This document shows positions 1-64,000 of a DNA stretch of 64,000 bases, piece after piece. Both the position numbers and the translations under genes were made by a program. The DNA is from an uncultured delta proteobacterium (lineage in GTDB: Bacteria; Desulfobacterota; Syntrophia; Syntrophales; Smithellaceae). The stretch spans positions 90,562 through 154,561 of the forward strand of contig CAVSCG010000013.1 of the NCBI GenBank assembly GCA_963726395.1, written 5' to 3'. Within the stretch, counting starts at the first letter, position 1. Each line of letters begins with the position of its first letter. A model generated the notes under the pieces. That model made no database searches, was not told the origin of the DNA, and worked only from the letters and a program-made list of their open reading frames with translations.

Positions 1-158
1 TGCCAAGAGCCACGATGTTGACTTTCAAATGGAAACCATTAATTCTCATTGATACAGCCAAGTGTGACTAGGTAGGTGTTATGGTTGTCAAGACAAGACT
101 TAATTGGACTCTGTCTGTCAAGTCAAGTATCGGTCGGGACAGATCATTCTCTACATCT

Positions 159-980
159 TTAACCTTGAGCCTTTTGCCTTTTGCCTTTCACCATCGCACC
201 CTTGTCTGCCTGTACATCGGCAATTTTGCGTTCAAAGATTTGTCGGGCCTGATCGGCCAGAGCATTGATTGAAAAATTGTCCACCTGATAATCGGGCGCA
301 AGTTTCGCGATTAATTCCAGCCGGATGTCATTTTGCTCCAGCATGTTAAAGGAAAAGGTTCCGGGCCGAAACAGTTTGTCGGTATCCCGGATAAAAACCA
401 AGATTAGACCCGTATTGCAGTACCGCGCGATACTAAACACGCCTTTATTGAAAGGCGCAAGTTCTCCGCCGCGGCCACGAGTGCCTTCGGGAAACACAAA
501 CAGATTGCCACCCACTGCCAAATGGCGCTTGATACTCTCCAGGTGGTTAATCATCGCGGGGCCATACATTTCGGACGGTGATGAAGGCACGTATCCCGCC
601 TTTTTCAAAAACCATCCGAAAATGGGCACGCTGAAAAAAGTATTTTTAACAATAGTTGTCTGACGCGGGAAAAGCGAAACCAATGCGATCGGGTCAAGAT
701 AGGAGATGTGATTGCAGACGATGATGGAGGAGCGAAGCCCGCGCACGTCCGCATCGATCGTAAATTTCGTGCGGGGCGCCAAAAAGCCCACCCAGAAAAA
801 AAAACATTTCAAATGGACGTGATTCATCTTCTGCAAAACAGCGTCGATTTTCTTTAAATGAATATAAGAAGGAACAAAAAGAAAAAGCAGAATAAAAAGA
901 TAACCGAAAAGAAAATAAGACCATAAAAGCACCGTGAGGCAAAAATCGATAATGCGCTGAAGTAATCGAAGAACGGCCAT
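159..980 (-). CDS. lysophospholipid / 1-acylglycerol-3-phosphate acyltransferase family protein (PlsC-like)
   Basis: 273-aa ORF with HX4D motif NHISYLD and the FPEGTRGRGG block. Hydrophobic N-terminus. Last gene of the minus-strand lipid cluster. Confidence 0.85.
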   Translation of the reverse strand: MAVLRLLQRIIDFCLTVLLWSYFLFGYLFILLFLFVPSYIHLKKIDAVLQKMNHVHLKCFFFWVGFLAPRTKFTIDADVRGLRSSIIVCNHISYLDPIALVSLFPRQTTIVKNTFFSVPIFGWFLKKAGYVPSSPSEMYGPAMINHLESIKRHLAVGGNLFVFPEGTRGRGGELAPFNKGVFSIARYCNTGLILVFIRDTDKLFRPGTFSFNMLEQNDIRLELIAKLAPDYQVDNFSINALADQARQIFERKIADVQADKGAMVKGKRQKAQG

Positions 981-987
981 TTTAATT

Positions 988-2226
988 TCAGGTCAACTTT
1001 CGAATGAGCAGGCTGGTGTTCACACCGCCGAACGCGAAATTTTGTACGGCTGCGGTTTTAACAGGATGTTCTATGAGCTTTTGAACATGATGAACCATCG
1101 CACAGCGTTCGTCAATATCTTCCAAATTGAGCGTCGGCGCAATAAAGCCTTCCTGCATCATGTAAATCGTCAAAACCGTTTCGATGGCACCGCAAGCCGC
1201 CATGGTGTGACCCATATAGCTCTTGAGGGCCACTACGTAGGGTCTGGGACCGAAAACAGAACCGTTGGCCTGAGCCTCGATGATATCGCCCATCTTGGTG
1301 GCGGTGGCGTGAGCACTGACCAGATCGATTTCCGAGGCGTCGATCTTCGCGTTTTCCAGACTGAGCTGAAGTGTTTTGGTAATACCGTCGAGATTGGGCA
1401 GGATCAGATCACCGCCGTTGGAATTACAGGCAAAGCCGATCACCTCGGCCAGAATCGGCGCGCCACGTTTTTTCGCGAATTCATATTCCTCCAGCATGAC
1501 GGCCCCCGCGCCTTCGGCGACCACCAGACCGTCGCGTGCGCGATCAAATGGACGGGGCGTTTGCTCGGGATGGTCGTTGAACGCGGTGGAACACGCCAGC
1601 AGGTTGTCGAAAACCGCAACCGTGATCGTATCATATTCATCCGCGCCGCCGCAGAGCATGGCGTCCTGTAAGCCATACTTGACGGCTTCATAGCCGTAGC
1701 CTATGGACTGGCTCGACGTGGTGCAGGCTGTCCCTGAAGCAATAATGCGGCCGGTAATGCCGAACATTTTGGAAATATTGACGGCCGTAGTATGTACCAT
1801 GGATTTCAGATAATCGACCGCACCAATGCCCTGATAAGAGGCCTTATCCTTGGCTTCGAAAAAAATACGGTAAATATCGCGCTGCACAGTGGGGGAACCG
1901 TGAATCGAACCAAACGCGATGCCGAGCCTGCCTCCTGTTACAAATTCAGCGGGGAGCCCCGCCTGTGCCAGCACCTCCTTGGCTACCTGACAAGCGTAAT
2001 AAGCCACCGGACCCATGGTCTTGCGGTGCTGTCGGCTGAAATCATATGCAATCGGATAGCTCACCGTGCCGTAAACACGGGAATGAATAAAATGGCTGAT
2101 CAGTTCATCATCGCGCAGCGTTTTGACGCCGGAAATTCCCTTTAAAAGGCTTTCGACAATTTGTTCCTTGCCGTGACCGATGGGCGAAATGGCCGAACAG
2201 GCAGTGATAACAACTCTGCGTTCCAT
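988..2226 (-). CDS. beta-ketoacyl-ACP synthase (KAS I/II, FabB/FabF-like)
   Basis: 412-aa ORF with active-site Cys context GTACTTSSQSIG and His motifs HATAT and GHTMAACG. Only 8 nt separate it from the downstream acyltransferase. Confidence 0.9.
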   Translation of the reverse strand: MERRVVITACSAISPIGHGKEQIVESLLKGISGVKTLRDDELISHFIHSRVYGTVSYPIAYDFSRQHRKTMGPVAYYACQVAKEVLAQAGLPAEFVTGGRLGIAFGSIHGSPTVQRDIYRIFFEAKDKASYQGIGAVDYLKSMVHTTAVNISKMFGITGRIIASGTACTTSSQSIGYGYEAVKYGLQDAMLCGGADEYDTITVAVFDNLLACSTAFNDHPEQTPRPFDRARDGLVVAEGAGAVMLEEYEFAKKRGAPILAEVIGFACNSNGGDLILPNLDGITKTLQLSLENAKIDASEIDLVSAHATATKMGDIIEAQANGSVFGPRPYVVALKSYMGHTMAACGAIETVLTIYMMQEGFIAPTLNLEDIDERCAMVHHVQKLIEHPVKTAAVQNFAFGGVNTSLLIRKLT

Positions 2227-2232
2227 AAATAT

Positions 2233-2499
2233 TTACTCCACCGCCAGCCCGCGCTTCCGGGCAAGCATTTCAATATAGTCGATAATCTGTTTCATGGTGC
2301 GGATATCCATCGCCTTCTTTTTTTCGTCCTGCGTCAGTTCCGAACCCAAAAACTTTTCAATTTCCAGTAACAATTCAATAGCATCGATACTATCAAAACC
2401 GTAGGCTTCCCGCAGATTGACATCCATCTCGGGATTCTCAACTTCAAATGCCCTCAGAAAAATATCGCGGACTTCTTTTTGAATATCCTGACGTGTCAT
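2233..2499 (-). CDS. acyl carrier protein
   Basis: 88-aa acidic ORF with phosphopantetheine-attachment motif GFDSIDAIELL. Lies immediately upstream of the KAS gene. Confidence 0.85.
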   Translation of the reverse strand: MTRQDIQKEVRDIFLRAFEVENPEMDVNLREAYGFDSIDAIELLLEIEKFLGSELTQDEKKKAMDIRTMKQIIDYIEMLARKRGLAVE

Positions 2500-2643
2500 T
2501 AAATTTGATTCTACTCCTTTAACTTTGCATATTGGTCAACAAATATCGATTTATTTTACAATCGGTTACGCCTGCAACAAGGGTTTTCTTTTTGATCAGG
2601 AAACGTGGCGAGAATTAGCATAAATAAATGGCGCCGTCCAGCA

Positions 2644-4158
2644 TTAGAGTTGCCGTTGAAATTCCCTTACAAAACGCTGATCGCCGAGAAGTTGTCTCAC
2701 CGCATTGAACGATCCCAGAATGCAGCCCAGAACCCCCGGCGCCAAGGCGTTTTGTCCGGCTAGACAAAGCCCGCCTATGGGCAGATTATTTAAAGAAGCA
2801 ATTTTCAGCAGCTGGCGGGACGAACGCAATACGCCATAGCAGGAGCCTTCGGGACAATTTCCATAATCGCGCAGCGTTAAAGGTGTGAACACATCCAGGA
2901 TGCTTGGATTCTTCAGGGGCCCGAATATTTCCGAAGCTTTCTTCAACAACTCGCGGGCCATTGCCTGTTTCTTTTCCTCGTAGGCCGCCCCGCGTCGTCC
3001 TGTTAATGTATTTTCCCAGGAACTCCAATCACCGTATAGCGAGCGGGTAATGATGGATAACAAATTGGTTTTTTGATCATTGCCGCGCCGTATTTGATAA
3101 AAAATGCCGTCCTCGATGAGCCCTTTTTCGTCAGAATGCAACCGGTAAATATTATAATCGATTTCAGCGTGCGCCGCGGCGTCAACACTTGCCTGCACGG
3201 CCATCACGCCGTCTGTTTCCTTAAGGGTTAAAATTCTCTCCCGCAAAGACGCGCGCAGAGCGTTCTCATCCATTAAGCCCAGCAGGGTCTTCGGATGGAT
3301 CGCCGCCACTACTGCGTCTGCGGTCAAGTCAGCACCCTTCTCCAAGCTGATCCCCGTCACTTTGCCTGCGGCGATATTAATTTTCCGCACGGCTGAATTC
3401 AGGATCAGGCTGCCGCCCAATTCGGCAAAACGAGCGGCAAACACATCCGCCATTTGGCTGCCTCCGTCTTTTAACCGCCACGACGAAAACAAATACCCGG
3501 CCACCACCATGTGATGAAAGATCACCGGACAATCGGCAAGCTGGACGCCGATGAGCTGGCAGGGCACCGCCAGCACGGCGCGCAATCGGGGGGACGCCTG
3601 CAGTTCATCGAGCAACTCCCCCATCGGCCGGAAATGATCCATATTCTGAAAGGGATCCCCCGAATTGAAAAAAAAAGAGGAATCCATCATGGTGCCGGCA
3701 ATCTCGCGTAAATTTTTCATTACAACATTCAGCGCGGCGCCGTCTGTCGGACACGCCTCCCTCAGATTTTTTTCATACGCGTCAAGACCCACCGGCAGAT
3801 CAAAAACAAAATCATCAAAAAGGTATCGGTCAATGACACCCTCACTCCCCATGCGATAAAACAAATCCTCCACGGAAATGCCCAGGACACCAAACATTTT
3901 CCCCAACGGTTCAGCAGGCCCGAGTGCGCCGACATAGTGCACGCCCACGGGGCAATCGATCCCCCGGCGTGAATAAGAACGCATCAGACCGCCCGGCTCC
4001 CGATTTTTTTCCACAATCGTGACGTGATAGCCCAGAAGCAACAGCAGAATGCCTGCGGAAAGGCCACCGACGCCCGCGCCTACGACAACAATATTCTTTC
4101 CTTCAATCGGTTTTCTCATCAAGGGTACCCTTAAATCATTCCTTATGCTGCGGTTCAT
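2644..4158 (-). CDS. NAD(P)/FAD-dependent oxidoreductase, phytoene-desaturase (CrtI)-like family
   Basis: 504-aa ORF with N-terminal dinucleotide fold VVVGAGVGGLSAG...VTIVEKNREPGG. The true start may be the internal Met at 4119, which would remove the overlap with the upstream gene. Confidence 0.8.
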   Translation of the reverse strand: MNRSIRNDLRVPLMRKPIEGKNIVVVGAGVGGLSAGILLLLLGYHVTIVEKNREPGGLMRSYSRRGIDCPVGVHYVGALGPAEPLGKMFGVLGISVEDLFYRMGSEGVIDRYLFDDFVFDLPVGLDAYEKNLREACPTDGAALNVVMKNLREIAGTMMDSSFFFNSGDPFQNMDHFRPMGELLDELQASPRLRAVLAVPCQLIGVQLADCPVIFHHMVVAGYLFSSWRLKDGGSQMADVFAARFAELGGSLILNSAVRKINIAAGKVTGISLEKGADLTADAVVAAIHPKTLLGLMDENALRASLRERILTLKETDGVMAVQASVDAAAHAEIDYNIYRLHSDEKGLIEDGIFYQIRRGNDQKTNLLSIITRSLYGDWSSWENTLTGRRGAAYEEKKQAMARELLKKASEIFGPLKNPSILDVFTPLTLRDYGNCPEGSCYGVLRSSRQLLKIASLNNLPIGGLCLAGQNALAPGVLGCILGSFNAVRQLLGDQRFVREFQRQL

Positions 4159-4801
4159 CTCGAACTGCCTCGGATTCGATCAGCGTCATCATCAGCGAGT
4201 AATTGACCCGTTCCGACGCCTGAAGATCAATAGTGGAATAGGGATTGGCCGATCCTCCCGCGAGCGTAACGCTGCGTTGCAAACGGCCGCCTTCCGAGTA
4301 GCGACGGATGTGGATTGGTCCGTCATGACCTTGCAATACATCAATCCAGCCACCCGGCTCTTTATGCCGGCGGCAGACTGTCTCGCCGGTGGCGAAAACA
4401 CCCTTCTCGGTGAGCGCACCCTGGGGCGCGAGAAAAATCAGGTCGATATCGTCCATCATTTTTCGGGCAAAGTCCGCCGCGTCAAAAGGCGGCAGCGCCC
4501 GGCTGACTTTCAGCCCATCCGGCCCTGAAACGGCTTCAAAAAGAGCCATGCCTTCCGCACTCATCAGGGCGCAGGAAATTGTCCTCGTGGCAGGATCCGT
4601 CATCGTCACGCCAATCATGACGGTTTGCACCTGACCGGCTGCGCGCACTTCAATCGCGTGAATGAGACGGATTTTTTCCGTAAGAAATGGGGATGGACAC
4701 ATGATGTTTTTTTCTGCAAGATCCGCAACCGGCCGGATAGCCGGCAGGGCAGCACAAGAAACCAGCAGCAAAGAACCGATCAAAAAAAGGAGGCCTTTCA
4801 T
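4136..4801 (-). CDS. lipoprotein of unknown function (DUF3261-like by context)
   Basis: 221-aa ORF with a signal peptide and lipobox LLVSC. ATGA start/stop overlap with the upstream LolA-like gene. The family assignment comes from context and memory, not an alignment. Confidence 0.55.
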   Translation of the reverse strand: MKGLLFLIGSLLLVSCAALPAIRPVADLAEKNIMCPSPFLTEKIRLIHAIEVRAAGQVQTVMIGVTMTDPATRTISCALMSAEGMALFEAVSGPDGLKVSRALPPFDAADFARKMMDDIDLIFLAPQGALTEKGVFATGETVCRRHKEPGGWIDVLQGHDGPIHIRRYSEGGRLQRSVTLAGGSANPYSTIDLQASERVNYSLMMTLIESEAVRDEPQHKE

Positions 4802-5409
4802 TGAACATCCTGAAAGACGGACGGTTGAATTTCCTGGTTGATGACAACATGCTGAAAGTCAATCCGGGTTTCTGCTGTGGCGCTTTCCACAATCCGCACG
4901 GATTTAATGGACGCATCTTTTCGGGAAACCGTAATTTCAATTTTTTCAATCATGCCGGCCATGCTTTTCCCCACCGGCGTCAGCGTAATTTGCGTGTTGG
5001 ATCCTTCCTTAAGTGTGGCGGTAAAGGAAGGATTGGAGGTAAACTTGCCGCTCATCCAGCCGGCCACTTCGTCGAGTACAATTTTCATCGCCTGTGCGCC
5101 GCCGGTTTTATCTTCAACCATTTTACCCCCGGAGGCGATATAGCGTTTTGTATTCCCCTTGTCGGAAATGACCACACTCTTGATGGGTTTACTATATTCC
5201 CAGCGGATGGAATCCGGCGCTGTATAATAAAACTTCCCTTCCGAGACCAGCGGTTTGGACAGAATCTTCATGAACTTCTTTTGCACAAAATCAGCGGAAA
5301 TGGTTGAAATGCGCGACGAGTCCCGGCGCAATCGTTCAAAGTTATCCGCACGCACGCTCGCCGGCAGAAGCATCAGCAGAATCAGCAAAACCATAAATAT
5401 TTTTTTCAT
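4798..5409 (-). CDS. LolA-like outer-membrane lipoprotein carrier family protein
   Basis: Signal peptide MKKIFMVLLILLMLLPASVRA. LolA-like pattern (ISADFVQKKF...GKFYY..PDSIRWEY). Start chosen at the Met preceded by GAGGA. The ORF track extends to 5433. Confidence 0.65.
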   Translation of the reverse strand: MKKIFMVLLILLMLLPASVRADNFERLRRDSSRISTISADFVQKKFMKILSKPLVSEGKFYYTAPDSIRWEYSKPIKSVVISDKGNTKRYIASGGKMVEDKTGGAQAMKIVLDEVAGWMSGKFTSNPSFTATLKEGSNTQITLTPVGKSMAGMIEKIEITVSRKDASIKSVRIVESATAETRIDFQHVVINQEIQPSVFQDVQ

Positions 5410-5429
5410 GGAAGCAACCTGGATCATCC

Positions 5430-6164
5430 TCAAAACATCCCGCCGTTGATGGCAATCACCTGCCCTGTAATATAGGAAGCGTCATCAGAACACAAAAAGC
5501 GGATCACACGGGCAACTTCTTCGGGTTTCCCCACCCGCGCCATCGGAATAACGCTTTTAATCATGTTTTCGTCCATCGGCATACTGCTTAACATATCTGT
5601 TCCGATGGGACCCGGCGCGACCACATTGACACGAATGCCGAAACGCGCCACTTCTTTGGCAAGTGAGCGCGAGGCGGCGTTGATCCCTGCTTTGGCCGCC
5701 GCGTAATTGGTCTGCCCGCGATTGGGAATCATCGCCGAGATGGAAGAGACGGATACAATGGCGCCGCGTTTCTTTCTGACCATTTCGCGCAAGACGGGCT
5801 TCGTTACATTATAAAACCCATGGAGTATCGTATTAATGACACCGTGCCATTCCTCCTCTCCCATCAGCATAAAGAGACCGTCGGCGGTCACACCGGCGTT
5901 ATTGACCAGCACATCAATTCTTTTATGCTCCTCAATAATTTTCGCCAGCGCTTCTTTCACCTCTGCTGCGTTGGCCACATCGAATTTTCGTATTTCACCA
6001 GCCGAACCTGCGGCTTGAACCTTTGCCAGCGTTTCAACCGCCGCCGCCTCGCTGGAATTATAATTGATCACGACATAATAACCGGTTCTGGCCAACTCCA
6101 CAGCCGTAGCCCGTCCGATGCCCCGGCTGGCCCCAGTCACAATGGCTATCTTTTTTTCATCCAT
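5430..6164 (-). CDS. fabG: 3-oxoacyl-ACP reductase (SDR family, FabG-like)
   Basis: 244-aa ORF with TGASRGIGRA cofactor motif, NNAG, and catalytic YAAAKAG (YxxxK). Confidence 0.9.
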   Translation of the reverse strand: MDEKKIAIVTGASRGIGRATAVELARTGYYVVINYNSSEAAAVETLAKVQAAGSAGEIRKFDVANAAEVKEALAKIIEEHKRIDVLVNNAGVTADGLFMLMGEEEWHGVINTILHGFYNVTKPVLREMVRKKRGAIVSVSSISAMIPNRGQTNYAAAKAGINAASRSLAKEVARFGIRVNVVAPGPIGTDMLSSMPMDENMIKSVIPMARVGKPEEVARVIRFLCSDDASYITGQVIAINGGMF

Positions 6165-6190
6165 GATCTCCGTAAACTCCTTTGTTTATT

Positions 6191-6613
6191 TTATGATACA
6201 TCATGATTCAGACGCATGGCCTGAAGTATTGCCGTAAGCAAAATATCGTCGCCCGATTTCACAATGCCTTCGATCACACCGTATTGCTCAAACGCATATA
6301 AACTGCGGACAAATACCGTGATTCGTGTGTCCAGTGCAATGAAATCCTGTTTAAATTCGGCAGACTTGATACCGACCAGCCAGCCTTTCGTGCCGTCTTT
6401 ACCTTGTTTCTTTCGCTTGTAACCTTCCACCAGAGCGGCCGTCTGGGCAATGGCTTCAATTAAAACAAGCGAACGGACCGCCCGGCCGTCGCAAAGAGGC
6501 CAGCGTTCATTGACCACAGCTGAGGCGATGCCATCATTATCGTTTAGTTCTATGATCTCCGTGATGATTTTGATCGGTTCACGATGCGGAATCAACAATT
6601 CGATATCGATCAT
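6191..6613 (-). CDS. hotdog-fold dehydratase (FabZ/ApeP-like)
   Basis: About 140 aa with LIPHREPIKII...LIEAIAQT, typical of hotdog dehydratases. Start set at the Met with AGGA 9 nt upstream. The ORF track extends to 6658. Confidence 0.7.
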   Translation of the reverse strand: MIDIELLIPHREPIKIITEIIELNDNDGIASAVVNERWPLCDGRAVRSLVLIEAIAQTAALVEGYKRKKQGKDGTKGWLVGIKSAEFKQDFIALDTRITVFVRSLYAFEQYGVIEGIVKSGDDILLTAILQAMRLNHDVS

Positions 6614-6958
6614 CGGCTTTTTCCTTTTTTTTGTTTGAACCACGGGCGCAAAGCCCACCGCTTTGTGGGATAGTTCAACTGACCCATTCCGACTTATGAC
6701 CTCGCGTAACCGCGTGCCACATCGAGTGAACTTTAGGTCATCGGGTGGTTAGGTCACTCCGTTATGCGCCTCACTTCCGGAATTGGAGTTTCACAAATTA
6801 ATGAGAAAATGACTCAGAAGTCAACAAAAAACATTGTGAATCGTCCATGATCAAACACGAGCATGGCCGGCCATCCGCCTTCCTTGAAAAACGTACATTG
6901 ATTTTTTTCCTTATTTCTAATAGATAATCGAAAAAATATTTCGTGAATTTAAATTCCT

Positions 6959-8342
6959 ATGACCCTAGAAGAAAAAGACCCCTTTATTCCTGCTTATAAA
7001 AAAATCCTGTCTCCATCAAAAACTCTGTGCCAAAAAGAGTTCACGTATTCCGGATCCACCTATGGCGAAATTTTTGAACTGGCCGCCGGTTTAAAGAAAA
7101 CCTTAGCCAGGCGCGGTGCGGAGAAGATCTGTCTGCCTGTGCACGGAAAATAAAGCCGTGGTCGCCGCTTCTGTCCTGGCTTCACTTTCCGGTGCGTGCA
7201 AACTGATTTTACCTTATGCCTTTTCCTCACACGCCCTGATGGAAATGTATGATGCGACAGGCTTTGACGCTGCCATCGCCGATCATCCCGAAGAGATGCC
7301 CGGTGTGGAAATCATTACACCTTTCGCCGGCAATATCCATGATTTGAGTCCGGATGACATGCGAAACCCCGATCAATCTTTTTTAAGACTTTTCACGGGC
7401 GGCTCAACCGGCAAACCCAGGGTATGGTCCAAATCCCCGCGTAATCTGCTCGCAGAAGCTTTTTATCTGCGCGACAAATTCGCACTGACGAACAAAGACC
7501 TGTTTCTCGCCACTGTTCCGCCTTATCATATTTACGGTCTTTTGTTTTCCATCCTGGTACCGTTTGTCTCGCATGGCCGCGTATTGCCTGAGATTTACAC
7601 CTTCCCACAGGAAATCATCTCCACCATCAACCGGCACAAGGCCACTGTCCTGGTCAGCGTTCCGATTCACTACCGGTCTTTAAAAGTCGATAATCTATCC
7701 ACTCCATCGCTCAAAATCGCTTTTTCTTCTTCCGGTGTTTTAAACCGTTCCGACGCGACCCATTTTCTGAAAAAAACCGGCTTGGGCATCCATGAAATCT
7801 ATGGCTCCACCGAAACAGGCGGGGTTGCCTCGCGTAGCATCAGCGAAAACACGGATAGTTGGAGACCCGCCGATGTCTTATCCTGGCGTCTGTCCGGTAA
7901 ACGATTGGCCGTGCGTTCCGATTTTATTTCCCGAGAAATGGAAAAAGACACGGACGGCTTTTACGTAACCGGCGATGAAGTCCAGCCGGATAAAAACGGC
8001 CGGTTTATTCTGCTGGGGCGCGCCGACGGTATTGTCAAGGTAGCCGGCAAACTTGTCGATCTGTTGGATGTCCAAAACAAAATCCAGATGTTACCCACTG
8101 TGCGCGACACGGTGGTCATCGCACTGCCCGCTGAAGAAGGCCGTGAAAGTGTGATTGCAGCGCTGGTTGCCTGCGAACTCACTGAAGTCCAGCTCAGAAA
8201 AATGATTTTGGAAAAGCTCGAACCTTACGCCATGCCCCGCCGCATCAAGATTGTTTCATCCATCACTCGAACCGCCACCGGAAAAACCGACTTCCGCCGC
8301 ATTGAACAGATTTTCCTGAACAAGAAAGATAAGACCGTTTAA
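6959..8342 (+). pseudogene. AMP-dependent synthetase/ligase (adenylating enzyme), interrupted by one frameshift
   Basis: The N-terminal 64 aa (6959..7153, ...EFTYSGSTYGEIFELAAGLKK...AEKICL) continue in another frame as CTENKAVVAAS... (7116..8342). AMP-binding motif TGGSTGKPRVW. The frame change lies at about 7120-7140. Confidence 0.8.
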
Positions 8343-8373
8343 TCTTTCTTTTTTTCGCCAAGCATAAATATTC

Positions 8374-8403
8374 TTGACTTGCCCGCGCTGTCTTCATTAT
8401 ACT
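8374..8403 (+). promoter_or_regulatory. sigma70-like promoter upstream of the amidase gene
   Basis: TTGACT (8374-8379), 18-nt spacer, TATACT (8398-8403). Confidence 0.45.
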
Positions 8404-8523
8404 CACATCAAATATAATATTCATTCGTTTTAGCTTTTAGATTAGAGCGGTAGTCGCGTCATCATCCAAACCACCCACATAATCATTTTACTTTTTTTCT
8501 GATCATAGCAAGAGGAGAAAGAG

Positions 8524-10023
8524 ATGACGCGTTTCAGCGAATATGAAAAGTACGACGGACTGGGGCTTGCCGCACTGGTGAGAAAAAAAGAAGTCTCCGC
8601 TCTGGAGTTGTGCGAGGAAGCCATTCGCCGCATCGATGCCATCAATCCGAAGATCAACGCCGTCATCTACCGCATGGATGACATGGCGCGCGCAGCCGCC
8701 GGAAAGGCCCTTCCCGATGGACCTTTTCAAGGCGTGCCGTTTTTATGCAAGGACCTTGTCTCGGCGATTGCCGGCGTTCCCATGACCAAAGGCAGCAAAT
8801 CCTGCCGCAATTATGTGCCGACCATGGACAGTGAAATGGCCAAACGCTACAAAGCGGCGGGATTGATCGTACTGGGAAAAACCAACACGCCCGAATTCGG
8901 TCTGATGGGGGTTACCGAACCCGAACTGCACGGCCCGACACGCAATCCCTGGAATCTCGATCATACACCCGGCGGCTCCAGCGGTGGATCGGCGGCGGCA
9001 GTCGCCGCCAGCCTTGTTCCTCTGGCTTCCGGCGGGGACGGGGGCGGATCGATCCGTATTCCCGCGTCATGCTGCGCGCTGTTCGGCCTCAAGGTCACAC
9101 GCGGCCGTAATCCGCTCGGCCCAGACGCGGGAGAAATCTGGCAGGGTGCTGTAGTGGAAGGCGTGCTCACCCGCTCGGTCCGCGACTCAGCCGCCATGCT
9201 CGACGCAACCAATGGGGCGGACCCCGGCGCGCCCTACATTTTACCCAAACCATCAAGGCCATACCTGGAAGACGCGCAACAGGATCCGCCCCGCCTGAAA
9301 ATTGGCTTCACCTTTCAATCGCCTTTCAAAACGAATGTTCATCCCGAATGCGTTCAGGCAGTGCAAAACGCGGCCAAGATTTTGGAAAGTCTCGGACATA
9401 TTGTGGAAGAAGCCCAACCGAATATTGATGGTGAAGCTTTGGGCAAAAGTTACATCATGATGTATTTCGGTGAAGTCGCGGCAGACATTGAGGAACTTAA
9501 AAGTATCGTCGGCAGGCCGCTCAATCATCATGACACGGAAGGAGCCACCTGGGCTTTAAATCTGCTGGGTAAAACTTTTTCTGCAGGCGACTTTGTTCTT
9601 GCCATGCGTCAATGGAACACCTTTTCACGGCAAATGGCGAAATTTCACGAAACCTACGATCTGTACCTGACGCCCACCATCGCCACGACCCCTCCCAGAA
9701 TCGGCGAACTCAAACAGAGTCCGGCGGAAGAGGTATTTCTAAAAATCATCAACTCGTTGAATCTGGGACGCCTGCTCAAAGCAACCGGCGTCACCGACAC
9801 GCTCGCCACTAAAGGGCTTTCCAAGATGCCCTTCACCCAACTGGCCAACCTCACAGGTCAGCCGGCTATGTCGGTGCCGCTCCACTGGAGTAAAGAAGGA
9901 CTGCCCTGCGGCGTGCAATTTATCGGACGTTTCGGTGAGGAGTCGCTATTATTCCAACTGGCCGGGCAGCTCGAAAGGGCTGCGCCCTGGTTTGATCGCA
10001 GACCGACTCTCGACAGAAATTAA
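8524..10023 (+). CDS. amidase (amidase-signature family)
   Basis: 499-aa ORF with the AS signature [12 protein letters not shown]...[21 protein letters not shown] upstream. Confidence 0.9.
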
Positions 10024-10560
10024 CTCGCGCATTTTAATCGGCTCAGGATTTCACCGCTTCGTTCCAGATATCCCGGGCGATCTTCCAACGGCTGGTCGAT
10101 GGCCTTCTCGTCCGACCCCGCCAAAGCATTGCCTTGGCCCAGGAGAACCGCCATGACGGTCACTGCAAAAGAGTGCTACCATGTAGATATCCGATTGCGC
10201 GCAGCGAGTCGTCCTTTCCCATAAAATGATGTTTCAAAATTAAGAAATGATTTTTACGTTTGCCTCCTGATTTTCCGACATCGCCGTCAGGTATCAACCA
10301 CGATCAATTGAAATCATGCATATTTTTTATGTTCAGCAACTAAATGCTTAATTTAAAAACATTTATATTCTTTACACCCTCTTACGATATGAGCTCTTAC
10401 ATAAAAATTAATTGATACAATTTAAAAATCGTGCATATTTAACCCAGTTTACGTTAAGTGATTTTGTATTGCGTTTGATTAGAATTAGCCGTTGAGCCGG
10501 AACCGAACCATGTTCGGCAAAGAGCTTGATGCTTAAAAATAAAATTTTGAGGTGCTTTAT

Positions 10561-12198
10561 ATGTCCGGTTTTGTAAACAAAACGATGGGCGATGTGATTC
10601 AAGACACGGTCAGTCGCTTCCCCGAAAACCCCGCTCTTATCTGTCCTCAATTCAATGTCCGGTACAGTTACAGTCAGCTATATGATCAATGCCGCAAAAC
10701 AGCCAGGGGGCTTCTGGCACTGGGTATCAAGCGCGGCGATCACGTTTCCGTCTGGACAACCAATGTCCCGGAATGGGTTTATCTGCAATTTGCGCTGGGC
10801 ATGGTTGGCGGCGTTCTGGTCACCATCAATACCAATTACCAGTCGCACGAGCTGGAATACATTCTCAAGCAATCCGATTCCACCACGCTGTTTCTCATCG
10901 ATACGTATCGCGACACCAGCTTTTACGACACGGTGCGTAAAATTCTACCGGAACTCGATTCTCATCAGCCCGGAAAGATCGCTTCCGCCAAATTGCCGCT
11001 TTTGAAAAACGTCATTTATATCGGGGGAAAAGAAAATCCGCCCGGCATGTTCAAATTCTCCGATCTGATCAAAATGGGAGAGAAAATAACGGAGCAGGAA
11101 CTGGATGACCGGATGAATTCTCTGTCCGATGATGACGTGATCAATATGCAATACACCTCCGGGACAACCGGTTTTCCCAAGGGTGTCATGCTGACGCATC
11201 ATAACATCGTCAACAACGCACGAATGGTCGGCGATGTGATGGGCATGACCGAAAAAGACAGCCTGCTGATTCAGGTGCCTGTCTTTCATTGTTTCGGCTG
11301 CGTCATGAGCACACTCAATTGCGTGTATCACGCTTCTGCTATGGTGATCCTGGAATATTTCGATCCGCAAAAAGCGCTGGAAACGATGGCGCAAGAAAAA
11401 TGCACGGCGGTCAACGGCGTGCCGACGATGTTTGTCACCATTTTACATCATCCCGATTTCGACCGCTACGATTTGACGTCCCTGCGCACCGGCATTATGG
11501 CGGGCGCGCCCTGCCCCATCGAAACCATGAATCAGGTGAACACTAAGATGCACTGCTCCGAAATTGTCATTGCCTTCGGCCAGACCGAGTCCTCGCCGGT
11601 TATGACAATGACACGGCGCGACGATCCGGTTGAGCTGCGCGTCGCAACCGTCGGCTGTCTCCTGCCGGATATCGAAGGTAAAATTATTGATCCGGAAAGC
11701 GGCCAAGAGTTACCGGCAGGCACACAGGGCGAAATTATCACCCGCAGCGCCTGCGTGATGAAAGGCTATTACAAAATGCCGGAAGCCACAACCGAGGCGA
11801 TTGACAAAGACGGATGGCTGCATACGGGCGATTTGGGAAAAGTGGACGAAAACGGTTATTTTAAAGTAACCGGCCGGATTAAAGATATGATCATCCGGGG
11901 CGGCGAAAATATTTATCCCCGAGAGTTGGAAGAATTTCTCTTCACACATCCGACAGTCGTCAATGTCCAGGTCATCGGAATTGCCGATCAAAAATATGGA
12001 GAGCAGGTGCTGGCCGTCATCCAGTTGAAAAACGGCCATAAGACGACAGCAGAGGAGTTCATCGAGTTCTGCAAAGGAAAAATCGCGCGGCACAAAATTC
12101 CCAAATACTGGGAATTTGTCGACAGCTACCCGATGACGGCCAGCGGCAAGATTCAAAAGTTTAAAATGAAAGAGATGTTTGAAAAAAAATATCAATAA
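10561..12198 (+). CDS. AMP-binding acyl-CoA synthetase / fatty-acid-CoA ligase
   Basis: YTSGTTGFPKG and GWLHTGDLG...GRIKDMIIRGGENIYPRE motifs. ATG at 10561 is preceded by GAGGTG. The ORF track starts at GTG 10552. Confidence 0.9.
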   Translation: MSGFVNKTMGDVIQDTVSRFPENPALICPQFNVRYSYSQLYDQCRKTARGLLALGIKRGDHVSVWTTNVPEWVYLQFALGMVGGVLVTINTNYQSHELEYILKQSDSTTLFLIDTYRDTSFYDTVRKILPELDSHQPGKIASAKLPLLKNVIYIGGKENPPGMFKFSDLIKMGEKITEQELDDRMNSLSDDDVINMQYTSGTTGFPKGVMLTHHNIVNNARMVGDVMGMTEKDSLLIQVPVFHCFGCVMSTLNCVYHASAMVILEYFDPQKALETMAQEKCTAVNGVPTMFVTILHHPDFDRYDLTSLRTGIMAGAPCPIETMNQVNTKMHCSEIVIAFGQTESSPVMTMTRRDDPVELRVATVGCLLPDIEGKIIDPESGQELPAGTQGEIITRSACVMKGYYKMPEATTEAIDKDGWLHTGDLGKVDENGYFKVTGRIKDMIIRGGENIYPRELEEFLFTHPTVVNVQVIGIADQKYGEQVLAVIQLKNGHKTTAEEFIEFCKGKIARHKIPKYWEFVDSYPMTASGKIQKFKMKEMFEKKYQ

Positions 12199-12215
12199 GA
12201 TAAAGGTAAAAGATT

Positions 12216-13766
12216 ATGAGCAACATCTGCTATCGCGACACCATTGGCGATATGGCCCGGAGGGCCGCAACAAAATACGGCGATAAAACCGCCATCATCT
12301 TCCGAGACCTGAAACTTTCGTTCTATGAACTCGAGCGGGAGGCACGGCGCTTTGCCAACCTCATGACCAGCTACGGGGTTAAAAAGGGCGACCGGGTTGC
12401 GGTTTACGCGTACAACTCGCATTACTATCCCATCAGCATGATCGGTCTGGCCAAGATCGGCGCTATCCAGGTTCCCATCAACTACATGCTCAACGCCGAG
12501 GAGATCGCTTACATCATCAATCATTCAGGCTCGCGGATCTTCATCGTCGAAGACATCCTGTACCCGATCATTGCCAAAGACCAGGATAAATTCACCACGG
12601 TGGAGAAGTGGGGCTTCATCCCCCTGGGTGATTCTATGGTTCCTGAGGGTTTCTTCAACATGATTGCGGAAATGGAGACCATGACCTACGACGAGCCCCA
12701 GGTGGAAGTCAGTGCGGAAGATATCGTGCAGATTCCCTACACGAGCGGAACAGAGTCCAAGCCCAAGGGCGCTATGCTCTCGCACAGAGCACTCATGTCG
12801 CAGTATCACAGCTGTATTTTCGACGGCCAGTATGAGACTGACGATGTGAGCCTGCACGCCCTGCCCCTGTTCCATTGCGCCCAGCTCCATTGTTTCCTCA
12901 TGCCCTATCTGTACATCGGGGCCACCAATGTCATCATGCACAAGGCGGATCCTTTGGAGATGATCAGGCTCATCGAAAAATACCAGATCACCCACATGTT
13001 CGCCCCGCCCACAGTCTGGATCGGGATATTGAACCATCCGGAATTCAAGCAACACAACCACGCCAGCCTGAAAAAGGCGGCCTATGGCGCCAGCATCATG
13101 CCGGTGGAGATTATTAAACAGCTTTCCGTCACCTTCCGCGGTCTGAAGCTCTGGAACTATTACGGCCAGACCGAGATGGGTCCGGTGGCCACCATCCTGA
13201 AGCCTGAGGATCAGCTTCTAAAACCCGGATCGGCGGGAAAACCGGTTCTGAATGTCGAAACGCGGCTGATGGACGACGATGGGAAGTTCGTTCCGGTGGG
13301 AACCGTCGGAGAAATCGTCCATCGATCCGGCCACGTCATGACCGGTTATCTCAATGACCCGGAAAAAACCGCAGATGCTTTCGAGTTCGGCTGGTTCCAT
13401 AGCGGCGATCTTGGCCGGTTCGACGAGGACGGCTATCTCTATGTGGTGGACCGCAAGAAGGACATGATAAAAACAGGCGGGGAAAACGTCGCGTCCCGCG
13501 AAGTCGAGGAGGTTCTTTACCAGTATCCGGGCATCGAAGAGGTAGCCGTAATCGGCCTGCCTGATCCGAAGTGGATAGAGATCGTGGCGGCCGTGGTTGT
13601 GCCGAAGAAGGGTGTAACCCTCAGCGACAAGGAGATTATCGCCTACTGCAAAGAAAACCTGGCCGGATTTAAATGCCCCAAGAAGGTGGTCATTGCCGAT
13701 AAGTTACCCAAAAATCCATCAGGAAAAATTTTGAAGCGGGAGCTGAAAGAAAAATTCAGCACATAA
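12216..13766 (+). CDS. AMP-binding acyl-CoA synthetase
   Basis: 516-aa ORF with YTSGTESKPKG and GWFHSGDLG...DRKKDMIKTGGENV. Lies 17 nt after the preceding ligase gene. Confidence 0.9.
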   Translation: MSNICYRDTIGDMARRAATKYGDKTAIIFRDLKLSFYELEREARRFANLMTSYGVKKGDRVAVYAYNSHYYPISMIGLAKIGAIQVPINYMLNAEEIAYIINHSGSRIFIVEDILYPIIAKDQDKFTTVEKWGFIPLGDSMVPEGFFNMIAEMETMTYDEPQVEVSAEDIVQIPYTSGTESKPKGAMLSHRALMSQYHSCIFDGQYETDDVSLHALPLFHCAQLHCFLMPYLYIGATNVIMHKADPLEMIRLIEKYQITHMFAPPTVWIGILNHPEFKQHNHASLKKAAYGASIMPVEIIKQLSVTFRGLKLWNYYGQTEMGPVATILKPEDQLLKPGSAGKPVLNVETRLMDDDGKFVPVGTVGEIVHRSGHVMTGYLNDPEKTADAFEFGWFHSGDLGRFDEDGYLYVVDRKKDMIKTGGENVASREVEEVLYQYPGIEEVAVIGLPDPKWIEIVAAVVVPKKGVTLSDKEIIAYCKENLAGFKCPKKVVIADKLPKNPSGKILKRELKEKFST

Positions 13767-13826
13767 ATGCGCAGGGGCCTGCCGCGGCGCGCCTCTGCAA
13801 TCTCTTTCTAAAAATCAGGAGCAACC

Positions 13827-14207
13827 ATGAGTGACGAATTTACATCCATCGGTGAACTCGCTAAAAATCTGGAAATGAGCCAGCGGACCATCCGCTATTA
13901 CGAAGAAATAGGCCTGCTCAATTCCATAAAACGCATTGAGGGAGGCCGCAGAATCTATACAGACGTCGATCTGCGACGCCTGAAATTAATCAAGCGTTTG
14001 AAAATCATGGGAATGACCCTTTCGGAAATGCAGGAACTCGAAGCCATGTGGACCTATGAAAAATCCAACGAGAAAGTACTCAAGCGTCTTTTGGAACTGC
14101 TTGGCAATCATCTCAAGAGACTTGATGACCGCATCGCTGACCTCGATATCCTGCGGCACGAGATCACCGAATATCAGGAACGGATTCAGGCAAAAATAGC
14201 GAAGTAG
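13827..14207 (+). CDS. MerR family transcriptional regulator
   Basis: 126 aa with N-terminal HTH IGELAKNLEMSQRTIRYYEEIGLL and a C-terminal coiled-coil dimerisation helix. Confidence 0.9.
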   Translation: MSDEFTSIGELAKNLEMSQRTIRYYEEIGLLNSIKRIEGGRRIYTDVDLRRLKLIKRLKIMGMTLSEMQELEAMWTYEKSNEKVLKRLLELLGNHLKRLDDRIADLDILRHEITEYQERIQAKIAK

Positions 14208-14394
14208 ATCATGATTCATCGTGCCGTCAAAATGTTTTTCTCCGGGAATAATCAATAACCTCCAATGAAATTTAAATTGCCTACCCCGCCACCTTTCGGT
14301 ATAATTGCCACGATTTAAATCAGCCGGATCGATGAAACCGCGTAAAGTCGATGACATTTTCCAAGTCTAAACACAGGACAAACCTGAAAGCGAG

Positions 14395-15387
14395 ATGAGG
14401 ATGGAAAAACGAGAGGGACAGTCCTACATTCAAGGCGTGCTGGACCGGGACCGGCGGATGCTGGCCAAAACGATCACCCTCGTCGAAAGCTCATTGCCTG
14501 CCGATCAGGAATTATCCAGGCAAATTCTGGACACGCTGATGCCTTACACAGGCAAGGCTCTTCGCCTGGGCATCACGGGGCTTCCGGGCGCGGGCAAAAG
14601 CACATTTATCGAGAGTTTCGGCACCATGTTGACGCAAAAGGGTTATCAGGTGGCCGTTCTGGCGGTTGATCCCAGTAGTCCTAAAACAGGGGGCAGCATC
14701 CTAGCCGATAAAACGCGGATGGAAAAGCTGGCCGTAAACGATAAAGCTTTTATCCGCCCCTCCCCTTCCGGAAAAACACTGGGCGGCGTTGCCCGCAAGA
14801 CACGTGAGACGATGCTGGTTTGTGAAGCAGCGGGATTTGACGTGGTTATGATCGAAACCGTCGGCGTCGGCCAATCGGAAGTCACCGTGGCATCGATGGT
14901 TGATTTCTTTCTGGTGCTCATGATCGCCGGTGGCGGCGACGAATTGCAAGGCATCAAAAAAGGCGTTCTGGAGTTGGCTGACGTCGTCGCCGTCAACAAA
15001 GCCGATGGCGACAATATTGAAAGAGCCAACATGGCACGGCGGCAGTATGAAACGGCGTTTCACCTGCTTTCGCCCCCTTATCAAAACTGGTCACCACAGG
15101 TAGTCACATGCAGTTCCATCACGATGGCCGGGCTACAAAACATTTTGAACATCATCCTGGATCATCGCGAGAAGCTGACCGCAAGCGGCGAGTTGCAGTT
15201 GAAAAGACAGGAACAGGCTCGGGAATGGTTGAAATTCATGGTTCGCGAGGGCGTGCAGGAATGGTTTTACGAAAGTCCTGCTGCCCAAATACTTACCGAA
15301 TCGATGGCGGACGTTGAAAAAGGAGTCGTCACCCCCACCACAGCCGCCGCCAAAGTGCTCGATTGCCTGAAAGGACAGAGGTTTTAG
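14395..15387 (+). CDS. meaB: methylmalonyl-CoA mutase-associated GTPase (MeaB/ArgK)
   Basis: 330 aa with P-loop GLPGAGKST, DPSSP, ETVGVGQSE and NKAD motifs. Confidence 0.9.
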   Translation: MRMEKREGQSYIQGVLDRDRRMLAKTITLVESSLPADQELSRQILDTLMPYTGKALRLGITGLPGAGKSTFIESFGTMLTQKGYQVAVLAVDPSSPKTGGSILADKTRMEKLAVNDKAFIRPSPSGKTLGGVARKTRETMLVCEAAGFDVVMIETVGVGQSEVTVASMVDFFLVLMIAGGGDELQGIKKGVLELADVVAVNKADGDNIERANMARRQYETAFHLLSPPYQNWSPQVVTCSSITMAGLQNILNIILDHREKLTASGELQLKRQEQAREWLKFMVREGVQEWFYESPAAQILTESMADVEKGVVTPTTAAAKVLDCLKGQRF

Positions 15388-15402
15388 AAAAAGGAGATTA
15401 TC

Positions 15403-15804
15403 ATGAACATTTTAAAGGTGGATCACATCGGCATCGCAGTCAAGAGTCTGGCGGAAAGTTCTAAGCTTTATGAAATGCTCGGAATCAAATCAGCGGGCGT
15501 GGAAGAAGTGGCGGAACAGAAAGTAAAGGTTTGTTTCTTTCCCTTAGGGGATTCGGAAATCGAGCTTCTGGAATCCACATCGCCGGATGGACCCATCGCC
15601 AAATATATTGAGAAAAACGGCGAAGGCATGCAGCATCTGGCGCTGCGCGTGGATAATCTGGAAGCGGCGCTGGCCGAACTCAAAGCCAAAGGCGTGCGTC
15701 TGATCGATGAAAAACCGCGCTACGGAGCGGGCGGCGCGAAAATCGCCTTCGTCCATCCCAAATCCACCGGTGGGATTCTACTGGAACTGAGTGAAAGAAA
15801 ATAA
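15403..15804 (+). CDS. methylmalonyl-CoA epimerase (VOC/glyoxalase fold)
   Basis: 133 aa: DHIGIAV...IELLE...[10 protein letters not shown]...[15 protein letters not shown]. Lies immediately after meaB. Confidence 0.85.
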
Positions 15805-15835
15805 AAAAATGAAGGTACGATAGGGAGATTGGAAA

Positions 15836-16024
15836 ATGGAATATTACATCATTCTGCTTCATGACGGTTCATTAAAGATTTATAAGGATAAACAAGACAA
15901 AGCGCGCCTGCCCCAGGGGGCGCGGCTGTTTGTCTGCTCCAGCAATGTTACGGTGCAGGATTTAAACGTCTGGGCGTCCAGCGGTTTTAAAGGTTTAAAG
16001 ACCATCCGGGAAATTGAAAAATAA
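15836..16024 (+). CDS. hypothetical small protein
   Basis: 62-aa ORF with GGGAGA about 8 nt upstream. No recognisable motif. Confidence 0.35.
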   Translation: MEYYIILLHDGSLKIYKDKQDKARLPQGARLFVCSSNVTVQDLNVWASSGFKGLKTIREIEK

Positions 16025-16094
16025 GGCCGGTCAATTCCATTGTAATCGGCCCGGAACTGGTGGCGACGACTAGCGGACAACAAGGTATTATTGT

Positions 16095-16997
16095 ATGAAG
16101 CAGCAGGCGAAAGGGCAAATACACGAGCGGATCACCGCGATTCCGAATGCCTGGTATCCCACCTATGTTATTCGTGGTGAAAAGAAAAATCTGATGATTG
16201 ACGCGGGTGTGAATCTTCTGGGACCCCGCTACCTCACTTCTATCAAGGACATCTTTGGCAATATTGATCAACTCCATTATCTCTTTTTAACGCATTCGCA
16301 TTATGATCATGTCGGCTCTGCGCATTATTTGAAGCAGCACATTCCCGACCTCAGGATCGGTGCTCATGCGCGGGTTGCCGGTCTGCTGCAGAAACCATCG
16401 GTACTGGAAATGATGAACCGGCTCAGCGCCAACCACGTTGAGCTTCTGAAATACAATACCGCAGGAGAAGATCTGACCTTGCATCCGTTTGAAATCGACC
16501 TTCATCTGAAGCAGGGAGACGAATTTGACCTGGGGGGTCTGACCTGCCGCGTGTATGAGACGCCGGGCCATACCAAAGACTCGCTGGCTTTTTACTTTCC
16601 AGAGATCAAAACCTTGTTTCCCAGCGAGGCATGCGGCGTTCTTCAGGGTGCAACAGGAAGTGACATGCAGGTTGAGTTTCTTGCTTCATATCAGGATTAT
16701 ATCGATTCCCTGAAACTGATGATTTCACTCAAGCCTGAAATAGTTTGTCTGGGTCACGGTTGGGTGCTGACCCATGAGGACGCAGAGGATTTCTTCAAAC
16801 GCTCTCTGTCTGAAACATTCCGTTATCGCGAGCTTATTGAAAGCTACCTGGACGCAGCTGACGGCGACATTGAAAAAGCAATCCAAGACATGGTCCATGC
16901 TGAATACGACGTCAAGGGTGGCATATTGCAGGAGCGTGTCGCTTACATGACGAACCTGAGCGCTCAGATAAAGCATATCGCCGGACTGCGGGAATAG
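16095..16997 (+). CDS. MBL-fold metallo-hydrolase
   Basis: 300 aa with THSHYDHVGS (HxHxDH) and a later TPGHT motif. Confidence 0.85.
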   Translation: MKQQAKGQIHERITAIPNAWYPTYVIRGEKKNLMIDAGVNLLGPRYLTSIKDIFGNIDQLHYLFLTHSHYDHVGSAHYLKQHIPDLRIGAHARVAGLLQKPSVLEMMNRLSANHVELLKYNTAGEDLTLHPFEIDLHLKQGDEFDLGGLTCRVYETPGHTKDSLAFYFPEIKTLFPSEACGVLQGATGSDMQVEFLASYQDYIDSLKLMISLKPEIVCLGHGWVLTHEDAEDFFKRSLSETFRYRELIESYLDAADGDIEKAIQDMVHAEYDVKGGILQERVAYMTNLSAQIKHIAGLRE

Positions 16998-17327
16998 TAA
17001 GCTAAGATTTGCCTCCCTCGTCCTTCTTTTTCGCTCCACCTGAAACTAAATAGTTGTCTTTTCAGCTGTTTCCTTAAACAAAAAACTCGAAAACCTAAAG
17101 ATGATGCGCCTTTGGTTCATTACCAATTTAGCAGAAATTTCTCGGATGCCTGTGTCAATATTCGAATATTTCTTGACATCTCCCCTGCTCTGGCTTTAAA
17201 AAGAAAACCCTCTGGAAAGGTTTACGGATTAGACCCAATCGACCGGCCACGCGTCGGAACAAATGTTTTGATGTCCATCCGAATGGCGCCAGGGATTTAC
17301 TCATTCTACTAAAAAGGAGATTATACG

Positions 17328-18582
17328 ATGAAAGATGTAGTTATTGTATCAGCATGCAGAACAGCTATAGGGGCTTTCGGGGGCACATTGAAGAACATGA
17401 TCGCAGCCCGCATCGGGGCTGTTGTGATGAAAGAGGCCGTTAAGCGGGCCGGCATAGACCCGTCCATCATTGACGATGTCAGGTTCGGCTGCTGCCTTGA
17501 ACATCCTAATACACTCAACACCACCCGCGTGGCGGCTCTTCTGGCCGGCATTCCGGAGACAGTGACTGCTGTCACCGTGAATCGCGTGTGCATTTCCGGC
17601 ATGGAAGCCGTTCTCAGCGGCATGGCGATGATCCAAAGCCGGAATGGCCGACATCATTCTGGCCGGCGGCGTTGAGCATATGTCCGGCGCGCCCTATGCC
17701 AGTTTTGATGCACGATGGGGCTGCCGCCTTCAGGACAGCGTTTTAGTGGACTCCCTGATCCGCGCCTTGCACTGCGGCTCTTATGTGATGCCGTTATCGG
17801 ACGATGGCCCCGTCAAATCAGGCCAGCCATTCGAGAGCTTAAAAGGCAAGCCTTATATCATGGGCCATACCACGGAACTTATCGCCCAACTTTTGAACAT
17901 CAGCCGCCAGGAAATGGACGAAGTCGCTCTGCGCAGCCATAACAACACCGAGCGCGCTACCAAGAATGGTGATTTCAAGGAAGAGATTGTACCCATCGAG
18001 ATCCCCCAGAAAAAAGGCAAGCCGCCCATTATTTTTGACAAGGATGAGCATTTCCGTCCGGGATTGACGATGGCGCAGTTGCAGGAATTACCGCCGGCAT
18101 TTATTCCCAAAACAGGCAAGGTAACGGCCGGCAACTCTTCCGGACTAAACGATGGCGCTTCCGCCATGATCATCATGTCGGCGGAAAAAGCCAAGGAATT
18201 AGGATTAAAGCCGATTGCCAGAATCCGTTCCTCCGCGCGCGGTGCCTGCCATCCATCTGTCATGGGTTTAAGCCCGGTTCCAGCCGTAAAAAACCTGCTC
18301 AAAAATGACCCGAAGCTTACCTTGGATGCTTTTGAGTTGATGGAACTCAACGAAGCCTTTGCAGGACAGTATTTGGGCTGCGAGAAAGAACTCGGAATTA
18401 ACCGGGAAATCACCAATATCAACGGATCGGGTATCGGCCTTGGACATCCGGTAGGGTCCACTGGTTGCCGGATTATGGTCACGCTGATTCATGCCATGAA
18501 AAAACACGGCAAGACCCTGGGAATGGCCACGCTGTGCGGCGGTGGCGGGGTATCGATGGCTACCTCTATTGAAATGCTGTAA
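17328..18582 (+). pseudogene. acetyl-CoA C-acetyltransferase (thiolase), interrupted by one frameshift
   Basis: N-terminal fragment with active-site VNRVCISGMEAV (17328..17675). C-terminal fragment with GGVEHMS...NGSGIGLGHPVGSTGCR...CGGGG (17644..18582). Deleting one C in AGCCGGA at about 17638-17641 restores ...AMIQSGMADIILAGGVEHMS. Confidence 0.9.
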
Positions 18583-18750
18583 TCGAAGGAAACTATCGTC
18601 TAGTTCTTTTTGCTTTCAATCCCCGCCCATCTGGGGCGGGGATTGAGGTAAATCACCAACACATTCTTTATCGTTTTTTGCTCCGGTACATGCCAGCCTC
18701 GACTTCCAGCGCTTCGCTTTATGCCGATGGCCAACCTCACGCGTTACTTG

Positions 18751-19111
18751 TCACACTGCAATAACTCGTCGGGATATCTTTTTTAGTCTGCTGATCTGAT
18801 GCCGCAATAGAACAGATTTTCCCTTTTCCCTGGATTCCAGCGCCTGCCCCCGGAGACCTTTCAGTTCTCGGATTTTCGCTTTAAGTTCCAACTTGGACAT
18901 TTTGATTTTAACCGCATGTTTCTTCTTCTTGACGGGCGCTTCGTCCTTGATGCCTTTCGCCTGCCTTGATGAAGGCAATGAGTTCCTCCTTCTTCATGTC
19001 GTGGATCGCCCGTTCATGGGGAAACTCGGCGGCAATATCCCGCAATTCCTTGATAGTCAATTTGTCCAGATGTTTTTCGTCATGAATTTTTTTGTGGGTT
19101 TCTTCCGACAT
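18751..19111 (-). pseudogene. small basic protein with Rho_N/SAP-like N-terminal motif, apparently split by a frameshift
   Basis: MSEETHKKIHDEKHLDKLTIKELRDIAAEF...ELIAFIKA continues in another frame as RQAKGIKDEAPVKKKKHAV...KISRRVIAV. AGGAGG lies upstream of the Met at 19111. That the two halves form one gene is inferred. Confidence 0.4.
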
Positions 19112-19190
19112 CGCGCATAGACCTCCTTTTTTTATATTTGGGGAACCAACTTGCAATGCATCATTTCGATGAATGGTCTTTTTATACCAC

Positions 19191-19574
19191 TCACTTCACA
19201 TACTGGATGACCTGGATCAGCACACCGTCCGGATCCTTGATGAAGGTAGTGAGCCGGTCAGGCCGTGGATTAAACGGGTCCATCAGCACGTCGGCACTCT
19301 TCCCGCGGGCTTCCTTCACAAATTTGTGTATATCGTCCACCACCACGCTGAAGTGGTTCAGTCCGGTCATCGTGGAAGGATCAGCCTGGGTATCACCGGG
19401 ATTGGCCTGCTCAATCTCGATCTGGATGGTGTCGTTGCCCACGAAGGTGAATTTCTTTCCCCAGACCTCCACCGTATCGACTATAGCAAGCCCCAGTACG
19501 TCCCGGTAAAACCTGATGGATGCTTCGCTGTCTTTCGCTTTTATCCCGATGTGGTACCATTTCATGTCAGCCAC
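19191..19574 (-). CDS. VOC (glyoxalase/bleomycin-resistance/dioxygenase) family protein
   Basis: 127 aa: HIGIKAKD...FYRDVLGL...NHFSVVVDD...FIKDPDGVLIQV. Overlaps the aminotransferase stop by 8 nt. Confidence 0.8.
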   Translation of the reverse strand: MADMKWYHIGIKAKDSEASIRFYRDVLGLAIVDTVEVWGKKFTFVGNDTIQIEIEQANPGDTQADPSTMTGLNHFSVVVDDIHKFVKEARGKSADVLMDPFNPRPDRLTTFIKDPDGVLIQVIQYVK

Positions 19575-20805
19575 CGAATTTCTCTTTCGTAAGCTTAAAG
19601 CAAACCGAGGCCACGTCGATTGTTTGGAGAATGTCGGATTCTTTCATGGCCGCGCACACAAACCAATTGTGATGGGGGTGAAAAAAGATACCGCGCCGCG
19701 CCGCCTGTCCGCAGAAAAACCGGTTCGTTTCAAAAAGAGGATCATTGGCGAAGGTCATGTAAGGCATTGCCGGCGGTCCGGTGACGCTGACGGACACGCC
19801 GTAAGCGTTGGCAGCTTGCCTGAGGCCGTCCATCAGCATGGTTCCCGTCTTTCTGATATACTCGATTGCGCCGCTGGCCTGAATTTCATCAATGCACGCC
19901 AGGGCGGCCGCAAAGGGAACACCGGAGAAGAAATGCGTGCCGGTAAAAAATATTGTTTTTGCCGCCTCCATCAGCTCACGCCGGGCAGCGGCCACCGAGA
20001 TGGCATAACCGTTTGCCATGGCCTTGCCGAAGCACTGGATATCGGCATTGAAGCCGTAATGTTTTGAGCTCCCCGCAAGCTCAAGCCGGAATCCGCAGCG
20101 GACATCATCGACGATGATCATGAACCCGTCCTTTTTGGCAAGTGTGTTCACCGCATCGACGAATTCTTTTGTCGGAAGCTCCTGGTCTTTCATGGCGTCG
20201 TGCCGGTGCGGCGTGAGCATTATACCGGCAACGGTCCCGCTGTGTTCCGACAAAACCCGTTTGAGGTCGTTCACATTATTGTATTCAAAATAATGAACAT
20301 GGGTTTTCCATTCCTCCGGCACTCCCTGCCCGTGGGGCTGGCACCAGAAATGAGAGCCATGATAAGAACCCTTCGCCAGCAGGATGTCCATTTTCCCGGT
20401 GAATATCCGGGCCAGCGTGATCGCGTAAGAGGTCACATCGGAGCCGTTTTTGCCGAAGACACACCAGTCGGCGCCGTTGATGGTCCCCACAATTTTTTTT
20501 GCCAGAGGCAGCCACTGGTCGGAAGGCAGCGTGAAGCAGTCCGCTTTTTCCCACTGTACTTTTGCCGCTGCGTCCACCTTCGGGTGTTTGAGTCCCGAGC
20601 AGATTGGTTCCAAAAGAGCACATGTAGTCGATGTATTCGTTTCCATCCACATCCCAGATTCTGCATCCCTCGCCGCGTGAATGAAGGCAGGATAAGAGCC
20701 GAAGGTGAGGAAGGCCGGAGTGCGGGGCCCGTAGATGCCGTTGGGCACGTATTGCTGGGCTTCCTCAAACAGCTGGTAGGATTTTGGAAATTCATAGAGT
20801 TTCAT
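19567..20805 (-). CDS. class-III (PLP-dependent) aminotransferase / glutamate-1-semialdehyde aminomutase-like, with a locally out-of-frame segment
   Basis: 412-aa ORF with a class-III fold pattern (GTINGADWCVFGKNGSDV..., DDVRCGFR, GKAMANGY). About 26 codons (roughly 20594-20672) read correctly only in another frame (EGCRIWDVDGNEYIDYMCSFGTNLLG). Confidence 0.8.
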   Translation of the reverse strand: MKLYEFPKSYQLFEEAQQYVPNGIYGPRTPAFLTFGSYPAFIHAARDAESGMWMETNTSTTCALLEPICSGLKHPKVDAAAKVQWEKADCFTLPSDQWLPLAKKIVGTINGADWCVFGKNGSDVTSYAITLARIFTGKMDILLAKGSYHGSHFWCQPHGQGVPEEWKTHVHYFEYNNVNDLKRVLSEHSGTVAGIMLTPHRHDAMKDQELPTKEFVDAVNTLAKKDGFMIIVDDVRCGFRLELAGSSKHYGFNADIQCFGKAMANGYAISVAAARRELMEAAKTIFFTGTHFFSGVPFAAALACIDEIQASGAIEYIRKTGTMLMDGLRQAANAYGVSVSVTGPPAMPYMTFANDPLFETNRFFCGQAARRGIFFHPHHNWFVCAAMKESDILQTIDVASVCFKLTKEKFGG

Positions 20806-22010
20806 GGATGTCCTCCTGATGTAGTGTATCGATTAAAAGCCCAACCCGTGAAGGATATAGGCCAGCAGTAATGCCGAGGTATGTTCCCTCCACCCAGCCG
20901 ATGATACCGGTAATCACCCCGGAAACTATAACTTCTTTGTTCTTCAGCGCCGAAGCGACCATGGGGACGAGAGGGGGCGAGCAAATTCCCGCAACAGATG
21001 TAATGATGACCGTGTCCGTGTCGATCTTGAATATTTTTGCCAGTGCCACATGCAGTAGGAGGCAGGCGAATATGGTGAAGGTCACATAGACAAGCATGAT
21101 CGGGGCCGTGGACACCAGGCGGTTGAAATCCGCCATGGAGCTTACGACAAGACAGAAGATCAGGATGAAGTAATTGCCCATCTGATAGGTCATCCGGATA
21201 TTCCGAATTGCGGGGATAAACGAAAAAGCGATGCCCAGAGTGGAAATGGCCAGGATCGCCACAACAAAGGCAATGTCTTCATTCCATATAAGAAAGGACA
21301 AGCCGCCCGTTATAAAGATAAGCACCGAAAGCCCAAGGGCGCCCAGGAGCGGAACAAAGGTCTTCTTTTCAAAAAAGCCGGTGTAGGAATCGAAATCCGG
21401 GTCTTTTTCCAGCGATGTGGTTTCGGCCGGTTGAAAGGCAGGTAGAAATTTAAGAAAAATACGCTGTCCAATGGTCATCAGAAAGAGCAGGTACACAGAG
21501 GATACCACCACGTCGGATGTGTGCGCAGCCAGATACAGGGTTTGATCGGTACGCAACGCCGTGGCAATGGCGCCCAAGTTCACCGTTCCGCCGGTGTAAA
21601 CTCCGACGAACATGCCGGCCAGCTTCCAGGTCTCTTGCTCCCACCCAGCCGCGGAAGATGAAAAAACCCAGGGTGGCGACAATCATGATCGCCACGGTCT
21701 GCAGCCCGAAGGAAAGAAGCGATTTTCCCGCGAGCCTGCTCCAGCGGCGGACGTCAATGGAAAAAAACATCAGGGGCAAAGCCAGACTGATGGCAATCAG
21801 CATCAGGGGATTCTGTACGGTGGCCAGAGAAGCGGGGAGGACTCCGATGTTGCCGATAACTATCCCGGCGATATAACAGATAACAACCGCGCCGAGCTTG
21901 TTGCAGAGGGAATTTTTCCTGGCTAAGTAAATGGCGACAACAGGGAAAAAAAGATAAAACATGATGAAAGCAATGATGGCCATAATGTCCCTCCAAATCA
22001 TGAGAGTCAC
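20792..22010 (-). pseudogene. polytopic membrane protein (DUF819-like), interrupted by one frameshift
   Basis: The N-terminal fragment (21450..22010) and C-terminal fragment (20792..21682) are both multi-TM. They join as ...ATLGFFIF / SAAGWEQETWKLAGMFVGVYTGGTVNLGA at about 21645-21665, next to an A6/T6 run. The DUF819 assignment is from memory. Confidence 0.6.
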
Positions 22011-22083
22011 TTAGAGACTAAACAGTCGTCAGCAATACGGGGCCGTCAACAGTTCTTGATCAGTGCCTGGTTTCTCACGAGGA

Positions 22084-22112
22084 AGTATAGGAAATTCGAA
22101 CCGGTATGTCAA
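22084..22112 (-). promoter_or_regulatory. sigma70-like promoter for the minus-strand membrane-protein/aminotransferase unit
   Basis: The minus strand reads TTGACA, 17 nt, TATACT. Confidence 0.5.
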
Positions 22113-22199
22113 AAGAATAATAACCGCTAAATAGGCCGACCTATTGCCTCCTACATAAATATTACCAAGAGAAGCGCATCATTGATATTGCTCTTTTCA

Positions 22200-22228
22200 T
22201 TGACACAGGATCACTTTCTCCTTATACT
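22200..22228 (+). promoter_or_regulatory. sigma70-like promoter for the DUF362/polyferredoxin unit
   Basis: TTGACA (22200-22205), 17 nt, TATACT (22223-22228). Confidence 0.5.
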
Positions 22229-22291
22229 TCTCACCTACCGGCAAATTTCATTTGTCTCTTATTATCAGCGCACCATGAACAGGAGGCGAGC

Positions 22292-23245
22292 ATGACGGAC
22301 ACGCAAAAATTTAACCGGCGGGAAGTGATTTCTAAGGGCTTATCGCTCGGTCTGATCGCGGGCGGCGCGGTTATTCTCGGCAAACCGGATTTTCTCCTGG
22401 CGAAGGAAAAACCTGCCGGCATCCCCGATCTGGTCGCCGTTAAAAACGGTGAACCCGACGCGATGTTCAAAAAAGCCATCGAACTGATGGGCGGCATGAA
22501 TCAGTTTGTCAAAAAAGGCCAGACCGTTGTCGTCAAGCCCAACATTGGTTTTCCGCGTGTTCCGGAAGTCGGAGCCACCACCAATCCACTGCTTATAAAA
22601 ACCATCATTGAATCCTGCTACACGGCGGGCGCCAAACGTGTTTATGTTTTCGACAACGTCGTGACACCCACCTCCGGCAACGCCAGAAATTGTTATAAAC
22701 TGAGCGGCATTGAAGAAGCGGCCAAAGCCGCCCGCGGCATTGTGGTGCCCGTCGATGATTTCAGTTACCGCGAAGTCAAAATCCCCGGTGGGAAAAAACT
22801 CAAAACGGCGGATGTACACAGCCTGATTCTGGATTGCGATGTTTTCATCAACGCGCCGGTGCTCAAGCATCACAGCTCCGCACATTTGTCCATCGCCATG
22901 AAAAATCTGATGGGAATCGTTAAAAACCGAATGGAATACCACCTGACCGGTCTGGATCAGTGTATCGCAGATTTCTGCCTGTATCGCAGACCCGATCTCA
23001 ACGTGGTGGACGCTTACCGCGTACTGATGAGCCACGGACCATCCGGTCCGTCGAACCCCCAGTCCGCCAATGTCCAGATGAAAAAAACCCTGCTTTTGTC
23101 GAAAGACATTGTCGCCATTGACGCTGCAGCCGCCAGGATATTCGGGAAGGAACCGGAAGAGATAGACTACATCAAAATCGCCCATGCACAGAAAACCGGC
23201 AATATGAATTTAAAAGAGTTAAAAATTGTCACGTATGCGATGTAG
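22292..23245 (+). CDS. DUF362 domain protein with twin-arginine (TAT) signal
   Basis: 317 aa. N-terminus NRREVISKGLSLGLIAGGAVILG is TAT-like. GQTVVVKPNIGFP block is typical of DUF362. RBS AGGAGG. Confidence 0.75.
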   Translation: MTDTQKFNRREVISKGLSLGLIAGGAVILGKPDFLLAKEKPAGIPDLVAVKNGEPDAMFKKAIELMGGMNQFVKKGQTVVVKPNIGFPRVPEVGATTNPLLIKTIIESCYTAGAKRVYVFDNVVTPTSGNARNCYKLSGIEEAAKAARGIVVPVDDFSYREVKIPGGKKLKTADVHSLILDCDVFINAPVLKHHSSAHLSIAMKNLMGIVKNRMEYHLTGLDQCIADFCLYRRPDLNVVDAYRVLMSHGPSGPSNPQSANVQMKKTLLLSKDIVAIDAAAARIFGKEPEEIDYIKIAHAQKTGNMNLKELKIVTYAM

Positions 23246-23313
23246 GGAAGGGTTGGAAACCATCCCGCGGGGTGGCAAAACCGTTCCCTACATTAAAATA
23301 AGAGGCGTCATCC

Positions 23314-24846
23314 TTGAATCTGATCAAAATCCGCAAAGTCACATCCGGGATCATTCTTATTTTGTTTATTTTGTTGTTTTTGGGTTCGGAAAAGCTGTCC
23401 GTCAGCCTCTCGAATTTTCTACTCCCTTTTCAATTGATACCGGCCTTGGTGCAAACGGTCACGCAGCCGGAAGCCTTGTTCATCGCCGGTCTGATCTTTA
23501 TAGTGGTGATCACTCTGCTCTTCGGCAGGGTTTACTGTTCTTTCCTGTGCCCGCTTGGCGCACTACAGGATTTGCTGAGTCGCGGGATCACAAAGATTTA
23601 GACGACAGCCCGGGCATTCTTTTTCCAGACCGCTAAACGGCTTGCGCTATTCGCTTCTGGCGTTAACGGTCGCGACGGCATTGATCGGATCCCTATCGCT
23701 GGTCAGTCTGCTTGACCCCACCTCTCTTGCGGGAAGAATTTTCACGCATTTTCTTCAACCACTGCTTGTCTGGACTTACAACCTGGGAATTTTGGTTTTA
23801 AAACCCTTGAATATTTACCTGTATCCGAAGCAGACAGCCTTCGTTCCCCTGTCGGTTTTGGCCGTGACGGTTGTTTTTTTTCTGCTGATTATGTACCTTG
23901 CCGTAACGCGTGGCCGCCTGTACTGTAATACCATTTGTCCGGTGGGAACTTTTTTAGGATTGATATCGCACGTATCCGTTTTCCAATTCACACTGAATCA
24001 AAAGTCCTGCTCCGAATGCGTGCGGTGTGAAAATGTGTGCAAGGCGGGCTGTATTGATCCGCAAACGGCCTCCATCGACATGAGCCGCTGCGTCGGTTGC
24101 TTTAACTGCCTTAACGCCTGTTCCAAAGCCACCATCAGCTATCAGCGAAGGCGGGGTCAAACCCATGTAGATACATGGTCACCGGCTCGCCGGGGTTTTA
24201 TTCTTGGAAGTGTTGCGGCCGCCGCCGGTCTTTTCGCGTTGAATGCAAACATCCGAACGTTTCTGGGCATCCCTGCCGCTAGGCCAATCCGCCCGTCACA
24301 CCTCCTGGCTCCTTGAATACGAAGCACTTTACACAGGCCTGCACGGCCTGTTCTCTGTGCGTCAGCGTCTGCCCGACACAGGTGCTGACGCCGACTTTTA
24401 TGGACTTCGGCGTATCCGGTTTGCTGCAGCCGAAAATGAATTATGAAAAAAGTTTTTGTGAATATGAGTGCAACGTCTGCGGCAAGGTCTGCCCCACCGG
24501 TGCGATCCTTACGCTTCCTCTGGACGAAAAGAAGCTGACGCAGATTGGCGAGGCTGAACTTTTAAAAGATGTTTGCGTTGTTTTTGTCGATCATCAGAAT
24601 TGCGGCGCCTGCGGCGAAGTCTGCCCCACGCACGCCATCCGCTTTGTTGATAAGGAAAATATTCTGTACCCTGAAATCGATAAGCAGTACTGCATCGGAT
24701 GCGGCGCGTGTCAACTCGCCTGTCCGACTGCGCCCCGATCCATTATCGTCCACGCCAATCCGATTCACAAAAAAGCGGAAAAATATATCAATCCGGAAAC
24801 CACGGTAGAGCAAAAGACTCCGCCCGATCAAGATTTCCCTTTTTAG
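23314..24846 (+). pseudogene. membrane-bound polyferredoxin (NapH/MauN-like 4Fe-4S binding protein), interrupted by two frameshifts
   Basis: Three consecutive ORFs (23314..23601, 23642..24316, 24313..24846). They contain GRVYCSFLCPLGALQDL and GRLYCNTICPVGTFLGL membrane CxxCP motifs and four CxxCxxCxxxCP ferredoxin motifs. Frame changes at about 23590 and about 24290. Confidence 0.75.
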
Positions 24847-25586
24847 CCGCTCAATCCCTCAATAAACGCCCAGACGTTTTTGCCCAAAACAGCATGATTG
24901 TAGCCGCCTTCGAGAATGCCGAAACAGCCGCCGGCATTACGGCGGGCCGCTTCCCGGACCCATTGTCCCATATCCGTATAATCCTCGGTCCTCAGCAAGC
25001 CTCCCCAATCCGCCTCATGATTGTCAAAACCGGCCGAGACGGCAATCATATCCGCGTCTGTTTTTATCAGCGCGTTATTGACAGTTTTGAGGTACTCATT
25101 GCGGTCCTGGCTGGCTGGATTGAGAATCGTCACATAACCTTTCCCACCCAGAATATTGATATTGCCATCCCCCACGTGCAGGTCAAAATCCAGAATAAAT
25201 GCTTTTTTGATTTTATCCGCTTTTTTAAGTTTTGTAAGAGCGATGGCCATGTTGTTGAAGTAGCAGAAACCCCAGGCGGTATCGGCGGAGGCGTGATGGC
25301 CGGGCGGCCGGATGACGGCAAAGCAGGGCTCGGAAAGCCCGATCTCGGCGGCCTTGATCGCTCCGCCTGCGGCGAGCGCCGCAATCTCATGAACGCCTTC
25401 GCGCCGGACTTCAGCGATATGCCTTGAGGTATGCACGGCCGCGATATCTTCTTCCGAAGCCGGCTGCGGCTCGACATAATCAACCTTACCCGCGAGAGCA
25501 AATTCTATGGATTCAATTCTGCCGGGATTGGACGCGGGATCATACGAATAGACCTGTTTATACTCCTCGGAATAAACGACCTTCAT
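24843..25586 (-). CDS. histone deacetylase-family (Zn-dependent deacetylase/amidohydrolase) protein
   Basis: RPPGHHA and DFDLHVGDG motifs. Start at MKVVYSEEY, preceded by AAGGAGG. The ORF track extends to 25643. Confidence 0.85.
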   Translation of the reverse strand: MKVVYSEEYKQVYSYDPASNPGRIESIEFALAGKVDYVEPQPASEEDIAAVHTSRHIAEVRREGVHEIAALAAGGAIKAAEIGLSEPCFAVIRPPGHHASADTAWGFCYFNNMAIALTKLKKADKIKKAFILDFDLHVGDGNINILGGKGYVTILNPASQDRNEYLKTVNNALIKTDADMIAVSAGFDNHEADWGGLLRTEDYTDMGQWVREAARRNAGGCFGILEGGYNHAVLGKNVWAFIEGLSG

Positions 25587-25597
25587 ACCATCCTCCT

Positions 25598-26371
25598 TTA
25601 TTTTTCCGGCTTCTGAAAAAATGAAAACCGACTGGTCACCCAAGGCTCTGATTCGCCATCATAAACTTTTTCTATAAATTTTATGCTTTTATTCTTTCCA
25701 ATAAGCAAAATCGTGGATGAGCGTGTGCCGTAAATGGGGCTGGTGATAAACATCGGCGACAAGATCCTCTCCCATTCCAGATTTAAGCCGGTTTGAGGCA
25801 ACTGGCTGTCCGGCGGAACATGGCGGTCCGCCAGCAGGGCAAATAAAGCCTCCTCCAGTTCTTCTCCTTTTTGAGTGAGCGCCGCTTTAAGCAGTTTTTT
25901 GCCCCGCTTTACTTTTGGCCAGGGTGTATCCAGCAGGCGGTTGCTCAAACCGTAAATCCCGGCTGAAAGTTTTCGGGTTTCACCTCGGTTGGAGTAAACG
26001 AACAGATCTTTTAAATCACCCAGCAGAAAGTTAAAGCCGTTATAAGCGTGTGCTTTTTTGGATACACTTTTGAGATATTTTTCCGGATTGCCAGCTCCTG
26101 TCAGATACCGGCTGACCAGTTTGCCGCGGGACGGCGCTTCAGCTTTCCAGGAGGCCGGATCCCGGTAATTCGTAATGGCCGCGAATTTTCCCTCTTTGGT
26201 TACACCCAGCCATGTGCCTTTTGCTTTCAAATCAAGTCCCGCTAGAACCTGGGGATGTTTGATCCAGAAATCAGCAGGAGTAGATGGCCTATCATAAAAT
26301 TCGTCACGGTTGGCCGCCAGAATCAGACGGTATGAAGGATGAATATTGTATGCAAAAAGGATCAGACACAT
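25598..26371 (-). CDS. NRDE family protein (TANGO2/DUF833 homolog)
   Basis: 257 aa starting MCLILFAY and containing the AANRDEFYDRP motif. Confidence 0.85.
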   Translation of the reverse strand: MCLILFAYNIHPSYRLILAANRDEFYDRPSTPADFWIKHPQVLAGLDLKAKGTWLGVTKEGKFAAITNYRDPASWKAEAPSRGKLVSRYLTGAGNPEKYLKSVSKKAHAYNGFNFLLGDLKDLFVYSNRGETRKLSAGIYGLSNRLLDTPWPKVKRGKKLLKAALTQKGEELEEALFALLADRHVPPDSQLPQTGLNLEWERILSPMFITSPIYGTRSSTILLIGKNKSIKFIEKVYDGESEPWVTSRFSFFQKPEK

Positions 26372-26380
26372 GAAAACTCC

Positions 26381-26474
26381 ATAGGTTCAAGGGTCAAGGT
26401 TCAAGGCTAAAGGTGACTGTTTGCTATATCCTGCCTTTGTCCTTTGAGCCTTTAACCTTTATCCTTTATCCTAT
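26381..26474. repeat. imperfect inverted repeat built from heptad-periodic NNNAAGG / CCTTTNN units
   Basis: Left arm ATAGG TTCAAGG GTCAAGG TTCAAGG CTAAAGG. Right arm CCTTTGT CCTTTGAG CCTTTAA CCTTTAT CCTTTAT CCTAT. It fills the Sir2-NRDE intergenic space. Confidence 0.8.
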
Positions 26475-26486
26475 TTAGTATTTTCG

Positions 26487-27221
26487 TCATCGTCTCGCCC
26501 GCCGAGCGTCAATGCGCACATCGGCATGATGATCCTGTTCGGTCGGGCCTTTGTTGATGATCACCAGATCCGCGCCCGCCTGCTTGGCCTGAACAGGAAC
26601 GTAGGCCGCCGGATAAACAACCAGTGAAGAACCGATCACCATCATCAGGTCGCACTCCTCGGCTTCCCGCATGGCCTGAGCCAGCGTCTGCTGCGGCAGC
26701 GCTTCGCCAAAGAAAATGACGTCGGGCTTGAGAATGCCCCGGCAGTACTCGCAAGTCGGAACATTGTCGGAATCGGCATATTTTTCCTTGACCATGGCAA
26801 TGGGATAACGTTCGCGGCAGTTCAGGCACACCAGTATTTGCATGTTGCCGTGCAGTTCGCGAATGAGCGCGGGGTTGCTGCCCGCCTTCTGGTGCAGATT
26901 ATCCACATTCTGCGTAACCAGCGCACTGAGTTTGCCCATCTTTTCCAGATCAACAATGGCATAATGTGCCGCGTTAGGCATTGCGTCTTCCATCAGGCCA
27001 CCTTCGCGCAACCGCTGCCACATTTTTTTGCGCGTCGCGTGGGATCCCAAAAATTTATCGATGGTGAAATCGTCGGGATCATATTTTGTCCAAAGTCCGC
27101 CGGGACCGCGGAAATCAGGAATGCCGGATTCCGTGCTGATACCCGCGCCGGTAAAGACGACAACCTTTTTTGCTTTCGCGATCATGTCGGCTACTTGATT
27201 GATTTTTTCATCCATAGACAT
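26487..27221 (-). CDS. cobB: NAD-dependent protein deacylase (Sir2/CobB family)
   Basis: 244 aa with GAGISTESGIPDFRG, QNVDNLH, and Zn ribbon CLNC...CEYC. Confidence 0.9.
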   Translation of the reverse strand: MSMDEKINQVADMIAKAKKVVVFTGAGISTESGIPDFRGPGGLWTKYDPDDFTIDKFLGSHATRKKMWQRLREGGLMEDAMPNAAHYAIVDLEKMGKLSALVTQNVDNLHQKAGSNPALIRELHGNMQILVCLNCRERYPIAMVKEKYADSDNVPTCEYCRGILKPDVIFFGEALPQQTLAQAMREAEECDLMMVIGSSLVVYPAAYVPVQAKQAGADLVIINKGPTEQDHHADVRIDARRARR

Positions 27222-27367
27222 TGAACGCTCCTTTTGTTTGAACGTTTAATATGATGATTAAAATACACGAACTTCTTCAAAAATCAAAAAGAAAAATCAA
27301 CGTTGCCGGCGCCCGCTTGCCTTCAATCAACCGAACAATTTTTTTGCCGTGTTCTCCATCGCCTCTT

Positions 27368-28102
27368 TCAACCTTGCGCCGTCACCCGCCGTAACCAGAT
27401 CCGAATATTCCGGACAACCCGTTCGTAGGTCCGAAGCACATTTTCCATATCGGGATTTCCGGCGATAATGTCGGCGTAGAGTTCGGGCGTTTCGGTGAAT
27501 ATTTTTTCAACAATATCCATTTTGGTTTTAAAGATCGGTGTGGAAAATTGATTAACCTCCACAAGCGGGATTCCGGTTTCGGCAATCGCCATGCCCAGCG
27601 CGACGGTATTGAGATGGTTGAGTGTCTGCACAATCGACATCATCCGATCATGCTCGTCGGGCGTTCTTTCCAAAACAGAATAACCGGTTTTTTCAAAGAA
27701 GGTCTTGATATAAGCATACCAGGCATCACCCCGGCCCCGGCATAAAACAATAGGATGACCCGCAGGCTCCGTGATGGACGGACCGAACAGCGGGTGGCAA
27801 CCGACCACATCCGCTTCGGAATGCTTAAGCATCAGCGCCACCGGCCCTTTTTTCAGCGAGGTTAAATCCATCAGTAACTGGCCTTGTTTCATCAGCGGGC
27901 CGACCTCCCCAATGACACCGGCAGTCGCCGCAATCGGAACGGATACGACAATCACATCACAGATATTAGCCACATCCTTGGACGTCATTTTCGTCTTCCT
28001 GCCCGTCACATGCACATGGCAGCCTTGCACTTTCAGCAGATCAGCCAGCCAGCGCCCCATGCCGTTTGTGCCGCCGATAATGCCCACGGTAATATTTTTC
28101 AT
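27368..28102 (-). CDS. tyrA: prephenate dehydrogenase
   Basis: 244 aa with GIIGGTNGMGRW Rossmann motif and HPLFGP. ATGA overlap with the aroC stop. Last gene of the aromatic operon. Confidence 0.8.
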   Translation of the reverse strand: MKNITVGIIGGTNGMGRWLADLLKVQGCHVHVTGRKTKMTSKDVANICDVIVVSVPIAATAGVIGEVGPLMKQGQLLMDLTSLKKGPVALMLKHSEADVVGCHPLFGPSITEPAGHPIVLCRGRGDAWYAYIKTFFEKTGYSVLERTPDEHDRMMSIVQTLNHLNTVALGMAIAETGIPLVEVNQFSTPIFKTKMDIVEKIFTETPELYADIIAGNPDMENVLRTYERVVRNIRIWLRRVTAQG

Positions 28103-29175
28103 CCGGAGCCCGCCTTATGTCTGAGCCAGTGGTCGGCCAGCGTAAGACACACCATGGCTTCACACACCGGCACAATCCGTGGAATAACGCAGATATCATG
28201 CCGTCCCTGAATTTCAATTGAATGACTTTGACCGTCAATGCCAATCGTCTGCTGCGGCAGGGCAATCGACGGAATCGGCTTGCAGTAAACCCGGACAATA
28301 ATATCCTGTCCGGTGGTAATGCCGGCCAGGATGCCACCGGCGGAATTTTTAGTAAAACCTTGCGCATCCATCGGGTCATTGACCTGTGAGCCTTTTTTTG
28401 CAGCCACTGCGCAACCGTCGCCTATTTCCACCGCCTTCACCGTTCCAATACTCATCAAAGCGGCCGCCAGATCCGCATCCATCTTGTCAAACACCGGCTC
28501 TCCCAAACCCGCAGGACACCCCCGTACAATAATTTCCACCACGCCACCCAATGTATCCCCTTCCCTGCGGACGGCAGCAATCTTCTCTTCCATCGCAGCA
28601 GCCGCTCGATGGTCAGGACAATACAGGGGATTCTGACGCACTTTTGCCTTCAAGTCCGGGGCCAGCATCAAGCCTGTGGTATTGCTCTCAATCCCGCCGA
28701 TGCTTTTCGTATAGGCAATCACATCTATTCCGTCAGCGGCAATCAATTTTTGGGCGACGGCTCCCGCGGCGACGCGGGCAACCGTTTCCCGGCCTGAAGT
28801 ACGTCCCCCGCCGCGCCAGTCGCGGATACCATATTTTTTAAAGTAGGTATAATCCCCATGCCCGGGGCGGAAAACATCTTTCAGGTCATTATAGCTCGAC
28901 GATTGTGCGTCGGCATTGCGGATGAGAAGCGATATCGGCGTGCCCGTCGTTTTGCCTTCAAAGACACCGGACAAAATTTCCACTTTATCTTTCTCGCCGC
29001 GCGAGGTTGAGGCCGTGCCATGGAATGGCTTTCGACGATCCAGTGCCTGTTGAATATCGTCCTCAGCCAGATCGAGGCCTGCCGGGCAGCCGTCAATCAC
29101 CGCGCCCAGCGCCGCGCCATGCGACTCCCCCCATGTGGTCACGCGAAACACGAAACCTGAAGTATTTCCCGCCAT
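28099..29175 (-). CDS. aroC: chorismate synthase
   Basis: 358 aa: FRVTTWGESHG...GGGRTSGRET...IQGRHD. Confidence 0.95.
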   Translation of the reverse strand: MAGNTSGFVFRVTTWGESHGAALGAVIDGCPAGLDLAEDDIQQALDRRKPFHGTASTSRGEKDKVEILSGVFEGKTTGTPISLLIRNADAQSSSYNDLKDVFRPGHGDYTYFKKYGIRDWRGGGRTSGRETVARVAAGAVAQKLIAADGIDVIAYTKSIGGIESNTTGLMLAPDLKAKVRQNPLYCPDHRAAAAMEEKIAAVRREGDTLGGVVEIIVRGCPAGLGEPVFDKMDADLAAALMSIGTVKAVEIGDGCAVAAKKGSQVNDPMDAQGFTKNSAGGILAGITTGQDIIVRVYCKPIPSIALPQQTIGIDGQSHSIEIQGRHDICVIPRIVPVCEAMVCLTLADHWLRHKAGSG

Positions 29176-29186
29176 ACGCTCTCCCG

Positions 29187-29756
29187 CTAAGAATTATTTT
29201 TTAACATTTTTTTCAATTTGTTTATTTCGGATACGATGCCTGCTTCCAGCAGGTACTGATAGATGTCGTCGGTTACCCGTACAACACTTTTATCTTGTGT
29301 GTCCACCGTAAAATCGGCGGCCGATTCGTATAAAGGAATACGTTCATTCAACACGGCAATCGTTTCCGCCACAAGATTTTCGGATGTCAATTGCGGGCGG
29401 CTTTGATCATCCCGAGCATCTCGTTTCAGCCGCTCGATAATATCAGGCAAAGGCGTTTTCAAATAGATCAGGGTGCCCCTATTTTTTAGCAGATCCCTGT
29501 TTGCGCAGGACAATATGGCTCCGCCGCCGGTAGCAACAACACAGGTATTCACATCGCGAAGCGACGCAATCGCTTCTGTTTCTTTTTCGCGGAATTTCTC
29601 CCATCCTTCGAGCGCGACCAGTTCTTTAATCGACATGCCCGCCGCTTCCTCGATTAACTGATCGGTATCCACAAAAGAAACTTGAAGTCTTTTGGACAGA
29701 AGCAAACCGACCGTGGACTTTCCGGACGCGCGGTAGCCGATTAGGATAACGTTCAT
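29187..29756 (-). CDS. aroK: shikimate kinase
   Basis: P-loop GYRASGKSTVG. Start MNVILIGY forms an ATGA overlap with the aroA stop. The ORF track extends to 29804. Confidence 0.9.
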   Translation of the reverse strand: MNVILIGYRASGKSTVGLLLSKRLQVSFVDTDQLIEEAAGMSIKELVALEGWEKFREKETEAIASLRDVNTCVVATGGGAILSCANRDLLKNRGTLIYLKTPLPDIIERLKRDARDDQSRPQLTSENLVAETIAVLNERIPLYESAADFTVDTQDKSVVRVTDDIYQYLLEAGIVSEINKLKKMLKNNS

Positions 29757-31024
29757 ATCTTTGACAACTCCTGCCAGAAACCGGGGAAAGATTTGTCCAC
29801 ACATTTTTTGTCGGCGATGGCGATGCCGGGCGTCACCAGAGAGGCGACGGCAAAACTCATGGCGATGCGATGATCGTTATAGGTTTCAATATTGGCCGCA
29901 TGTGCTGTTCCGCCTTCGATAACCAGTCCATCCGGCAGTTCCGAGGCATTGATGCCGATGCGGCTAAGCTCATTCACCATCGCCGCCAGACGATTGCTCT
30001 CCTTGATGCGTAAATGAGCTACGTCGGTGATGACCGTCCGCCCTTTGCGAAAAGCCGCCAGAACACCGACCGTCGGCACCATGTCCGGCATACCGCCAAG
30101 ATCAAACGTCAAGTCCCCCGCAATAAGATCGCATCCGGTCACCTCTACCCAGTTTTTTCCGCTTTCAACTCGGCAACCGAGTTTTTCCAGAATATCCAAC
30201 AGGTGAATGTCTCCCTGGACACTCTGAAGACAGACACCGGTTACGCGAATTTTCTTTTTTAAAAGCGCGGCAGCCAAAAAAAAGTAAGACGCACTGGAGG
30301 CGTCTCCCTCTACATCATAATCACAGCCCTCATACATATGCTGTGTGCCGACGATATATTGATGTTTGCCGGTTCGGATGATATTTGCACCGAAGTCACT
30401 CATGACACGAATGGTCAAATCAATATAAGGCGAGGAAACGATATGACCCTCCAGCGTCAATTCAATGCCCTTGGCCGTATATGGCCCGCACAAAAGCAAC
30501 GCGGAAACATACTGGGAACTTTCAATGTTCGAAAGGGTAATGGAACCGCCTTTCAGACCGTTGGCCAGAATTTCCACCGGCGGGCAATTGTTGCGGCAGA
30601 CTATATCAACACCCATTTCCTGAAGTGCTCCAACCAAGGGGCCGACCGGTCGTTCGCAAAGACGCTTTCCTCCTGTTAAAATGTATTTTCCCCGCCCCAG
30701 ACAGACCAGCGCCGTTAAAAACCTCAGAGCCGTACCATTGTTTCCCAGAAATATTTCATGACATGTATGGGCAATCGCGCCGCCCGTACCGTTAACGACA
30801 AAGCCTTCCGCAACCGGTTCAATGTTTGCGCCCAGCTTTTTGAGCCCCCCTATCAAATATTCAGTATCCTCAGCCATGAGCGCATGCCGGATGAGCGATT
30901 TTCCATCCGCAAGCGAAGCGGTAATCAAGGCTCTTTGTGTTAAGCTTTTCGAACCGGGCACTTCCACCATCGTCACTGTTTCTTTGATCTTGATTTCAGG
31001 ATTCAAGATTTTCCAACCTTTCAC
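29753..31024 (-). CDS. aroA: 3-phosphoshikimate 1-carboxyvinyltransferase (EPSP synthase)
   Basis: 423 aa with VPGSKSLTQRAL and LRIKESNRL motifs. Confidence 0.95.
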   Translation of the reverse strand: MKGWKILNPEIKIKETVTMVEVPGSKSLTQRALITASLADGKSLIRHALMAEDTEYLIGGLKKLGANIEPVAEGFVVNGTGGAIAHTCHEIFLGNNGTALRFLTALVCLGRGKYILTGGKRLCERPVGPLVGALQEMGVDIVCRNNCPPVEILANGLKGGSITLSNIESSQYVSALLLCGPYTAKGIELTLEGHIVSSPYIDLTIRVMSDFGANIIRTGKHQYIVGTQHMYEGCDYDVEGDASSASYFFLAAALLKKKIRVTGVCLQSVQGDIHLLDILEKLGCRVESGKNWVEVTGCDLIAGDLTFDLGGMPDMVPTVGVLAAFRKGRTVITDVAHLRIKESNRLAAMVNELSRIGINASELPDGLVIEGGTAHAANIETYNDHRIAMSFAVASLVTPGIAIADKKCVDKSFPGFWQELSKI

Positions 31025-32564
31025 GGACGGTTTTTTTCATCAATGCCAGCGGCGCTTCTCTTCCCGTCCATAATTTTAACTGCCCTGCGCCCTGGCAAAT
31101 AAACATCTCCAGGCCGGAGACGATCTTGCAGCCTTTTGCCTCGGCATCCCGAAGCAATTTGGTTTTCAAGGGATTATAAATCACATCCACCACAACCTGA
31201 TAATTGGCCGGTATCGCTGCGTCAACCGGTGATTGATGAATCTGCGGATACATGCCGACGGACGTGGTATTGATCAGAGCATCAGCTTGAATTTTGCCGA
31301 TGTCCGCAAGCGGATAAAACGGACAATCAAACCGGATGGCAAGCGCCTTTCCCTTTTCCTGAGTGCGATTAACAATTATCGGTCGGCCGCCTTCTTTTTT
31401 TATGCCATAGGCCGCCGCCCGCGCCGTACCACCCGCACCGATGATGACAAAGGTTTTTCCCGATATGCTGATTTTATTTTTTAACGCCTGCATCAATCCC
31501 AGCCAGTCCGTGTTGTAACCGGTAAGTTTTCCCGCATCATTGACAATCGTATTGACCGCGCCTAATGCGAGTGCATCCGCATCGATCTCGTCAAGATATT
31601 CCATCACTTCTGTTTTAAGCGGGATGGTTACGGACGCGCCGCGGATATTCATCCCCCGGATACCGGCAATCGCCGCGCCCGCATCGCTTACGCAAAAAGC
31701 GCTGTAATGACCCTCCACCTGCATGGCCGCAAGCGCCGTATTGTGCATCAGGGGCGACATGCTGTGACGGACGGGATTTCCCAAAAGGACAAAGGTAAGC
31801 GCATCCGAAATTGCCGGCACGGGCCGGGTTGTATGGGAAGAGCCCTTCATCAGCTGTTCAATCTGCTTCATGACCTGCACCGTCAACTGCCCGGGAGCGG
31901 ATTGTTTGCCGCCCGGTAATACGGCAAACCCCAGATAACTTCCCCACTGCGACGCCATCACGCGGCTGATTTTGCCTTCATCGCCCATGCACATGGCAAT
32001 GATGTCGCGATTCTGCGCTTTGGCATAGGCAATCAGGCTCAGCACTTTTAAGTTGTCGGACATCTTGCGGGCATAAGGAACTATCTTCACAAGATCAGCG
32101 CCGGTTTTCACGCAGGCCAGAAATATTTCTTTTAATTTCGCCAGCGAAGGCGTTTTGGAAGTATCATGCCAGGACACGATGATCCGTGTGAGGCTTTTTT
32201 GTTTGCGGCGAAAAGACTGAAGTTGCGAAATAGCTCTTTCCCCTGCTGCAAGTTCAATATCAATAAAATCAGCTCCCAATACAACCGCCTGTTTGAGCAG
32301 CTCCATCTTGGCTGTTTTGGTCATTTCCATTTTTCGTGCCGCAGGGTCGCCGGCCTCCGGAATAAGCGATTCCTCCTTCCTGCGGCAGGTGACAATTATT
32401 TTAATACGGTTGGATGCACGACGGGCAGCGGCCATCAATTGAGATAAATCACCGTCGGCAATCAAATCCATGCGCAATTCGATTGCATCAGCCGCCGGAG
32501 CGCATCTTTCAATCGCCTGGAGCGCCTCCTGATGGGTCGCTTCTGTAATGGATACACAAATCAT
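30996..32564 (-). CDS. bifunctional type-I 3-dehydroquinate dehydratase / shikimate 5-dehydrogenase (AroD-AroE fusion)
   Basis: 522 aa. The N-terminal about 240 aa are AroD-like (ICVSI...AIELRMDLI...KIV). The C-terminal half is AroE-like (LLGNPVRHSMSPLMHN, GAGGTARA). Confidence 0.9.
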   Translation of the reverse strand: MICVSITEATHQEALQAIERCAPAADAIELRMDLIADGDLSQLMAAARRASNRIKIIVTCRRKEESLIPEAGDPAARKMEMTKTAKMELLKQAVVLGADFIDIELAAGERAISQLQSFRRKQKSLTRIIVSWHDTSKTPSLAKLKEIFLACVKTGADLVKIVPYARKMSDNLKVLSLIAYAKAQNRDIIAMCMGDEGKISRVMASQWGSYLGFAVLPGGKQSAPGQLTVQVMKQIEQLMKGSSHTTRPVPAISDALTFVLLGNPVRHSMSPLMHNTALAAMQVEGHYSAFCVSDAGAAIAGIRGMNIRGASVTIPLKTEVMEYLDEIDADALALGAVNTIVNDAGKLTGYNTDWLGLMQALKNKISISGKTFVIIGAGGTARAAAYGIKKEGGRPIIVNRTQEKGKALAIRFDCPFYPLADIGKIQADALINTTSVGMYPQIHQSPVDAAIPANYQVVVDVIYNPLKTKLLRDAEAKGCKIVSGLEMFICQGAGQLKLWTGREAPLALMKKTVRERLENLES

Positions 32565-33640
32565 AGTCCGTCCTTGGCCTGGGGATACGATCCCAATATT
32601 TTCAAATGAATCGTTTTATCTTTTAATTCATTCAGGCAGCTTTTAACGGCTTTGTCACGCATGTGACCGATCATATCCACGAAGAAAAGATACTCCCACA
32701 TTCTTTCTTTCACTGGGTGCGATTCAATCTTCGCCAGATTGATCTTTCGTTTGGCAAAGGAAGCCAGCGCACGATGCAGCGCTCCCGGAAAATCCGGTGT
32801 AGCGAAAATAATCGATGTTTTATCATGATCCGTGGGTGTCCCGTCACCCCGGCCGATCACCAGAAACCGCGTGGTGTTTGAGGAATTGTCTTCAATGCCT
32901 TCCGCCAGCATATTCAGGCCGTAAGTGGATGCGGCAAGCGCGCTGCCGATGGCCGCGGCCGATTTTTTCCCACGCACCATCTGTACGGCCGCCGCCGTGC
33001 TTTCCATTTCGCCCAACACGGCATTAGGCAGATGGGCGCGAAGCCAGGCCTGGCACTGCGCCAGACCTTGCGGATGCGAATAAACATTTTTGATGCCATT
33101 CATGCTTTTGGCAGATGATATCAGGCACTGACTGATGCGCAGATACATTTCCGCCTGAATTTTCAAGGGCGTTAAAACCAGCCGGTCCAGTGTCACATTC
33201 ACCGACCCTTCCAGTGAATTTTCCACGGGCACAACACCCCATTCCACGGCGCCTTTTTCCACTTCATCGAAGACACGCGCAATGCCCTGCTGTGGCCAGA
33301 AACGGCTGGACGTACCGAAATGCAGTCGCGCCGCCTGATGGGAAAAGGAGGCTTCCGGCCCCAGGTACGCAATGTTCATGGGCTTTTGCAGATCGCGTGA
33401 CGCGGAAAGGATCTCCCGAAAAATCGACGTCACCTGACGGTCCGACAGAGGCCCGTCATTGAGTTCCTGTAAATAGTGAAGCACTCTCGCTTCCTGCGCC
33501 GGATTATAAACCTCAAGGCCGGTCTGGCCTTTCACCTGGCCGATCCGGACGGATATTTGCGAGCGTTCATTGAGCAGCCGGATAATTTCCCGATCCTTTT
33601 TTCTCATATCTTCTCTTAGTTCATCCAGCGACAGCTTCAT
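32561..33640 (-). CDS. pheA: chorismate mutase / prephenate dehydratase (P-protein)
   Basis: 359 aa: N-terminal CM helix bundle, PDT domain, and C-terminal ACT domain (FPGALHRALASFAKRKINLAKIESHP). Confidence 0.9.
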   Translation of the reverse strand: MKLSLDELREDMRKKDREIIRLLNERSQISVRIGQVKGQTGLEVYNPAQEARVLHYLQELNDGPLSDRQVTSIFREILSASRDLQKPMNIAYLGPEASFSHQAARLHFGTSSRFWPQQGIARVFDEVEKGAVEWGVVPVENSLEGSVNVTLDRLVLTPLKIQAEMYLRISQCLISSAKSMNGIKNVYSHPQGLAQCQAWLRAHLPNAVLGEMESTAAAVQMVRGKKSAAAIGSALAASTYGLNMLAEGIEDNSSNTTRFLVIGRGDGTPTDHDKTSIIFATPDFPGALHRALASFAKRKINLAKIESHPVKERMWEYLFFVDMIGHMRDKAVKSCLNELKDKTIHLKILGSYPQAKDGL

Positions 33641-34732
33641 GCTTTCATCTCCTCCAATACATCGCCAATCAGTTGTTCACTGATGCTGCCGTTGACAAAG
33701 GGCATGCCTATTTTTTTAATCAGGACGAAATGGATCACACCATCCTTTTTCTTCTTATCCATCTTGAGACGGCCGATGACGGCTTTCGGATCAAAGGAGG
33801 CCAAAATCCTGGTCGGGAGTCCCGCTTGAGCAATGACGTGTTCCACCCGGATCAATTCATCTTCCGACAAGATATTGCATTTTCACCGACAGCTTGGCGG
33901 CGGCAACCATGCCCAGCGCCACGCCTTCGCCATGCGACAGCGCATAGTCAGATACGGTCTCGAGGGCGTGCCCTAGGGTATGGCCGAAATTCAGAATCCT
34001 GCGGAGCCCTTGTTCCCGTTCATCGATTTCCACAATGGATTTTTTAATCCGGCAGCAGGTTTCAATCATTTTCACCCAATGAACGGAATCCCTGCTTTTG
34101 ACCGCATCCATATCCTCTTCCAGCAGCTGAAATAATTTTTCATCTTCAATGATGCCGTATTTAATGATTTCGGCCAGACCGTTATTAAACTCTTTGTCCG
34201 GCAACGTATCGAGAAAATTCAAATCCACAAACACCGCACGCGGCTGGTAAAATGTCCCCAGCAGGTTCTTTCCCTGAGGCAGATCCACGGCCGTTTTTCC
34301 GCCAATCGCGCTGTCCACCTGACCGACAAGGGTGGTCGGAATCTGAATATAAGGAACCGAGCGCATATAAACCGATGCGATAAAGCCCGTCAGGTCGCCC
34401 ACTACTCCGCCGCCCAATGCGACAAGAAGCGTTCCCCGATCGGCGCCTTCGGCCAAAAGCCTTCCGGTTATATCCATGACTGTTGACATATTTTTGGAGG
34501 ACTCGCCTGCAGGAATTTCCATAACCGACGCCTTCAAACCCGCTTGAGTCATGGCGGCAAGTAGGGTCTGCCCATAGAGCCTGTTCACATTGCTGTCGGT
34601 CACTATCACATAGCGCGAGGCCTTGTGGTTTTTGGCAATGAGCAGAATCACCCGGTCCATAATGTTTTGACCGATGCGGATTTCATGAGACGACAATATT
34701 TTTTTATCAAGATTGACTTTCAATGTTCTCAT
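33637..34732 (-). pseudogene. aroB: 3-dehydroquinate synthase, C-terminus displaced by one frameshift
   Basis: A 291-aa fragment (GGGVVGDLTGFIAS, LNFGHTLGHALE) ends ...AAKLSVKM. It continues in another frame as (N)ILSEDELIRVEHVIAQAGLP... (33637..33870). The shift lies at about 33870-33880. Confidence 0.9.
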
Positions 34733-34747
34733 ATTTGCTCCATGGCT

Positions 34748-35759
34748 TTACTTGCGCATCGCTTTGGCGAGCGCCCGCACATCATCCATCAGTTGATAGA
34801 ATTTTTCAGGTTTCAGAGACTGCGCGCCGTCGGAAACCGCTTTCTCCGGTTCGGGATGCACCTCCACAATGATGCCGTCCGCGCCGACGGCTACAGCTGC
34901 GCGCGCCAGCGGAATAACATACTTCCAGTTACCGGCGGCATGGCTGGGATCGACCACGACCGGCAGATGGGTCAAGCTTTTCAGCACCGGCACGGCGCTG
35001 ATGTCCAACGTGTTGCGGGTGGCCGTTTCAAAGGTGCGGATGCCCCGTTCACACAAAATGACATGGGGATTGCCCGACGACAGAATGTATTCCGCCGACA
35101 TGAGCAGTTCTTCGATCGTGGTCATCATCCCGCGCTTGAGCAGCACCGGTTTGCGGGCATGGCCGACTTTCTTGAGCAGGGCGAAGTTCTGGACATTGCG
35201 CGCGCCGATTTGCAGCATGTCGGCATAGGATTCCACCAGATCAACGTCCGCGGGATTGACCACTTCGGTCACCGTCGGCAGACCTGTTTTTTTGCTGACG
35301 GAATCCAGCACTTTCAGGCCTTCTTCCTCCATTCCCTGGAAGCTGTAAGGCGAGGTGCGCGGTTTGAAGGCCCCGCCTCTTAAAATCTGTCCGCCGCCTT
35401 TTTTGACAATATAGGCGCTCTCCAGCAACTGCTCTTCGCTTTCAATGGCACAGGGCCCGGCCATCACGACAAACTCAGGGCCGCCGATGGCAATGGATCC
35501 GACGTTAATCACCGTATCGCCTTCGTGTGATTCGCGACTGGCCAGTTTGTAGGGTTTCAGAATCGGCATGGTTTTTTCCACACCCGGCAGCGATTCCGCG
35601 TATTTCAGCACGGCTTTATCGCGATTGTCACCGACCGCTCCGATAATGGTGCGCGCAACACCGCTGGAAGGATGCGCCTTGTAGCCGACCGATTCGATCC
35701 ATTGAAATCACATCCTCAATCTGTTTTTCTGTTGCCTGACTTTTCATGACAATAATCAT
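34748..35759 (-). pseudogene. 3-deoxy-7-phosphoheptulonate (DAHP) synthase, type I-beta with N-terminal ferredoxin-like regulatory domain, one frameshift
   Basis: MIIVMKSQATEKQIEDVIS then a frame change (extra A in TCAATGG at about 35702) to WIESVGYKAHPSSGVARTIIGAVGDNRDKAVLKYAESLPG... The catalytic core contains GPCAIESEEQ and KPRTSPYSFQG. Confidence 0.9.
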
Positions 35760-35775
35760 AAATACCCCCTTCAAT

Positions 35776-35875
35776 GAAAAAAGGCCATGGCTTTTGCCGC
35801 CACGGCCTTTTAAAACAGAAAAGCCATGGGCAGCTGACTTTCGATCCACCCATGGCTGTTTTGGTTTTTGTTACT
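35776..35875 (-). promoter_or_regulatory. candidate transcription attenuator: two terminator-like hairpins with an alternative antiterminator pairing
   Basis: Minus-strand RNA segments: seg1 AGCCAUGGG (35849-35857); seg2 CCCAUGGCU (35822-35830) followed by UUUUCUGUUUU; seg3 AAAAGGCCGUGG (35800-35811); seg4 CCAUGGCCUUUU (35779-35790) followed by U6. The 2:3 pairing (11 bp including 2 G.U) excludes both the 1:2 and 3:4 hairpins. Confidence 0.65.
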
Positions 35876-35971
35876 TTACCAAGTCCTCCTCAGCGACAGG
35901 CAGACCGACGCATAATAGTAATAAAACCAGAAGCCAAAAATATTGTTGTTTGCGTTGATATGTCTGTTCAT
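35876..35971 (-). CDS. candidate leader peptide rich in aromatic codons (MNRHINANNNIFGFWFYYYYASVCLSLRRTW)
   Basis: A 31-codon ORF below the track's length cutoff. It has 3 Phe, 1 Trp and 4 Tyr within codons 12-20. It sits between the promoter and the attenuator hairpins, upstream of the shikimate/Phe/Tyr operon. Confidence 0.65.
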   Translation of the reverse strand: MNRHINANNNIFGFWFYYYYASVCLSLRRTW

Positions 35972-36001
35972 TGGAAAAACCTGTCCTTTTAGTTGTGGTG
36001 C

Positions 36002-36030
36002 TATATAAACGAGAGACTCCTGCTTGTCAA
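36002..36030 (-). promoter_or_regulatory. sigma70-like promoter of the aromatic amino-acid operon
   Basis: The minus strand reads TTGACA (36030-36025), 17 nt, TATATA (36007-36002). Confidence 0.55.
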
Positions 36031-36085
36031 GAAAATTATTTTTATTGCCCCTTGCCGAAAATACACCAACAAAGCTGTTATTTGC

Positions 36086-39000
36086 TTAAGCCTTTTTCAA
36101 ACCGCGGCTTCGCCAGATCATATAAATGGCCGGATAAATAATCAGCTCTAAAATCGTAGATGTGATAACGCCTCCGATCATGGGCGCGGCGATTCGCTTC
36201 ATCACATCCGCACCCGCGCCGTCGCTGAACATGATCGGAATTAAGCCGGCCAGAATGACGCACACCGTCATCATCTTGGGGCGGATGCGTTTGACCGCGC
36301 CGATACATGACGGCATCTTCAGATCACTTCTTTGTTTTCAAGAAGCCCTTCTTTCTTCCATTTCTCATAAGCCAGATCCAGATACAAAAGCATGACGACG
36401 CCTGTTTCGGCATCCAGGCCGGCAAGCGCGATGATGCCCACCCACACGGCAATGCTCATGTTGTAATTCAGAAGGTAGAGAAGCCAGAAAGAACCGACCA
36501 GCGAGAACGGCACAGCCAGCAAAACAATGGCGGTCTTGGTCACCGAGTGCGTATTGAGAAACAGAATCAGAAAATGATACAGCAGCGTAAAGGGAATAAT
36601 CAGCTTCAGACGCTCGTGCGTCTTCAGAATATACTCGTATTCCCCGCTCCAGACCAGGCGGTAGCCTTCCGGCATTTTGAGCGTTGCCGCTTTTTTGCGG
36701 GCCTCTTCCACATAACCTCCGACATCGCGATCGCGTGATATCAATATACACATAGGAGGTCATAAGGCCTTCTTCGCTTTTAATCGCCGTCGGTCCGCGG
36801 ACGACGCGAAAATCAGCCAGTTCGCCCAACGGAACCTGTAAAATGCCGTTGGCTGCGGTCATCGAGGACGGAGGACGCCTGACTGACGCTGGCGGCTGTC
36901 ATCACCGGCACAAGAATGCGTTTGAGTTTATCCACGTCATTGCGCAGTTCCCGCGGGTAGCGGATATTCACGGGATAGCGCGCCCGGCCTTCCACCGTGG
37001 TGGTGAGATTCATGCCGCCGATAGCGGTTTGAATGACTTCATTGACATCATCCACCGCCAGACCATATCGGGCAATGCCTTCTCTTTTAATGACAATATC
37101 CAGAAAATAGCCGGTCGCTACCCTTTCCGCATAAACACTGCGCGTGCCGGGAATCATCCCGCAAATGATGCTCCAGAGTCCATGCCGATTTTTTCAATTA
37201 CTTCCAGATTCGGCCCCAGGATTTTAATGCCCACCGGCGTACGGATACCCGTGGCCAGCATGTCAATGCGCGCCTTGATCGGCATGGTAAAGGAATTGGC
37301 TACACCGGGAATATTGAGCGCATCATTCATTTCATCTTTGATTTTTTCCGCCGTCATGCCTTTGCGCCACTGATCTTCCGGCTTCAGATTGATGACGGTT
37401 TCAAACATTTCCAGCGGCGCCGGATCGGTGGCCGTTTCCGCCCGGCCGGCCTTACCGAAGACCTGGGCAACTTCCGGAATTTTCATCAGGATTTCATCCT
37501 GCATTTTCAGTAGTCTGCGCCGCTTCTGATAGCGGAAGCTCCCGGCATGGTCACGGGCATATAGAATAGCGATCCTTCATAAAGAGGCGGCATAAATTCC
37601 GATCCCAGTTTCATAAAGGGATAAGCGGTCAGAGCCATAATGATGATGGCAATAACAATAACCGTTTTGCGGAAACGGATGGCCAGGTGGGCCACCGGTT
37701 CATAAATTTTATGCAGAAAACGGCTCACGGGATTTTTTTCTTCCGGCCGTATTTTCCCCCGGATGAACAACGTCATCAGCACTGGTGTCAGCGTAATCGC
37801 CAGAAATGAGGAAAAGAGCATGGCAAATGTTTTGGTATAGGCCAGCGGTTTGAACAGACGTCCCGCCTGCGCCTGCAGCGTAAAGACGGGCAGAAAGCCA
37901 CAGTGATCACCAGCAGGGCAAAGAAAAGAGACGGCCCTACTTCCTGGGCGGCGGCAATGATGACATCCGTTCTGTTACCGGGGCTTCCCTGCTGCTCCCA
38001 TTCTTCGAGCTTTTTATGGGCGTTTTCCACCATAATGATGGAGGCATCCACCATCGCTGCCGATGGCGATGGCAATGCCGCTCAAGACTCATGATATTGG
38101 ATGTCACGCCCAGATAATACATGCAGATAAAAGAAATGATGATGGCAATGGGCAGCGTCACAATCACCACCAATGCGCATGGCAGATGAAATAGAAAGAT
38201 CAGGCAGACAACACTCACGGCAATAGCCAGTTTAATAATTTCATCTTTGAGTGTGGCGATGGATGCGATGAATCAGGTCGGAGCGGTCATACGTCGTGAC
38301 AATTTTCACGCCTTTGGGCAGACTGGGCGCAATATCATTTTTGATTTTATCTTTGACCCGCTCAATGACATTGAGAACGTTTTCGCCGAAACGGACAACA
38401 CAATCCCTCCGGCCACTTCTCCTTTGCCGTCCAGTTCCGCCAGTCCCCGGCGAATTTCCGGCCCGAGCTGCACACGGGCGACATCTTTCAAATAGATGGG
38501 CGTGCCCGCCGCACTGGCCCCCACGGCGATATCTTCCAGATCCTTTACATTCTTGATGATAGCCACGACCCCGCACCATGTATTCCGCGCCGGAAAATTC
38601 CAGCACCCGTCCTTCCACATCCCGGTTGCTTTTGCGCACGGCTTCCATGACTTTAGCGATCGGGCAGATTATAAGCAGACAGGCGATTGGGATCGACAGT
38701 GATCTGATACTGATTGACGAAGCCGCCGATGCTCGCCACCTGAGACACACCGGCAACGCTTTCCAGCGCCAGCTTGACGTTATAGTCCTGAAGTGAACGA
38801 AGTTGCGCCAGATCGAGCCCGCCTGATTCATCCACAACGGCATAGGAAAATCCCCAGCCAAGGCTGGTGGCATCCGGGCCTAAAACCGGATTGACATCGG
38901 TGGGGATTTTATTTTTGACGGCCTGAAGGTATTCCAATATGCGGCTTCTGGCCCAGTAGATATCGGTCCCTTCTTCAAAAATGACATAGATGAAGGAACT

Positions 39001-39256
39001 GCCTAAAAAGGAAAATCCGCGCACCGCCTGGACTTTCGGCGCGGCAAGCAGAGTGGAGGTGATGGGATAGGTGATCTGATCTTCCACCAGGTCGGGGCTG
39101 CGACCCGGCCATTCGGTATAAATGATAACCTGTGTATCGCTTAAATCGGGAAGGGCATCAAGCGGCGTATTTTTGAGCGTCCACAATCCCCAGACCACGG
39201 CAAAAAACAAAACAGGAAAACAATAAATTTATTGCGGGCGCTGATTCAATGATTTT
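36086..39256 (-). pseudogene. cusA: CusA/CzcA-family heavy-metal efflux RND permease, fragmented by at least 13 frame changes
   Basis: About 11 ORF fragments tile a complete CusA-like sequence, from MIGKIIE..SARNKFIV..FFAVVWGLWTLKNTPLDALPDLSD at the N-terminus to ...[47 protein letters not shown] at the C-terminus. The ATG at 39256 forms an ATGA overlap with the cusB stop. Confidence 0.9.
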
Positions 39257-39261
39257 CCCAA

Positions 39262-40506
39262 TCATGCATCTTCCTCTATCTGGAAGGCAGTGGCTTTGAT
39301 GCCCTTCAACTGTGCCTCCGAATCAACCAGGAAATTAGCTGCCGCCACGACTCTTTCGCCGCTTTTCAAACCGCGCAGCACTTCAATATATCCATCCGTT
39401 CTGATCCCTGTTTTAATTTCCCGCGGCTCAAACGCACCGTTACCCAGATCCACATAGACCACCATGGCCCGTCCCGTATCCATTACGGCAGATTCCGGGA
39501 TCACTAATTTATGACCCAGATTGACTTGAATTTCCACATTGCCGAACATTTGTGGTTTGAGCTGATTATTGCGATTGGCGAGCTTCAGGCGCACTTTTAT
39601 GGTCCGTGTTTCCGCCGATAGGCTGGGATAAATGTAATCGATTCGCGACATCATTTCCACGCCGGGAAGATAGGCCAGTGTGATGACCGCCTGGTTTCCG
39701 ACCTTAATGAACGGCAATTCATATTCGTAAATATCGGCGATTACCCAGAGACTGGAAAGATCCGCTATATCAAACATCTTTTCGCCCGGCATAACCCTCA
39801 TTCCGGCGACAACCATTTTTTGCGTGACATAACCCGTAACCGGAGCATACAGTGTCAATGTCCGAACCGGCTTTCCCGTCGCTTCAATTCGCTTAATTTG
39901 GGCAGCGGAAATATCCCACAAAAGCAGGCGCTGGCGTGCCGCTTCCAGCGTGGCCGATGAATCCCGGGCTATCATTTTATTCAAGTCGGATGCGCCCGTC
40001 TTGTTCCCGTCCGCAGGGCCGGCGGCCGTTTCCTTTGTCCATTTCAAAGCCGTCAGAAATTCCTGCTGGGTTGCGACAAGTTCCGGACTGTAAATTTCGG
40101 CCAGCTTCGCGCCTTTTTTTACGTAACTACCCGTCGTATCGACGTAGAGCTTTTCAATCCATCCTTCGATTTTAGCATTCACCGTCGCCTGTCTGCTTTC
40201 GTCGGTTTCGACTCTCCCGACCGTCCGAATGATTTTTTTCATCGGCAGCAACGTTGCTTTGACTGTTTTTACTCCAATGAGTTTCTGCTGTTCCGGAGAA
40301 ATTTCCACCTGCGGGACATCCTGAGTGGATTCCAACACCGGTTGGTTTTGTTGAGAAGCGGAGGGTTTAGCTTTATTGGTCGTGGTTGCAGGCCGAGCAT
40401 GTTGTGAATGATCCTGAGCCGCGATCGGCGCCGCAATAAAGAGCAACAGACATCCCGCCATCAGCGGACTCAGTAATATTGTCAGGCGGCCACTTCTTAT
40501 TTTCAT
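39262..40506 (-). CDS. cusB: efflux RND periplasmic adaptor (membrane-fusion protein, CusB-like)
   Basis: 414 aa with a signal/anchor, a lipoyl and beta-barrel MFP pattern, and start/stop overlaps with both neighbours. Confidence 0.85.
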   Translation of the reverse strand: MKIRSGRLTILLSPLMAGCLLLFIAAPIAAQDHSQHARPATTTNKAKPSASQQNQPVLESTQDVPQVEISPEQQKLIGVKTVKATLLPMKKIIRTVGRVETDESRQATVNAKIEGWIEKLYVDTTGSYVKKGAKLAEIYSPELVATQQEFLTALKWTKETAAGPADGNKTGASDLNKMIARDSSATLEAARQRLLLWDISAAQIKRIEATGKPVRTLTLYAPVTGYVTQKMVVAGMRVMPGEKMFDIADLSSLWVIADIYEYELPFIKVGNQAVITLAYLPGVEMMSRIDYIYPSLSAETRTIKVRLKLANRNNQLKPQMFGNVEIQVNLGHKLVIPESAVMDTGRAMVVYVDLGNGAFEPREIKTGIRTDGYIEVLRGLKSGERVVAAANFLVDSEAQLKGIKATAFQIEEDA

Positions 40507-41748
40507 CTTTTTCCCCCTCCAAACGTCTGCCCGGCTGTAATGGCATGTAAACGGGCAATGGCTTTTTCTCGCTCTACGCGTTGGCCCCAGTATAAAGACT
40601 CGTAGTCCAGCAGTGTTTTTAAGCGGGAAATAATGCTGACGGCATCCATTCTTCCCGTGGAATACCCTGTCAACGCCTGCTCGATATCCTGTCTGCTTTT
40701 AGGAAGAAGCCCTTTTTGATATAGATCGATGAGCCTCTCCGACGAGCGGAGCATGGAATAGTTATCACGCAGCGCCGCTCCAATCATCACCTTGGTTGCT
40801 TCCAGTTCACGGTCGGCCTGATGAATATTGGCCTTAGCTTCCATTACGGCTGGTTTTTGTTTCGATTGAAAATATAGCGGGATGTTGATCGTTGCCGTGG
40901 CGCTCCACATGTCAGGAAACTCACCCGTCCGGTTGTAGTAGCCGCCGCTCAAGGCAAAATCGGGGTAGTATTCTTTCTGTGCCATTGCCAGTCTGGTATT
41001 GGCAGCCTCGATCATTTTATTGCGCGATTTTAACTCCGGCGAATGCTGCATCGCCAAATCGAGAGCGGCATTGATCTCCAGGGGAAAAGGCTGATAAACG
41101 GGTTCGGAAGGTCTGGGGAGCGCAGGTCCTTTATACCGTCCAACGGCAGAGGAAAGCATGGCATCCAAAGACTCAATCTTTTGTTGTGTCATTTCTTCTT
41201 TTTCCAGCAGCATGTATTTTTCTGTCTGCGCCATAATGACATCCAACTGCATGGCTTTTCCGGCGGCATAGCGCGACAGGGTCAGGCTTTCAATCCGGTC
41301 GAGTAATTCCCGCTTATCCTTCAGCAAATCAATGTTCTTGTAAGCAAGAAAAAGGTCAAGATAGAGCTCTTTGACTCGCGCTATTGTTTTAAGCTTTAAA
41401 AGTTCGTGCATGGCTTCCAGGCTCTCCGCGTCTCGTGTCGTCATTTCTTCTTTGAGCCTGCGCTTGCCCGGAAAAAGAAATTGCTGCGTCGCTGAAAACA
41501 TCCACTGGGAGCCCTGCATCTCGCCGTAGGTATAGCGGTCGAAAGTCTCATTTTGATAGCCGAACATAAACATCGGATCAGGCAGGCTGGCGGATTGAGG
41601 AATCCGCAGCCGGGCGGCCTCAATCCGGGCCTGTGATGCCTGAATTTCAGGATTATTCTTCAGCGCTTCGTCGATCAAGCCATCCAGTACCGGATCGCTA
41701 TGGACCGGATTAGCGGCAAGAAGAAGAAATAACTGAAAACAAAAGACA
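40503..41748 (-). pseudogene. TolC-family outer-membrane efflux protein (CusC-like), frameshift within the signal peptide
   Basis: The 391-aa ORF begins at internal MIDEALKNN. Its frame extends upstream as ...LLLAANPVHSDPVLDGL without a start. The ATG at 41748 (MSFVFSYFFF) is in another frame. The shift lies in the TTCTTCTTCTTG run at about 41715-41730. Confidence 0.8.
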
Positions 41749-41761
41749 TAACTTAAAGAAC

Positions 41762-42157
41762 CTACTTGATATCAACATTTAATTTTACCGTTTGTGTTTT
41801 ACCACCGCGGTTAATTTTAATATTTATAGACCAGGGACCGGCCATCGAAAAATTAATCGTTGCCAGATAGTTTTCGCCTTTTAATGTGGCTTGCGTCTTG
41901 TAATTCATGGCGCCCATTCCGGGCATCGCCGGCATGCCGTAATCGATGGCCACCGTGGCATCCGTTACAGTTTTTCCCACGGCATCCTTGATAGCCACAG
42001 TCATTTTGTTGATACCAGTTACGGGCGGGTTCTTGTCAATGTTCACCTGAACGCTAAGATCTCCTGCTTTCTTTGAGATTTCATAGTCTTTCGCATAGAC
42101 TGCACCACAAAGAACCAATAACGCTATCATCGTAAATATCAAAGTTACTCGTTTCAT
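41762..42157 (-). CDS. FixH/YtkA-like periplasmic Ig-fold protein with Met-rich loop
   Basis: 131 aa with a signal peptide and YGMPAMPGMGAMNY (a Met-rich stretch of the kind that binds Cu(I)/Ag(I)). First gene of the cus-like operon. RBS AGGAGG. Confidence 0.6.
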   Translation of the reverse strand: MKRVTLIFTMIALLVLCGAVYAKDYEISKKAGDLSVQVNIDKNPPVTGINKMTVAIKDAVGKTVTDATVAIDYGMPAMPGMGAMNYKTQATLKGENYLATINFSMAGPWSINIKINRGGKTQTVKLNVDIK

Positions 42158-42364
42158 TCTTAATATTTCCTCCTGTTTTTTGTTGTGTGCTCAATTACTA
42201 CCCTAGCGTAAGTCAAGGAAACTTCTTATACATATTTTCAAACACTATTTTAATAGTAGTAATTATCCGGAAAGATGTTGTCAAGGCCTACTCATCTGAT
42301 TTTCCAGGATTCCAGCGGGGGTAATCCAGATTGTTCGGCCTATCCCAATAATTTAATATTATCA

Positions 42365-42393
42365 ATTATTTTGCATGTTGCCGAGTTTGTCAA
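42365..42393 (-). promoter_or_regulatory. possible sigma70-like promoter of the cus-like operon
   Basis: The minus strand reads TTGACA, 17 nt, AATAAT. This is one of three CCTTGAC(A/T) boxes in the 376-bp upstream region. It would imply a 5' UTR of about 200 nt. Confidence 0.3.
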
Positions 42394-42533
42394 GGCGGTT
42401 TTTCGTCTAACGTTTCACAAAGACGGGGAAATAACATCATCTATGGGGGACGGTCGCGACCACCCACGTGTGACCTTCAGATTATGCGGGTGGCAAGACT
42501 GTTCCCCACTTTAATCAACATTAATAAATTTTG

Positions 42534-43163
42534 CTATTTCTCTCTTAACGCTGAATTAATAATATTATTGAGATTTGCGACAGCCGCCGCCGGATCATCA
42601 GCCGAACAAACCGCTGAAACGACCGCCAGACAATCGGCGCCCGCTTTGACCACCGTCCGGGCGTTGGATTCATTGATTCCGCCGATGGCGACCAACGGAT
42701 GGCGGCTGAAGGATTTGATTTTCCGAAGCCCTTCCAATCCCCAGGGTTCTTTGGTGTCTGTTTTGGTCGGTGTGGCAAAGACCGGACTGACTCCGATGTA
42801 ATCCACATCAAGATTCTGGCTGGCTTCAACATCCGCCCATGTTTCCACGGATAAGCCAATGATCGCTTCTTGCCCCATCAGTTTCCGGGCTGTTGCATAC
42901 GGCATGTCCTCCTGGCCGATATGGACGCCGTCCGCACCGCAGGCGAGCGCCACATCAATCCGGTCGTTGATGATCAGCGGCACATGAAAAGGAAGAAGCA
43001 GTTTCTTTACGGCGATTGCTTCTTCGACAAAGTCGCGCGTGGATAAATCTTTTTCGCGCAACTGGACGTAAGCTGCGCCGCCCTGCACGGCCTGCAACAC
43101 AATATCCTGCAGGGATCGTTTGCGGCACAGGCCGCGATCTGTCACCAGGTAAACGCCTCGCAC
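42534..43163 (-). CDS. thiE: thiamine-phosphate synthase
   Basis: 209 aa: YLVTDR...QLREKD...LIINDRIDVALA..ADGVHIGQED...GVSPVFAT.TK... Confidence 0.9.
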   Translation of the reverse strand: MRGVYLVTDRGLCRKRSLQDIVLQAVQGGAAYVQLREKDLSTRDFVEEAIAVKKLLLPFHVPLIINDRIDVALACGADGVHIGQEDMPYATARKLMGQEAIIGLSVETWADVEASQNLDVDYIGVSPVFATPTKTDTKEPWGLEGLRKIKSFSRHPLVAIGGINESNARTVVKAGADCLAVVSAVCSADDPAAAVANLNNIINSALREK

Positions 43164-43165
43164 GG

Positions 43166-43969
43166 CTATTCCTCCATTTTTAAATGTTGGCTGATGTCAT
43201 TTTCCGACAAGTTATAAAGAATATCCAGAAAATTCATCTGCAGCGATCCGGGACCCGCCGATTTTTCAACAGCCATTTCTCCGGCAATGCCCATGACCGC
43301 CATCGCTTTAGCCGCCGCTGCCAGCGGATCTTTTTCCACGGCGGCAAAAGCGCCGCACAAAGCGCTGGCCGTGCAACCCAAGCCCGTCACTTTGGTCATC
43401 ATCGGATGGCCGTTGGCCATTTTCATCATCCGCTTGCCTTCCACGATATAATCGACGGCTCCGCTGATGCACACGGCACAGTGATGTTTTTCGCTGATGC
43501 TTTGCGCGGCATGGAGCGCCTCGTTGGAAGCTGCGGTACTGTCCACACCTTTGGTTTTCAACCGGTCATCCGTGAGCGCCATAATCTCGGAGGCATTGCC
43601 CCGAATAATCGTCGGCTGGTCGGAGCTGATCAGTTCGCAAATCGTTCGCGTGCGATAAGGGGTTGCCCCCGCGCCGACCGGATCAATGACCACGGGGATA
43701 CCTTTGGACATCGCCTTGGCAAATGCCTTGAACATCCCCCGTACCCAGGGGGCGCTGATCGTGCCGATATTGATGACCAGCGCTGAGGCTATGGACGCCA
43801 TGTCTTCAACTTCTTCTTCCGCGTGAATCATCACCGGCGACGCGCCAATGGCCAGGAGCGCGTTGGCCGTATTGTTCATCACCACGTAATTCGTGATATT
43901 GTGGATCAAGGGGCTTTTTGCTCTAATCTCTTCCAATGATTGATAAATCTGCGCCGCATTAATTTTCAT
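43166..43969 (-). CDS. thiM: hydroxyethylthiazole kinase
   Basis: 267 aa: [28 protein letters not shown]...GNASEI...TGLGC. Confidence 0.9.
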
Positions 43970-44217
43970 AATGAATCTCCTGTTTCATATTTAATATATT
44001 TACGCCCTCCCACATATGCTGAACATATCGAATGGATTTTTGAGCAGCCCGCAATTCCTCTTCGCTGACAAAGATGCTTCTGGCATCACTCACCAGTTTC
44101 AAGCCGCTGACGTGATCCGTGTGGAGATGAGTCAATATGACGTAATGGAGTTCTTTGGGTTTGATTCCCCGCAACGGTTATCCACTCGCCAAATTCTCCG
44201 TCTGCCTGTAATTTCAT
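43959..44217 (-). pseudogene. remnant of an MBL-fold metallo-hydrolase gene (truncated and frameshifted)
   Basis: The 71-aa ORF carries only the core YVILTHLHTDHVSG motif. A short upstream piece (MKLQADGEFGEWI) is in another frame. Both are far shorter than a full MBL protein, and the remnant is squeezed between thiM and the ATPase gene. Confidence 0.5.
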
Positions 44218-44259
44218 ACCTATCTCATTTTATTATCTTTTATATTTATTGCGTCAGCC

Positions 44260-45387
44260 TCATGCAGATAACTGCGCCAGCCACTTGCCGGCATCGACAA
44301 TGTCAACGTTATGAATCTGTTGTTCGCGCCTCAGATTCTGTACCAGTTGAACGGCTTTTGCTTTGGGTAATTTTTGTGCAAACAATTTGAAAGAAGCCGA
44401 AGGGATATCATCGGAAAGTTTAACTTCGATTAAATGCGTCGCTTTCTTTTTTCTGCTCAGAGAGAAATCAATCTCCCTGCCGTCTTTGGTTTTAATATAA
44501 TTCAGTTCCACGTCCTCACCGGTTGTGTCCTGCAAATACTGCACATGTTTTAAAAGACAAACAGCGCAGGTATTCTCCAGCTGAATGCCTTCTCCGCCCA
44601 GAACATAACCGCTGTCATAAAAATACAGTTTAGGTTCTTTCAAAATGGCCCTGGCCACATTGGCATGAAAAGGTCGCACCGTGAACACAATACATAGACT
44701 TTCCAGGATATCGATATACTTCCGCACCGTGTTGGGTGCCAGTTGCAAGTCCTGCGCGATCGATGTATACGAAATCGGAGAACCGACTCTGGAGCGCAGC
44801 AACTCCAATAAAAGTTTCATCGAACGAATTTCCTGTAATCTGCCGAATTCCAGAATATCCTCCCTGATCAGGTCGGTATAATACTGATTTCTCCAGCGGG
44901 CCGCTTCCGTTTCGGAGCCGGATAAAAAAGGTTCCGGAAATCCGCCCAGTCTATTAAGAAGCTCAAGAGCTTCATCAGGTGGAACGGCACCTTTCAGCTC
45001 ACGGACGGAAATCGGATTGAGCCGCATGGAGAAATAACGACCGGCAAGCGATTCGCCGGATTGCCGGAAAGTGTCCAGCCGCGCACTGCCGGTAATCAGC
45101 ATGGACTGTTTTTGCGGGCGTGTGTCAAAAACACCTTTAACAAATTTTTTCCAATCCGTTTTTTTATGGATTTCATCAAGAACAAGCAGATCGCTTTTCA
45201 CAGGCCAGGACTGCGAGTTAATAATCCTGGCGTCCTCTATATTGTCATAATTCAAATACTGAGGCGTTTTGAATTCCGGCATAAGCGCTTTGGCCAGCCA
45301 TGTTTTGCCGACTTGCCGCGGACCGGTTAAAATGACCATCTTCTTTTGCAAATCTTTTTTTATCGGATGATAAAGATATCTTTCCAT
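44260..45387 (-). CDS. AAA-type ATPase with C-terminal DUF4143-like domain
   Basis: 375 aa with Walker A LTGPRQVGKT and Walker B LLVLDEIH. The C-terminal region is of the DUF4143 type (from memory). Confidence 0.75.
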   Translation of the reverse strand: MERYLYHPIKKDLQKKMVILTGPRQVGKTWLAKALMPEFKTPQYLNYDNIEDARIINSQSWPVKSDLLVLDEIHKKTDWKKFVKGVFDTRPQKQSMLITGSARLDTFRQSGESLAGRYFSMRLNPISVRELKGAVPPDEALELLNRLGGFPEPFLSGSETEAARWRNQYYTDLIREDILEFGRLQEIRSMKLLLELLRSRVGSPISYTSIAQDLQLAPNTVRKYIDILESLCIVFTVRPFHANVARAILKEPKLYFYDSGYVLGGEGIQLENTCAVCLLKHVQYLQDTTGEDVELNYIKTKDGREIDFSLSRKKKATHLIEVKLSDDIPSASFKLFAQKLPKAKAVQLVQNLRREQQIHNVDIVDAGKWLAQLSA

Positions 45388-45421
45388 GGCCGACTATTTA
45401 GCAGGACATTGCACAAAAGTC

Positions 45422-45455
45422 AAGACTATTATGCAAACCGTTGCATAATAGTCTT
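45422..45455. repeat. perfect 15-bp inverted repeat with 4-nt spacer
   Basis: AAGACTATTATGCAA accg TTGCATAATAGTCTT, located 35 nt upstream of the ATPase start codon. Confidence 0.9.
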
Positions 45456-45667
45456 ATCGTGGTCGTCTGGTAGGGCGCGATCCTCGAGTGCGTCGCCTTT
45501 GTTCAATCAGTTCAATAATAAGCTGCGGAGCAGGCATGGGTAAGTTCCTTAATTTTCAGGCAGAAAGATTTTGACAATTTTTTTATGACGTTCTTATTAT
45601 AGCTCCTTGAAATACTTATCAATATTTTTCTTGCGAACCTTCTTTTTTTATTTTCACATTTCTTCTT

Positions 45668-46633
45668 ATGCATGATATTGAAGACACAAAAGGAAAGGAA
45701 AACGCCGTGAATCAAATACCCCTTGTCTTCGGTATCGGTCAGTGCTCGCTTGATTATATCGGCCTGATACCTGCCTATCCTCCGCCGGACGTGAAGTGTG
45801 AATTTACGCATCTGGTGGTGCAGGGAGGCGGACCGGTGGCCACGGCGCTGGTTGCACTTCAACGCTGGGGCGTTAATTGCCACATGTCGGGTGTCGCAGG
45901 GGATGACGACTTCTGCACGCAAATTACGGCGTTACTTTCCGACGAAGGCATCAACACATCCGGACTTCAAATCCGCAAACATCAGCATTCGCAATTCGCC
46001 TTTATCGTGAGTGAGCCTTCCTCGGCCCGCCGGACGATTTTCTGGCAAAGGCCCACAGGCCTTCCGTTGCAGCCGGAAGAACTGGACATCAACCTGCTTT
46101 TAAAAAGCTCGGCTCTACATACGGATGGTTTGTTTCCCGAAGCTTCGCTATGGGCCTGCCGCAAGGCAAAGGCCGCGGGCATTCCCGTGATCGTGGATGC
46201 CGGAACGCTGCGTGACGGAATGCTGGAAATCGCCAAATTCAGCGACTGCTTTGTCACATCGGAAACATTTTCCACCGCACTGGCCGGGACACCGGAAGAG
46301 ACCTGCCAGATACTGGCGGACATGGGCATCCGCTTCACGGGCGTCACGCTGGGCGCGAAAGGCTATATGGCCCTGATTGATGGACGGTTCATTCACAAAG
46401 AAGCCTACCCGGCAAACGCCATCGACACCACCGGCTGCGGCGATGTCTTTCATGCGGGATTAACGTATGGAATACTTCAAGGGTGGCATGCTGAAAAATC
46501 CCTCGATCTAGGCGCGTGGGCGGCGGCGCGAGTCAGCGAGCAGCTGGGCGGCCGCAGCGGCATCCCGAATGTTCAGGATTTACAAAACAGAGGATTCACC
46601 GATTTGCCATGTCAGCCTGAACCCCCGGCATAA
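45668..46633 (+). CDS. PfkB-family carbohydrate/nucleoside kinase (ribokinase-like)
   Basis: 321 aa with the C-terminal signature DTTGCGDVFHAG. The exact start is uncertain. Confidence 0.8.
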   Translation: MHDIEDTKGKENAVNQIPLVFGIGQCSLDYIGLIPAYPPPDVKCEFTHLVVQGGGPVATALVALQRWGVNCHMSGVAGDDDFCTQITALLSDEGINTSGLQIRKHQHSQFAFIVSEPSSARRTIFWQRPTGLPLQPEELDINLLLKSSALHTDGLFPEASLWACRKAKAAGIPVIVDAGTLRDGMLEIAKFSDCFVTSETFSTALAGTPEETCQILADMGIRFTGVTLGAKGYMALIDGRFIHKEAYPANAIDTTGCGDVFHAGLTYGILQGWHAEKSLDLGAWAAARVSEQLGGRSGIPNVQDLQNRGFTDLPCQPEPPA

Positions 46634-46667
46634 ATAAAGTTGCTGGATGGGGGCTATCATAAAATAG

Positions 46668-46696
46668 TTGACAAAGTAATTTGTCTCTATTATCCT
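46668..46696 (+). promoter_or_regulatory. sigma70-like promoter with overlapping dyad (candidate MarR operator)
   Basis: TTGACA (46668-46673), 17 nt, TATCCT (46691-46696). The dyad GACAAA-gtaa-TTTGTC (46670-46685) overlaps the -35 box and spacer. Confidence 0.45.
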
Positions 46697-46736
46697 CGTA
46701 CACAAGTAAATTGCATGCAAGGATAAATTCATTTCT

Positions 46737-47162
46737 ATGCTCGAAACAGATTGTATTTTCTTTCAGCTGGCAAAGGTCCATCAACTCGCCAACCGGTTTC
46801 TCAGCCAGAAGGTTTCCGAGCTCAATATCACATCCGTGCAAGCAATGGTTCTGGGCTTTCTTGATCAAGAAGATCAAATCACATCCAGTGAACTCGGTAA
46901 AAGGACTGAGCTGGACAGCGCAACGCTCACGGGCCTTCTTGACCGTCTGGAGGCCACAGGGTTTATCGAACGCAAGGGGAATCCCGATGACCGCCGATCC
47001 ATCCACATTCATCTGACTAAAAAAGGCAAAGCCATGAGCCGGGAAGCAACCAGAGTGATAGCCGCAGGCAATTTAGAGTTTCTGCAAGGGTTAACCCTCG
47101 CAGAAAAACAGGATTTAAACGGTATCATAAAAAAACTTCGTCTTATGGCGCCCGGTTCATAA
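46737..47162 (+). CDS. MarR family transcriptional regulator
   Basis: 141 aa with a wHTH ...ITSSELGKRTELDSATLTGLLDRLEATGFIERKGNPDDRR. Confidence 0.85.
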   Translation: MLETDCIFFQLAKVHQLANRFLSQKVSELNITSVQAMVLGFLDQEDQITSSELGKRTELDSATLTGLLDRLEATGFIERKGNPDDRRSIHIHLTKKGKAMSREATRVIAAGNLEFLQGLTLAEKQDLNGIIKKLRLMAPGS

Positions 47163-47209
47163 AGGCGCACGTCGGACATCCGGCCATACCGCCGGGGAAA
47201 GGAGCAATC

Positions 47210-49446
47210 ATGGGAACCATCCATAAAACCGGATGTGTATTATGCGCGCAGAACTGCGGTCTGGAAATCGAGGTGGAAAACAATCGCATTGTCAAAGTAA
47301 AACCGGACAAATCCAATGCTAGAAGCGAGGGCTACTTCTGCCGTAAAGGCATGAACGTCGCTTATCACCAGCACAATGCCGACCGCCTGAAATACCCGCT
47401 AAAAAAAGTCGGGGACAAATTCGAACGGATATCCTGGGATCAGGCCATCGATGAAATTGCGGCCAAACTCAAAAGCATAATCGGCCAGCACGGCCCCCGT
47501 TCCTTTGCCTACATGGGCGGAGGCGGTCAGGGCTGCCATTTTGAGGTTCCCTTCGGTGTTCGCCTGATGCGGGGCCTTGGCTCTCAGTATCAGTATAGCG
47601 CGCTGGCGCAAGAATTCGCCGGCGCCTTCTGGGTGGTAGGACGCACACATGGCAAGCAGTACCTTCATGATCAGCCGGATGTGAATAACACCGATCTTCT
47701 TTTAGTGTTCGGCTGGAACGGCATGCAGAGCCATCAGATTCCACAGGCGCCCCGACAGCTCCAGCGACTTTCCAAAGATAAAGACAAAATGCTGATCGTG
47801 GTTGATCCGCGGGTGTCGGAAACCGCTAAACTGGCCGACATTCACCTGCGAATCCGTCCCGGCACGGATGCTCTGCTGCTCAAAGCCATGATTTCCATTA
47901 TCCTGAAAGAAGGATGGCAAAACAAAGACTATCTGGCCAACCGCACATCGGGCTTTGATTCAATAAAATCATATTTTGAAAATTTTGATGCCCACGCCGC
48001 CATCAAAGTCTGTGATCTGGATTTTGATCAGGTCCGCGAAGTCGCAAGGCTTTACGCCACACGCAAATCATCATTTCGCTACGACCTCGGCATTTACATG
48101 GGACGCCACAGCGGCCTGAACTCCTATTTGATCGTTATTCTTCAGTCGATCTGTGGCAGGCTCTGCGTCCCCGGCGGCAATGTCATTAACGGCCACATGA
48201 TGCCCATCGGCCCCAACAGCGATGAAAGAGATCCGAAAACCTGGCGGACCGTGGCGACGAATGCCTTCCCGGTTTGCGGTGTTTTTCCGCCCAATGTCAT
48301 GCCGGAAGAAATTCTCTCCGATCATCCCGAGACGCCTGCGGGCGGTTTTCGTTACCGGTTTGAATCCCCTGCGTTCCTATGCGGACACTACCGCCTATGA
48401 AAAAGCATTCCAGAAACTGGACCTGCTGGTCACGGCGGAACTGGCCATGACGGAAACGGCCGCCCTTTCTCATTACGTGCTGCCGTCGCGTTCGGGCTAT
48501 GAATCATGGGACGGCACTTTTTTCCCCATGACCTATCCCGGCATATATCTTCCAGATGCGCCGGCCGATTGTCGAACCGGAGGGAGAGCCGAAAGAACAG
48601 GGTGAAATCGATCTGCTCCTGGCCGACAAGCTGGGGCTGATTCCGCCGATTCCGGAAAGCCTCTACAAAGCAGCCTTCGAGAGTCGTCCGGTGTTTGCCA
48701 AGGCCCTGATGGAGTATGCCATGACAGAACCGAAAGCCATGAAAGCCATGCCGTTTATTCTGGGAAAGACGCTGGGCAAGGCGATGGGCTCGGTGCATCT
48801 GGCGGCGCTCTGGGGCATGCTGCAGGTTGCCCCGAAGTCATTATATAAGAATGCCATCCGGGCGGGCTTTAAGTCAGGCCCGACAATGGGTGAAGAAATT
48901 TTCCAGCAGATTCTCGATCATCCCGAAGGTATCTGGGTGGGCCGGATCGACCCGGACAATAATTTTGCGGAAGTGAAGACGGAGGATGGCAAAATTCATC
49001 TACTCATTCCTGAACTGCTCGATGAGCTCAAAGCCATTGACGCGGCCAGAGAAGAAGCGGCGCTGACGCTGCCTGCGGAATTTCCGCTTATACTCATGGC
49101 GGGAAAGCACATCGATAAAAACGCCAATACATTGATGCGCGATCCCGCATGGAACGAAGGTAAGCGCGCCTGTACGATCACCATGCATCCCGCCGACGCG
49201 GCAGCCTTGAATTTAAAGGACGGCCAACAGGTTCGTGTAACCACCGAGGCCGGCTCCGAGGAAATTGAACTGGAAGTGACAGACACGGCCCGCAAAGGCC
49301 ATGTGGTGATCCCGCACGGCTTCGGCCTGGTTTATAACGGCGTAAAATACGGCGCCAACGTGAACCGCCTGACTAAGAATACTCACCGCGACCAGTTCGG
49401 AACGCCGATTCACAGATTCGTTCCGTGCCGGGTGGAGGCTGTCTGA
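47210..49446 (+). pseudogene. cytoplasmic molybdopterin (bis-MGD) oxidoreductase, interrupted by two frameshifts
   Basis: N-terminal Fe-S motif CVLCAQNCGLEI...(x27)C, with no TAT signal. Three fragments (47210..48400, 48222..48605, 48556..49446) join as ...EEILSDHPE/RLRAVFVTGLNP... at about 48330 and ...YPGIYL/QMRRPIVEPEG... at about 48550. The C-terminal beta-barrel domain contains TMHPADA...V.V.T..G. Confidence 0.85.
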
Positions 49447-49485
49447 TAGCGGAAGAAAATGCAGGTAACTGAATAAAGGATTCCC

Positions 49486-50580
49486 ATGGCAGATGAATTG
49501 TATGATCGACTGGCGGATATTTTTAACCTCATCGGATATGGTAGCCGCAGAAGTCCTGAACTGGAAGCACTACTGAAGTCACTCTTTACGCAAGAGGAGG
49601 CGCACTTAGCTGTCAATCTCTCACCAATGGCTCCGGAATCTCCCGGTAACCTGGCCAGCCGGCTCAATTTAGATACGGGTCGTGTGGCCCGTATGCTCGA
49701 CGAGATGGCCGATAAAGGATTAATTTACTCCAGCACACGTGATGGTGAAAAATGGTACAAGCTGCTTCAACTCGTCCCCGGCATCTTCGAGCTGCAATTC
49801 ATGAAAGGCGAAGTGACTGAACGCGCCAAAGAACTGGCCCGTCTGTTCGATGCCTATTTTCATGCCAGCGTACCGCAGAAAGAAGCCAAATCTCCTTTTG
49901 CTGACGAGGCGGCGATCCACATGGCGCGCGTTCTTCCGATCGAGCAAACCCTGACGGCGACGACCAATGTTTTTCCCTTTGAAGTTGCCAGTAAATATAT
50001 CGCAGAGAATTCACCCATCACGGTTTCCATCTGCTATTGCCGTCATGAAAAACGGCTATTGGATAAGGGCTGCAAATATCCCGACGAAGTCTGTCTCCAG
50101 CTGGGCCCTTTCGCGGAATTCGTCAGGGAACGCGGGTTTGGCCGCGAGATCAGCAAAGCGGAAGCTCTGGAGATTTTGAAAAAGAGTGCCGAGGCCGGCC
50201 TGATCCATACATCCAGCAACACGAAGGAACGCATTGACTTTATCTGCAACTGTTGCACCTGCTGCTGCGGAATTCTGCAAGGCGTTTATCGCTTCGGCGA
50301 CCCCGTCAGAAGCGTCTCCAGCAATTTCGAGGCGGCGCTGGACGCGGATGCCTGTACCGGTTGCGGAGAATGTTTGGATCGCTGCCAGATGGACGCCATC
50401 ACGATCGTGGAGGATAAGGCTGAAATAGAGATCGGGCGCTGCATCGGCTGCGGCGTTTGCGTTTACCACTGCCCCACGGACGCCATAACACTCGTATCAC
50501 GCGCCGATTTTGTCGAACCCCCCAAAAGTTTTAAGGAGCTGATCAAAAAACAGGCAGCCGCAAAAATGAAAAAGGGTTGA
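49486..50580 (+). CDS. wHTH-like / poly-Cys / 2x[4Fe-4S] ferredoxin-domain protein (paralog 1 of 4)
   Basis: 364 aa with CYCRHEKRLLDKGCKYPDEVC, FICNCCTCCCG, CTGCGECLDRC and CIGCGVCVYHCP. N-terminal HTH-like NLASRLNLDTGRVARMLDEMADKGLIY. Confidence 0.7.
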   Translation: MADELYDRLADIFNLIGYGSRRSPELEALLKSLFTQEEAHLAVNLSPMAPESPGNLASRLNLDTGRVARMLDEMADKGLIYSSTRDGEKWYKLLQLVPGIFELQFMKGEVTERAKELARLFDAYFHASVPQKEAKSPFADEAAIHMARVLPIEQTLTATTNVFPFEVASKYIAENSPITVSICYCRHEKRLLDKGCKYPDEVCLQLGPFAEFVRERGFGREISKAEALEILKKSAEAGLIHTSSNTKERIDFICNCCTCCCGILQGVYRFGDPVRSVSSNFEAALDADACTGCGECLDRCQMDAITIVEDKAEIEIGRCIGCGVCVYHCPTDAITLVSRADFVEPPKSFKELIKKQAAAKMKKG

Positions 50581-50682
50581 TCGCGGCCATTGAATATCCG
50601 GCTGGCAGCTATTGCCCGGGTGATGCGCTTTACAGCGACGTAACTGCCGTGGATTTAAATCAAAAGTTAAGGGAGGAAAATA

Positions 50683-51255
50683 ATGAAAGTCGTCGGTTTT
50701 GTGGGAAGTCCAAGAATAAAAGGCAATACAACCAGCATCGTCAATGAGGTTTTACGCGGTGCATCCGAGGCCGGAGCTGAAACAAAAATATTTAATCTCA
50801 ATGAGTTGGGCATCCGGGGATGTCAGGCTTGTTATAAATGCCAGACTCCGGAAGGAAAGTGCGTTCAGACAGACGGCATGGCTCCGCTTTATGATGAAAT
50901 CTTCAGCGCCGATGCCGTCGTGATCGGGACGCCGGTCTTCATGTTCCAGATAACCGGTCAAACCAAGACTTTTATCGACCGGCTTTTTGCCCTGTTGTAT
51001 CTCAAGGATGGCAAACCGGGAGCGTTCAGGAATAAGATAAAAGGAAAGAAGGTCATAACCGTCTATTCGCAAGCACAGCCGGAAACCAGCTTGTTTGCTT
51101 CGTCCTTCGATCTGAATGAAGGCGTCCTTGGTTTCCTGGGCTTCAAGGTTGAGGGCCGCATTGCTGCGGGAGGAATGGCAAGCCTGGATTCGGCAAAGAA
51201 CAATCAAACTGTTATGGATCAAGCTTATAAGGCAGGTATCGAGTTGGCAAAGTGA
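50683..51255 (+). CDS. flavodoxin-like NAD(P)H-dependent FMN reductase / iron-sulfur flavoprotein family
   Basis: 190 aa: MKVVGFVGSPRIKGNT..., a CQACYKC cysteine pair, and GTPVFMFQITGQTK. RBS GGGAGG. Confidence 0.75.
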   Translation: MKVVGFVGSPRIKGNTTSIVNEVLRGASEAGAETKIFNLNELGIRGCQACYKCQTPEGKCVQTDGMAPLYDEIFSADAVVIGTPVFMFQITGQTKTFIDRLFALLYLKDGKPGAFRNKIKGKKVITVYSQAQPETSLFASSFDLNEGVLGFLGFKVEGRIAAGGMASLDSAKNNQTVMDQAYKAGIELAK

Positions 51256-51282
51256 AAACATAAGCGAAGAAAGGAAAAAATA

Positions 51283-52086
51283 ATGAGTGAACTAGTAAAC
51301 ATTTCAATAGAAAATCATGTAGCGGATGTCCGTTTCAACAGACCTGAAAAATACAACGCTTTGAGCTTTGCCATGATCGACGCCATGGCCGACGCCATCA
51401 ACCGGCTGGCAAAGGAGCCCGGCGTTCGGGCTGTTGTCATCTCCGGCGAAGGCAAGAGCTTCTGCGCCGGGCTGGATATTGAGAACTTCGCGGCCATGCA
51501 GGCCGGAGAAAATAAGTTTCCCAATCTCACGGATCGATACCAGAACCGGATTTCCAATATCTATCAGCATATCGGATATGGATGGAAAGAGCTCCCCGTG
51601 CCGGTCATCGCGGCCATTCATGGCGTAGCGTTGGGCGGCGGTTTCCAGATCGCCATGGGGGCTGACATTCGATTCAGCACGCCCGATGCAAAATTCTCCA
51701 TCATGGAAATGCGATGGGGATTGATTCCGGATATGAGCGTGACTCAGACCGTCCGCGATGTCGTATCGATTGACGTGGCCAAAGAACTGATCTTTACGGG
51801 TAAAACCATCAAAGGTGAAGAAGCGGCCCGCTTGAAGCTCGTAACACACGTCTGTGAAAAACCCTATGAAGAAGCCATGGCACTGGCCAGGGAGATCGCA
51901 TCCAAAAATCCCGATGCCATTCGCGCGGCAAAAAAGCTCATCAATGAGGTCTGGCATGGAGATTCGGGCAGAGGCCTGATGATGGAATCCGAACTGATGA
52001 TGACGCTCATGGGTAGTCCCAACCAGTTGGAGGCGGTGACTGCAAATTTTACCAAACAGCCTCCCAAATTCAAGGACCCGGCCTGA
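51283..52086 (+). CDS. enoyl-CoA hydratase/isomerase (crotonase) family protein
   Basis: 267 aa: RPEKYNAL...GEGKSFCAGLDI...AAIHGVALGGGFQIAMGADIR. Confidence 0.9.
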   Translation: MSELVNISIENHVADVRFNRPEKYNALSFAMIDAMADAINRLAKEPGVRAVVISGEGKSFCAGLDIENFAAMQAGENKFPNLTDRYQNRISNIYQHIGYGWKELPVPVIAAIHGVALGGGFQIAMGADIRFSTPDAKFSIMEMRWGLIPDMSVTQTVRDVVSIDVAKELIFTGKTIKGEEAARLKLVTHVCEKPYEEAMALAREIASKNPDAIRAAKKLINEVWHGDSGRGLMMESELMMTLMGSPNQLEAVTANFTKQPPKFKDPA

Positions 52087-52176
52087 CACGATCATCGCCT
52101 ATATCCCTTCTTGACCCTTCAGCCTTTTCATTGTAGGGGAACAGGCAATGATCCGAAAAAAAGAAGGAGACAGCCC

Positions 52177-52527
52177 ATGAGTAACGCCAACGAACCCAAA
52201 ATAACGAATATCAAAATAAATCCCGATAACCTTTATCGAGAAGAATCCTTCACGGACCTGACGTATGCCACGATCCGACGTCTTACGCCCGTCAAGATTG
52301 ACGGCTCGCCTGATGAGAGCCGGGAACCCCTTTTCACCGGCATGGCCCAGTTGATGTCCCCCAACGGACCGATTCCGGTTCAGTGTGTGATTGAAGGGGC
52401 CAAGACACTCAGCGATGCAGCCGCTAAATTACCCGACGCTATTGAAAAAGCTGTTCAGGCCATGATTGCCGAGGCTAAGGAAATGGAGCGGGAGGAATCT
52501 TCACGAATCGTGATACCCGGCCAATAA
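52177..52527 (+). CDS. conserved hypothetical cytoplasmic protein
   Basis: 116 aa from the ATG preceded by AGGAGA. No motif recognised. The ORF track extends upstream to 52111. Confidence 0.5.
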   Translation: MSNANEPKITNIKINPDNLYREESFTDLTYATIRRLTPVKIDGSPDESREPLFTGMAQLMSPNGPIPVQCVIEGAKTLSDAAAKLPDAIEKAVQAMIAEAKEMEREESSRIVIPGQ

Positions 52528-52542
52528 GCATGAGGTTTGACT

Positions 52543-52932
52543 ATGATTGAAAACACTATCGCCACATGGCACAAATTGGTTGACGCCAGGGACGCGGCAT
52601 GTCTCGACAATATCCTGGCCGAGCAGGTTGTCTTCCATTCCCCCGTGGTTCATACACCGCAAGTGGGAAAGCCGATCACTACATTATATCTGACAGCGGC
52701 GCTGCACGTCCTCAACAACGACACGTTTAAGTATCTGAGAGAAGTCATTTCCGGTAATCAAGCCGTATTGGAGTTTCAGACCGTGATTGACGGCATCTCC
52801 ATCAACGGCGTGGACATGATCACCTGGGGCGAAGACGGCAGAATTATTGACTTCAAGGTCATGCTCAGACCGTTAAAAGCCGTCAACCTGGTCCACAAAA
52901 TGATGGGTGATATGCTGCAAAAGATCAAATGA
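52543..52932 (+). CDS. NTF2/SnoaL-like fold protein
   Basis: About 129 aa: MIENTIATWHKLVDARDAACLDNILAEQVVFHSPV... The pattern is typical of SnoaL-like proteins. The assignment is by pattern only. Confidence 0.55.
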   Translation: MIENTIATWHKLVDARDAACLDNILAEQVVFHSPVVHTPQVGKPITTLYLTAALHVLNNDTFKYLREVISGNQAVLEFQTVIDGISINGVDMITWGEDGRIIDFKVMLRPLKAVNLVHKMMGDMLQKIK

Positions 52933-53014
52933 CAGTTGCCGACAATCATCATCAACACCAATGGAAAAAAGAATTGCGCCCATCAAGTTCCAGTGTGATG
53001 ATGAGACAAAGCCC

Positions 53015-53311
53015 TCAGCGCCGGTATTTTTTATAGCCTAACCAAACCCAGACAAAACCCCAGAAAACAAGGATCGGTCCCAGACCGATGTAGAAAAATG
53101 AAAAAGGGCTGTTCGCCCAGGGTTTCATCAAGGCGACGCAGCCGGCAACCCAAAGGATGGTGACAAGAATGGCGAGACGCATCCATCCCGTCAGGGCTAT
53201 TCCAAGACTGCGGCGGTAGGGTTTGTACTCAGGCTCCGGCTTTTTGCCCATCAACCGGGGAAGGAAAAATATCGCCACGGCGATCGCAGCCACAACCAGA
53301 ATTTCTTGCAT
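53015..53311 (-). CDS. small membrane protein
   Basis: 98-aa ORF with three hydrophobic helices and a basic C-terminus. Confidence 0.45.
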   Translation of the reverse strand: MQEILVVAAIAVAIFFLPRLMGKKPEPEYKPYRRSLGIALTGWMRLAILVTILWVAGCVALMKPWANSPFSFFYIGLGPILVFWGFVWVWLGYKKYRR

Positions 53312-53497
53312 AGGGATACCTCATCGATTACGGACTTCGCGGATCATCTGCGGATGGCCAGAAAAATCGGCGGAACGGCTATAACACACATTGATCAATA
53401 ATCCTATCGTTTGAAAAGATCGAAGCTGACAAAAACATGAATGCTGTTATGAAGAAGTCTGAAAAGTTTTCGCTGAAATTAAAGAAGAAATGCAGCC

Positions 53498-55312
53498 TCA
53501 TGGGCAATAGAGGTTATCAAGCTTATCGCCGTAGTTTTTGATGATTTCGCGGCGGCGGAGCTTGAGCGTCGGCGTCAGTTCACCCGCTTCTTCAGTAAAA
53601 TCTTGCGGGAGGATGGTAAAGCGCTTGATTTGTTCGTATGTCGCCAGACGACGGTTGACAGCCTGCACCTGATCGGATACGGCCTGCAATATTTTGGGAT
53701 GATCGGCCAGGCCCGCCGGATTCACATCAACAAGATTTTCCCGTTTGGCGAAATTCCGCAGCTCTTGTTCATTCAGGGTGATCAAAGCCGTCAGATACTT
53801 GCGACGATCGCCGTAAACCATGACTTGGCTGATGAACGGCAGTGTGCGAATGAGATTTTCGATGTTTTGCGGTGCGATGTTTTTGCCGCCTGCCGTAACG
53901 ATCAGATCTTTTTTCCGATCAGTAATAGTCAGGAATCCCTCGTCGTCCATGACGGCAATGTCTCCCGTATGAAACCAACCCTCGGCGTCTATGGCCGCAG
54001 CCGTTGCTTCCGGGTCCTTGTAATAGCCCTGAAAAAGGCCCTGTCCCCGGAGAAACAGTTCACCGTCGGCGGCAAACTTTGCCTCCATCCCGGGAATCAG
54101 TTGTCCCACTGTCCCGAATTTGAAACGCTCTGCCCGGTTCACCGTTGCCGGCGCCACGGTTTCGGTTAATCCGTAACCTTCCAGAATCAAAAGCCCCGCG
54201 GCATTGAAGAATTCCAGCAAATAGATAGGCGTGGGTGCCCCCCCGCACAAAAGATATTTGACCCGTCCGCCAAAGACATTGTGTATTTTCTGAAAAACCA
54301 GACGATAAGCGATGGCGTGTTTCAGTGCCAGAAAAGTCGGCAGTGATTGATTTTCCTGACGGTAGGGCGCGGCTTCCCGGCCTACAGACACCGCCCATTG
54401 AAAAATCCTGCGTTTCAGAGGCGACCCTGAATCAAGCATCTGGCGAACCCGGTTATAAATGCGTTCGAAGATCTGGGGCACGCTGACCTGAACGGTGGGA
54501 TGAAGTTCCTGAAAATTCTCCACGAGCTTGTCGATACTTTCGGCATAAGCGCCGACAATACCGAGGTGCATCGCCGCATAAACACTCATTCTCTGAAGCA
54601 TATGGGTCAGCGGCAGAAAGGCAATTCCAAAGTCACTTTCTTCGTAAGAGTGCATCTTTGTGGCGTTGATGACCGTATGATAAAGATTGGCGTGGGTGAT
54701 GATGGCTCCCTTGGGTGGTCCCGTTGTTCCGGAGGTATAGGCAATCGTCGCCGTATCTGCTGGCCGGACGGCCTGCCAGACGGTTTCAAAACGCGTTGGG
54801 TCGGCTTGATGAGTGCTTCGCCCCCGGGCGATTAAAGCCTCCAAGGTGATCACACCGGCAGGAAGAGACTTTCGGTTTGTTTCGAAGAGAATCATCGACC
54901 TTGGTAAACCTGTTTTGGCCTGAACGGCAATAAGTTTATCCAGAAGCGCATCGTCTTCCACGAAACAGATCTGAAGACCGCTGTGAGAAACAATATGGGT
55001 CGTTTCCCAGAGACTGGCCGAGGGGTAAAGGCCGACGGTGACTCCGCCGGAGGTTAGAATGATAAGATCGGCCTCGCTCCATTCTCTGCGCGTGCGGCTG
55101 GCAATTCCGACGGTATCCCCTTTTTTAAAACCCAGATCAACGAGACCCATTACGCCTGCCGGAAGCATCTCCAAGGCTTGCCGCCAGGTTTTGGATTCCC
55201 AAACGCCTCTACTTTTTGTCAGCGACAACGTTTTATCGCCGAAGCGGCGGGCTTGGTGCATGAAGATCCCTATAACTGTCGGGGGATCGTATAAAGGTTT
55301 CGTGTCGTTCAT
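53498..55312 (-). CDS. long-chain acyl-CoA synthetase (AMP-forming)
   Basis: 604 aa with YTSGTTGPPKG, EGYGLTET and GWFHTGDIA...DRKKDLIVTAGGKNIAPQ. Confidence 0.9.
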   Translation of the reverse strand: MNDTKPLYDPPTVIGIFMHQARRFGDKTLSLTKSRGVWESKTWRQALEMLPAGVMGLVDLGFKKGDTVGIASRTRREWSEADLIILTSGGVTVGLYPSASLWETTHIVSHSGLQICFVEDDALLDKLIAVQAKTGLPRSMILFETNRKSLPAGVITLEALIARGRSTHQADPTRFETVWQAVRPADTATIAYTSGTTGPPKGAIITHANLYHTVINATKMHSYEESDFGIAFLPLTHMLQRMSVYAAMHLGIVGAYAESIDKLVENFQELHPTVQVSVPQIFERIYNRVRQMLDSGSPLKRRIFQWAVSVGREAAPYRQENQSLPTFLALKHAIAYRLVFQKIHNVFGGRVKYLLCGGAPTPIYLLEFFNAAGLLILEGYGLTETVAPATVNRAERFKFGTVGQLIPGMEAKFAADGELFLRGQGLFQGYYKDPEATAAAIDAEGWFHTGDIAVMDDEGFLTITDRKKDLIVTAGGKNIAPQNIENLIRTLPFISQVMVYGDRRKYLTALITLNEQELRNFAKRENLVDVNPAGLADHPKILQAVSDQVQAVNRRLATYEQIKRFTILPQDFTEEAGELTPTLKLRRREIIKNYGDKLDNLYCP

Positions 55313-55479
55313 AAATTATGTCCTTAAGCTACCTTCATCCCTCATAGGTAATGTATACCCTCATAGCCTGCCGGGCGTCAATGTCTTAAATGACGATGGA
55401 CAAGTGACTTCAATTCCGATAGTTTTAATCACAGGAATGGAACATGTCCTGATCATGCTTTAAAATCGCCGGTGAACGA

Positions 55480-56643
55480 ATGACTGCCAATGAGTGTATT
55501 GAGACTTTTATGCCGACAGACGATTCTATTTACAGACAGCTTCAGATTCAATTAGACCGTTATCCAATCGGGTATCCCGCAACAAAAAGCGGTGTGGAAA
55601 TTGATATTCTGAAATATTTTTTTACACCCCTTCAAGCCAAAATTGCTTTGTGTCTGACGCTTCGCTCCATCCCCATTGCCCCCATCCGTAAAAGGCTGAA
55701 AAATAAATTTCATATTGAATTGTCCCATGATGATCTGGCCGCAATGCTGGATGAAATGTTTGTGAAAGGCGTCATCCGGCGGTCGGAAAACGCAGGATCA
55801 CCCAGCTACGGAGTTGCCATGCTGGCCATCGGCATGTTTGAATATCAGGTGGATGCTCTCACCTCTGAGCTCGTGGAGATGATGCATCGGTATTTTGACG
55901 AAGCCTTCGGCGAGGAGTTTTTCCGCTCGTCCCTGCCCCAGTTACGAACCAGCCCGCATCTGAGAGCGATCGTTCCGGAATATCTTGTCGATACCTATGA
56001 CAACATGCGGCACTTCATCACCCATACCAAAGAAACGCTCCATGTGGCCAACTGCGTCTGCAAGCAGGGCGAGGCCCTGATGGGAATGCCCTGCAAACAA
56101 ACGGACAACTATGAGGTCTGTCTGCTCATCGGATCAACCAGCTACGCGGCACGCAACCGAGCTCGGCAGATCTCCAAAGAGGAATGCCTGAAGATACTGG
56201 ACATGGCCGAAGAAAAAGGAATGGTGCTTCAACCGGGCAATTCCAAAAAGCCCAGCTGCATCTGCATCTGCTGCGGCTGTTGCTGCGGCGTTTTGACCAC
56301 CGCAAAAAAGCAGCCCCGGCCTGCCCGATTTTTTGCCACCAATTATTATGCCCGAATCGACATGGATTCCTGCACCGGATGCGGCGCCTGTGAAAAACGT
56401 TGTCAAATGGACGCGATCATCGCGGATGGCAAAACCTTCCGTGTTGATCCAGATCGATGCATCGGTTGCGGCCTTTGCGTAACCAGGTGCAAACCCAAAG
56501 CCGCCAGGCTGATCAAGAAAGACAAGGCAACCGTGCCGCCCATGAACACCGAGATTTTGTATTTAAGCATTCTGATGGAAAGAGCCGGCACAAAAAAGAT
56601 GATCGTTAATATGCTGAATCTTCTTTTCGGGAAACCCTTATGA
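55480..56643 (+). CDS. wHTH-like / poly-Cys / 2x[4Fe-4S] ferredoxin-domain protein (paralog 2 of 4)
   Basis: 387 aa with NCVCKQGEALMGMPCKQTDNYEVC, CICICCGCCCG, CTGCGACEKRC and CIGCGLCVTRC. Confidence 0.7.
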   Translation: MTANECIETFMPTDDSIYRQLQIQLDRYPIGYPATKSGVEIDILKYFFTPLQAKIALCLTLRSIPIAPIRKRLKNKFHIELSHDDLAAMLDEMFVKGVIRRSENAGSPSYGVAMLAIGMFEYQVDALTSELVEMMHRYFDEAFGEEFFRSSLPQLRTSPHLRAIVPEYLVDTYDNMRHFITHTKETLHVANCVCKQGEALMGMPCKQTDNYEVCLLIGSTSYAARNRARQISKEECLKILDMAEEKGMVLQPGNSKKPSCICICCGCCCGVLTTAKKQPRPARFFATNYYARIDMDSCTGCGACEKRCQMDAIIADGKTFRVDPDRCIGCGLCVTRCKPKAARLIKKDKATVPPMNTEILYLSILMERAGTKKMIVNMLNLLFGKPL

Positions 56644-56666
56644 ATTTTTTTCAGCACGAATGAAAA

Positions 56667-58598
56667 TTAAAGTTCTATTTGTGTACCGAGCTCAACAACC
56701 CTATTTGCGGGAATTCCAAAGTAAGAGGTGGGATTCCCCGCATTTCTGGACATGAAGGCGAAAATAGCTTTACGCCACCGCATCATTTTCGATCTTCCCC
56801 CCGTGAGGAGCGTTTCCCTGCCCAGGTAAAAAGTCGTGGTCATCGGATCGGTAACGAGTCTATAATTGGCGACCATTTTCATGACCTGCGGCACATCTGG
56901 TTTCTGCATGAAGCCATAGGATGCTTCAACACGGTAAAACCCTTGACCCAAATCATTCAGTTTAATTTGTTCGTTGTCAGGAACCGTTGGACTATCTTTG
57001 AATATAATGGAAAGGAGAACCACTTTTTCGTGCAATACGTGGTTGTGTTTTATATGGTGAAGCAGTGTCGGAGGAGTTCCCTCAGGAGATAACGTCATAA
57101 AGACGGCGGTTCCGGGAACTCGCGGCATACTACTTTTCGGCAATCCAGAAAGAAAACTGTCTATGGGAAATCTTGCCCCGATTAACTTACGGTAGAGTTC
57201 ATTTCGTCCTTTTTTCCACGTGGTCATGGCCATCGCTATAATCGCTGCAACAAAGAGAGGAAACCATCCCCCGTCGGCAATCTTGAAGATGTTACCAGTG
57301 AAAAAAGCAACATCGAACGCCAAGAACATTCCGACAAGGGGTATAACCTTCCACAGAGGCCACTTCCTTTCATGGGTCAGCACGAGAAAATAAAGAAACG
57401 ATGTGATGATCATGGTTCCTGTAACAGCAATGCCATATGCACCGGCCAGCCTCCCGGACTCCTTGAACCCGATAACAACAGCAATACAGGCTATCATCAG
57501 GGCATAATTTACAAAAGGAATGTATATCTGCCCCTGCATCTCGCTTGATGTGTGGACAATCCGAACTCGGGGACAAAAGCCCAACTGTACGGCCTGCTGT
57601 GTGAGTGAAAATGCGCCGGATATTAGCGCCTGAGAAGCTATCACCGTTGCAACGGTAGAAAGTCCGATCATTGGATACAGCAGGAACTCCGGTACGATCT
57701 TATAGAAGGGGTTGATGTTCATTTCCGGATGGGCCAGTAACAAAGCCCCTTGCCCAAAATAGTTGCATAGCAATGTGGGTAAGACAAACAGAAACCAAGA
57801 ATGCCGGATGGAATCTCTACCAAAATGTCCCAGATCGGCATAGAGAGCTTCGCAACCCGTAACACAGAGAACGACTGATCCGAGCACAATAATGCCGTGA
57901 GTTCCATTGTTCACAAAAAACTCTAGGGCATAGACCGGATTAACGGCATAAAGAACCGTCGGTTCACGTATGATCTGAATGATGCCGAAAACACCAATCG
58001 ATACAAACCAGAGCGCCATGATCGGAGCAAATAATTTCCCGATATGAGTCGTGCCTTTATGCTGCAATGAAAAAAGCAAAACGAGCATAACACAGGTTAA
58101 AGGCAACACAAAAGGCGCCGCGGCCTTTGTGGCGACTTCAAGTCCTTCAATTGCAGAAAGAACGGATATGGCAGGTGTGATGACTCCGTCTCCATAAAGA
58201 AGCCCTGCGCCCAGAATCCCCGCAAACACGAGAATGGGCTGGATGCGGCGGGAGATGCTTTTATCAGAGGTTCGCAAAAGACCGAGCAGGGCAAAGATGC
58301 CGCCTTCACCCCGATTGTCGGCCCGTAGGATAAACGTGATATATTTGACGCTGACGACAATGGTCATTGACCAGAAGATGAGAGATAAAACACCCAAGAC
58401 ATTCGTCATACTGGGGTTAATTGCATGCGTCCCATGGAAGCATGCCTTGATGGCGTAAAGGGGGCTTGTTCCTATATCGCCAAAGACAACACCAATCGAT
58501 CCAACTGCAAGCAAAAGGATTTTTTTATTGAGCCACTTGCGGGGGGATTTTCCCTTGGATTTAACAGCACCGTGATTTTCAGAACTTGATGATGACAC
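56667..58598 (-). CDS. kup: KUP/HAK/KT-family potassium transporter
   Basis: 643 aa with the FGDIGTSPLY signature, 12 TM helices and a cytoplasmic C-terminal domain. GTG start with GGAGG 6 nt upstream. Confidence 0.95.
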   Translation of the reverse strand: MSSSSSENHGAVKSKGKSPRKWLNKKILLLAVGSIGVVFGDIGTSPLYAIKACFHGTHAINPSMTNVLGVLSLIFWSMTIVVSVKYITFILRADNRGEGGIFALLGLLRTSDKSISRRIQPILVFAGILGAGLLYGDGVITPAISVLSAIEGLEVATKAAAPFVLPLTCVMLVLLFSLQHKGTTHIGKLFAPIMALWFVSIGVFGIIQIIREPTVLYAVNPVYALEFFVNNGTHGIIVLGSVVLCVTGCEALYADLGHFGRDSIRHSWFLFVLPTLLCNYFGQGALLLAHPEMNINPFYKIVPEFLLYPMIGLSTVATVIASQALISGAFSLTQQAVQLGFCPRVRIVHTSSEMQGQIYIPFVNYALMIACIAVVIGFKESGRLAGAYGIAVTGTMIITSFLYFLVLTHERKWPLWKVIPLVGMFLAFDVAFFTGNIFKIADGGWFPLFVAAIIAMAMTTWKKGRNELYRKLIGARFPIDSFLSGLPKSSMPRVPGTAVFMTLSPEGTPPTLLHHIKHNHVLHEKVVLLSIIFKDSPTVPDNEQIKLNDLGQGFYRVEASYGFMQKPDVPQVMKMVANYRLVTDPMTTTFYLGRETLLTGGRSKMMRWRKAIFAFMSRNAGNPTSYFGIPANRVVELGTQIEL

Positions 58599-58604
58599 AA
58601 ATAA

Positions 58605-58780
58605 CCTCCGAAGATTGTCTAGGGGAGAATAATCCTCCCGGACTACTCCGGTTGGTTCTCCTCATCGAAGCCTACGAAGTTAGCTGAAGGGCTCGGGTCG
58701 AAGAGGTTACCCTACGCCGTAACGATGCGCCCCAAAATATTGGTTCCTCCGCTCCTGAAAGTCAGGATTAGGCATATGTT
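58605..58780 (-). promoter_or_regulatory. c-di-AMP riboswitch (ydaO/kimA class) candidate in the kup 5' leader
   Basis: The minus strand reads GCCUAAUCCUGACUUUCAGGAGCGGAGGAACCAAUAUUUUGGGGCG...GUAGGGUAACC...CGACCCGAGCCCUUCAGCUAACUUCGUAGGCUUCGAUGAGGAG. This matches both halves of the ydaO motif as I recall it. It is followed by GGGAGG-auuauu-CUCCCC and the SD GGAGG. Confidence 0.8.
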
Positions 58781-58905
58781 GTGCGATAGCTAAATCATCT
58801 TTTAAAGTTTGTCAATCAACTTATAACGAGTATTTTCAGAGATATTTTACTGAGAGAACTGCTGATTTTCTAAATAATCGAATCTTCGTAACCCTACATC
58901 TTCCA

Positions 58906-59256
58906 CTATTGCACCTCCATTTCTTTGATAAAATATTCCCGTCCAGAGATCAGCAGTCCGTCTTTTACTCCGCAGGCCGGGCACACGGCATTACCCATAG
59001 TTGCCATTGCTACTTCGTAGGATGTGTTGCAGTTGTTACATTGAAATATGATCGGTGTGCGTTCTATTTTGAGTTGCGCGCCCTCGGCAATGGTGTCCTT
59101 GCTCAGGTAATCGAAGTAACGTTGAATCCATTCATCTTGTAAATCGCTGAGTTTCCCTACCTGCAGGCGAATGGTCATCACTTTCTGGGCATGGTTTTTT
59201 TCTGCATGTTTCAAAACAACCTTCATTATACTCTCTGTGATGGGCAATTCATGCAT
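58906..59256 (-). CDS. hypA: hydrogenase nickel-incorporation/maturation protein HypA
   Basis: Starts MHELPITESI. Zn-finger CNNC...CPAC. The ORF track extends 6 codons upstream to 59274. Confidence 0.85.
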   Translation of the reverse strand: MHELPITESIMKVVLKHAEKNHAQKVMTIRLQVGKLSDLQDEWIQRYFDYLSKDTIAEGAQLKIERTPIIFQCNNCNTSYEVAMATMGNAVCPACGVKDGLLISGREYFIKEMEVQ

Positions 59257-59470
59257 GGGTTTGGTTTTCCTCATTTACTTTGATAGACTGATTTTCAGGT
59301 TATCTTATAGCATTCCATATTTAACTTTGTCATCCAATGAATATTGTTTTTTTTGCATACGAAACCACGATAGATGTAATGCATTTACAATAAACAGTTG
59401 TTTATTCTTGACACGATATATATTTTTTTAGATACTCTCCAAAATTCTTTGAAACGGAGAACATGTCAAT

Positions 59471-60463
59471 ATGGTGGACATGATATTATGCAAGAAACTG
59501 GCAGAAGCCGTTGGGGCAGGAGAATCACCGTTGGTTCCAAAAATTTTTGAAGCTCTTGTCAATGATGATGAGGCCAAGGTCATGCTTTTGGCGTCACCAC
59601 CGGCAACTGCGCAAGAATTAGCGGAAAAGTCCGGATTGTCCGTGGAGGCCATCATGACGATGATGGATTCCTTATTCCACCGCGGGTTGATCTTTAAAGC
59701 CACAAAAGGCGGCGAAAAGAAATTCTACCGCGTCAAATCAATTCCCCAGATGCATGATTCCACCAGCCTGACCCCGGGAATATCCCGGCATGTGCTGGAC
59801 CTCTGGAAAGAGTACATGGAAAAAGAATGGCCGGCTTACGGTCAGATGATTATGGATTTCCTGCCCGGTTCCATCATGCGGGTTGTCCCCGTCAATGAAA
59901 GTATCGAGCCGCAATCGCGTATTCTTGCCTATGATGATGTCGTGAAGATTATCGGGGATGCTAAAACGCTTTCCGTTACAAATTGTTCCTGCCGCGTGAT
60001 TTCCGGCAATTGTAAAAAGCCGCTGGAAGTTTGCATGCAGGTGGATCGCGCCGCCGAATACAACATCGAACGGGGTACAGGCCGGGCATTGTCAAAAAGC
60101 GAGGCCCTTGAAATTCTGAAAAAGTGCCGTGAGGAGGGGCTTGTGCATGTGGTTGATAATCGCCAGACGGTAGGCCATGTCATCTGCAATTGCTGCAAGG
60201 ATTGCTGCCTGAACTGGGCCGTCATGAAAGGGTCGAAAAAGTGGGTATCTCCCAGTCGCTTCGCCGCTGACATTGACAGCAGTCTCTGTACCGGCTGTGA
60301 AGCTTGTGTGGACAGATGTTTTTTCGATGCGCTGTTTTTGAATGGTGATGTGGCAGCTGTTGATACCGAAAAATGCTTAGGTTGCGGCGTCTGTACCGTA
60401 GTCTGCCCCACTGAAGCTCTTAAACTCAAAGAGGTGCGGTCAGCTGACTTTGTCCCTGTTTGA
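59471..60463 (+). CDS. wHTH-like / poly-Cys / 2x[4Fe-4S] ferredoxin-domain protein (paralog 3 of 4)
   Basis: 330 aa with NCSCRVISGNCKKPLEVC, VICNCCKDCC, CTGCEACVDRC and CLGCGVCTVVCP. HTH-like TAQELAEKSGLSVEAIMTMMDSLFHRGLIF. Confidence 0.7.
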   Translation: MVDMILCKKLAEAVGAGESPLVPKIFEALVNDDEAKVMLLASPPATAQELAEKSGLSVEAIMTMMDSLFHRGLIFKATKGGEKKFYRVKSIPQMHDSTSLTPGISRHVLDLWKEYMEKEWPAYGQMIMDFLPGSIMRVVPVNESIEPQSRILAYDDVVKIIGDAKTLSVTNCSCRVISGNCKKPLEVCMQVDRAAEYNIERGTGRALSKSEALEILKKCREEGLVHVVDNRQTVGHVICNCCKDCCLNWAVMKGSKKWVSPSRFAADIDSSLCTGCEACVDRCFFDALFLNGDVAAVDTEKCLGCGVCTVVCPTEALKLKEVRSADFVPV

Positions 60464-60679
60464 GGAAATCAGGTTTTCTTGTTACTTCCTCACGACTCTT
60501 AATCAATGGCAGTGCATAAACCAGCCATCCACTCTTCGTAGGTCACAACGAGTGTGTCGTGATTCTTCCTGAATGAGGGCGTCAGGCAATTTTCAAAGAC
60601 ATGCACTGTTTCAATCCGTAATAAATAATATTCACACTCGACAAAAATCGATTCCACACATTTTGTGACCAATATTTTG

Positions 60680-60708
60680 TTGACATACAAAATCGTTCTT
60701 TATATACT
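60680..60708 (+). promoter_or_regulatory. sigma70-like promoter upstream of the PAS-LuxR regulator
   Basis: TTGACA (60680-60685), 17 nt, TATACT (60703-60708). Confidence 0.5.
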
Positions 60709-60771
60709 CTAAGTATCAATAAATTATTATCAATAATAGAGGTCTTCGTTCTTAAGATTTAAAATTGGTAG

Positions 60772-62584
60772 ATGGAGGGCAACGTGATGAGGAAACCACT
60801 CGGCGAAGAGATGGAGTTTTTCCGGCAATACAATGAAGTCCTTTTCAACCAACTTGAAAAGAAAATACTGGATAAGGAAACAGCCAATCAGCAGTTGCGG
60901 ATATCGGTTGAAGAGTATCGATTGCAATTTGAAAATATATCGGATGTTGTTTTTATGATTGGCACCGATTTCAATATATTAAGCATATCTCCTAGCGTGG
61001 AGAAATTATTGGGGTACAAAGCCGAAGAGTTCATCGGCCAACCTGTTTCCGATTTAAGTCATATCTTGACTCCGCAATCTTTGAAGCAAGCAATCACCAA
61101 TGTAAACATGATGCTCAAAGGGTAAAAATATTCCGGCAACAAATTATGACTTTGTCGCCAAGGATGGAACCTTAAAGCATGCAGAAATTCATGGATCCCC
61201 CTTAATGCGTGATGGACAAGTTGCGGGTACGATTTCTGTTGCCCGCGACATAACCGAGCGCAAACATGCAGAAGAGGCACTGCGGGAGAGCGAAGAGAGA
61301 TATCGGCGCATTGCCGAGAATATGAGCGATATGGTGAGTGATGTAGATGCTGAGGGCCTTTTTAGATACATCAGTCCTTCCCACCAGAGGATACTGGGAT
61401 ATAGACCGGAAGATCTCTTAGGCACGGCTGCATTTGACAAATTTCATCCTGATGACAAGGATCGGGTATCGTCTGTATACATGGAAGGAGTTATTACGAA
61501 AACAGACAGTGAAGCTGAGTACCGGTACCGGCATGCGGATGGACACTATGTCTGGCTCCGTTCATCCGGCCATATCATTCTTGATGGCGCAGGAAAGTAT
61601 CTTGGATCGATAATCAACAGCAGTGACATCACCGAGCGCAAGCGGATGGAGGATGTGCTCAAAGAAAGCGAAAAAAAATACCGGGCTATCTTGGAGAATG
61701 CCAGCGATGCCATACTGCTCGCCGATGAGCGAGGGAATCTGATCGAGGCGAACCGAATGGCTGAGAAACTCTGGGGCTACACAAGGGAAGAACTCTTAGA
61801 GATGAATTACACACAACTGCACCCCATGATGGAACTGGATCGGACAATAGCAGCATTCAAGAAAATCGTAAAGCACGGCAAGGGCAGTCTTCAGAACGGA
61901 GTCATACTCCGCAAGGACGGAACAGCCGCTCCAGTCGATATTACGGCAACAGCCATTGAATATAATGGCGAGAAAGGTATTCAGGCATCATTCAGGGACA
62001 TCTCCGGACATAAACAGATAGAGGATACCCTGGAACATCTGATCCAAGAGCGCACTGACGAGCTTTCCGAAAGCAACAAACAATTGACCGAGGAGATAGC
62101 GGAGCGTAAAGAAGCTGAAGCAGCATTGAGGAAGAAAACAAAGGAACTGCAACTCCATTCACATAAACTTCAGGAACTCAACGCTACCTTAAAAGTGCTC
62201 TTACAGCAACGGGAGGAAGACAAAACAGAACTGGAAGAAAAAGTTCTATCGAATGTCAAGCACCTGCTTTTCCCCCAGCTGGAGGCACTTCGGGAGCAAA
62301 GGCTTGATGCGAAAAGTAAGATGCATCTGGACATTCTCGAAGGGAATCTGAAGAACATTGTCTCATCATTTTCACACAGGCTTTCATCAAAATACACGGA
62401 TCTTACCCCAACGGAGATTAGAGTTGCCAATCTGATCCGGGAAGGGAAAACCACGAAGGAGATCTCAAAATTCCTGGGTTCCTCTGATAGTGCAATCAAT
62501 ATCCACCGGTTTCACATCAGGCGCAAATTAGGCTTAATCCGCAAGAATATCAACCTTCAATCCCACCTTTCTTCAATTTCTTAA
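60772..62584 (+). pseudogene. multi-PAS sensor with C-terminal LuxR/GerE-type HTH, interrupted by one frameshift in the first PAS domain
   Basis: The 60772..61125 fragment ends ...NVNMMLKG*. The frame of 61205..62584 is open from 61121 and reads GKNIPATNYDFVAKDGTLKHAEIHGSPLMRDGQVAG... An extra G in AAAGGGT at 61120-61122 explains the break. Three PAS repeats, a coiled coil, and the HTH TPTEIRVANLIREGKTTKEISKFLGSSDSAINIHRFHIRRKLG. The likely start is ATG 60787, which has GGAGG upstream. Confidence 0.8.
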
Positions 62585-62770
62585 TGCTAATTTTCTATTA
62601 GCAATAGGTTATCAATAATTTAATAATCAAATTTCACCAGCTTTTCTTAACTTGTGGTACAAAGAAAATCAAAAGATCAAGTCGTTGTTATCACGATGTA
62701 AACCCATCAACCTGACCCTTAACTTCTGGAGTCAGCCATGAAAATGATTTGTCAGCCGTTACCTAGATTT

Positions 62771-62813
62771 AGCCTCTAAGGGGTTATTGCTCCCCCTAGA
62801 GGCTTTTGTTTTT
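62771..62813 (+). terminator. rho-independent terminator
   Basis: AGCCTCTAAGGGG-ttattgct-CCCCTAGAGGCT followed by TTTTGTTTTT. Confidence 0.7.
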
Positions 62814-62957
62814 AGTTTCAATAAAGCCAACCCGTAAAGGCAAAGACAAAAAGCGATAGCTCTTACTTACTGAAATGTTCTTTGCTTGCGGACAGCTGAG
62901 TAATTGGCTTATTGCACTTCAACCCTCTGAAAGACCTAATTAAGAGGAGGACAATCT

Positions 62958-63254
62958 ATGGGGAAATATCTATTGCTTTGGGAAATTGACCCGACAAAAA
63001 TACCTGTGGACCTAAAAGAGCGTGGGGGTGAATTTGGTGCGCTGATGAAGGTGATTAAGCAAGATATGAAAGCAGGCATCCTCAGGGATTGGGGACTATT
63101 TGTTGGCGAACATAACGGGTATTCAGTCGTTGAGGGGACTGAGGTAGAAGTTATCAAAGCAACCCAACGATACACTCCATTTGTCTGTTTCGCGGCTCAT
63201 CCCATTGCTTCAGTAAATCACACAGGGGAAATGATAAAAGCCCTGACCAAGTGA
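62958..63254 (+). CDS. hypothetical small soluble protein
   Basis: 98-aa ORF with a strong RBS (AAGAGGAGG). No motif recognised. Confidence 0.5.
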   Translation: MGKYLLLWEIDPTKIPVDLKERGGEFGALMKVIKQDMKAGILRDWGLFVGEHNGYSVVEGTEVEVIKATQRYTPFVCFAAHPIASVNHTGEMIKALTK

Positions 63255-63359
63255 TTATGTAAATTCAACCGATACTGTAAAAGGGTGATGCGAAAAAATG
63301 ATGGATCAAAGCAAAGAGTCTGCAACCTAACCCTCAACCTGATGCAAAGGAAGGCATCC

Positions 63360-63806
63360 ATGAAAAGCATTCTAGACAAAACCATTAAACCTTTTTTGAT
63401 CATTGCCGGACTTTGCACTGCTCTATCCGGAATGACCGCATTTTTTCCGCAATTTACAGTAGAGAATATTCTGAAACTACCCTTTGTCGAAAATTATACA
63501 ATCATCGTCCAGCATTGGGGGATGATGATCTTATTGGTAGGCATCTTCATGATCATATCCGCATTCAGAGTTAAGTGGCGCATGCCTGTCCTGATTTACA
63601 GCGCCATCGAAAAGACTTTTCTGATATTCCTTTATCTCTTAAATATCAGTTATCCCTTCTCTACCGGTTTCTATGTGGCTGCCGTCGTGGATGCAATTAT
63701 CGTCATATACTTGCTATTATATTTCTGGTTGGCAGAATCAGAATTGGCTTGGACTTTTTTATTCCAAACTTCAAATCGTAATAATCAACTCGATCTCTTC
63801 CCGTAA
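63360..63806 (+). CDS. hypothetical membrane protein (4 TM)
   Basis: Start at MKSILDKT, preceded by AAGGAAGG. Four hydrophobic helices. The ORF track extends upstream to 63285. Confidence 0.5.
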   Translation: MKSILDKTIKPFLIIAGLCTALSGMTAFFPQFTVENILKLPFVENYTIIVQHWGMMILLVGIFMIISAFRVKWRMPVLIYSAIEKTFLIFLYLLNISYPFSTGFYVAAVVDAIIVIYLLLYFWLAESELAWTFLFQTSNRNNQLDLFP

Positions 63807-63943
63807 ATTGCGGACTTGTAGGTAAAACAAACACTATTTCCTGTGATGCTGTTTTTGCGATATTCTTTCGGAATGCAATGTAGGTGTTTTCAGTAAACTG
63901 CATTAGTAGCGTAAACATAAAGATAGGGAAAAAGGAGGATCGT

Positions 63944-64000
63944 ATGATTAATCAAGACGACGTATATTGTAAATTACGTGAAGAAGTTAACAAGATGCCG
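63944..64000 (+). CDS. 5' end of a fourth wHTH/poly-Cys/ferredoxin-family paralog (partial, runs off the window)
   Basis: AAAGGAGGA RBS followed by MINQDDVYCKLREEVNKMP. This resembles the N-terminus of paralog 2 (DDSIYRQLQIQLDRYPIGYP). Only 19 codons are visible. Confidence 0.4.
   Translation, partial: MINQDDVYCKLREEVNKMP

Follow-up and report, generated by a model that had tools for sequence, protein, structure and literature searches.

A putative ribosome-mediated attenuator with a mixed Phe/Tyr/Trp codon run precedes the shikimate/Phe/Tyr operon of Smithellaceae and is conserved in the order Syntrophales

The pheL and trpL leaders of E. coli combine a leader ORF with a terminator and a mutually exclusive antiterminator, and the position of the leading ribosome sets which of the two is formed. 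The hallmark of such hungry-codon sensing, as in trpL, pheL and hisL, is a series of codons for the amino acid that the regulated pathway makes. In hisL of Salmonella and E. coli, which has seven His codons and a single terminator, the hairpins A:B, C:D and E:F alternate with the pairings B:C and D:E. In the leu/phe leader of Lactococcus, a single RNA chassis serves genes for different amino acids, each with its own regulatory codon run. Leaders of DAHP synthase genes have been described as well: according to the summary of Neshat et al. 2014 that is given in PMC11802643, a Phe-Tyr-Phe leader lies upstream of the DAHP synthase operon of C. glutamicum (aroR-aroF), ribosome stalling raises transcription, and the response is to limitation of Phe, not of Tyr. 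In Acholeplasma, the uORFC-13-1 motif has been predicted, an upstream ORF with at least one Phe codon next to a terminator before aroF (PMC8632094). A search of the literature on leader peptides in Syntrophus or delta-proteobacteria yielded nothing relevant.

The window (the whole analysed stretch of DNA, 64,000 nt) stems from Smithella/Smithellaceae, order Syntrophales, and not from the Desulfobacterales that had been named as the related lineage in an earlier interpretation of the sequence without database searches (the sequence-only reading). The proposal of leader-peptide attenuation of the aro/phe/tyr operon made there is strongly supported by conservation, by compensatory changes and by the match between codon class and downstream gene. 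On the strength of the sequence comparisons, it is very probable that the leader is a ribosome-mediated transcription attenuator and that it adjusts the eight-gene shikimate/Phe/Tyr operon to the availability of charged tRNAs for Phe, Tyr and, in most relatives, Trp. At this level of analysis, the ORF with its codon run and the terminators are established, and so are the alternative pairings with their geometry and the correspondence of codon class and gene. The features of the locus are summarized in Table 1.

Table 1. Features of the leader and of the operon downstream of it (positions refer to the window)
Feature	Coordinates	Strand	Basis and remarks
Leader promoter, -35 hexamer TTGACA	36025..36030	(-)	read directly
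Leader promoter, -10 hexamer TATATA	36002..36007	(-)	read directly; 17-nt spacer from -35
Shine-Dalgarno-like GGACAGG	35980..35986	(-)	read directly; ends 9 nt before leader ATG
Leader ORF, 31 codons + stop, MNRHINANNNIFGFWFYYYYASVCLSLRRTW	35876..35971	(-)	read and translated
Segment -1, AUGAACAGAC, leader start region	35962..35971	(-)	complementary to segment 0
Regulatory run, codons 12-20, UUU GGC UUC UGG UUU UAU UAC UAU UAU (FGFWFYYYY)	35912..35938	(-)	read directly
Segment 0 (antiterminator 5' strand), GGUCUGCCUGUCGCUG, leader codons 22-27	35891..35906	(-)	pairs with segment 1, 15 bp
Segment 1, CAGCCAUGGGUGGAUC, hairpin A 5' arm and part of loop	35843..35858	(-)	read; pairing counts
Hairpin A (segments 1:2) and U-rich tract; predicted first intrinsic terminator	35812..35857	(-)	RNAfold; stem 35857-35846 with 35833-35822; hairpin 35857-35822, then UUUUCUGUUUU
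Hairpin B (segments 3:4), AAAAGGCCGUGGC / GCCAUGGCCUUUU, and U6; predicted second intrinsic terminator	35777..35811	(-)	RNAfold; hairpin 35811-35779, then U6
Shine-Dalgarno motif of DAHP synthase gene, GAAGGGGG	35765..35772	(-)	read directly; outside hairpin B
Regulated operon: DAHPS (35759-34748), AroB, PheA, AroD-AroE, AroA, AroK, AroC, TyrA (28102-27368)	27368..35759	(-)	Pfam

The promoter TTGACA-N17-TATATA (36030-36002, minus strand), the 31-codon ORF (35971-35876) with three Phe, one Trp and four Tyr codons among codons 12-20, and the DAHP synthase ATG at 35759 were all found where the sequence-only reading had placed them. The gene content that it had given for the operon, from DAHPS to TyrA, was also correct, with the exception of the order: by Pfam, PheA is third and AroA precedes AroK. 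The Pfam domains are FXD and DAHP_synth_1 for DAHPS and CM_2, PDT and ACT for PheA, and AroD and AroE are fused. Within the reach of the fetched DNA, no relative departs from this gene order after the leader, and seven loci show the full set of eight genes. In the assembly of the window, DAHPS and AroB contain frameshifts; the extra A in DAHPS at about position 35702 is absent from contigs that are 99% identical. Upstream of the leader, a gene for a CusA/CzcA-like efflux pump on the same strand ends at 36086.

In the codon run, eight of nine consecutive codons specify Phe, Trp or Tyr, and an ORF with eight aromatic codons in a 10-codon window appeared only once in 5000 dinucleotide shuffles of the 326-nt intergenic region. 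As in attenuators of the trp, his and phe type, the leader of a biosynthetic operon thus contains a short ORF with a start codon and a putative ribosome-binding site, and the clustered codons are those of the amino acids made by the regulated genes. The motif GGACAGG probably acts as the Shine-Dalgarno sequence of the leader ORF; an AGG followed by a U-rich spacer is kept upstream of the start codon in the alignment of relatives. TTGACA is found at the matching position in 66 of the 70 aligned relatives, and a -10-like hexamer (at least four of six matches, spacing of 16-18 nt) in 53. A consensus promoter/terminator scanner missed the leader promoter and both hairpins; this is attributed to its rules, which demand that the -10 hexamer end in T at position 6, where TATATA has A, and that a loop not exceed 8 nt, and the scanner is thus uninformative at these elements. 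Ten of the leader peptides were looked up by exact match in a collection of 15 billion proteins, and none had been called as a gene.

The sequence-only reading had suggested a search of the DAHPS upstream regions of relatives, and this search revealed conservation of the short aromatic ORF at about 180 loci and of stems with compensatory changes. The arrangement of ORF, hairpins and promoter is present in every relative with enough upstream DNA, i.e. in 80 genome loci and about 100 metagenome loci, and the attenuator is, as judged from these comparisons, conserved across the order Syntrophales. All 80 genome loci have an ORF of 27-33 codons with 6-11 Phe, Tyr or Trp codons upstream of DAHPS, and the orthologous ORF has the same range of lengths and of aromatic codons in 70/70 aligned relatives. 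The start codon is ATG in 68 of them, GTG in one and AAG in one. Tyr occurs in all 70 leaders, Phe in 69 and Trp in 65, and synonymous codons are both used (TAT 214, TAC 54, TTT 169, TTC 32; TGG 71). Whereas the genes upstream differ from one relative to another, the leader stays with DAHPS, and in two loci (L021 and L024) it lies 1095 nt upstream of DAHPS with an extra gene in between. One hit of the metagenome scan (L189) was a chance pattern match and not a leader.

The earlier notion that segments 1:2 and 3:4 form hairpins like those of intrinsic terminators is borne out by folding, by the U-tracts and by compensatory changes. RNAfold returned both hairpins in the minimum free energy (MFE) structure as well as in the centroid (-72 kcal/mol, z = -2.75), and none of 200 shuffles was as stable. 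In the alignment of relatives, 94% of the cells are paired in each of the two hairpins, with five pairs changed on both sides in hairpin A and eight in hairpin B. At least six T follow within 9 nt 3' of the stem of hairpin A in 68/70 relatives, and at least six T lie 3' of the stem of hairpin B in 65/70; in one locus (L072), hairpin A is the only terminator. The two hairpins were the only structures returned by RNAalifold for the whole alignment, and the alternative pairings were named and counted separately, outside RNAalifold. Thus, as in trp-, his- and phe-type leaders, the stretch from the leader ORF to the first structural gene contains predicted intrinsic terminators, here two GC-rich hairpins with U-tracts. 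Since the Shine-Dalgarno motif of the DAHP synthase gene is outside hairpin B, control would be exerted at transcription and not by sequestration of this motif.

With regard to the switching logic, the pairings 1:2, 2:3 and 3:4 that had been proposed earlier are right, but the scheme was incomplete, because the link to the sensor is a fifth segment, segment 0 (GGUCUGCC), that pairs with segment 1. Segment 0 lies inside the leader ORF, over the conserved 'VCPSL' codons, and its complement is found in hairpin A, in the 5' arm and the loop. The former caveat that the regulatory codons are, at about 50 nt, too far from segment 1 is thereby resolved. Across 70 sequences, 93.2% of the cells of the 0:1 pairing are paired, compared with 27-43% in slid controls, and none of 500 shuffles was as good; one of the pairs reads GC in 28, UA in 15 and CG in three relatives. 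The median duplex energy is -21.6 kcal/mol, versus -10.1 kcal/mol with shuffled partners, and that of hairpin A is -20.9 kcal/mol. A predicted antiterminator pairing that excludes the terminator and equals it in energy is therefore present, as in the leaders of the trp, his and phe type. The same nucleotides of segment 0 are read in different frames in different leaders (..VCPSLRR, ..CIGLPV, ..SAHRLW and ..SAHGRAG), and the constraint on segment 0 appears to act at the level of the RNA.

A further segment at the start of the leader, segment -1 (family consensus (C/U)GAUGG(A/G)CAGA), is complementary to segment 0 in register in 80% of the cells versus 22-48% in slid controls. In ribosome-free nascent leaders, the mean pair probability of -1:0 is 0.44-0.70; the pairing is weak (median -8.4 kcal/mol, -5.8 kcal/mol in the window). 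The 2:3 pairing is possible in 92% of the cells, and covariation beyond the shared CCAUGG palindrome was not seen for it in the alignment of relatives. Two other candidates were rejected. Pairing of segments 1 and 4 via the shared CCAUGG palindrome, evaluated by eye, is not an antiterminator, because it comprises at most 7 bp and itself lies beside a U-tract. The pairing of codons 13-16 (GGCUUCUGGUUUU) with AAAACCA..AGCC, which had been considered earlier, does not hold as a family-wide element: 69% of the cells are paired, without an excess over shuffles, and it is confined to the Smithella clade.

These elements suggest the following mechanism. Transcripts would begin at the conserved promoter, which is of the sigma-70 type, and ribosomes would translate the 31-codon leader while it emerges from the polymerase. 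When charged aromatic tRNAs are plentiful, the ribosome would pass codons 12-20 and move onto codons 22-31 and the stop codon, where it would cover or sterically isolate segment 0. Segment 1 would then pair with segment 2 to form terminator A, and polymerases that escape it would meet terminator B (3:4). When one of the aromatic tRNAs is scarce, the ribosome would stall within the run, upstream of segment 0, which could then pair with segment 1 as soon as the latter leaves the polymerase. The free segment 2 would pair with segment 3, segment 4 would be left without a partner because segment 3 is taken, neither terminator would form, and the operon would be transcribed. In transcripts that are not translated, the weaker -1:0 pairing may hold segment 0. 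We infer that the leader is translated, that termination takes place at A and B, and that the decision depends on tRNA charging.

The geometry of the leaders is compatible with this scheme. In the 70 relatives, segment 0 starts a median of 5 nt past the last aromatic codon, and the stop codon is always located between segments 0 and 1, 3-17 nt past the former, while segment 1 starts 14-29 nt past the stop. When a ribosome was modelled with F12, W15 or Y17 in its A site, 0:1 formed in the nascent RNA. Extension of the RNA to segment 3 gave 0:1 together with 2:3 for F12 and Y17, and 0:1 disappeared when R28 occupied the A site. At Y20, 0:1 is also abolished, and antitermination is expected only from stalls in the first two-thirds of the run, because a ribosome at the last Tyr codons covers the 5' part of segment 0. 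The arrangement thus resembles that of trp-, his- and phe-type attenuators, and purely thermodynamic, footprint-masked folding agrees with it for stalls at codons 12-17. The 0:1 pairing is the MFE structure in 60-62 of 70 nascent leaders, and the two states are about equally frequent when the leader is extended to segment 3. At full length, both terminators fold in 66-69 of 70 leaders whatever mask is applied, so that the switch must be kinetic. Even without a ribosome, 0:1 remains favoured over -1:0 in the modelled nascent RNA, and simple footprint masking does not capture what a ribosome at the stop codon would do. The folding model is thus no proof of ribosome dependence, because thermodynamic masking of the footprint cannot by itself separate the stalled from the unstalled outcome.

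The same chassis also occurs with other codon runs. In 91/91 metagenome loci with DAHPS downstream and the leader on the contig, the leaders are mixed and contain Tyr. In further metagenome loci, 13 leaders with pure Trp runs precede a gene for an outer-membrane protein of PF13557 (Phenol_MetA_deg), and four leaders with Phe runs precede genes for a PaaK-type ligase and ACT proteins or a gene for a periplasmic binding protein. Contigs with the aro leader also carry diverged copies with WWW upstream of trpE; in these copies, the sequences of segments 0 and 1 differ and are yet complementary (-23.5 and -28.2 kcal/mol), and the logic of mutually exclusive pairings is retained. The codon class matches the class of the downstream gene without exception, at about 120 loci.

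This match bears on the question whether the conserved RNA is instead a riboswitch or an antiterminator that binds a protein or a tRNA (TRAP-, PyrR- or T-box-like), with an incidental, untranslated ORF. The very high conservation of segment 0 and of the loop nucleotides of hairpin A would be in line with a ligand-binding RNA, but the conserved loop sequence is accounted for by its complementarity to segment 0. The Rfam leader families (Phe, Trp, His, Leu, Thr and leu/phe) and the T-box and riboswitch models gave no match in the leader, neither at the gathering threshold in the window, nor at E values of up to 10 for 35600-36200, nor in nine related loci; permissive hits to LhrC and microRNA hairpins were due to chance, because of the two hairpins. 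The window contains a single riboswitch, of the c-di-AMP class, at 58654-58784. In addition, the start codon, the stop codon between segments 0 and 1 and the length of 27-33 codons are kept in 70/70 relatives, and the aromatic codons vary synonymously and in order while they stay aromatic. Each change of the run to WWWW or FFF coincides with a different downstream gene, which would not be expected from a fixed ligand pocket. We therefore regard a ligand-, protein- or tRNA-binding RNA as very improbable.

Equally little probability is assigned to a nascent arrest peptide of the TnaC type that senses free aromatic amino acids in the exit tunnel, with VCPSLRR as the arrest motif. Most aro leaders do share the C-terminus ..VCPSLRR(T), and segment 0 is followed by two rare AGG codons (AGG accounts for 6% of the Arg codons in the operon genes). 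However, in L023, L032, L036, L122, L143 and L151 and in all leaders of the Phe class, other frames yield unrelated peptides while the RNA is kept. Furthermore, the logic would be inverted, since the biosynthetic operon would be induced just when its amino acid is present and causes the arrest, and 6-11 codons for the end products are characteristic of the sensing of hungry codons. That the two hairpins are an ordinary tandem of terminators for the upstream efflux-pump gene, or act as insulators, with a chance ORF in a U/A-rich spacer and an unregulated start of the aro operon, is less probable still: the CusA/CzcA-like gene has the same orientation and terminator pairs are common after genes, but the 17 nt between the U-tract of hairpin B and the DAHPS ATG leave no room for a promoter, the conserved TTGACA promoter separates the leader from the upstream gene, the leader follows DAHPS irrespective of its upstream neighbours, and an ORF so rare in shuffles is conserved at about 180 loci.

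If the leader is indeed a ribosome-mediated attenuator, syntrophic slow growers such as Smithella and Syntrophus would gate the eight genes of the costly aromatic pathway with one sensor of tRNA charging that reads Phe, Tyr and usually Trp, and this control would add to the allosteric domains on DAHPS and PheA. The leader represents an undescribed RNA family that has been missed by genome annotation, absent from Rfam and with a peptide that was never called. Because the chassis is reused with Trp-only or Phe-only runs, the class of the leader could serve as a functional label for neighbouring transport and salvage genes whose specificity has yet to be assigned. We lean, with some reservation, towards a wider interpretation, in which the leader belongs to a lineage-wide attenuator chassis with exchangeable codon runs, and this chassis defines a regulon for aromatic amino acids in Syntrophales. 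In that case, the codon run would predict the substrates of uptake and salvage genes that are so far uncharacterised; the Trp runs, for example, would point to a channel for Trp or indole and the Phe runs to a route of phenylacetate-to-Phe salvage, and the two terminators joined by the 0:1/2:3 relay would constitute a high-stringency type of their own.

The leader is a real control element and, as it most probably works like the classical trp, his and phe attenuators, a mechanistically familiar one; the understanding of attenuation itself remains unchanged. It shares with pheL-pheA and trpL-trpEDCBA of E. coli the run of end-product codons, the terminator before the first gene and an antiterminator that would depend on the position of the ribosome, and with pheL-pheA also the presence of PheA (CM-PDT) among the regulated genes (PMC11802643). 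There is no homology in sequence or structure, as judged by the Rfam leader families. In addition, the E. coli leaders read one amino acid, have one terminator and place the ribosome on 'segment 1', whereas the Smithella run mixes three amino acids, the leader controls eight genes of the common pathway and of the Phe and Tyr branches, two tandem terminators are connected by the relay 0:1, 2:3, and the stalled ribosome would reside upstream of the antiterminator strand. As in hisL, a relay of several segments would pass the position of the ribosome on a long codon run (7 His versus 6-11 aromatic codons) to the terminator; however, there are two terminator-like hairpins versus one and three amino acids versus one, and the sequences are unrelated.

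The sequence-only reading had named no described case of one mixed Phe/Trp/Tyr leader for the whole common pathway and both branch enzymes; mixed Phe/Tyr leaders of DAHPS genes are, however, known from aroR-aroF, as summarised in PMC11802643, and, as a prediction, from uORFC-13-1 (PMC8632094). In C. glutamicum, a mixed Phe/Tyr leader likewise precedes the DAHP synthase gene, a likeness that is drawn from the functional description in that summary. Compared with the actinobacterial aroR and its three regulatory codons, as they are summarised there, the Smithella run has eight codons, including four Tyr and one Trp, the operon comprises the whole pathway, and the terminators are in tandem. The motif of Acholeplasma also combines an upstream ORF that has Phe codons with a terminator before the DAHP synthase gene, but it is limited to Mollicutes and requires at least one Phe codon, whereas Smithella has a long mixed run, and its consensus differs and gave no match. 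Lastly, the reuse of the chassis in the Lactococcus leu/phe leader parallels the F/Y/W, W and F classes of the leaders described here, in another phylum and with another structure that has no Rfam match to the Smithella leader.

Ribosome-mediated attenuation very probably controls the aro operon, and the aro leader would work in the way specialists would expect. The promoter, short ORF and hairpins described in a sequence-only reading were all found on the minus strand (see the table). That observation is confirmed, its interpretation as leader-peptide attenuation is supported, and the mechanism is completed by a strand inside the leader ORF, termed segment 0. Hairpin A (segments 1:2) and hairpin B (segments 3:4) are both present in the MFE and centroid structures (RNAfold, z = -2.75). 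Of 5000 dinucleotide-shuffled versions of the intergenic region, one contained an ORF with eight aromatic codons per 10-codon window, as the leader does.

Positions of leader elements, neighbouring features and related loci (window numbering unless a locus handle, L plus number, is given)
Feature	Position	Strand	Remark
-35 TTGACA	36030-36025	minus	from sequence
-10 TATATA	36007-36002	minus	from sequence; 17-nt spacer after -35
Shine-Dalgarno-like GGACAGG		minus	upstream of leader ORF
Leader ORF	35971-35876	minus	31 codons, encodes MNRHINANNNIFGFWFYYYYASVCLSLRRTW
Chassis profile match	35909-35776		E = 6e-36
Tandem AGG codons	35890-35885	minus	leader codons 28-29
A-rich spacer		minus	17 nt, between leader ORF and hairpin A
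Hairpin A, then UUUUCUGUUUU	35857-35822	minus	
Hairpin B, then U6	35811-35779	minus	
GAAGGGGG		minus	between U6 of hairpin B and DAHP synthase ATG
DAHP synthase ATG	35759	minus	
Extra A in DAHPS	~35702 (35700-35705)	minus	GTGATTTCAATGG vs GTGATTTCATGG in L123, L145
AroB	33640-34732	minus	truncated, 291 aa
CusA/CzcA-like efflux gene	36086-39210	minus	upstream
SIR2-family deacetylase gene	26487-27221	minus	
TANGO2-family gene	25598-26371	minus	
c-di-AMP riboswitch (ydaO/yuaA leader, RF00379)	58654-58784	minus	91.6 bits, E = 3e-20
L021, inserted HMGL-like gene (PF00682)	2930-3913		
L072, leader with hairpin A only	3824-3936		
L133, chassis of Trp-run example	8443-8311	reverse	
L175, diverged WWW-leader copy	2834-2971	plus	
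L163, diverged WWW-leader copy	527-436	minus	
Trp-run loci			L086, L095, L100, L102, L114, L117, L133, L144, L157, L162, L170, L176, L181

A DAHPS protein scan with one genome per species yielded 80 loci at 75-97% identity, all from Smithella, Smithellaceae, Syntrophaceae, Syntrophus or Syntrophales; the lineage is Thermodesulfobacteriota, Syntrophia, Syntrophales, and not Desulfobacterales as had been supposed. An orthologous leader ORF is present in every locus with enough upstream DNA, with a GTG start codon in L010. In the alignment of 70 leaders (A1) that underlies the ORF, codon and promoter counts, the peptides have 27-33 residues and 6-11 aromatic codons, with both synonymous codons in use (TAT 214, TAC 54, TTT 169, TTC 32, TGG 71). 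Tyr occurs in all 70, Phe is absent from one and Trp from five, and the -35 hexamer is TTGACA in 66/70. None of ten leader peptides was present in a collection of 15 billion proteins, and hence they are never reported by gene callers.

Pfam analysis bore out the proposed content of the operon but not its gene order, which is DAHPS (a ferredoxin-like regulatory domain plus a catalytic domain), AroB, PheA (CM-PDT-ACT), AroD-AroE, AroA, AroK, AroC and TyrA. The relatives keep this order behind the leader for the full length of DNA retrieved, which takes in all eight genes in seven loci. In two Smithella genomes (L021, L024), the leader lies 1095 nt upstream and an HMGL-like gene located between it and DAHPS seems to have become part of the attenuated operon. 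One MAG (MFD04716.bin.2.259) contains two DAHPS loci on separate contigs (L045, L046), each with its own aromatic leader, which may represent duplication or strain heterogeneity. It should be noted that the quality of the window assembly is poor: DAHPS has one A more than metagenome contigs of 99% identity, AroB is truncated, and the upstream efflux gene is fragmented into numerous ORFs. These frameshifts look more like indel-prone sequencing than pseudogenes. The SIR2- and TANGO2-family genes follow tyrA directly on the same strand; the c-di-AMP riboswitch in the window is unrelated to the aro leader.

The highest nucleotide conservation in the alignment is found not in the aromatic codons but in segment 0, GGUCUGCC(C/U)(G/A)UCGCUG, coding for '..VCPSL..', and in the 5' arm and loop of hairpin A, CAGCCAUGGGU(A/G)GAUC. 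Together they can form a duplex of 15 bp. In 70 leaders, 93.2% of the cells of this 0:1 pairing are paired, compared with 27-43% for partners displaced by 1-3 columns; the 93.2% is a level attained by 0/500 shuffles, and one pair occurs as GC 28, UA 15 and CG 3 times. The duplex has a median energy of -21.6 kcal/mol (-10.1 with a shuffled partner), equal to that of hairpin A (-20.9 kcal/mol). A 1-nt indel shifts the frame after the aromatic run in L023, L032 and L036, and L122, L143, L151 and all Phe-class leaders use a different frame over the block (..SAHRLW, ..SAHGRAG). Its nucleotides are kept in every frame-changed leader; it is the RNA of segment 0 that is constrained, not the peptide. 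Over the 70 leaders, the median distance from the last aromatic codon to the start of segment 0 is 5 nt; the stop codon lies 3-17 nt beyond segment 0, and segment 1 begins 14-29 nt after the stop. The sensor strand is segment 0, which answers the objection that segment 1 is too distant from the regulatory codons. Two consecutive AGG codons (GAGGAGG, SD-like) lie directly 3' of segment 0; the operon genes use AGG less than any other Arg codon (7/126), and GGAGG occurs between segment 0 and the stop codon in 38/70 relatives. The tandem AGG codons could slow the ribosome over segment 0.

Both hairpins are 94% paired, with 5 (A) and 8 (B) pairs changed on both sides, and U-rich tails follow hairpin A in 68/70 and hairpin B in 65/70 relatives. 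L072 has hairpin A only, and the U-tract is missing after hairpin A in L012 and L033 and after hairpin B in L057 and L069. At least one terminator predicted to work is always present, usually two, and the tandem design is usual, not obligatory. The 2:3 pairing proposed earlier is possible in 92% of cells, but shows no covariation beyond the CCAUGG palindrome common to both hairpins, and is permitted rather than independently proven. A suggested pairing of codons 13-16 with AAAACCA..AGCC found no support outside the Smithella clade. A further, weaker complementarity links the leader start region, (C/U)GAUGG(A/G)CAGA (segment -1), to segment 0, with 80% of cells paired versus 22-48% in slid controls, a mean pair probability of 0.44-0.70 in ribosome-free nascent leaders and a weak energy (median -8.4 kcal/mol, -5.8 in the window). 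Segment -1 may occupy segment 0 in untranslated transcripts, but 0:1 is by far the stronger of these pairings.

A ribosome footprint was modelled on the window RNA and the nascent RNA was then folded. Placing the A site at F12, W15 or Y17 led to 0:1 in the nascent RNA, and extension through segment 3 gave 0:1 together with 2:3 for F12 and Y17; with the A site at R28, 0:1 was impossible and hairpin A formed. In transcripts ending in the hairpin A loop, 0:1 was the MFE structure in 60-62 of 70 leaders, in those reaching segment 3 the two states were about equal in frequency, and 66-69 of the 70 complete leaders folded into A plus B. Therefore, the switch is kinetic, as it is in classical attenuators. 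The outcome would be set by whether segment 0 is free when segment 1 emerges. A stall within the aromatic run would leave it free to form 0:1 and then 2:3, and segment 4, left unpaired, would allow readthrough. Without a stall, the ribosome would be on codons 22-31 or the stop codon, with segment 0 covered or sterically apart from segment 1, so that 1:2 would terminate and 3:4 would catch escaping polymerases. One limit of this scheme is that a ribosome held at the last Tyr codons would cover part of segment 0.

The RNA core alone (GTCTGCC..GCCATGGGNNGA..CCATGGYTT) retrieved 120 metagenome loci. In 91/91 of the loci that have DAHPS downstream and a leader on the contig, the leader is mixed and contains Tyr. 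Thirteen loci carry a pure Trp run on the same chassis (the shared RNA of segment 0 and both hairpins), for example MAGLAHKTLLGWWWWANISAGVCPS, in which the stop codon directly follows segment 0. These leaders precede a monocistronic gene for a secreted outer-membrane protein of ~300 aa (PF13557, Phenol_MetA_deg, E = 3e-82), which points to a channel related to Trp or indole that a lack of Trp-tRNA would induce; the indole-induced iif operon of A. baumannii contains a PF13557 protein as well (PMC4577076). Four loci (L091, L125, L137, L187) have Phe runs (..GGFFFKK.., ..FTGFFF..) and read segment 0 in a different frame (..FDFIGFTGGFFFRKSAHGRAG*, ..GGFFFKKSALWLKR*, MAFRFFYWFQRFTGFFFIKSAR*). They precede a PaaK-type AMP-binding ligase, in two loci beside TPR and ACT-pair proteins, or a Peripla_BP_6 binding protein, and may mark Phe salvage or uptake genes. 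As a by-product, functional hints emerge for the outer-membrane protein family and the PaaK/ACT cluster. A chassis profile found exactly one copy in the window and diverged second copies with WWW leaders on two contigs carrying the aro leader, upstream of trpE(-trpG-trpD). Their segments 0 and 1 are unlike those of the aro chassis yet complementary (-23.5, -28.2 kcal/mol), and 2:3 is complementary too. A fixed scaffold with a codon run varying with the downstream pathway is predicted by ribosome-mediated sensing, and not by a ligand- or protein-binding RNA.

Rfam leader families, T-boxes and riboswitches gave no match to the leader with E allowed to rise to 10, nor in nine related loci, and a literature search on Syntrophus, Smithella or delta-proteobacteria found nothing. 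The earlier view, that no case of a mixed aromatic leader controlling the common pathway had been described, is only partly right; leaders do precede DAHPS genes elsewhere. The Phe-Tyr-Phe leader aroR is described upstream of the C. glutamicum aroF (DAHPS) operon, with a response to Phe limitation (PMC11802643), and a Phe-codon uORF plus terminator is predicted ahead of aroF in Acholeplasma (PMC8632094). New here are the lineage, the RNA family, the long run for three amino acids, the control of all eight genes, the two relay-linked terminators and the reuse of the chassis across a regulon. Judged by those defining features of trpL, pheL and hisL attenuators that a sequence can reveal, the aro leader would functionally belong to their class, having all of them. 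The his leader forms alternating hairpins, and the relay of the aro leader is alike. The aro leader is a well-supported, widely conserved regulatory element that annotation misses.

Follow-up and report, generated by a model that had tools for sequence, protein, structure and literature searches.

Seven genes on the forward strand span positions 46737 to 52932 of the 64-kb window (the whole stretch of DNA analyzed), separated by gaps of 9 to 102 nt, as delineated by open reading frame calls and Pfam matches. They encode, in order, a MarR-family regulator (46737 to 47162, 141 aa; Pfam MarR, E = 2e-15), a Mo/W-bisPGD oxidoreductase (47210 to 49446, 744 aa once repaired; Pfam Molybdop_Fe4S4, Molybdopterin, and Molydop_binding), an Fe-S protein (49486 to 50580, 364 aa; Pfam Fer4 families plus a weak MarR match), a flavodoxin-fold NAD(P)H-dependent FMN reductase (50683 to 51255, 190 aa; Pfam FMN_red, E = 5e-25), a crotonase/enoyl-CoA hydratase family protein (51283 to 52086, 267 aa; Pfam ECH_1, E = 7e-45), a 116-aa protein of no recognizable family (52177 to 52527), and a SnoaL/NTF2-like protein (52537 to 52932, 131 aa; Pfam SnoaL_2). 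Frames and domains thus agree with an earlier note on this DNA, which had described seven co-directional, tightly spaced genes of this content. No convincing internal terminator was found within the gene run.

The genes downstream of the Mo enzyme differ in how far they can be assigned. The Fe-S protein is built from an N-terminal winged helix, a Cys-rich middle domain with 10 invariant cysteines (C-x-C-x10-C-x6-C and C-x-CC-x-CCC), and a C-terminal 2x[4Fe-4S] ferredoxin domain; the last is the only part with counterparts among solved structures, and in the structural model the winged helix is confident and the middle domain is not. Elsewhere, in neighborhoods lacking a Mo gene, members of this protein family adjoin unrelated enzymes (NMO or MaoC genes). 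The FMN reductase gene is next after the Fe-S gene in loci L004, L005, L011, L016, and L076, and its junction with the crotonase gene was confirmed in independent contigs (98.7 to 99.7% identical). The crotonase belongs to NCBIfam family NF005699 (329.5 bits, cut-off 249), which has no assigned reaction. The 116-aa protein has no match in Pfam, NCBIfam, or PDB; it is conserved in relatives (97% identical in L001), the ATG at position 52177 is its real start codon and gives the same length as in relatives, and in every examined locus with both genes its gene adjoins that of the SnoaL protein. The SnoaL protein matches PDB 3mso, annotated as "steroid delta-isomerase" (E = 4.5e-22).

An intact ortholog of the Mo enzyme, at 53 to 91% identity, is present in 80 loci of Smithellaceae/Syntrophales genomes, and MarR is its immediate upstream neighbor in 33 of those loci whose sequence reaches far enough upstream. 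The conserved unit is MarR plus the Mo enzyme only, and the genes further downstream are mosaic. Conservation of the seven-gene order in relatives, which the earlier note had named as a test of its reading, was not borne out: the order occurs in 0 of the 80 loci, and only the MarR-Mo pair recurs. The first gene after the Mo gene encodes a crotonase in 14 loci, the Fe-S protein in 8, and FmdE in 8; in 17 loci this gene reads in the opposite direction. In the closest relative the crotonase gene follows the Mo gene directly and the Fe-S and FMN_red genes are absent; the Mo gene has a dS of 0.94 to this relative, versus 0.14 to 0.40 for the flanking genes. Recurrent neighbors across the loci include crotonase, acyl-CoA thioesterase, acyl-CoA ligase, OYE, NMO, DUF169, a CCG Fe-S protein, and sigma-54 regulators. 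Remote Mo homologs (∼37% identity) likewise stand alone; one has an HxlR regulator and a nitroreductase as neighbors, another has an Rrf2 regulator with flavohemoglobin nearby, and the neighborhood of the third is uninformative.

As it stands in this assembly, the Mo gene is read in three frames (47210 to 48400, 48222 to 48605, and 48556 to 49446). The frame changes that had been noticed at about 48330 and about 48550 were located by DNA alignment to four homologs as single-base insertions at 48332 (GAG-A-CGC) and 48549 (TAT-C-TTC, equivalently T48548), each a +1 change facing a gap in 4 of 4 aligned homologs and both outside homopolymers; a distant homolog has GAG-CGC-CTG at the first break. 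Removing A48332 and C48549 restores a 744-aa protein that is 91% identical to intact homologs of exactly 744 aa. In the repaired gene, dN/dS is 0.05 to 0.08 before, between, and after the breaks, equal to the level between intact orthologs, and because it is low on both sides the extra bases either are sequencing mistakes or arose so recently that relaxed selection has left no trace. That the gene is a true pseudogene, inactivated only recently, in a unit decaying in this lineage, is a possibility we take seriously while considering the opposite likelier; true frameshifts would leave this genome with a nonfunctional unit. Two independent 1-nt insertions outside homopolymers, a context less typical of base-calling errors, would fit recent inactivation, as would accessory genes that are still intact, which is expected shortly after such an event, and the other disrupted genes of the same window, a split thiolase gene and a CusA-like gene full of frameshifts. 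However, the CusA-like gene carries at least six frame changes yet keeps 30 to 56% identity to an approximate E. coli CusA sequence, a pattern that fits indel errors better than decay, and together with the split thiolase it favors an artifact. Also against decay, the Mo gene is intact in all 80 species-level relatives, selection past the breaks is unrelaxed (dN/dS 0.06 to 0.10, as between intact orthologs), the three simple breaks, two of them in Mo and the third in the thiolase, are all +1, and the Mo breaks fall close to the borders of a patch in which the gene is closest to a different relative, a setting in which mixed-strain consensus errors arise.

The repaired Mo enzyme carries its three Pfam domains in the order given above, all exceeding the gathering cut-offs, and its AlphaFold model (pLDDT 94.5) has the DMSOR fold, with TM-scores of 0.7 to 0.8 against Fdh, Nap, acetylene hydratase, and Psr structures; domains and four-domain fold together place it in the DMSO reductase family. 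Cys9, Cys12, Cys16, and Cys44, which form the N-terminal [4Fe-4S] motif, are invariant, and since this motif begins at residue 9 there is no room for a TAT signal and the enzyme is predicted to be cytoplasmic, consistent with the earlier description of a protein of about 745 aa with a Cys4 motif and no TAT signal. In three independent HMMER alignments, Glu135 falls opposite FdhH Sec140, acetylene hydratase Cys141, and the Sec of F420-dependent Fdh. The Gln-Glu pair is invariant in 78 orthologs, and Glu or Asp occupies the ligand position in 31 of 31 aligned family representatives. Protein ligands to the metal in the DMSO reductase family are Ser, Cys, Sec, or Asp, or are absent (PMC11574389); Glu135 falls outside this set and is a putative ligand of the predicted Mo/W cofactor.

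Assignment to a characterized enzyme failed for each candidate tried. Formate dehydrogenase alpha was rejected on score (TIGR01591, 269 bits versus a cut-off of 666), on the replacement of Sec-His by Glu-Phe, and on an alignment gap at the Arg333 stretch; assimilatory nitrate reductase on scores (NF047855, 181 bits versus 1100; NF041323, 92 bits versus 1000) and on Glu in place of the Cys ligand; and acetylene hydratase on Glu at position 141, Ala at position 13, and the motif CVLCAQNC where acetylene hydratase has CQSCDINC. No NCBIfam equivalog reaches its cut-off, and the catalytic residues of Fdh, Nas, and acetylene hydratase are absent. The suggestion that the enzyme lies outside characterized clades therefore stands, and by its sequence we assign it to an uncharacterized clade of the DMSO reductase family.

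Upstream of MarR, a sigma-70-type promoter match on the forward strand (TTGACA, a 17-nt spacer, and TATCCT; 46668 to 46696) agrees with 10 of 12 consensus positions. Across 41 aligned orthologous upstream regions, the -35 TTGACA and the -10 TATnCT are both kept and the spacer varies. The perfect dyad GACAAA-gtaa-TTTGTC (46670 to 46685), which had been proposed as the MarR autoregulatory operator, does sit within this promoter, but it lies in the one variable part of an otherwise conserved promoter, is not conserved in relatives, and is the weaker operator candidate. Perfect dyads with 6-nt arms and loops of 0 to 8 nt occur at 2.7 per kb in the window, and by chance about 3% of 29-nt stretches contain a perfect 6-nt-arm dyad. 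Directly after the -10 and overlapping the predicted transcription start lies a 30-nt quasi-palindromic box (CGTACACAAGTAAATTGCATGCAAGGATAA; 46697 to 46726) whose consensus, cGcATACAAGTAAATTGcATaCaAGgataaT, is nearly invariant in 41 loci. The box matches on both strands, occurs once in the window versus 0.15 matches expected by chance, and is associated with an imperfect inverted repeat (arms 46690 to 46705 and 46711 to 46726); its core is single copy and upstream of MarR in 22 of 22 fetched loci with an exact match. The core of the spacer dyad, AAGTAATTTG, recurs 30 nt downstream as the core of the box, AAGTAAATTG. Because the box is strongly conserved, whereas the dyad lies in a variable spacer, we regard the box as the better MarR operator candidate and the dyad as possibly an auxiliary site.

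The regulator itself is a member of the MarR family (PF01047, 56.6 bits versus a cut-off of 24.6), with E. coli MarR (E = 1e-14) and OhrR as its closest solved structures; among NCBIfam models it scores highest against regulators of phenolic-acid pathways, though every one of these scores falls far short of the cut-off. Its sole cysteine, Cys6, lies in an invariant D-C-I-F-F-Q motif and is invariant in 45 orthologs. By the coordinates of the HMMER-aligned stretch (query 4 to 107 on OhrR 12 to 114), as opposed to a residue-by-residue alignment, Cys6 corresponds to OhrR position 14, one residue off Cys15 of B. subtilis OhrR, the helix alpha-1 sensing position of 1-Cys OhrR-type thiol sensors, so a thiol switch through Cys6 is only a lead.

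We propose a MarR-autoregulated two-gene core with a stand-alone Mo/W enzyme, a putative reductase, to which two cassettes have been added, and give this scheme about an even chance of being right. MarR would bind the candidate box over the transcription start, autoregulating a single promoter that also drives the cytoplasmic Mo/W-bisPGD enzyme, in which the Gln-Glu pair would stand in for the Cys, Sec, Ser, or Asp metal ligand of characterized members. A small aromatic or electrophilic compound might inactivate MarR, by binding or via Cys6, and the Mo enzyme would then reduce that compound, with electrons passing from a soluble ferredoxin or flavodoxin to the N-terminal [4Fe-4S] cluster. Of the cassettes apparently added in this strain, one (Fe-S protein and FMN reductase) could feed in electrons from NAD(P)H, and the other (crotonase, small protein, and SnoaL) has a different evolutionary history. 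Our best guess is a stand-alone, MarR-derepressed reductase of a small aromatic or electrophilic compound; neither experiments nor publications bearing on what the Mo enzyme acts on, or how, were found, and given the recurrent crotonase, acyl-CoA thioesterase, acyl-CoA ligase, OYE, and NMO neighbors a CoA-ester catabolic role fits at least as well as detoxification.

All seven genes might instead, in line with the earlier note, form a single operon dedicated to breaking down an aromatic or alicyclic acid in CoA-ester form, with the Mo enzyme hydroxylating, dehydroxylating, or hydrating, the Fe-S and FMN proteins carrying electrons, and crotonase and SnoaL processing the CoA ester. The tight, co-directional, terminator-free arrangement, the 14 loci with crotonase directly after Mo, the recurrence nearby of the CoA-type and other genes listed above, and the subthreshold phenolic-acid matches of MarR all point this way. 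We nonetheless consider it unlikely, as the order is absent from every related locus, two of the seven genes are missing from the closest relative, 17 loci have an oppositely oriented gene next to Mo on its downstream side, the divergence histories of the crotonase block and the Mo gene differ, and Fe-S protein homologs sit beside NMO or MaoC genes without a Mo enzyme. Quite improbable, in our judgment, is a nonredox hydratase that adds water to an unsaturated small molecule, with the [4Fe-4S] cluster only tuning the metal. Its model would be the tungsten acetylene hydratase of Syntrophotalea acetylenica (PDB 2e7z), which has the highest identity among solved structures (22%; TM-score 0.77/0.78), aligns best in the stretch ahead of the ligand position, and is likewise monomeric or monomer sized, cytoplasmic, and of similar length (∼730 aa), with a single [4Fe-4S] cluster whose cysteines are spaced in the same way (C9, C12, and C16); an adjacent electron carrier gene is also missing in many loci. 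Against this, Asp13, catalytic and essential in acetylene hydratase (PMC12096430), is replaced by Ala, Pro, or Gly (Ala in this enzyme), the ligand Cys141 by Glu, and Fe-S and flavoprotein partners lie directly downstream in several loci. Returning to the proposed two-gene core, there is a low but real chance that its enzyme represents an unrecognized cytoplasmic Mo/W-bisPGD clade with a glutamate carboxylate as metal ligand and a reaction new to the family, for example hydrating an aromatic or unsaturated acid or dehydroxylating it reductively. If so, glutamate would be the fifth ligand type in the Mo/W-bisPGD family, in a clade found in syntrophic bacteria and, via remote homologs, in many other phyla.

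Among known systems, the best sequence matches with solved structures are formate dehydrogenases (FdhF/FdhH and F420-dependent FdhA; E = 2e-46 to 1e-39), which share domain order, the N-terminal [4Fe-4S] cluster, cytoplasmic location, and fold (TM-score ∼0.75) with the Mo enzyme but differ in having a Sec/Cys ligand where it has Glu, an adjacent His where it has Phe, and a catalytic Arg333 stretch to which it aligns as a gap. The catechol dehydroxylases of gut bacteria (Dadh, Hcdh, Cldh, and Dodh) are bis-MGD relatives of acetylene hydratase that act reductively on aromatics, the wider group takes in anaerobic degraders of aromatic compounds, and the Gordonibacter type is soluble without a TAT signal (PMC7028382). 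Eggerthella catechol dehydroxylases have TAT signals and membrane anchors, and Gordonibacter catalytic subunits are without an Fe-S motif (PMC11574389); compared by description only, the enzyme here differs in having an Fe-S motif and no TAT signal, and no dehydroxylase is among its PDB matches. On the regulatory side, the unit resembles MarR/OhrR-type autoregulated repressor-effector operons in that a small winged-helix repressor gene comes first and a (pseudo)palindromic site lies at the promoter. It departs from them in that the conserved box covers the start site instead of the -35/-10 spacer, and from OhrR and MgrA in that their sensing Cys is, by aligned-stretch coordinates, not in register with Cys6.

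The seven co-directional genes and named domains described in the earlier note are borne out by open reading frames and domain matches. The cluster comprises a MarR regulator (46737–47162), a Mo/W-bisPGD (DMSO reductase family) oxidoreductase spread across three frames (47210–49446; here the Mo enzyme), a 364-aa Fe-S protein (49486–50580), an FMN_red flavoprotein (50683–51255), a crotonase (51283–52086), a small protein whose true start is the ATG at 52177, giving 116 aa as in relatives, and a SnoaL_2 protein (52537–52932). Spacing between these genes is 9 to 102 nt, and a scan within the cluster returned no convincing terminator. Across 80 related loci plus loci from exact-protein look-ups, MarR directly precedes the Mo gene in 33 of those whose upstream sequence extends far enough, and the first gene downstream encodes a crotonase (14 loci), a 364-aa-type Fe-S protein (8), or an FmdE-family protein (8) or lies on the opposite strand (17). 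FmdE-family proteins with a C-terminal treble-clef zinc finger occur in 11 related loci (for example, 6007–6600 of the Smithellaceae/Syntrophales locus L051) and not in the window; they are possibly maturation or accessory factors for the Mo-enzyme clade. Remote homologues of the Mo enzyme, found at three loci, are stand-alone genes: one adjoins HxlR and nitroreductase genes, another is near Rrf2 and flavohemoglobin genes, and the neighbors of the third are uninformative.

Both flanks of the locus are syntenic between the window and the closest relative, GCA_022703275.1, except at two upstream genes, one for restriction-modification and one, divergent, for an AAA_14 protein. The former, an MmeI-type gene encoding 1019 aa, is located upstream of pfkB at 3239–6298 of that relative's locus (L001) and is missing from the window (compare 44260–45387); the AAA_14/DUF4143 genes upstream of pfkB share only 28% identity between L001 and the window. 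In GCA_022703275.1 the crotonase gene comes straight after the Mo gene, without the Fe-S and FMN_red genes, and dS relative to this genome is 0.94 for the Mo gene versus 0.14 to 0.40 for flanking genes. Comparison with L001 and three other orthologous loci (L005, L007, and L013) reveals the Mo gene to be a recombinational patchwork of differing closest relatives: its 5′ two-thirds are nearest L013 and L007 (87 to 92% nucleotide identity), positions 1440–1720 of the gene repaired by removing A48332 and C48549 are nearest L001 (93 to 94%), and the flanking genes are uniformly nearest L001. Three independent contigs, from JGI metagenomes 3300036984, 3300037486, and 3300036982, cross the FMN_red-crotonase junction with 98.7 to 99.7% identity to 51000–52625, which confirms that the junction is real. 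We rejected the idea that the Fe-S protein is dedicated to the Mo enzyme, given that its homologues (53 to 60% identity) adjoin genes for other enzymes (NMO or MaoC) at sites lacking a nearby Mo-enzyme gene. Its predicted structure is confident only in the winged helix and ferredoxin domain (mean pLDDT, 62.8). A second winged-helix/Cys-rich/ferredoxin paralogue of 387 aa (55480–56643, forward strand; ∼32% identity) is kept in the closest relative (91%), and several such paralogues often surround the Mo gene in Smithellaceae loci, in both orientations. Farther downstream, a c-di-AMP riboswitch (RF00379, 91.6 bits; 58654–58784, reverse strand) precedes a Kup-type K+ transporter gene (56667–58598), an ordinary arrangement. 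Neighbor variation and the pattern of divergence together establish that the conserved unit is MarR-Mo and that the seven-gene array, treated in the earlier note as one cluster, is not conserved as a whole and is a strain-level mosaic of this core and two cassettes. The Smithellaceae, nearly all of them uncultured, are key syntrophs when hydrocarbons and fatty acids are degraded to methane. A strongly conserved regulator-enzyme pair that is under purifying selection in about 80 of these species offers a concrete, tractable target.

A48332 and C48549 account for the two frame changes already noticed in the Mo gene; alignment with four homologous DNAs identifies both as single-base insertions, neither in a homopolymer. 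The repaired gene encodes a 744-aa protein with 91% full-length identity to homologues of exactly 744 aa. Programmed frameshifting is ruled out, since the protein is read in a single frame at all 80 related loci, which come from species-level genomes. The dN/dS of the repaired gene is 0.05 to 0.08 before, between, and after the breaks (pairwise, against six relatives), the same as between intact orthologues; relaxed selection has thus left no mark after the breaks, which must be very recent if they are real at all. We lean toward a sequence artifact. That the break is real and the gene truly dead, a question separate from that of function, is a somewhat weaker contender, and three observations count against it and for the artifact. 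One +1 shift near 17644–17675 likewise breaks a thiolase gene (17328–18582, forward strand) into two overlapping ORFs, the first carrying Thiolase_N positions 1–103 and the second the remainder and Thiolase_C. A full-length CusA/CzcA-type RND efflux gene (∼36100–39207, reverse strand) switches frame at least six times and uses all three frames, yet it retains 30 to 56% identity across residues 21–1042 of an Escherichia coli CusA sequence, a pattern more like clustered indel errors than an old pseudogene. Finally, the Mo-gene breaks are near the edges of the patch where the gene's closest relative switches, and mixed-strain consensus errors occur at such switches. Exact-protein look-ups and a metagenome scan found no independent same-population contig spanning the break sites: the Fe-S protein and the acyl-CoA ligase are not on record in the look-ups, the crotonase matches only contigs of 1.3 to 1.6 kb that stop short of the Mo gene, and the scan of the first site, made both with the extra base and without it, gave one unrelated match and one distant homologue, which lacks that base. 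Given the clustered frame errors in the window, pseudogene calls in this assembly are untrustworthy without read-level checks.

Upstream of MarR, a promoter match (TTGACA-17-TATCCT, 46668–46696) overlaps the previously reported perfect dyad GACAAAgtaaTTTGTC, which is indeed present at 46670–46685. In 41 aligned orthologous upstream regions the TTGACA and TATnCT hexamers are conserved and the 17-nt spacer is variable; the dyad falls in this spacer and is missing in relatives, and a dyad of such quality has a ∼3% chance per 29-nt stretch. Its suggested role as the MarR operator is not supported. Immediately after the −10 hexamer, at the predicted start site, the same 41 regions share a nearly invariant box, cGcATACAAGTAAATTGcATaCaAGgataaT (46697–46726 in the window), which forms an imperfect 16-nt inverted repeat. 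It gives a match on either strand, and the 64 kb contain a single occurrence where 0.15 would be expected. Each of the 22 fetched loci with an exact match to the box core has that core a single time, upstream of MarR. This conserved box spanning the transcription start is our candidate for the primary operator. At a distance of 30 nt, the dyad core AAGTAATTTG repeats the box core AAGTAAATTG, so in this strain the dyad may act as an auxiliary site. The single cysteine of MarR, Cys6, is invariant in 45 orthologues and is one residue off register with OhrR Cys15, as judged from aligned-stretch coordinates. The box offers a direct handle on the inducer, through EMSA and ligand screens, and thence on the substrate.

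All components of the locus belong to known superfamilies. Cys9, Cys12, Cys16, and Cys44 of the Mo enzyme are invariant, and this motif is too near the N terminus to leave room for a TAT signal; the enzyme is therefore cytoplasmic, in agreement with the earlier reading. No NCBIfam equivalog reached its cutoff (Fdh-alpha, 269/666; NasC, 181/1100; PhsA, 176/694). Among solved structures, formate dehydrogenases and acetylene hydratase match best (E = 1e-39 to 2e-46), and a confident AlphaFold model (pLDDT, 94.5) about equally resembles Fdh, Nap, acetylene hydratase, Psr, and Arr structures (TM-scores, 0.7 to 0.8; 16 to 22% identity). Among the best 150 listed representatives at 50% clustering, ∼30 full-length proteins share 34 to 57% identity with the Mo enzyme and the other full-length ones ∼30%. 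Members come from Gammaproteobacteria, Alphaproteobacteria, and Dormibacteraeota, where the remote homologues bear generic names ("molybdopterin-dependent oxidoreductase"), and our literature search found no paper on the Mo-enzyme clade or the MarR-Mo locus.

We propose that MarR would repress at the box until a small aromatic or electrophilic signal frees it and that the Mo enzyme would reduce the signal compound with electrons from soluble carriers via its own cluster; where present, the Fe-S and FMN_red pair could feed in electrons from NAD(P)H. Accessory genes are variable. Recurrent neighbors of the Mo gene include acyl-CoA thioesterase, OYE, NMO, DUF169, CCG Fe-S protein, and acyl-CoA ligase genes, along with those for a sigma-54 regulator and, as an alternative regulator, TetR. 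A dedicated CoA-ester catabolic operon seems unlikely. We give still less credence to a non-redox hydratase akin to acetylene hydratase, one of the closest solved relatives, in which Asp13 is essential (PMC12096430); the corresponding residue in the Mo enzyme is Ala. Relative to formate dehydrogenase, the His is replaced by Phe and the Arg333 stretch falls in an alignment gap. Assignment as a formate dehydrogenase, nitrate reductase, or acetylene hydratase was rejected because catalytic residues are absent. The reductase that we favor is a bisPGD-fold enzyme with a [4Fe-4S] cluster and Glu at the ligand position: in three independent alignments, Glu135 coincides with the metal-binding Sec or Cys of FdhH, F420-dependent Fdh, and acetylene hydratase. 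The pair formed by Gln and Glu135 is invariant in 78 orthologues, and the ligand position is E, or D in the remotest group, in 31/31 aligned family representatives. The DMSO reductase family is known to bind its metal through Ser, Cys, Sec, or Asp or without any protein ligand (PMC11574389). This uncharacterized clade is thus predicted to differ from all characterized members in the defining ligand residue, and if Glu135 is a metal ligand, the coordination chemistry of the family would be extended.
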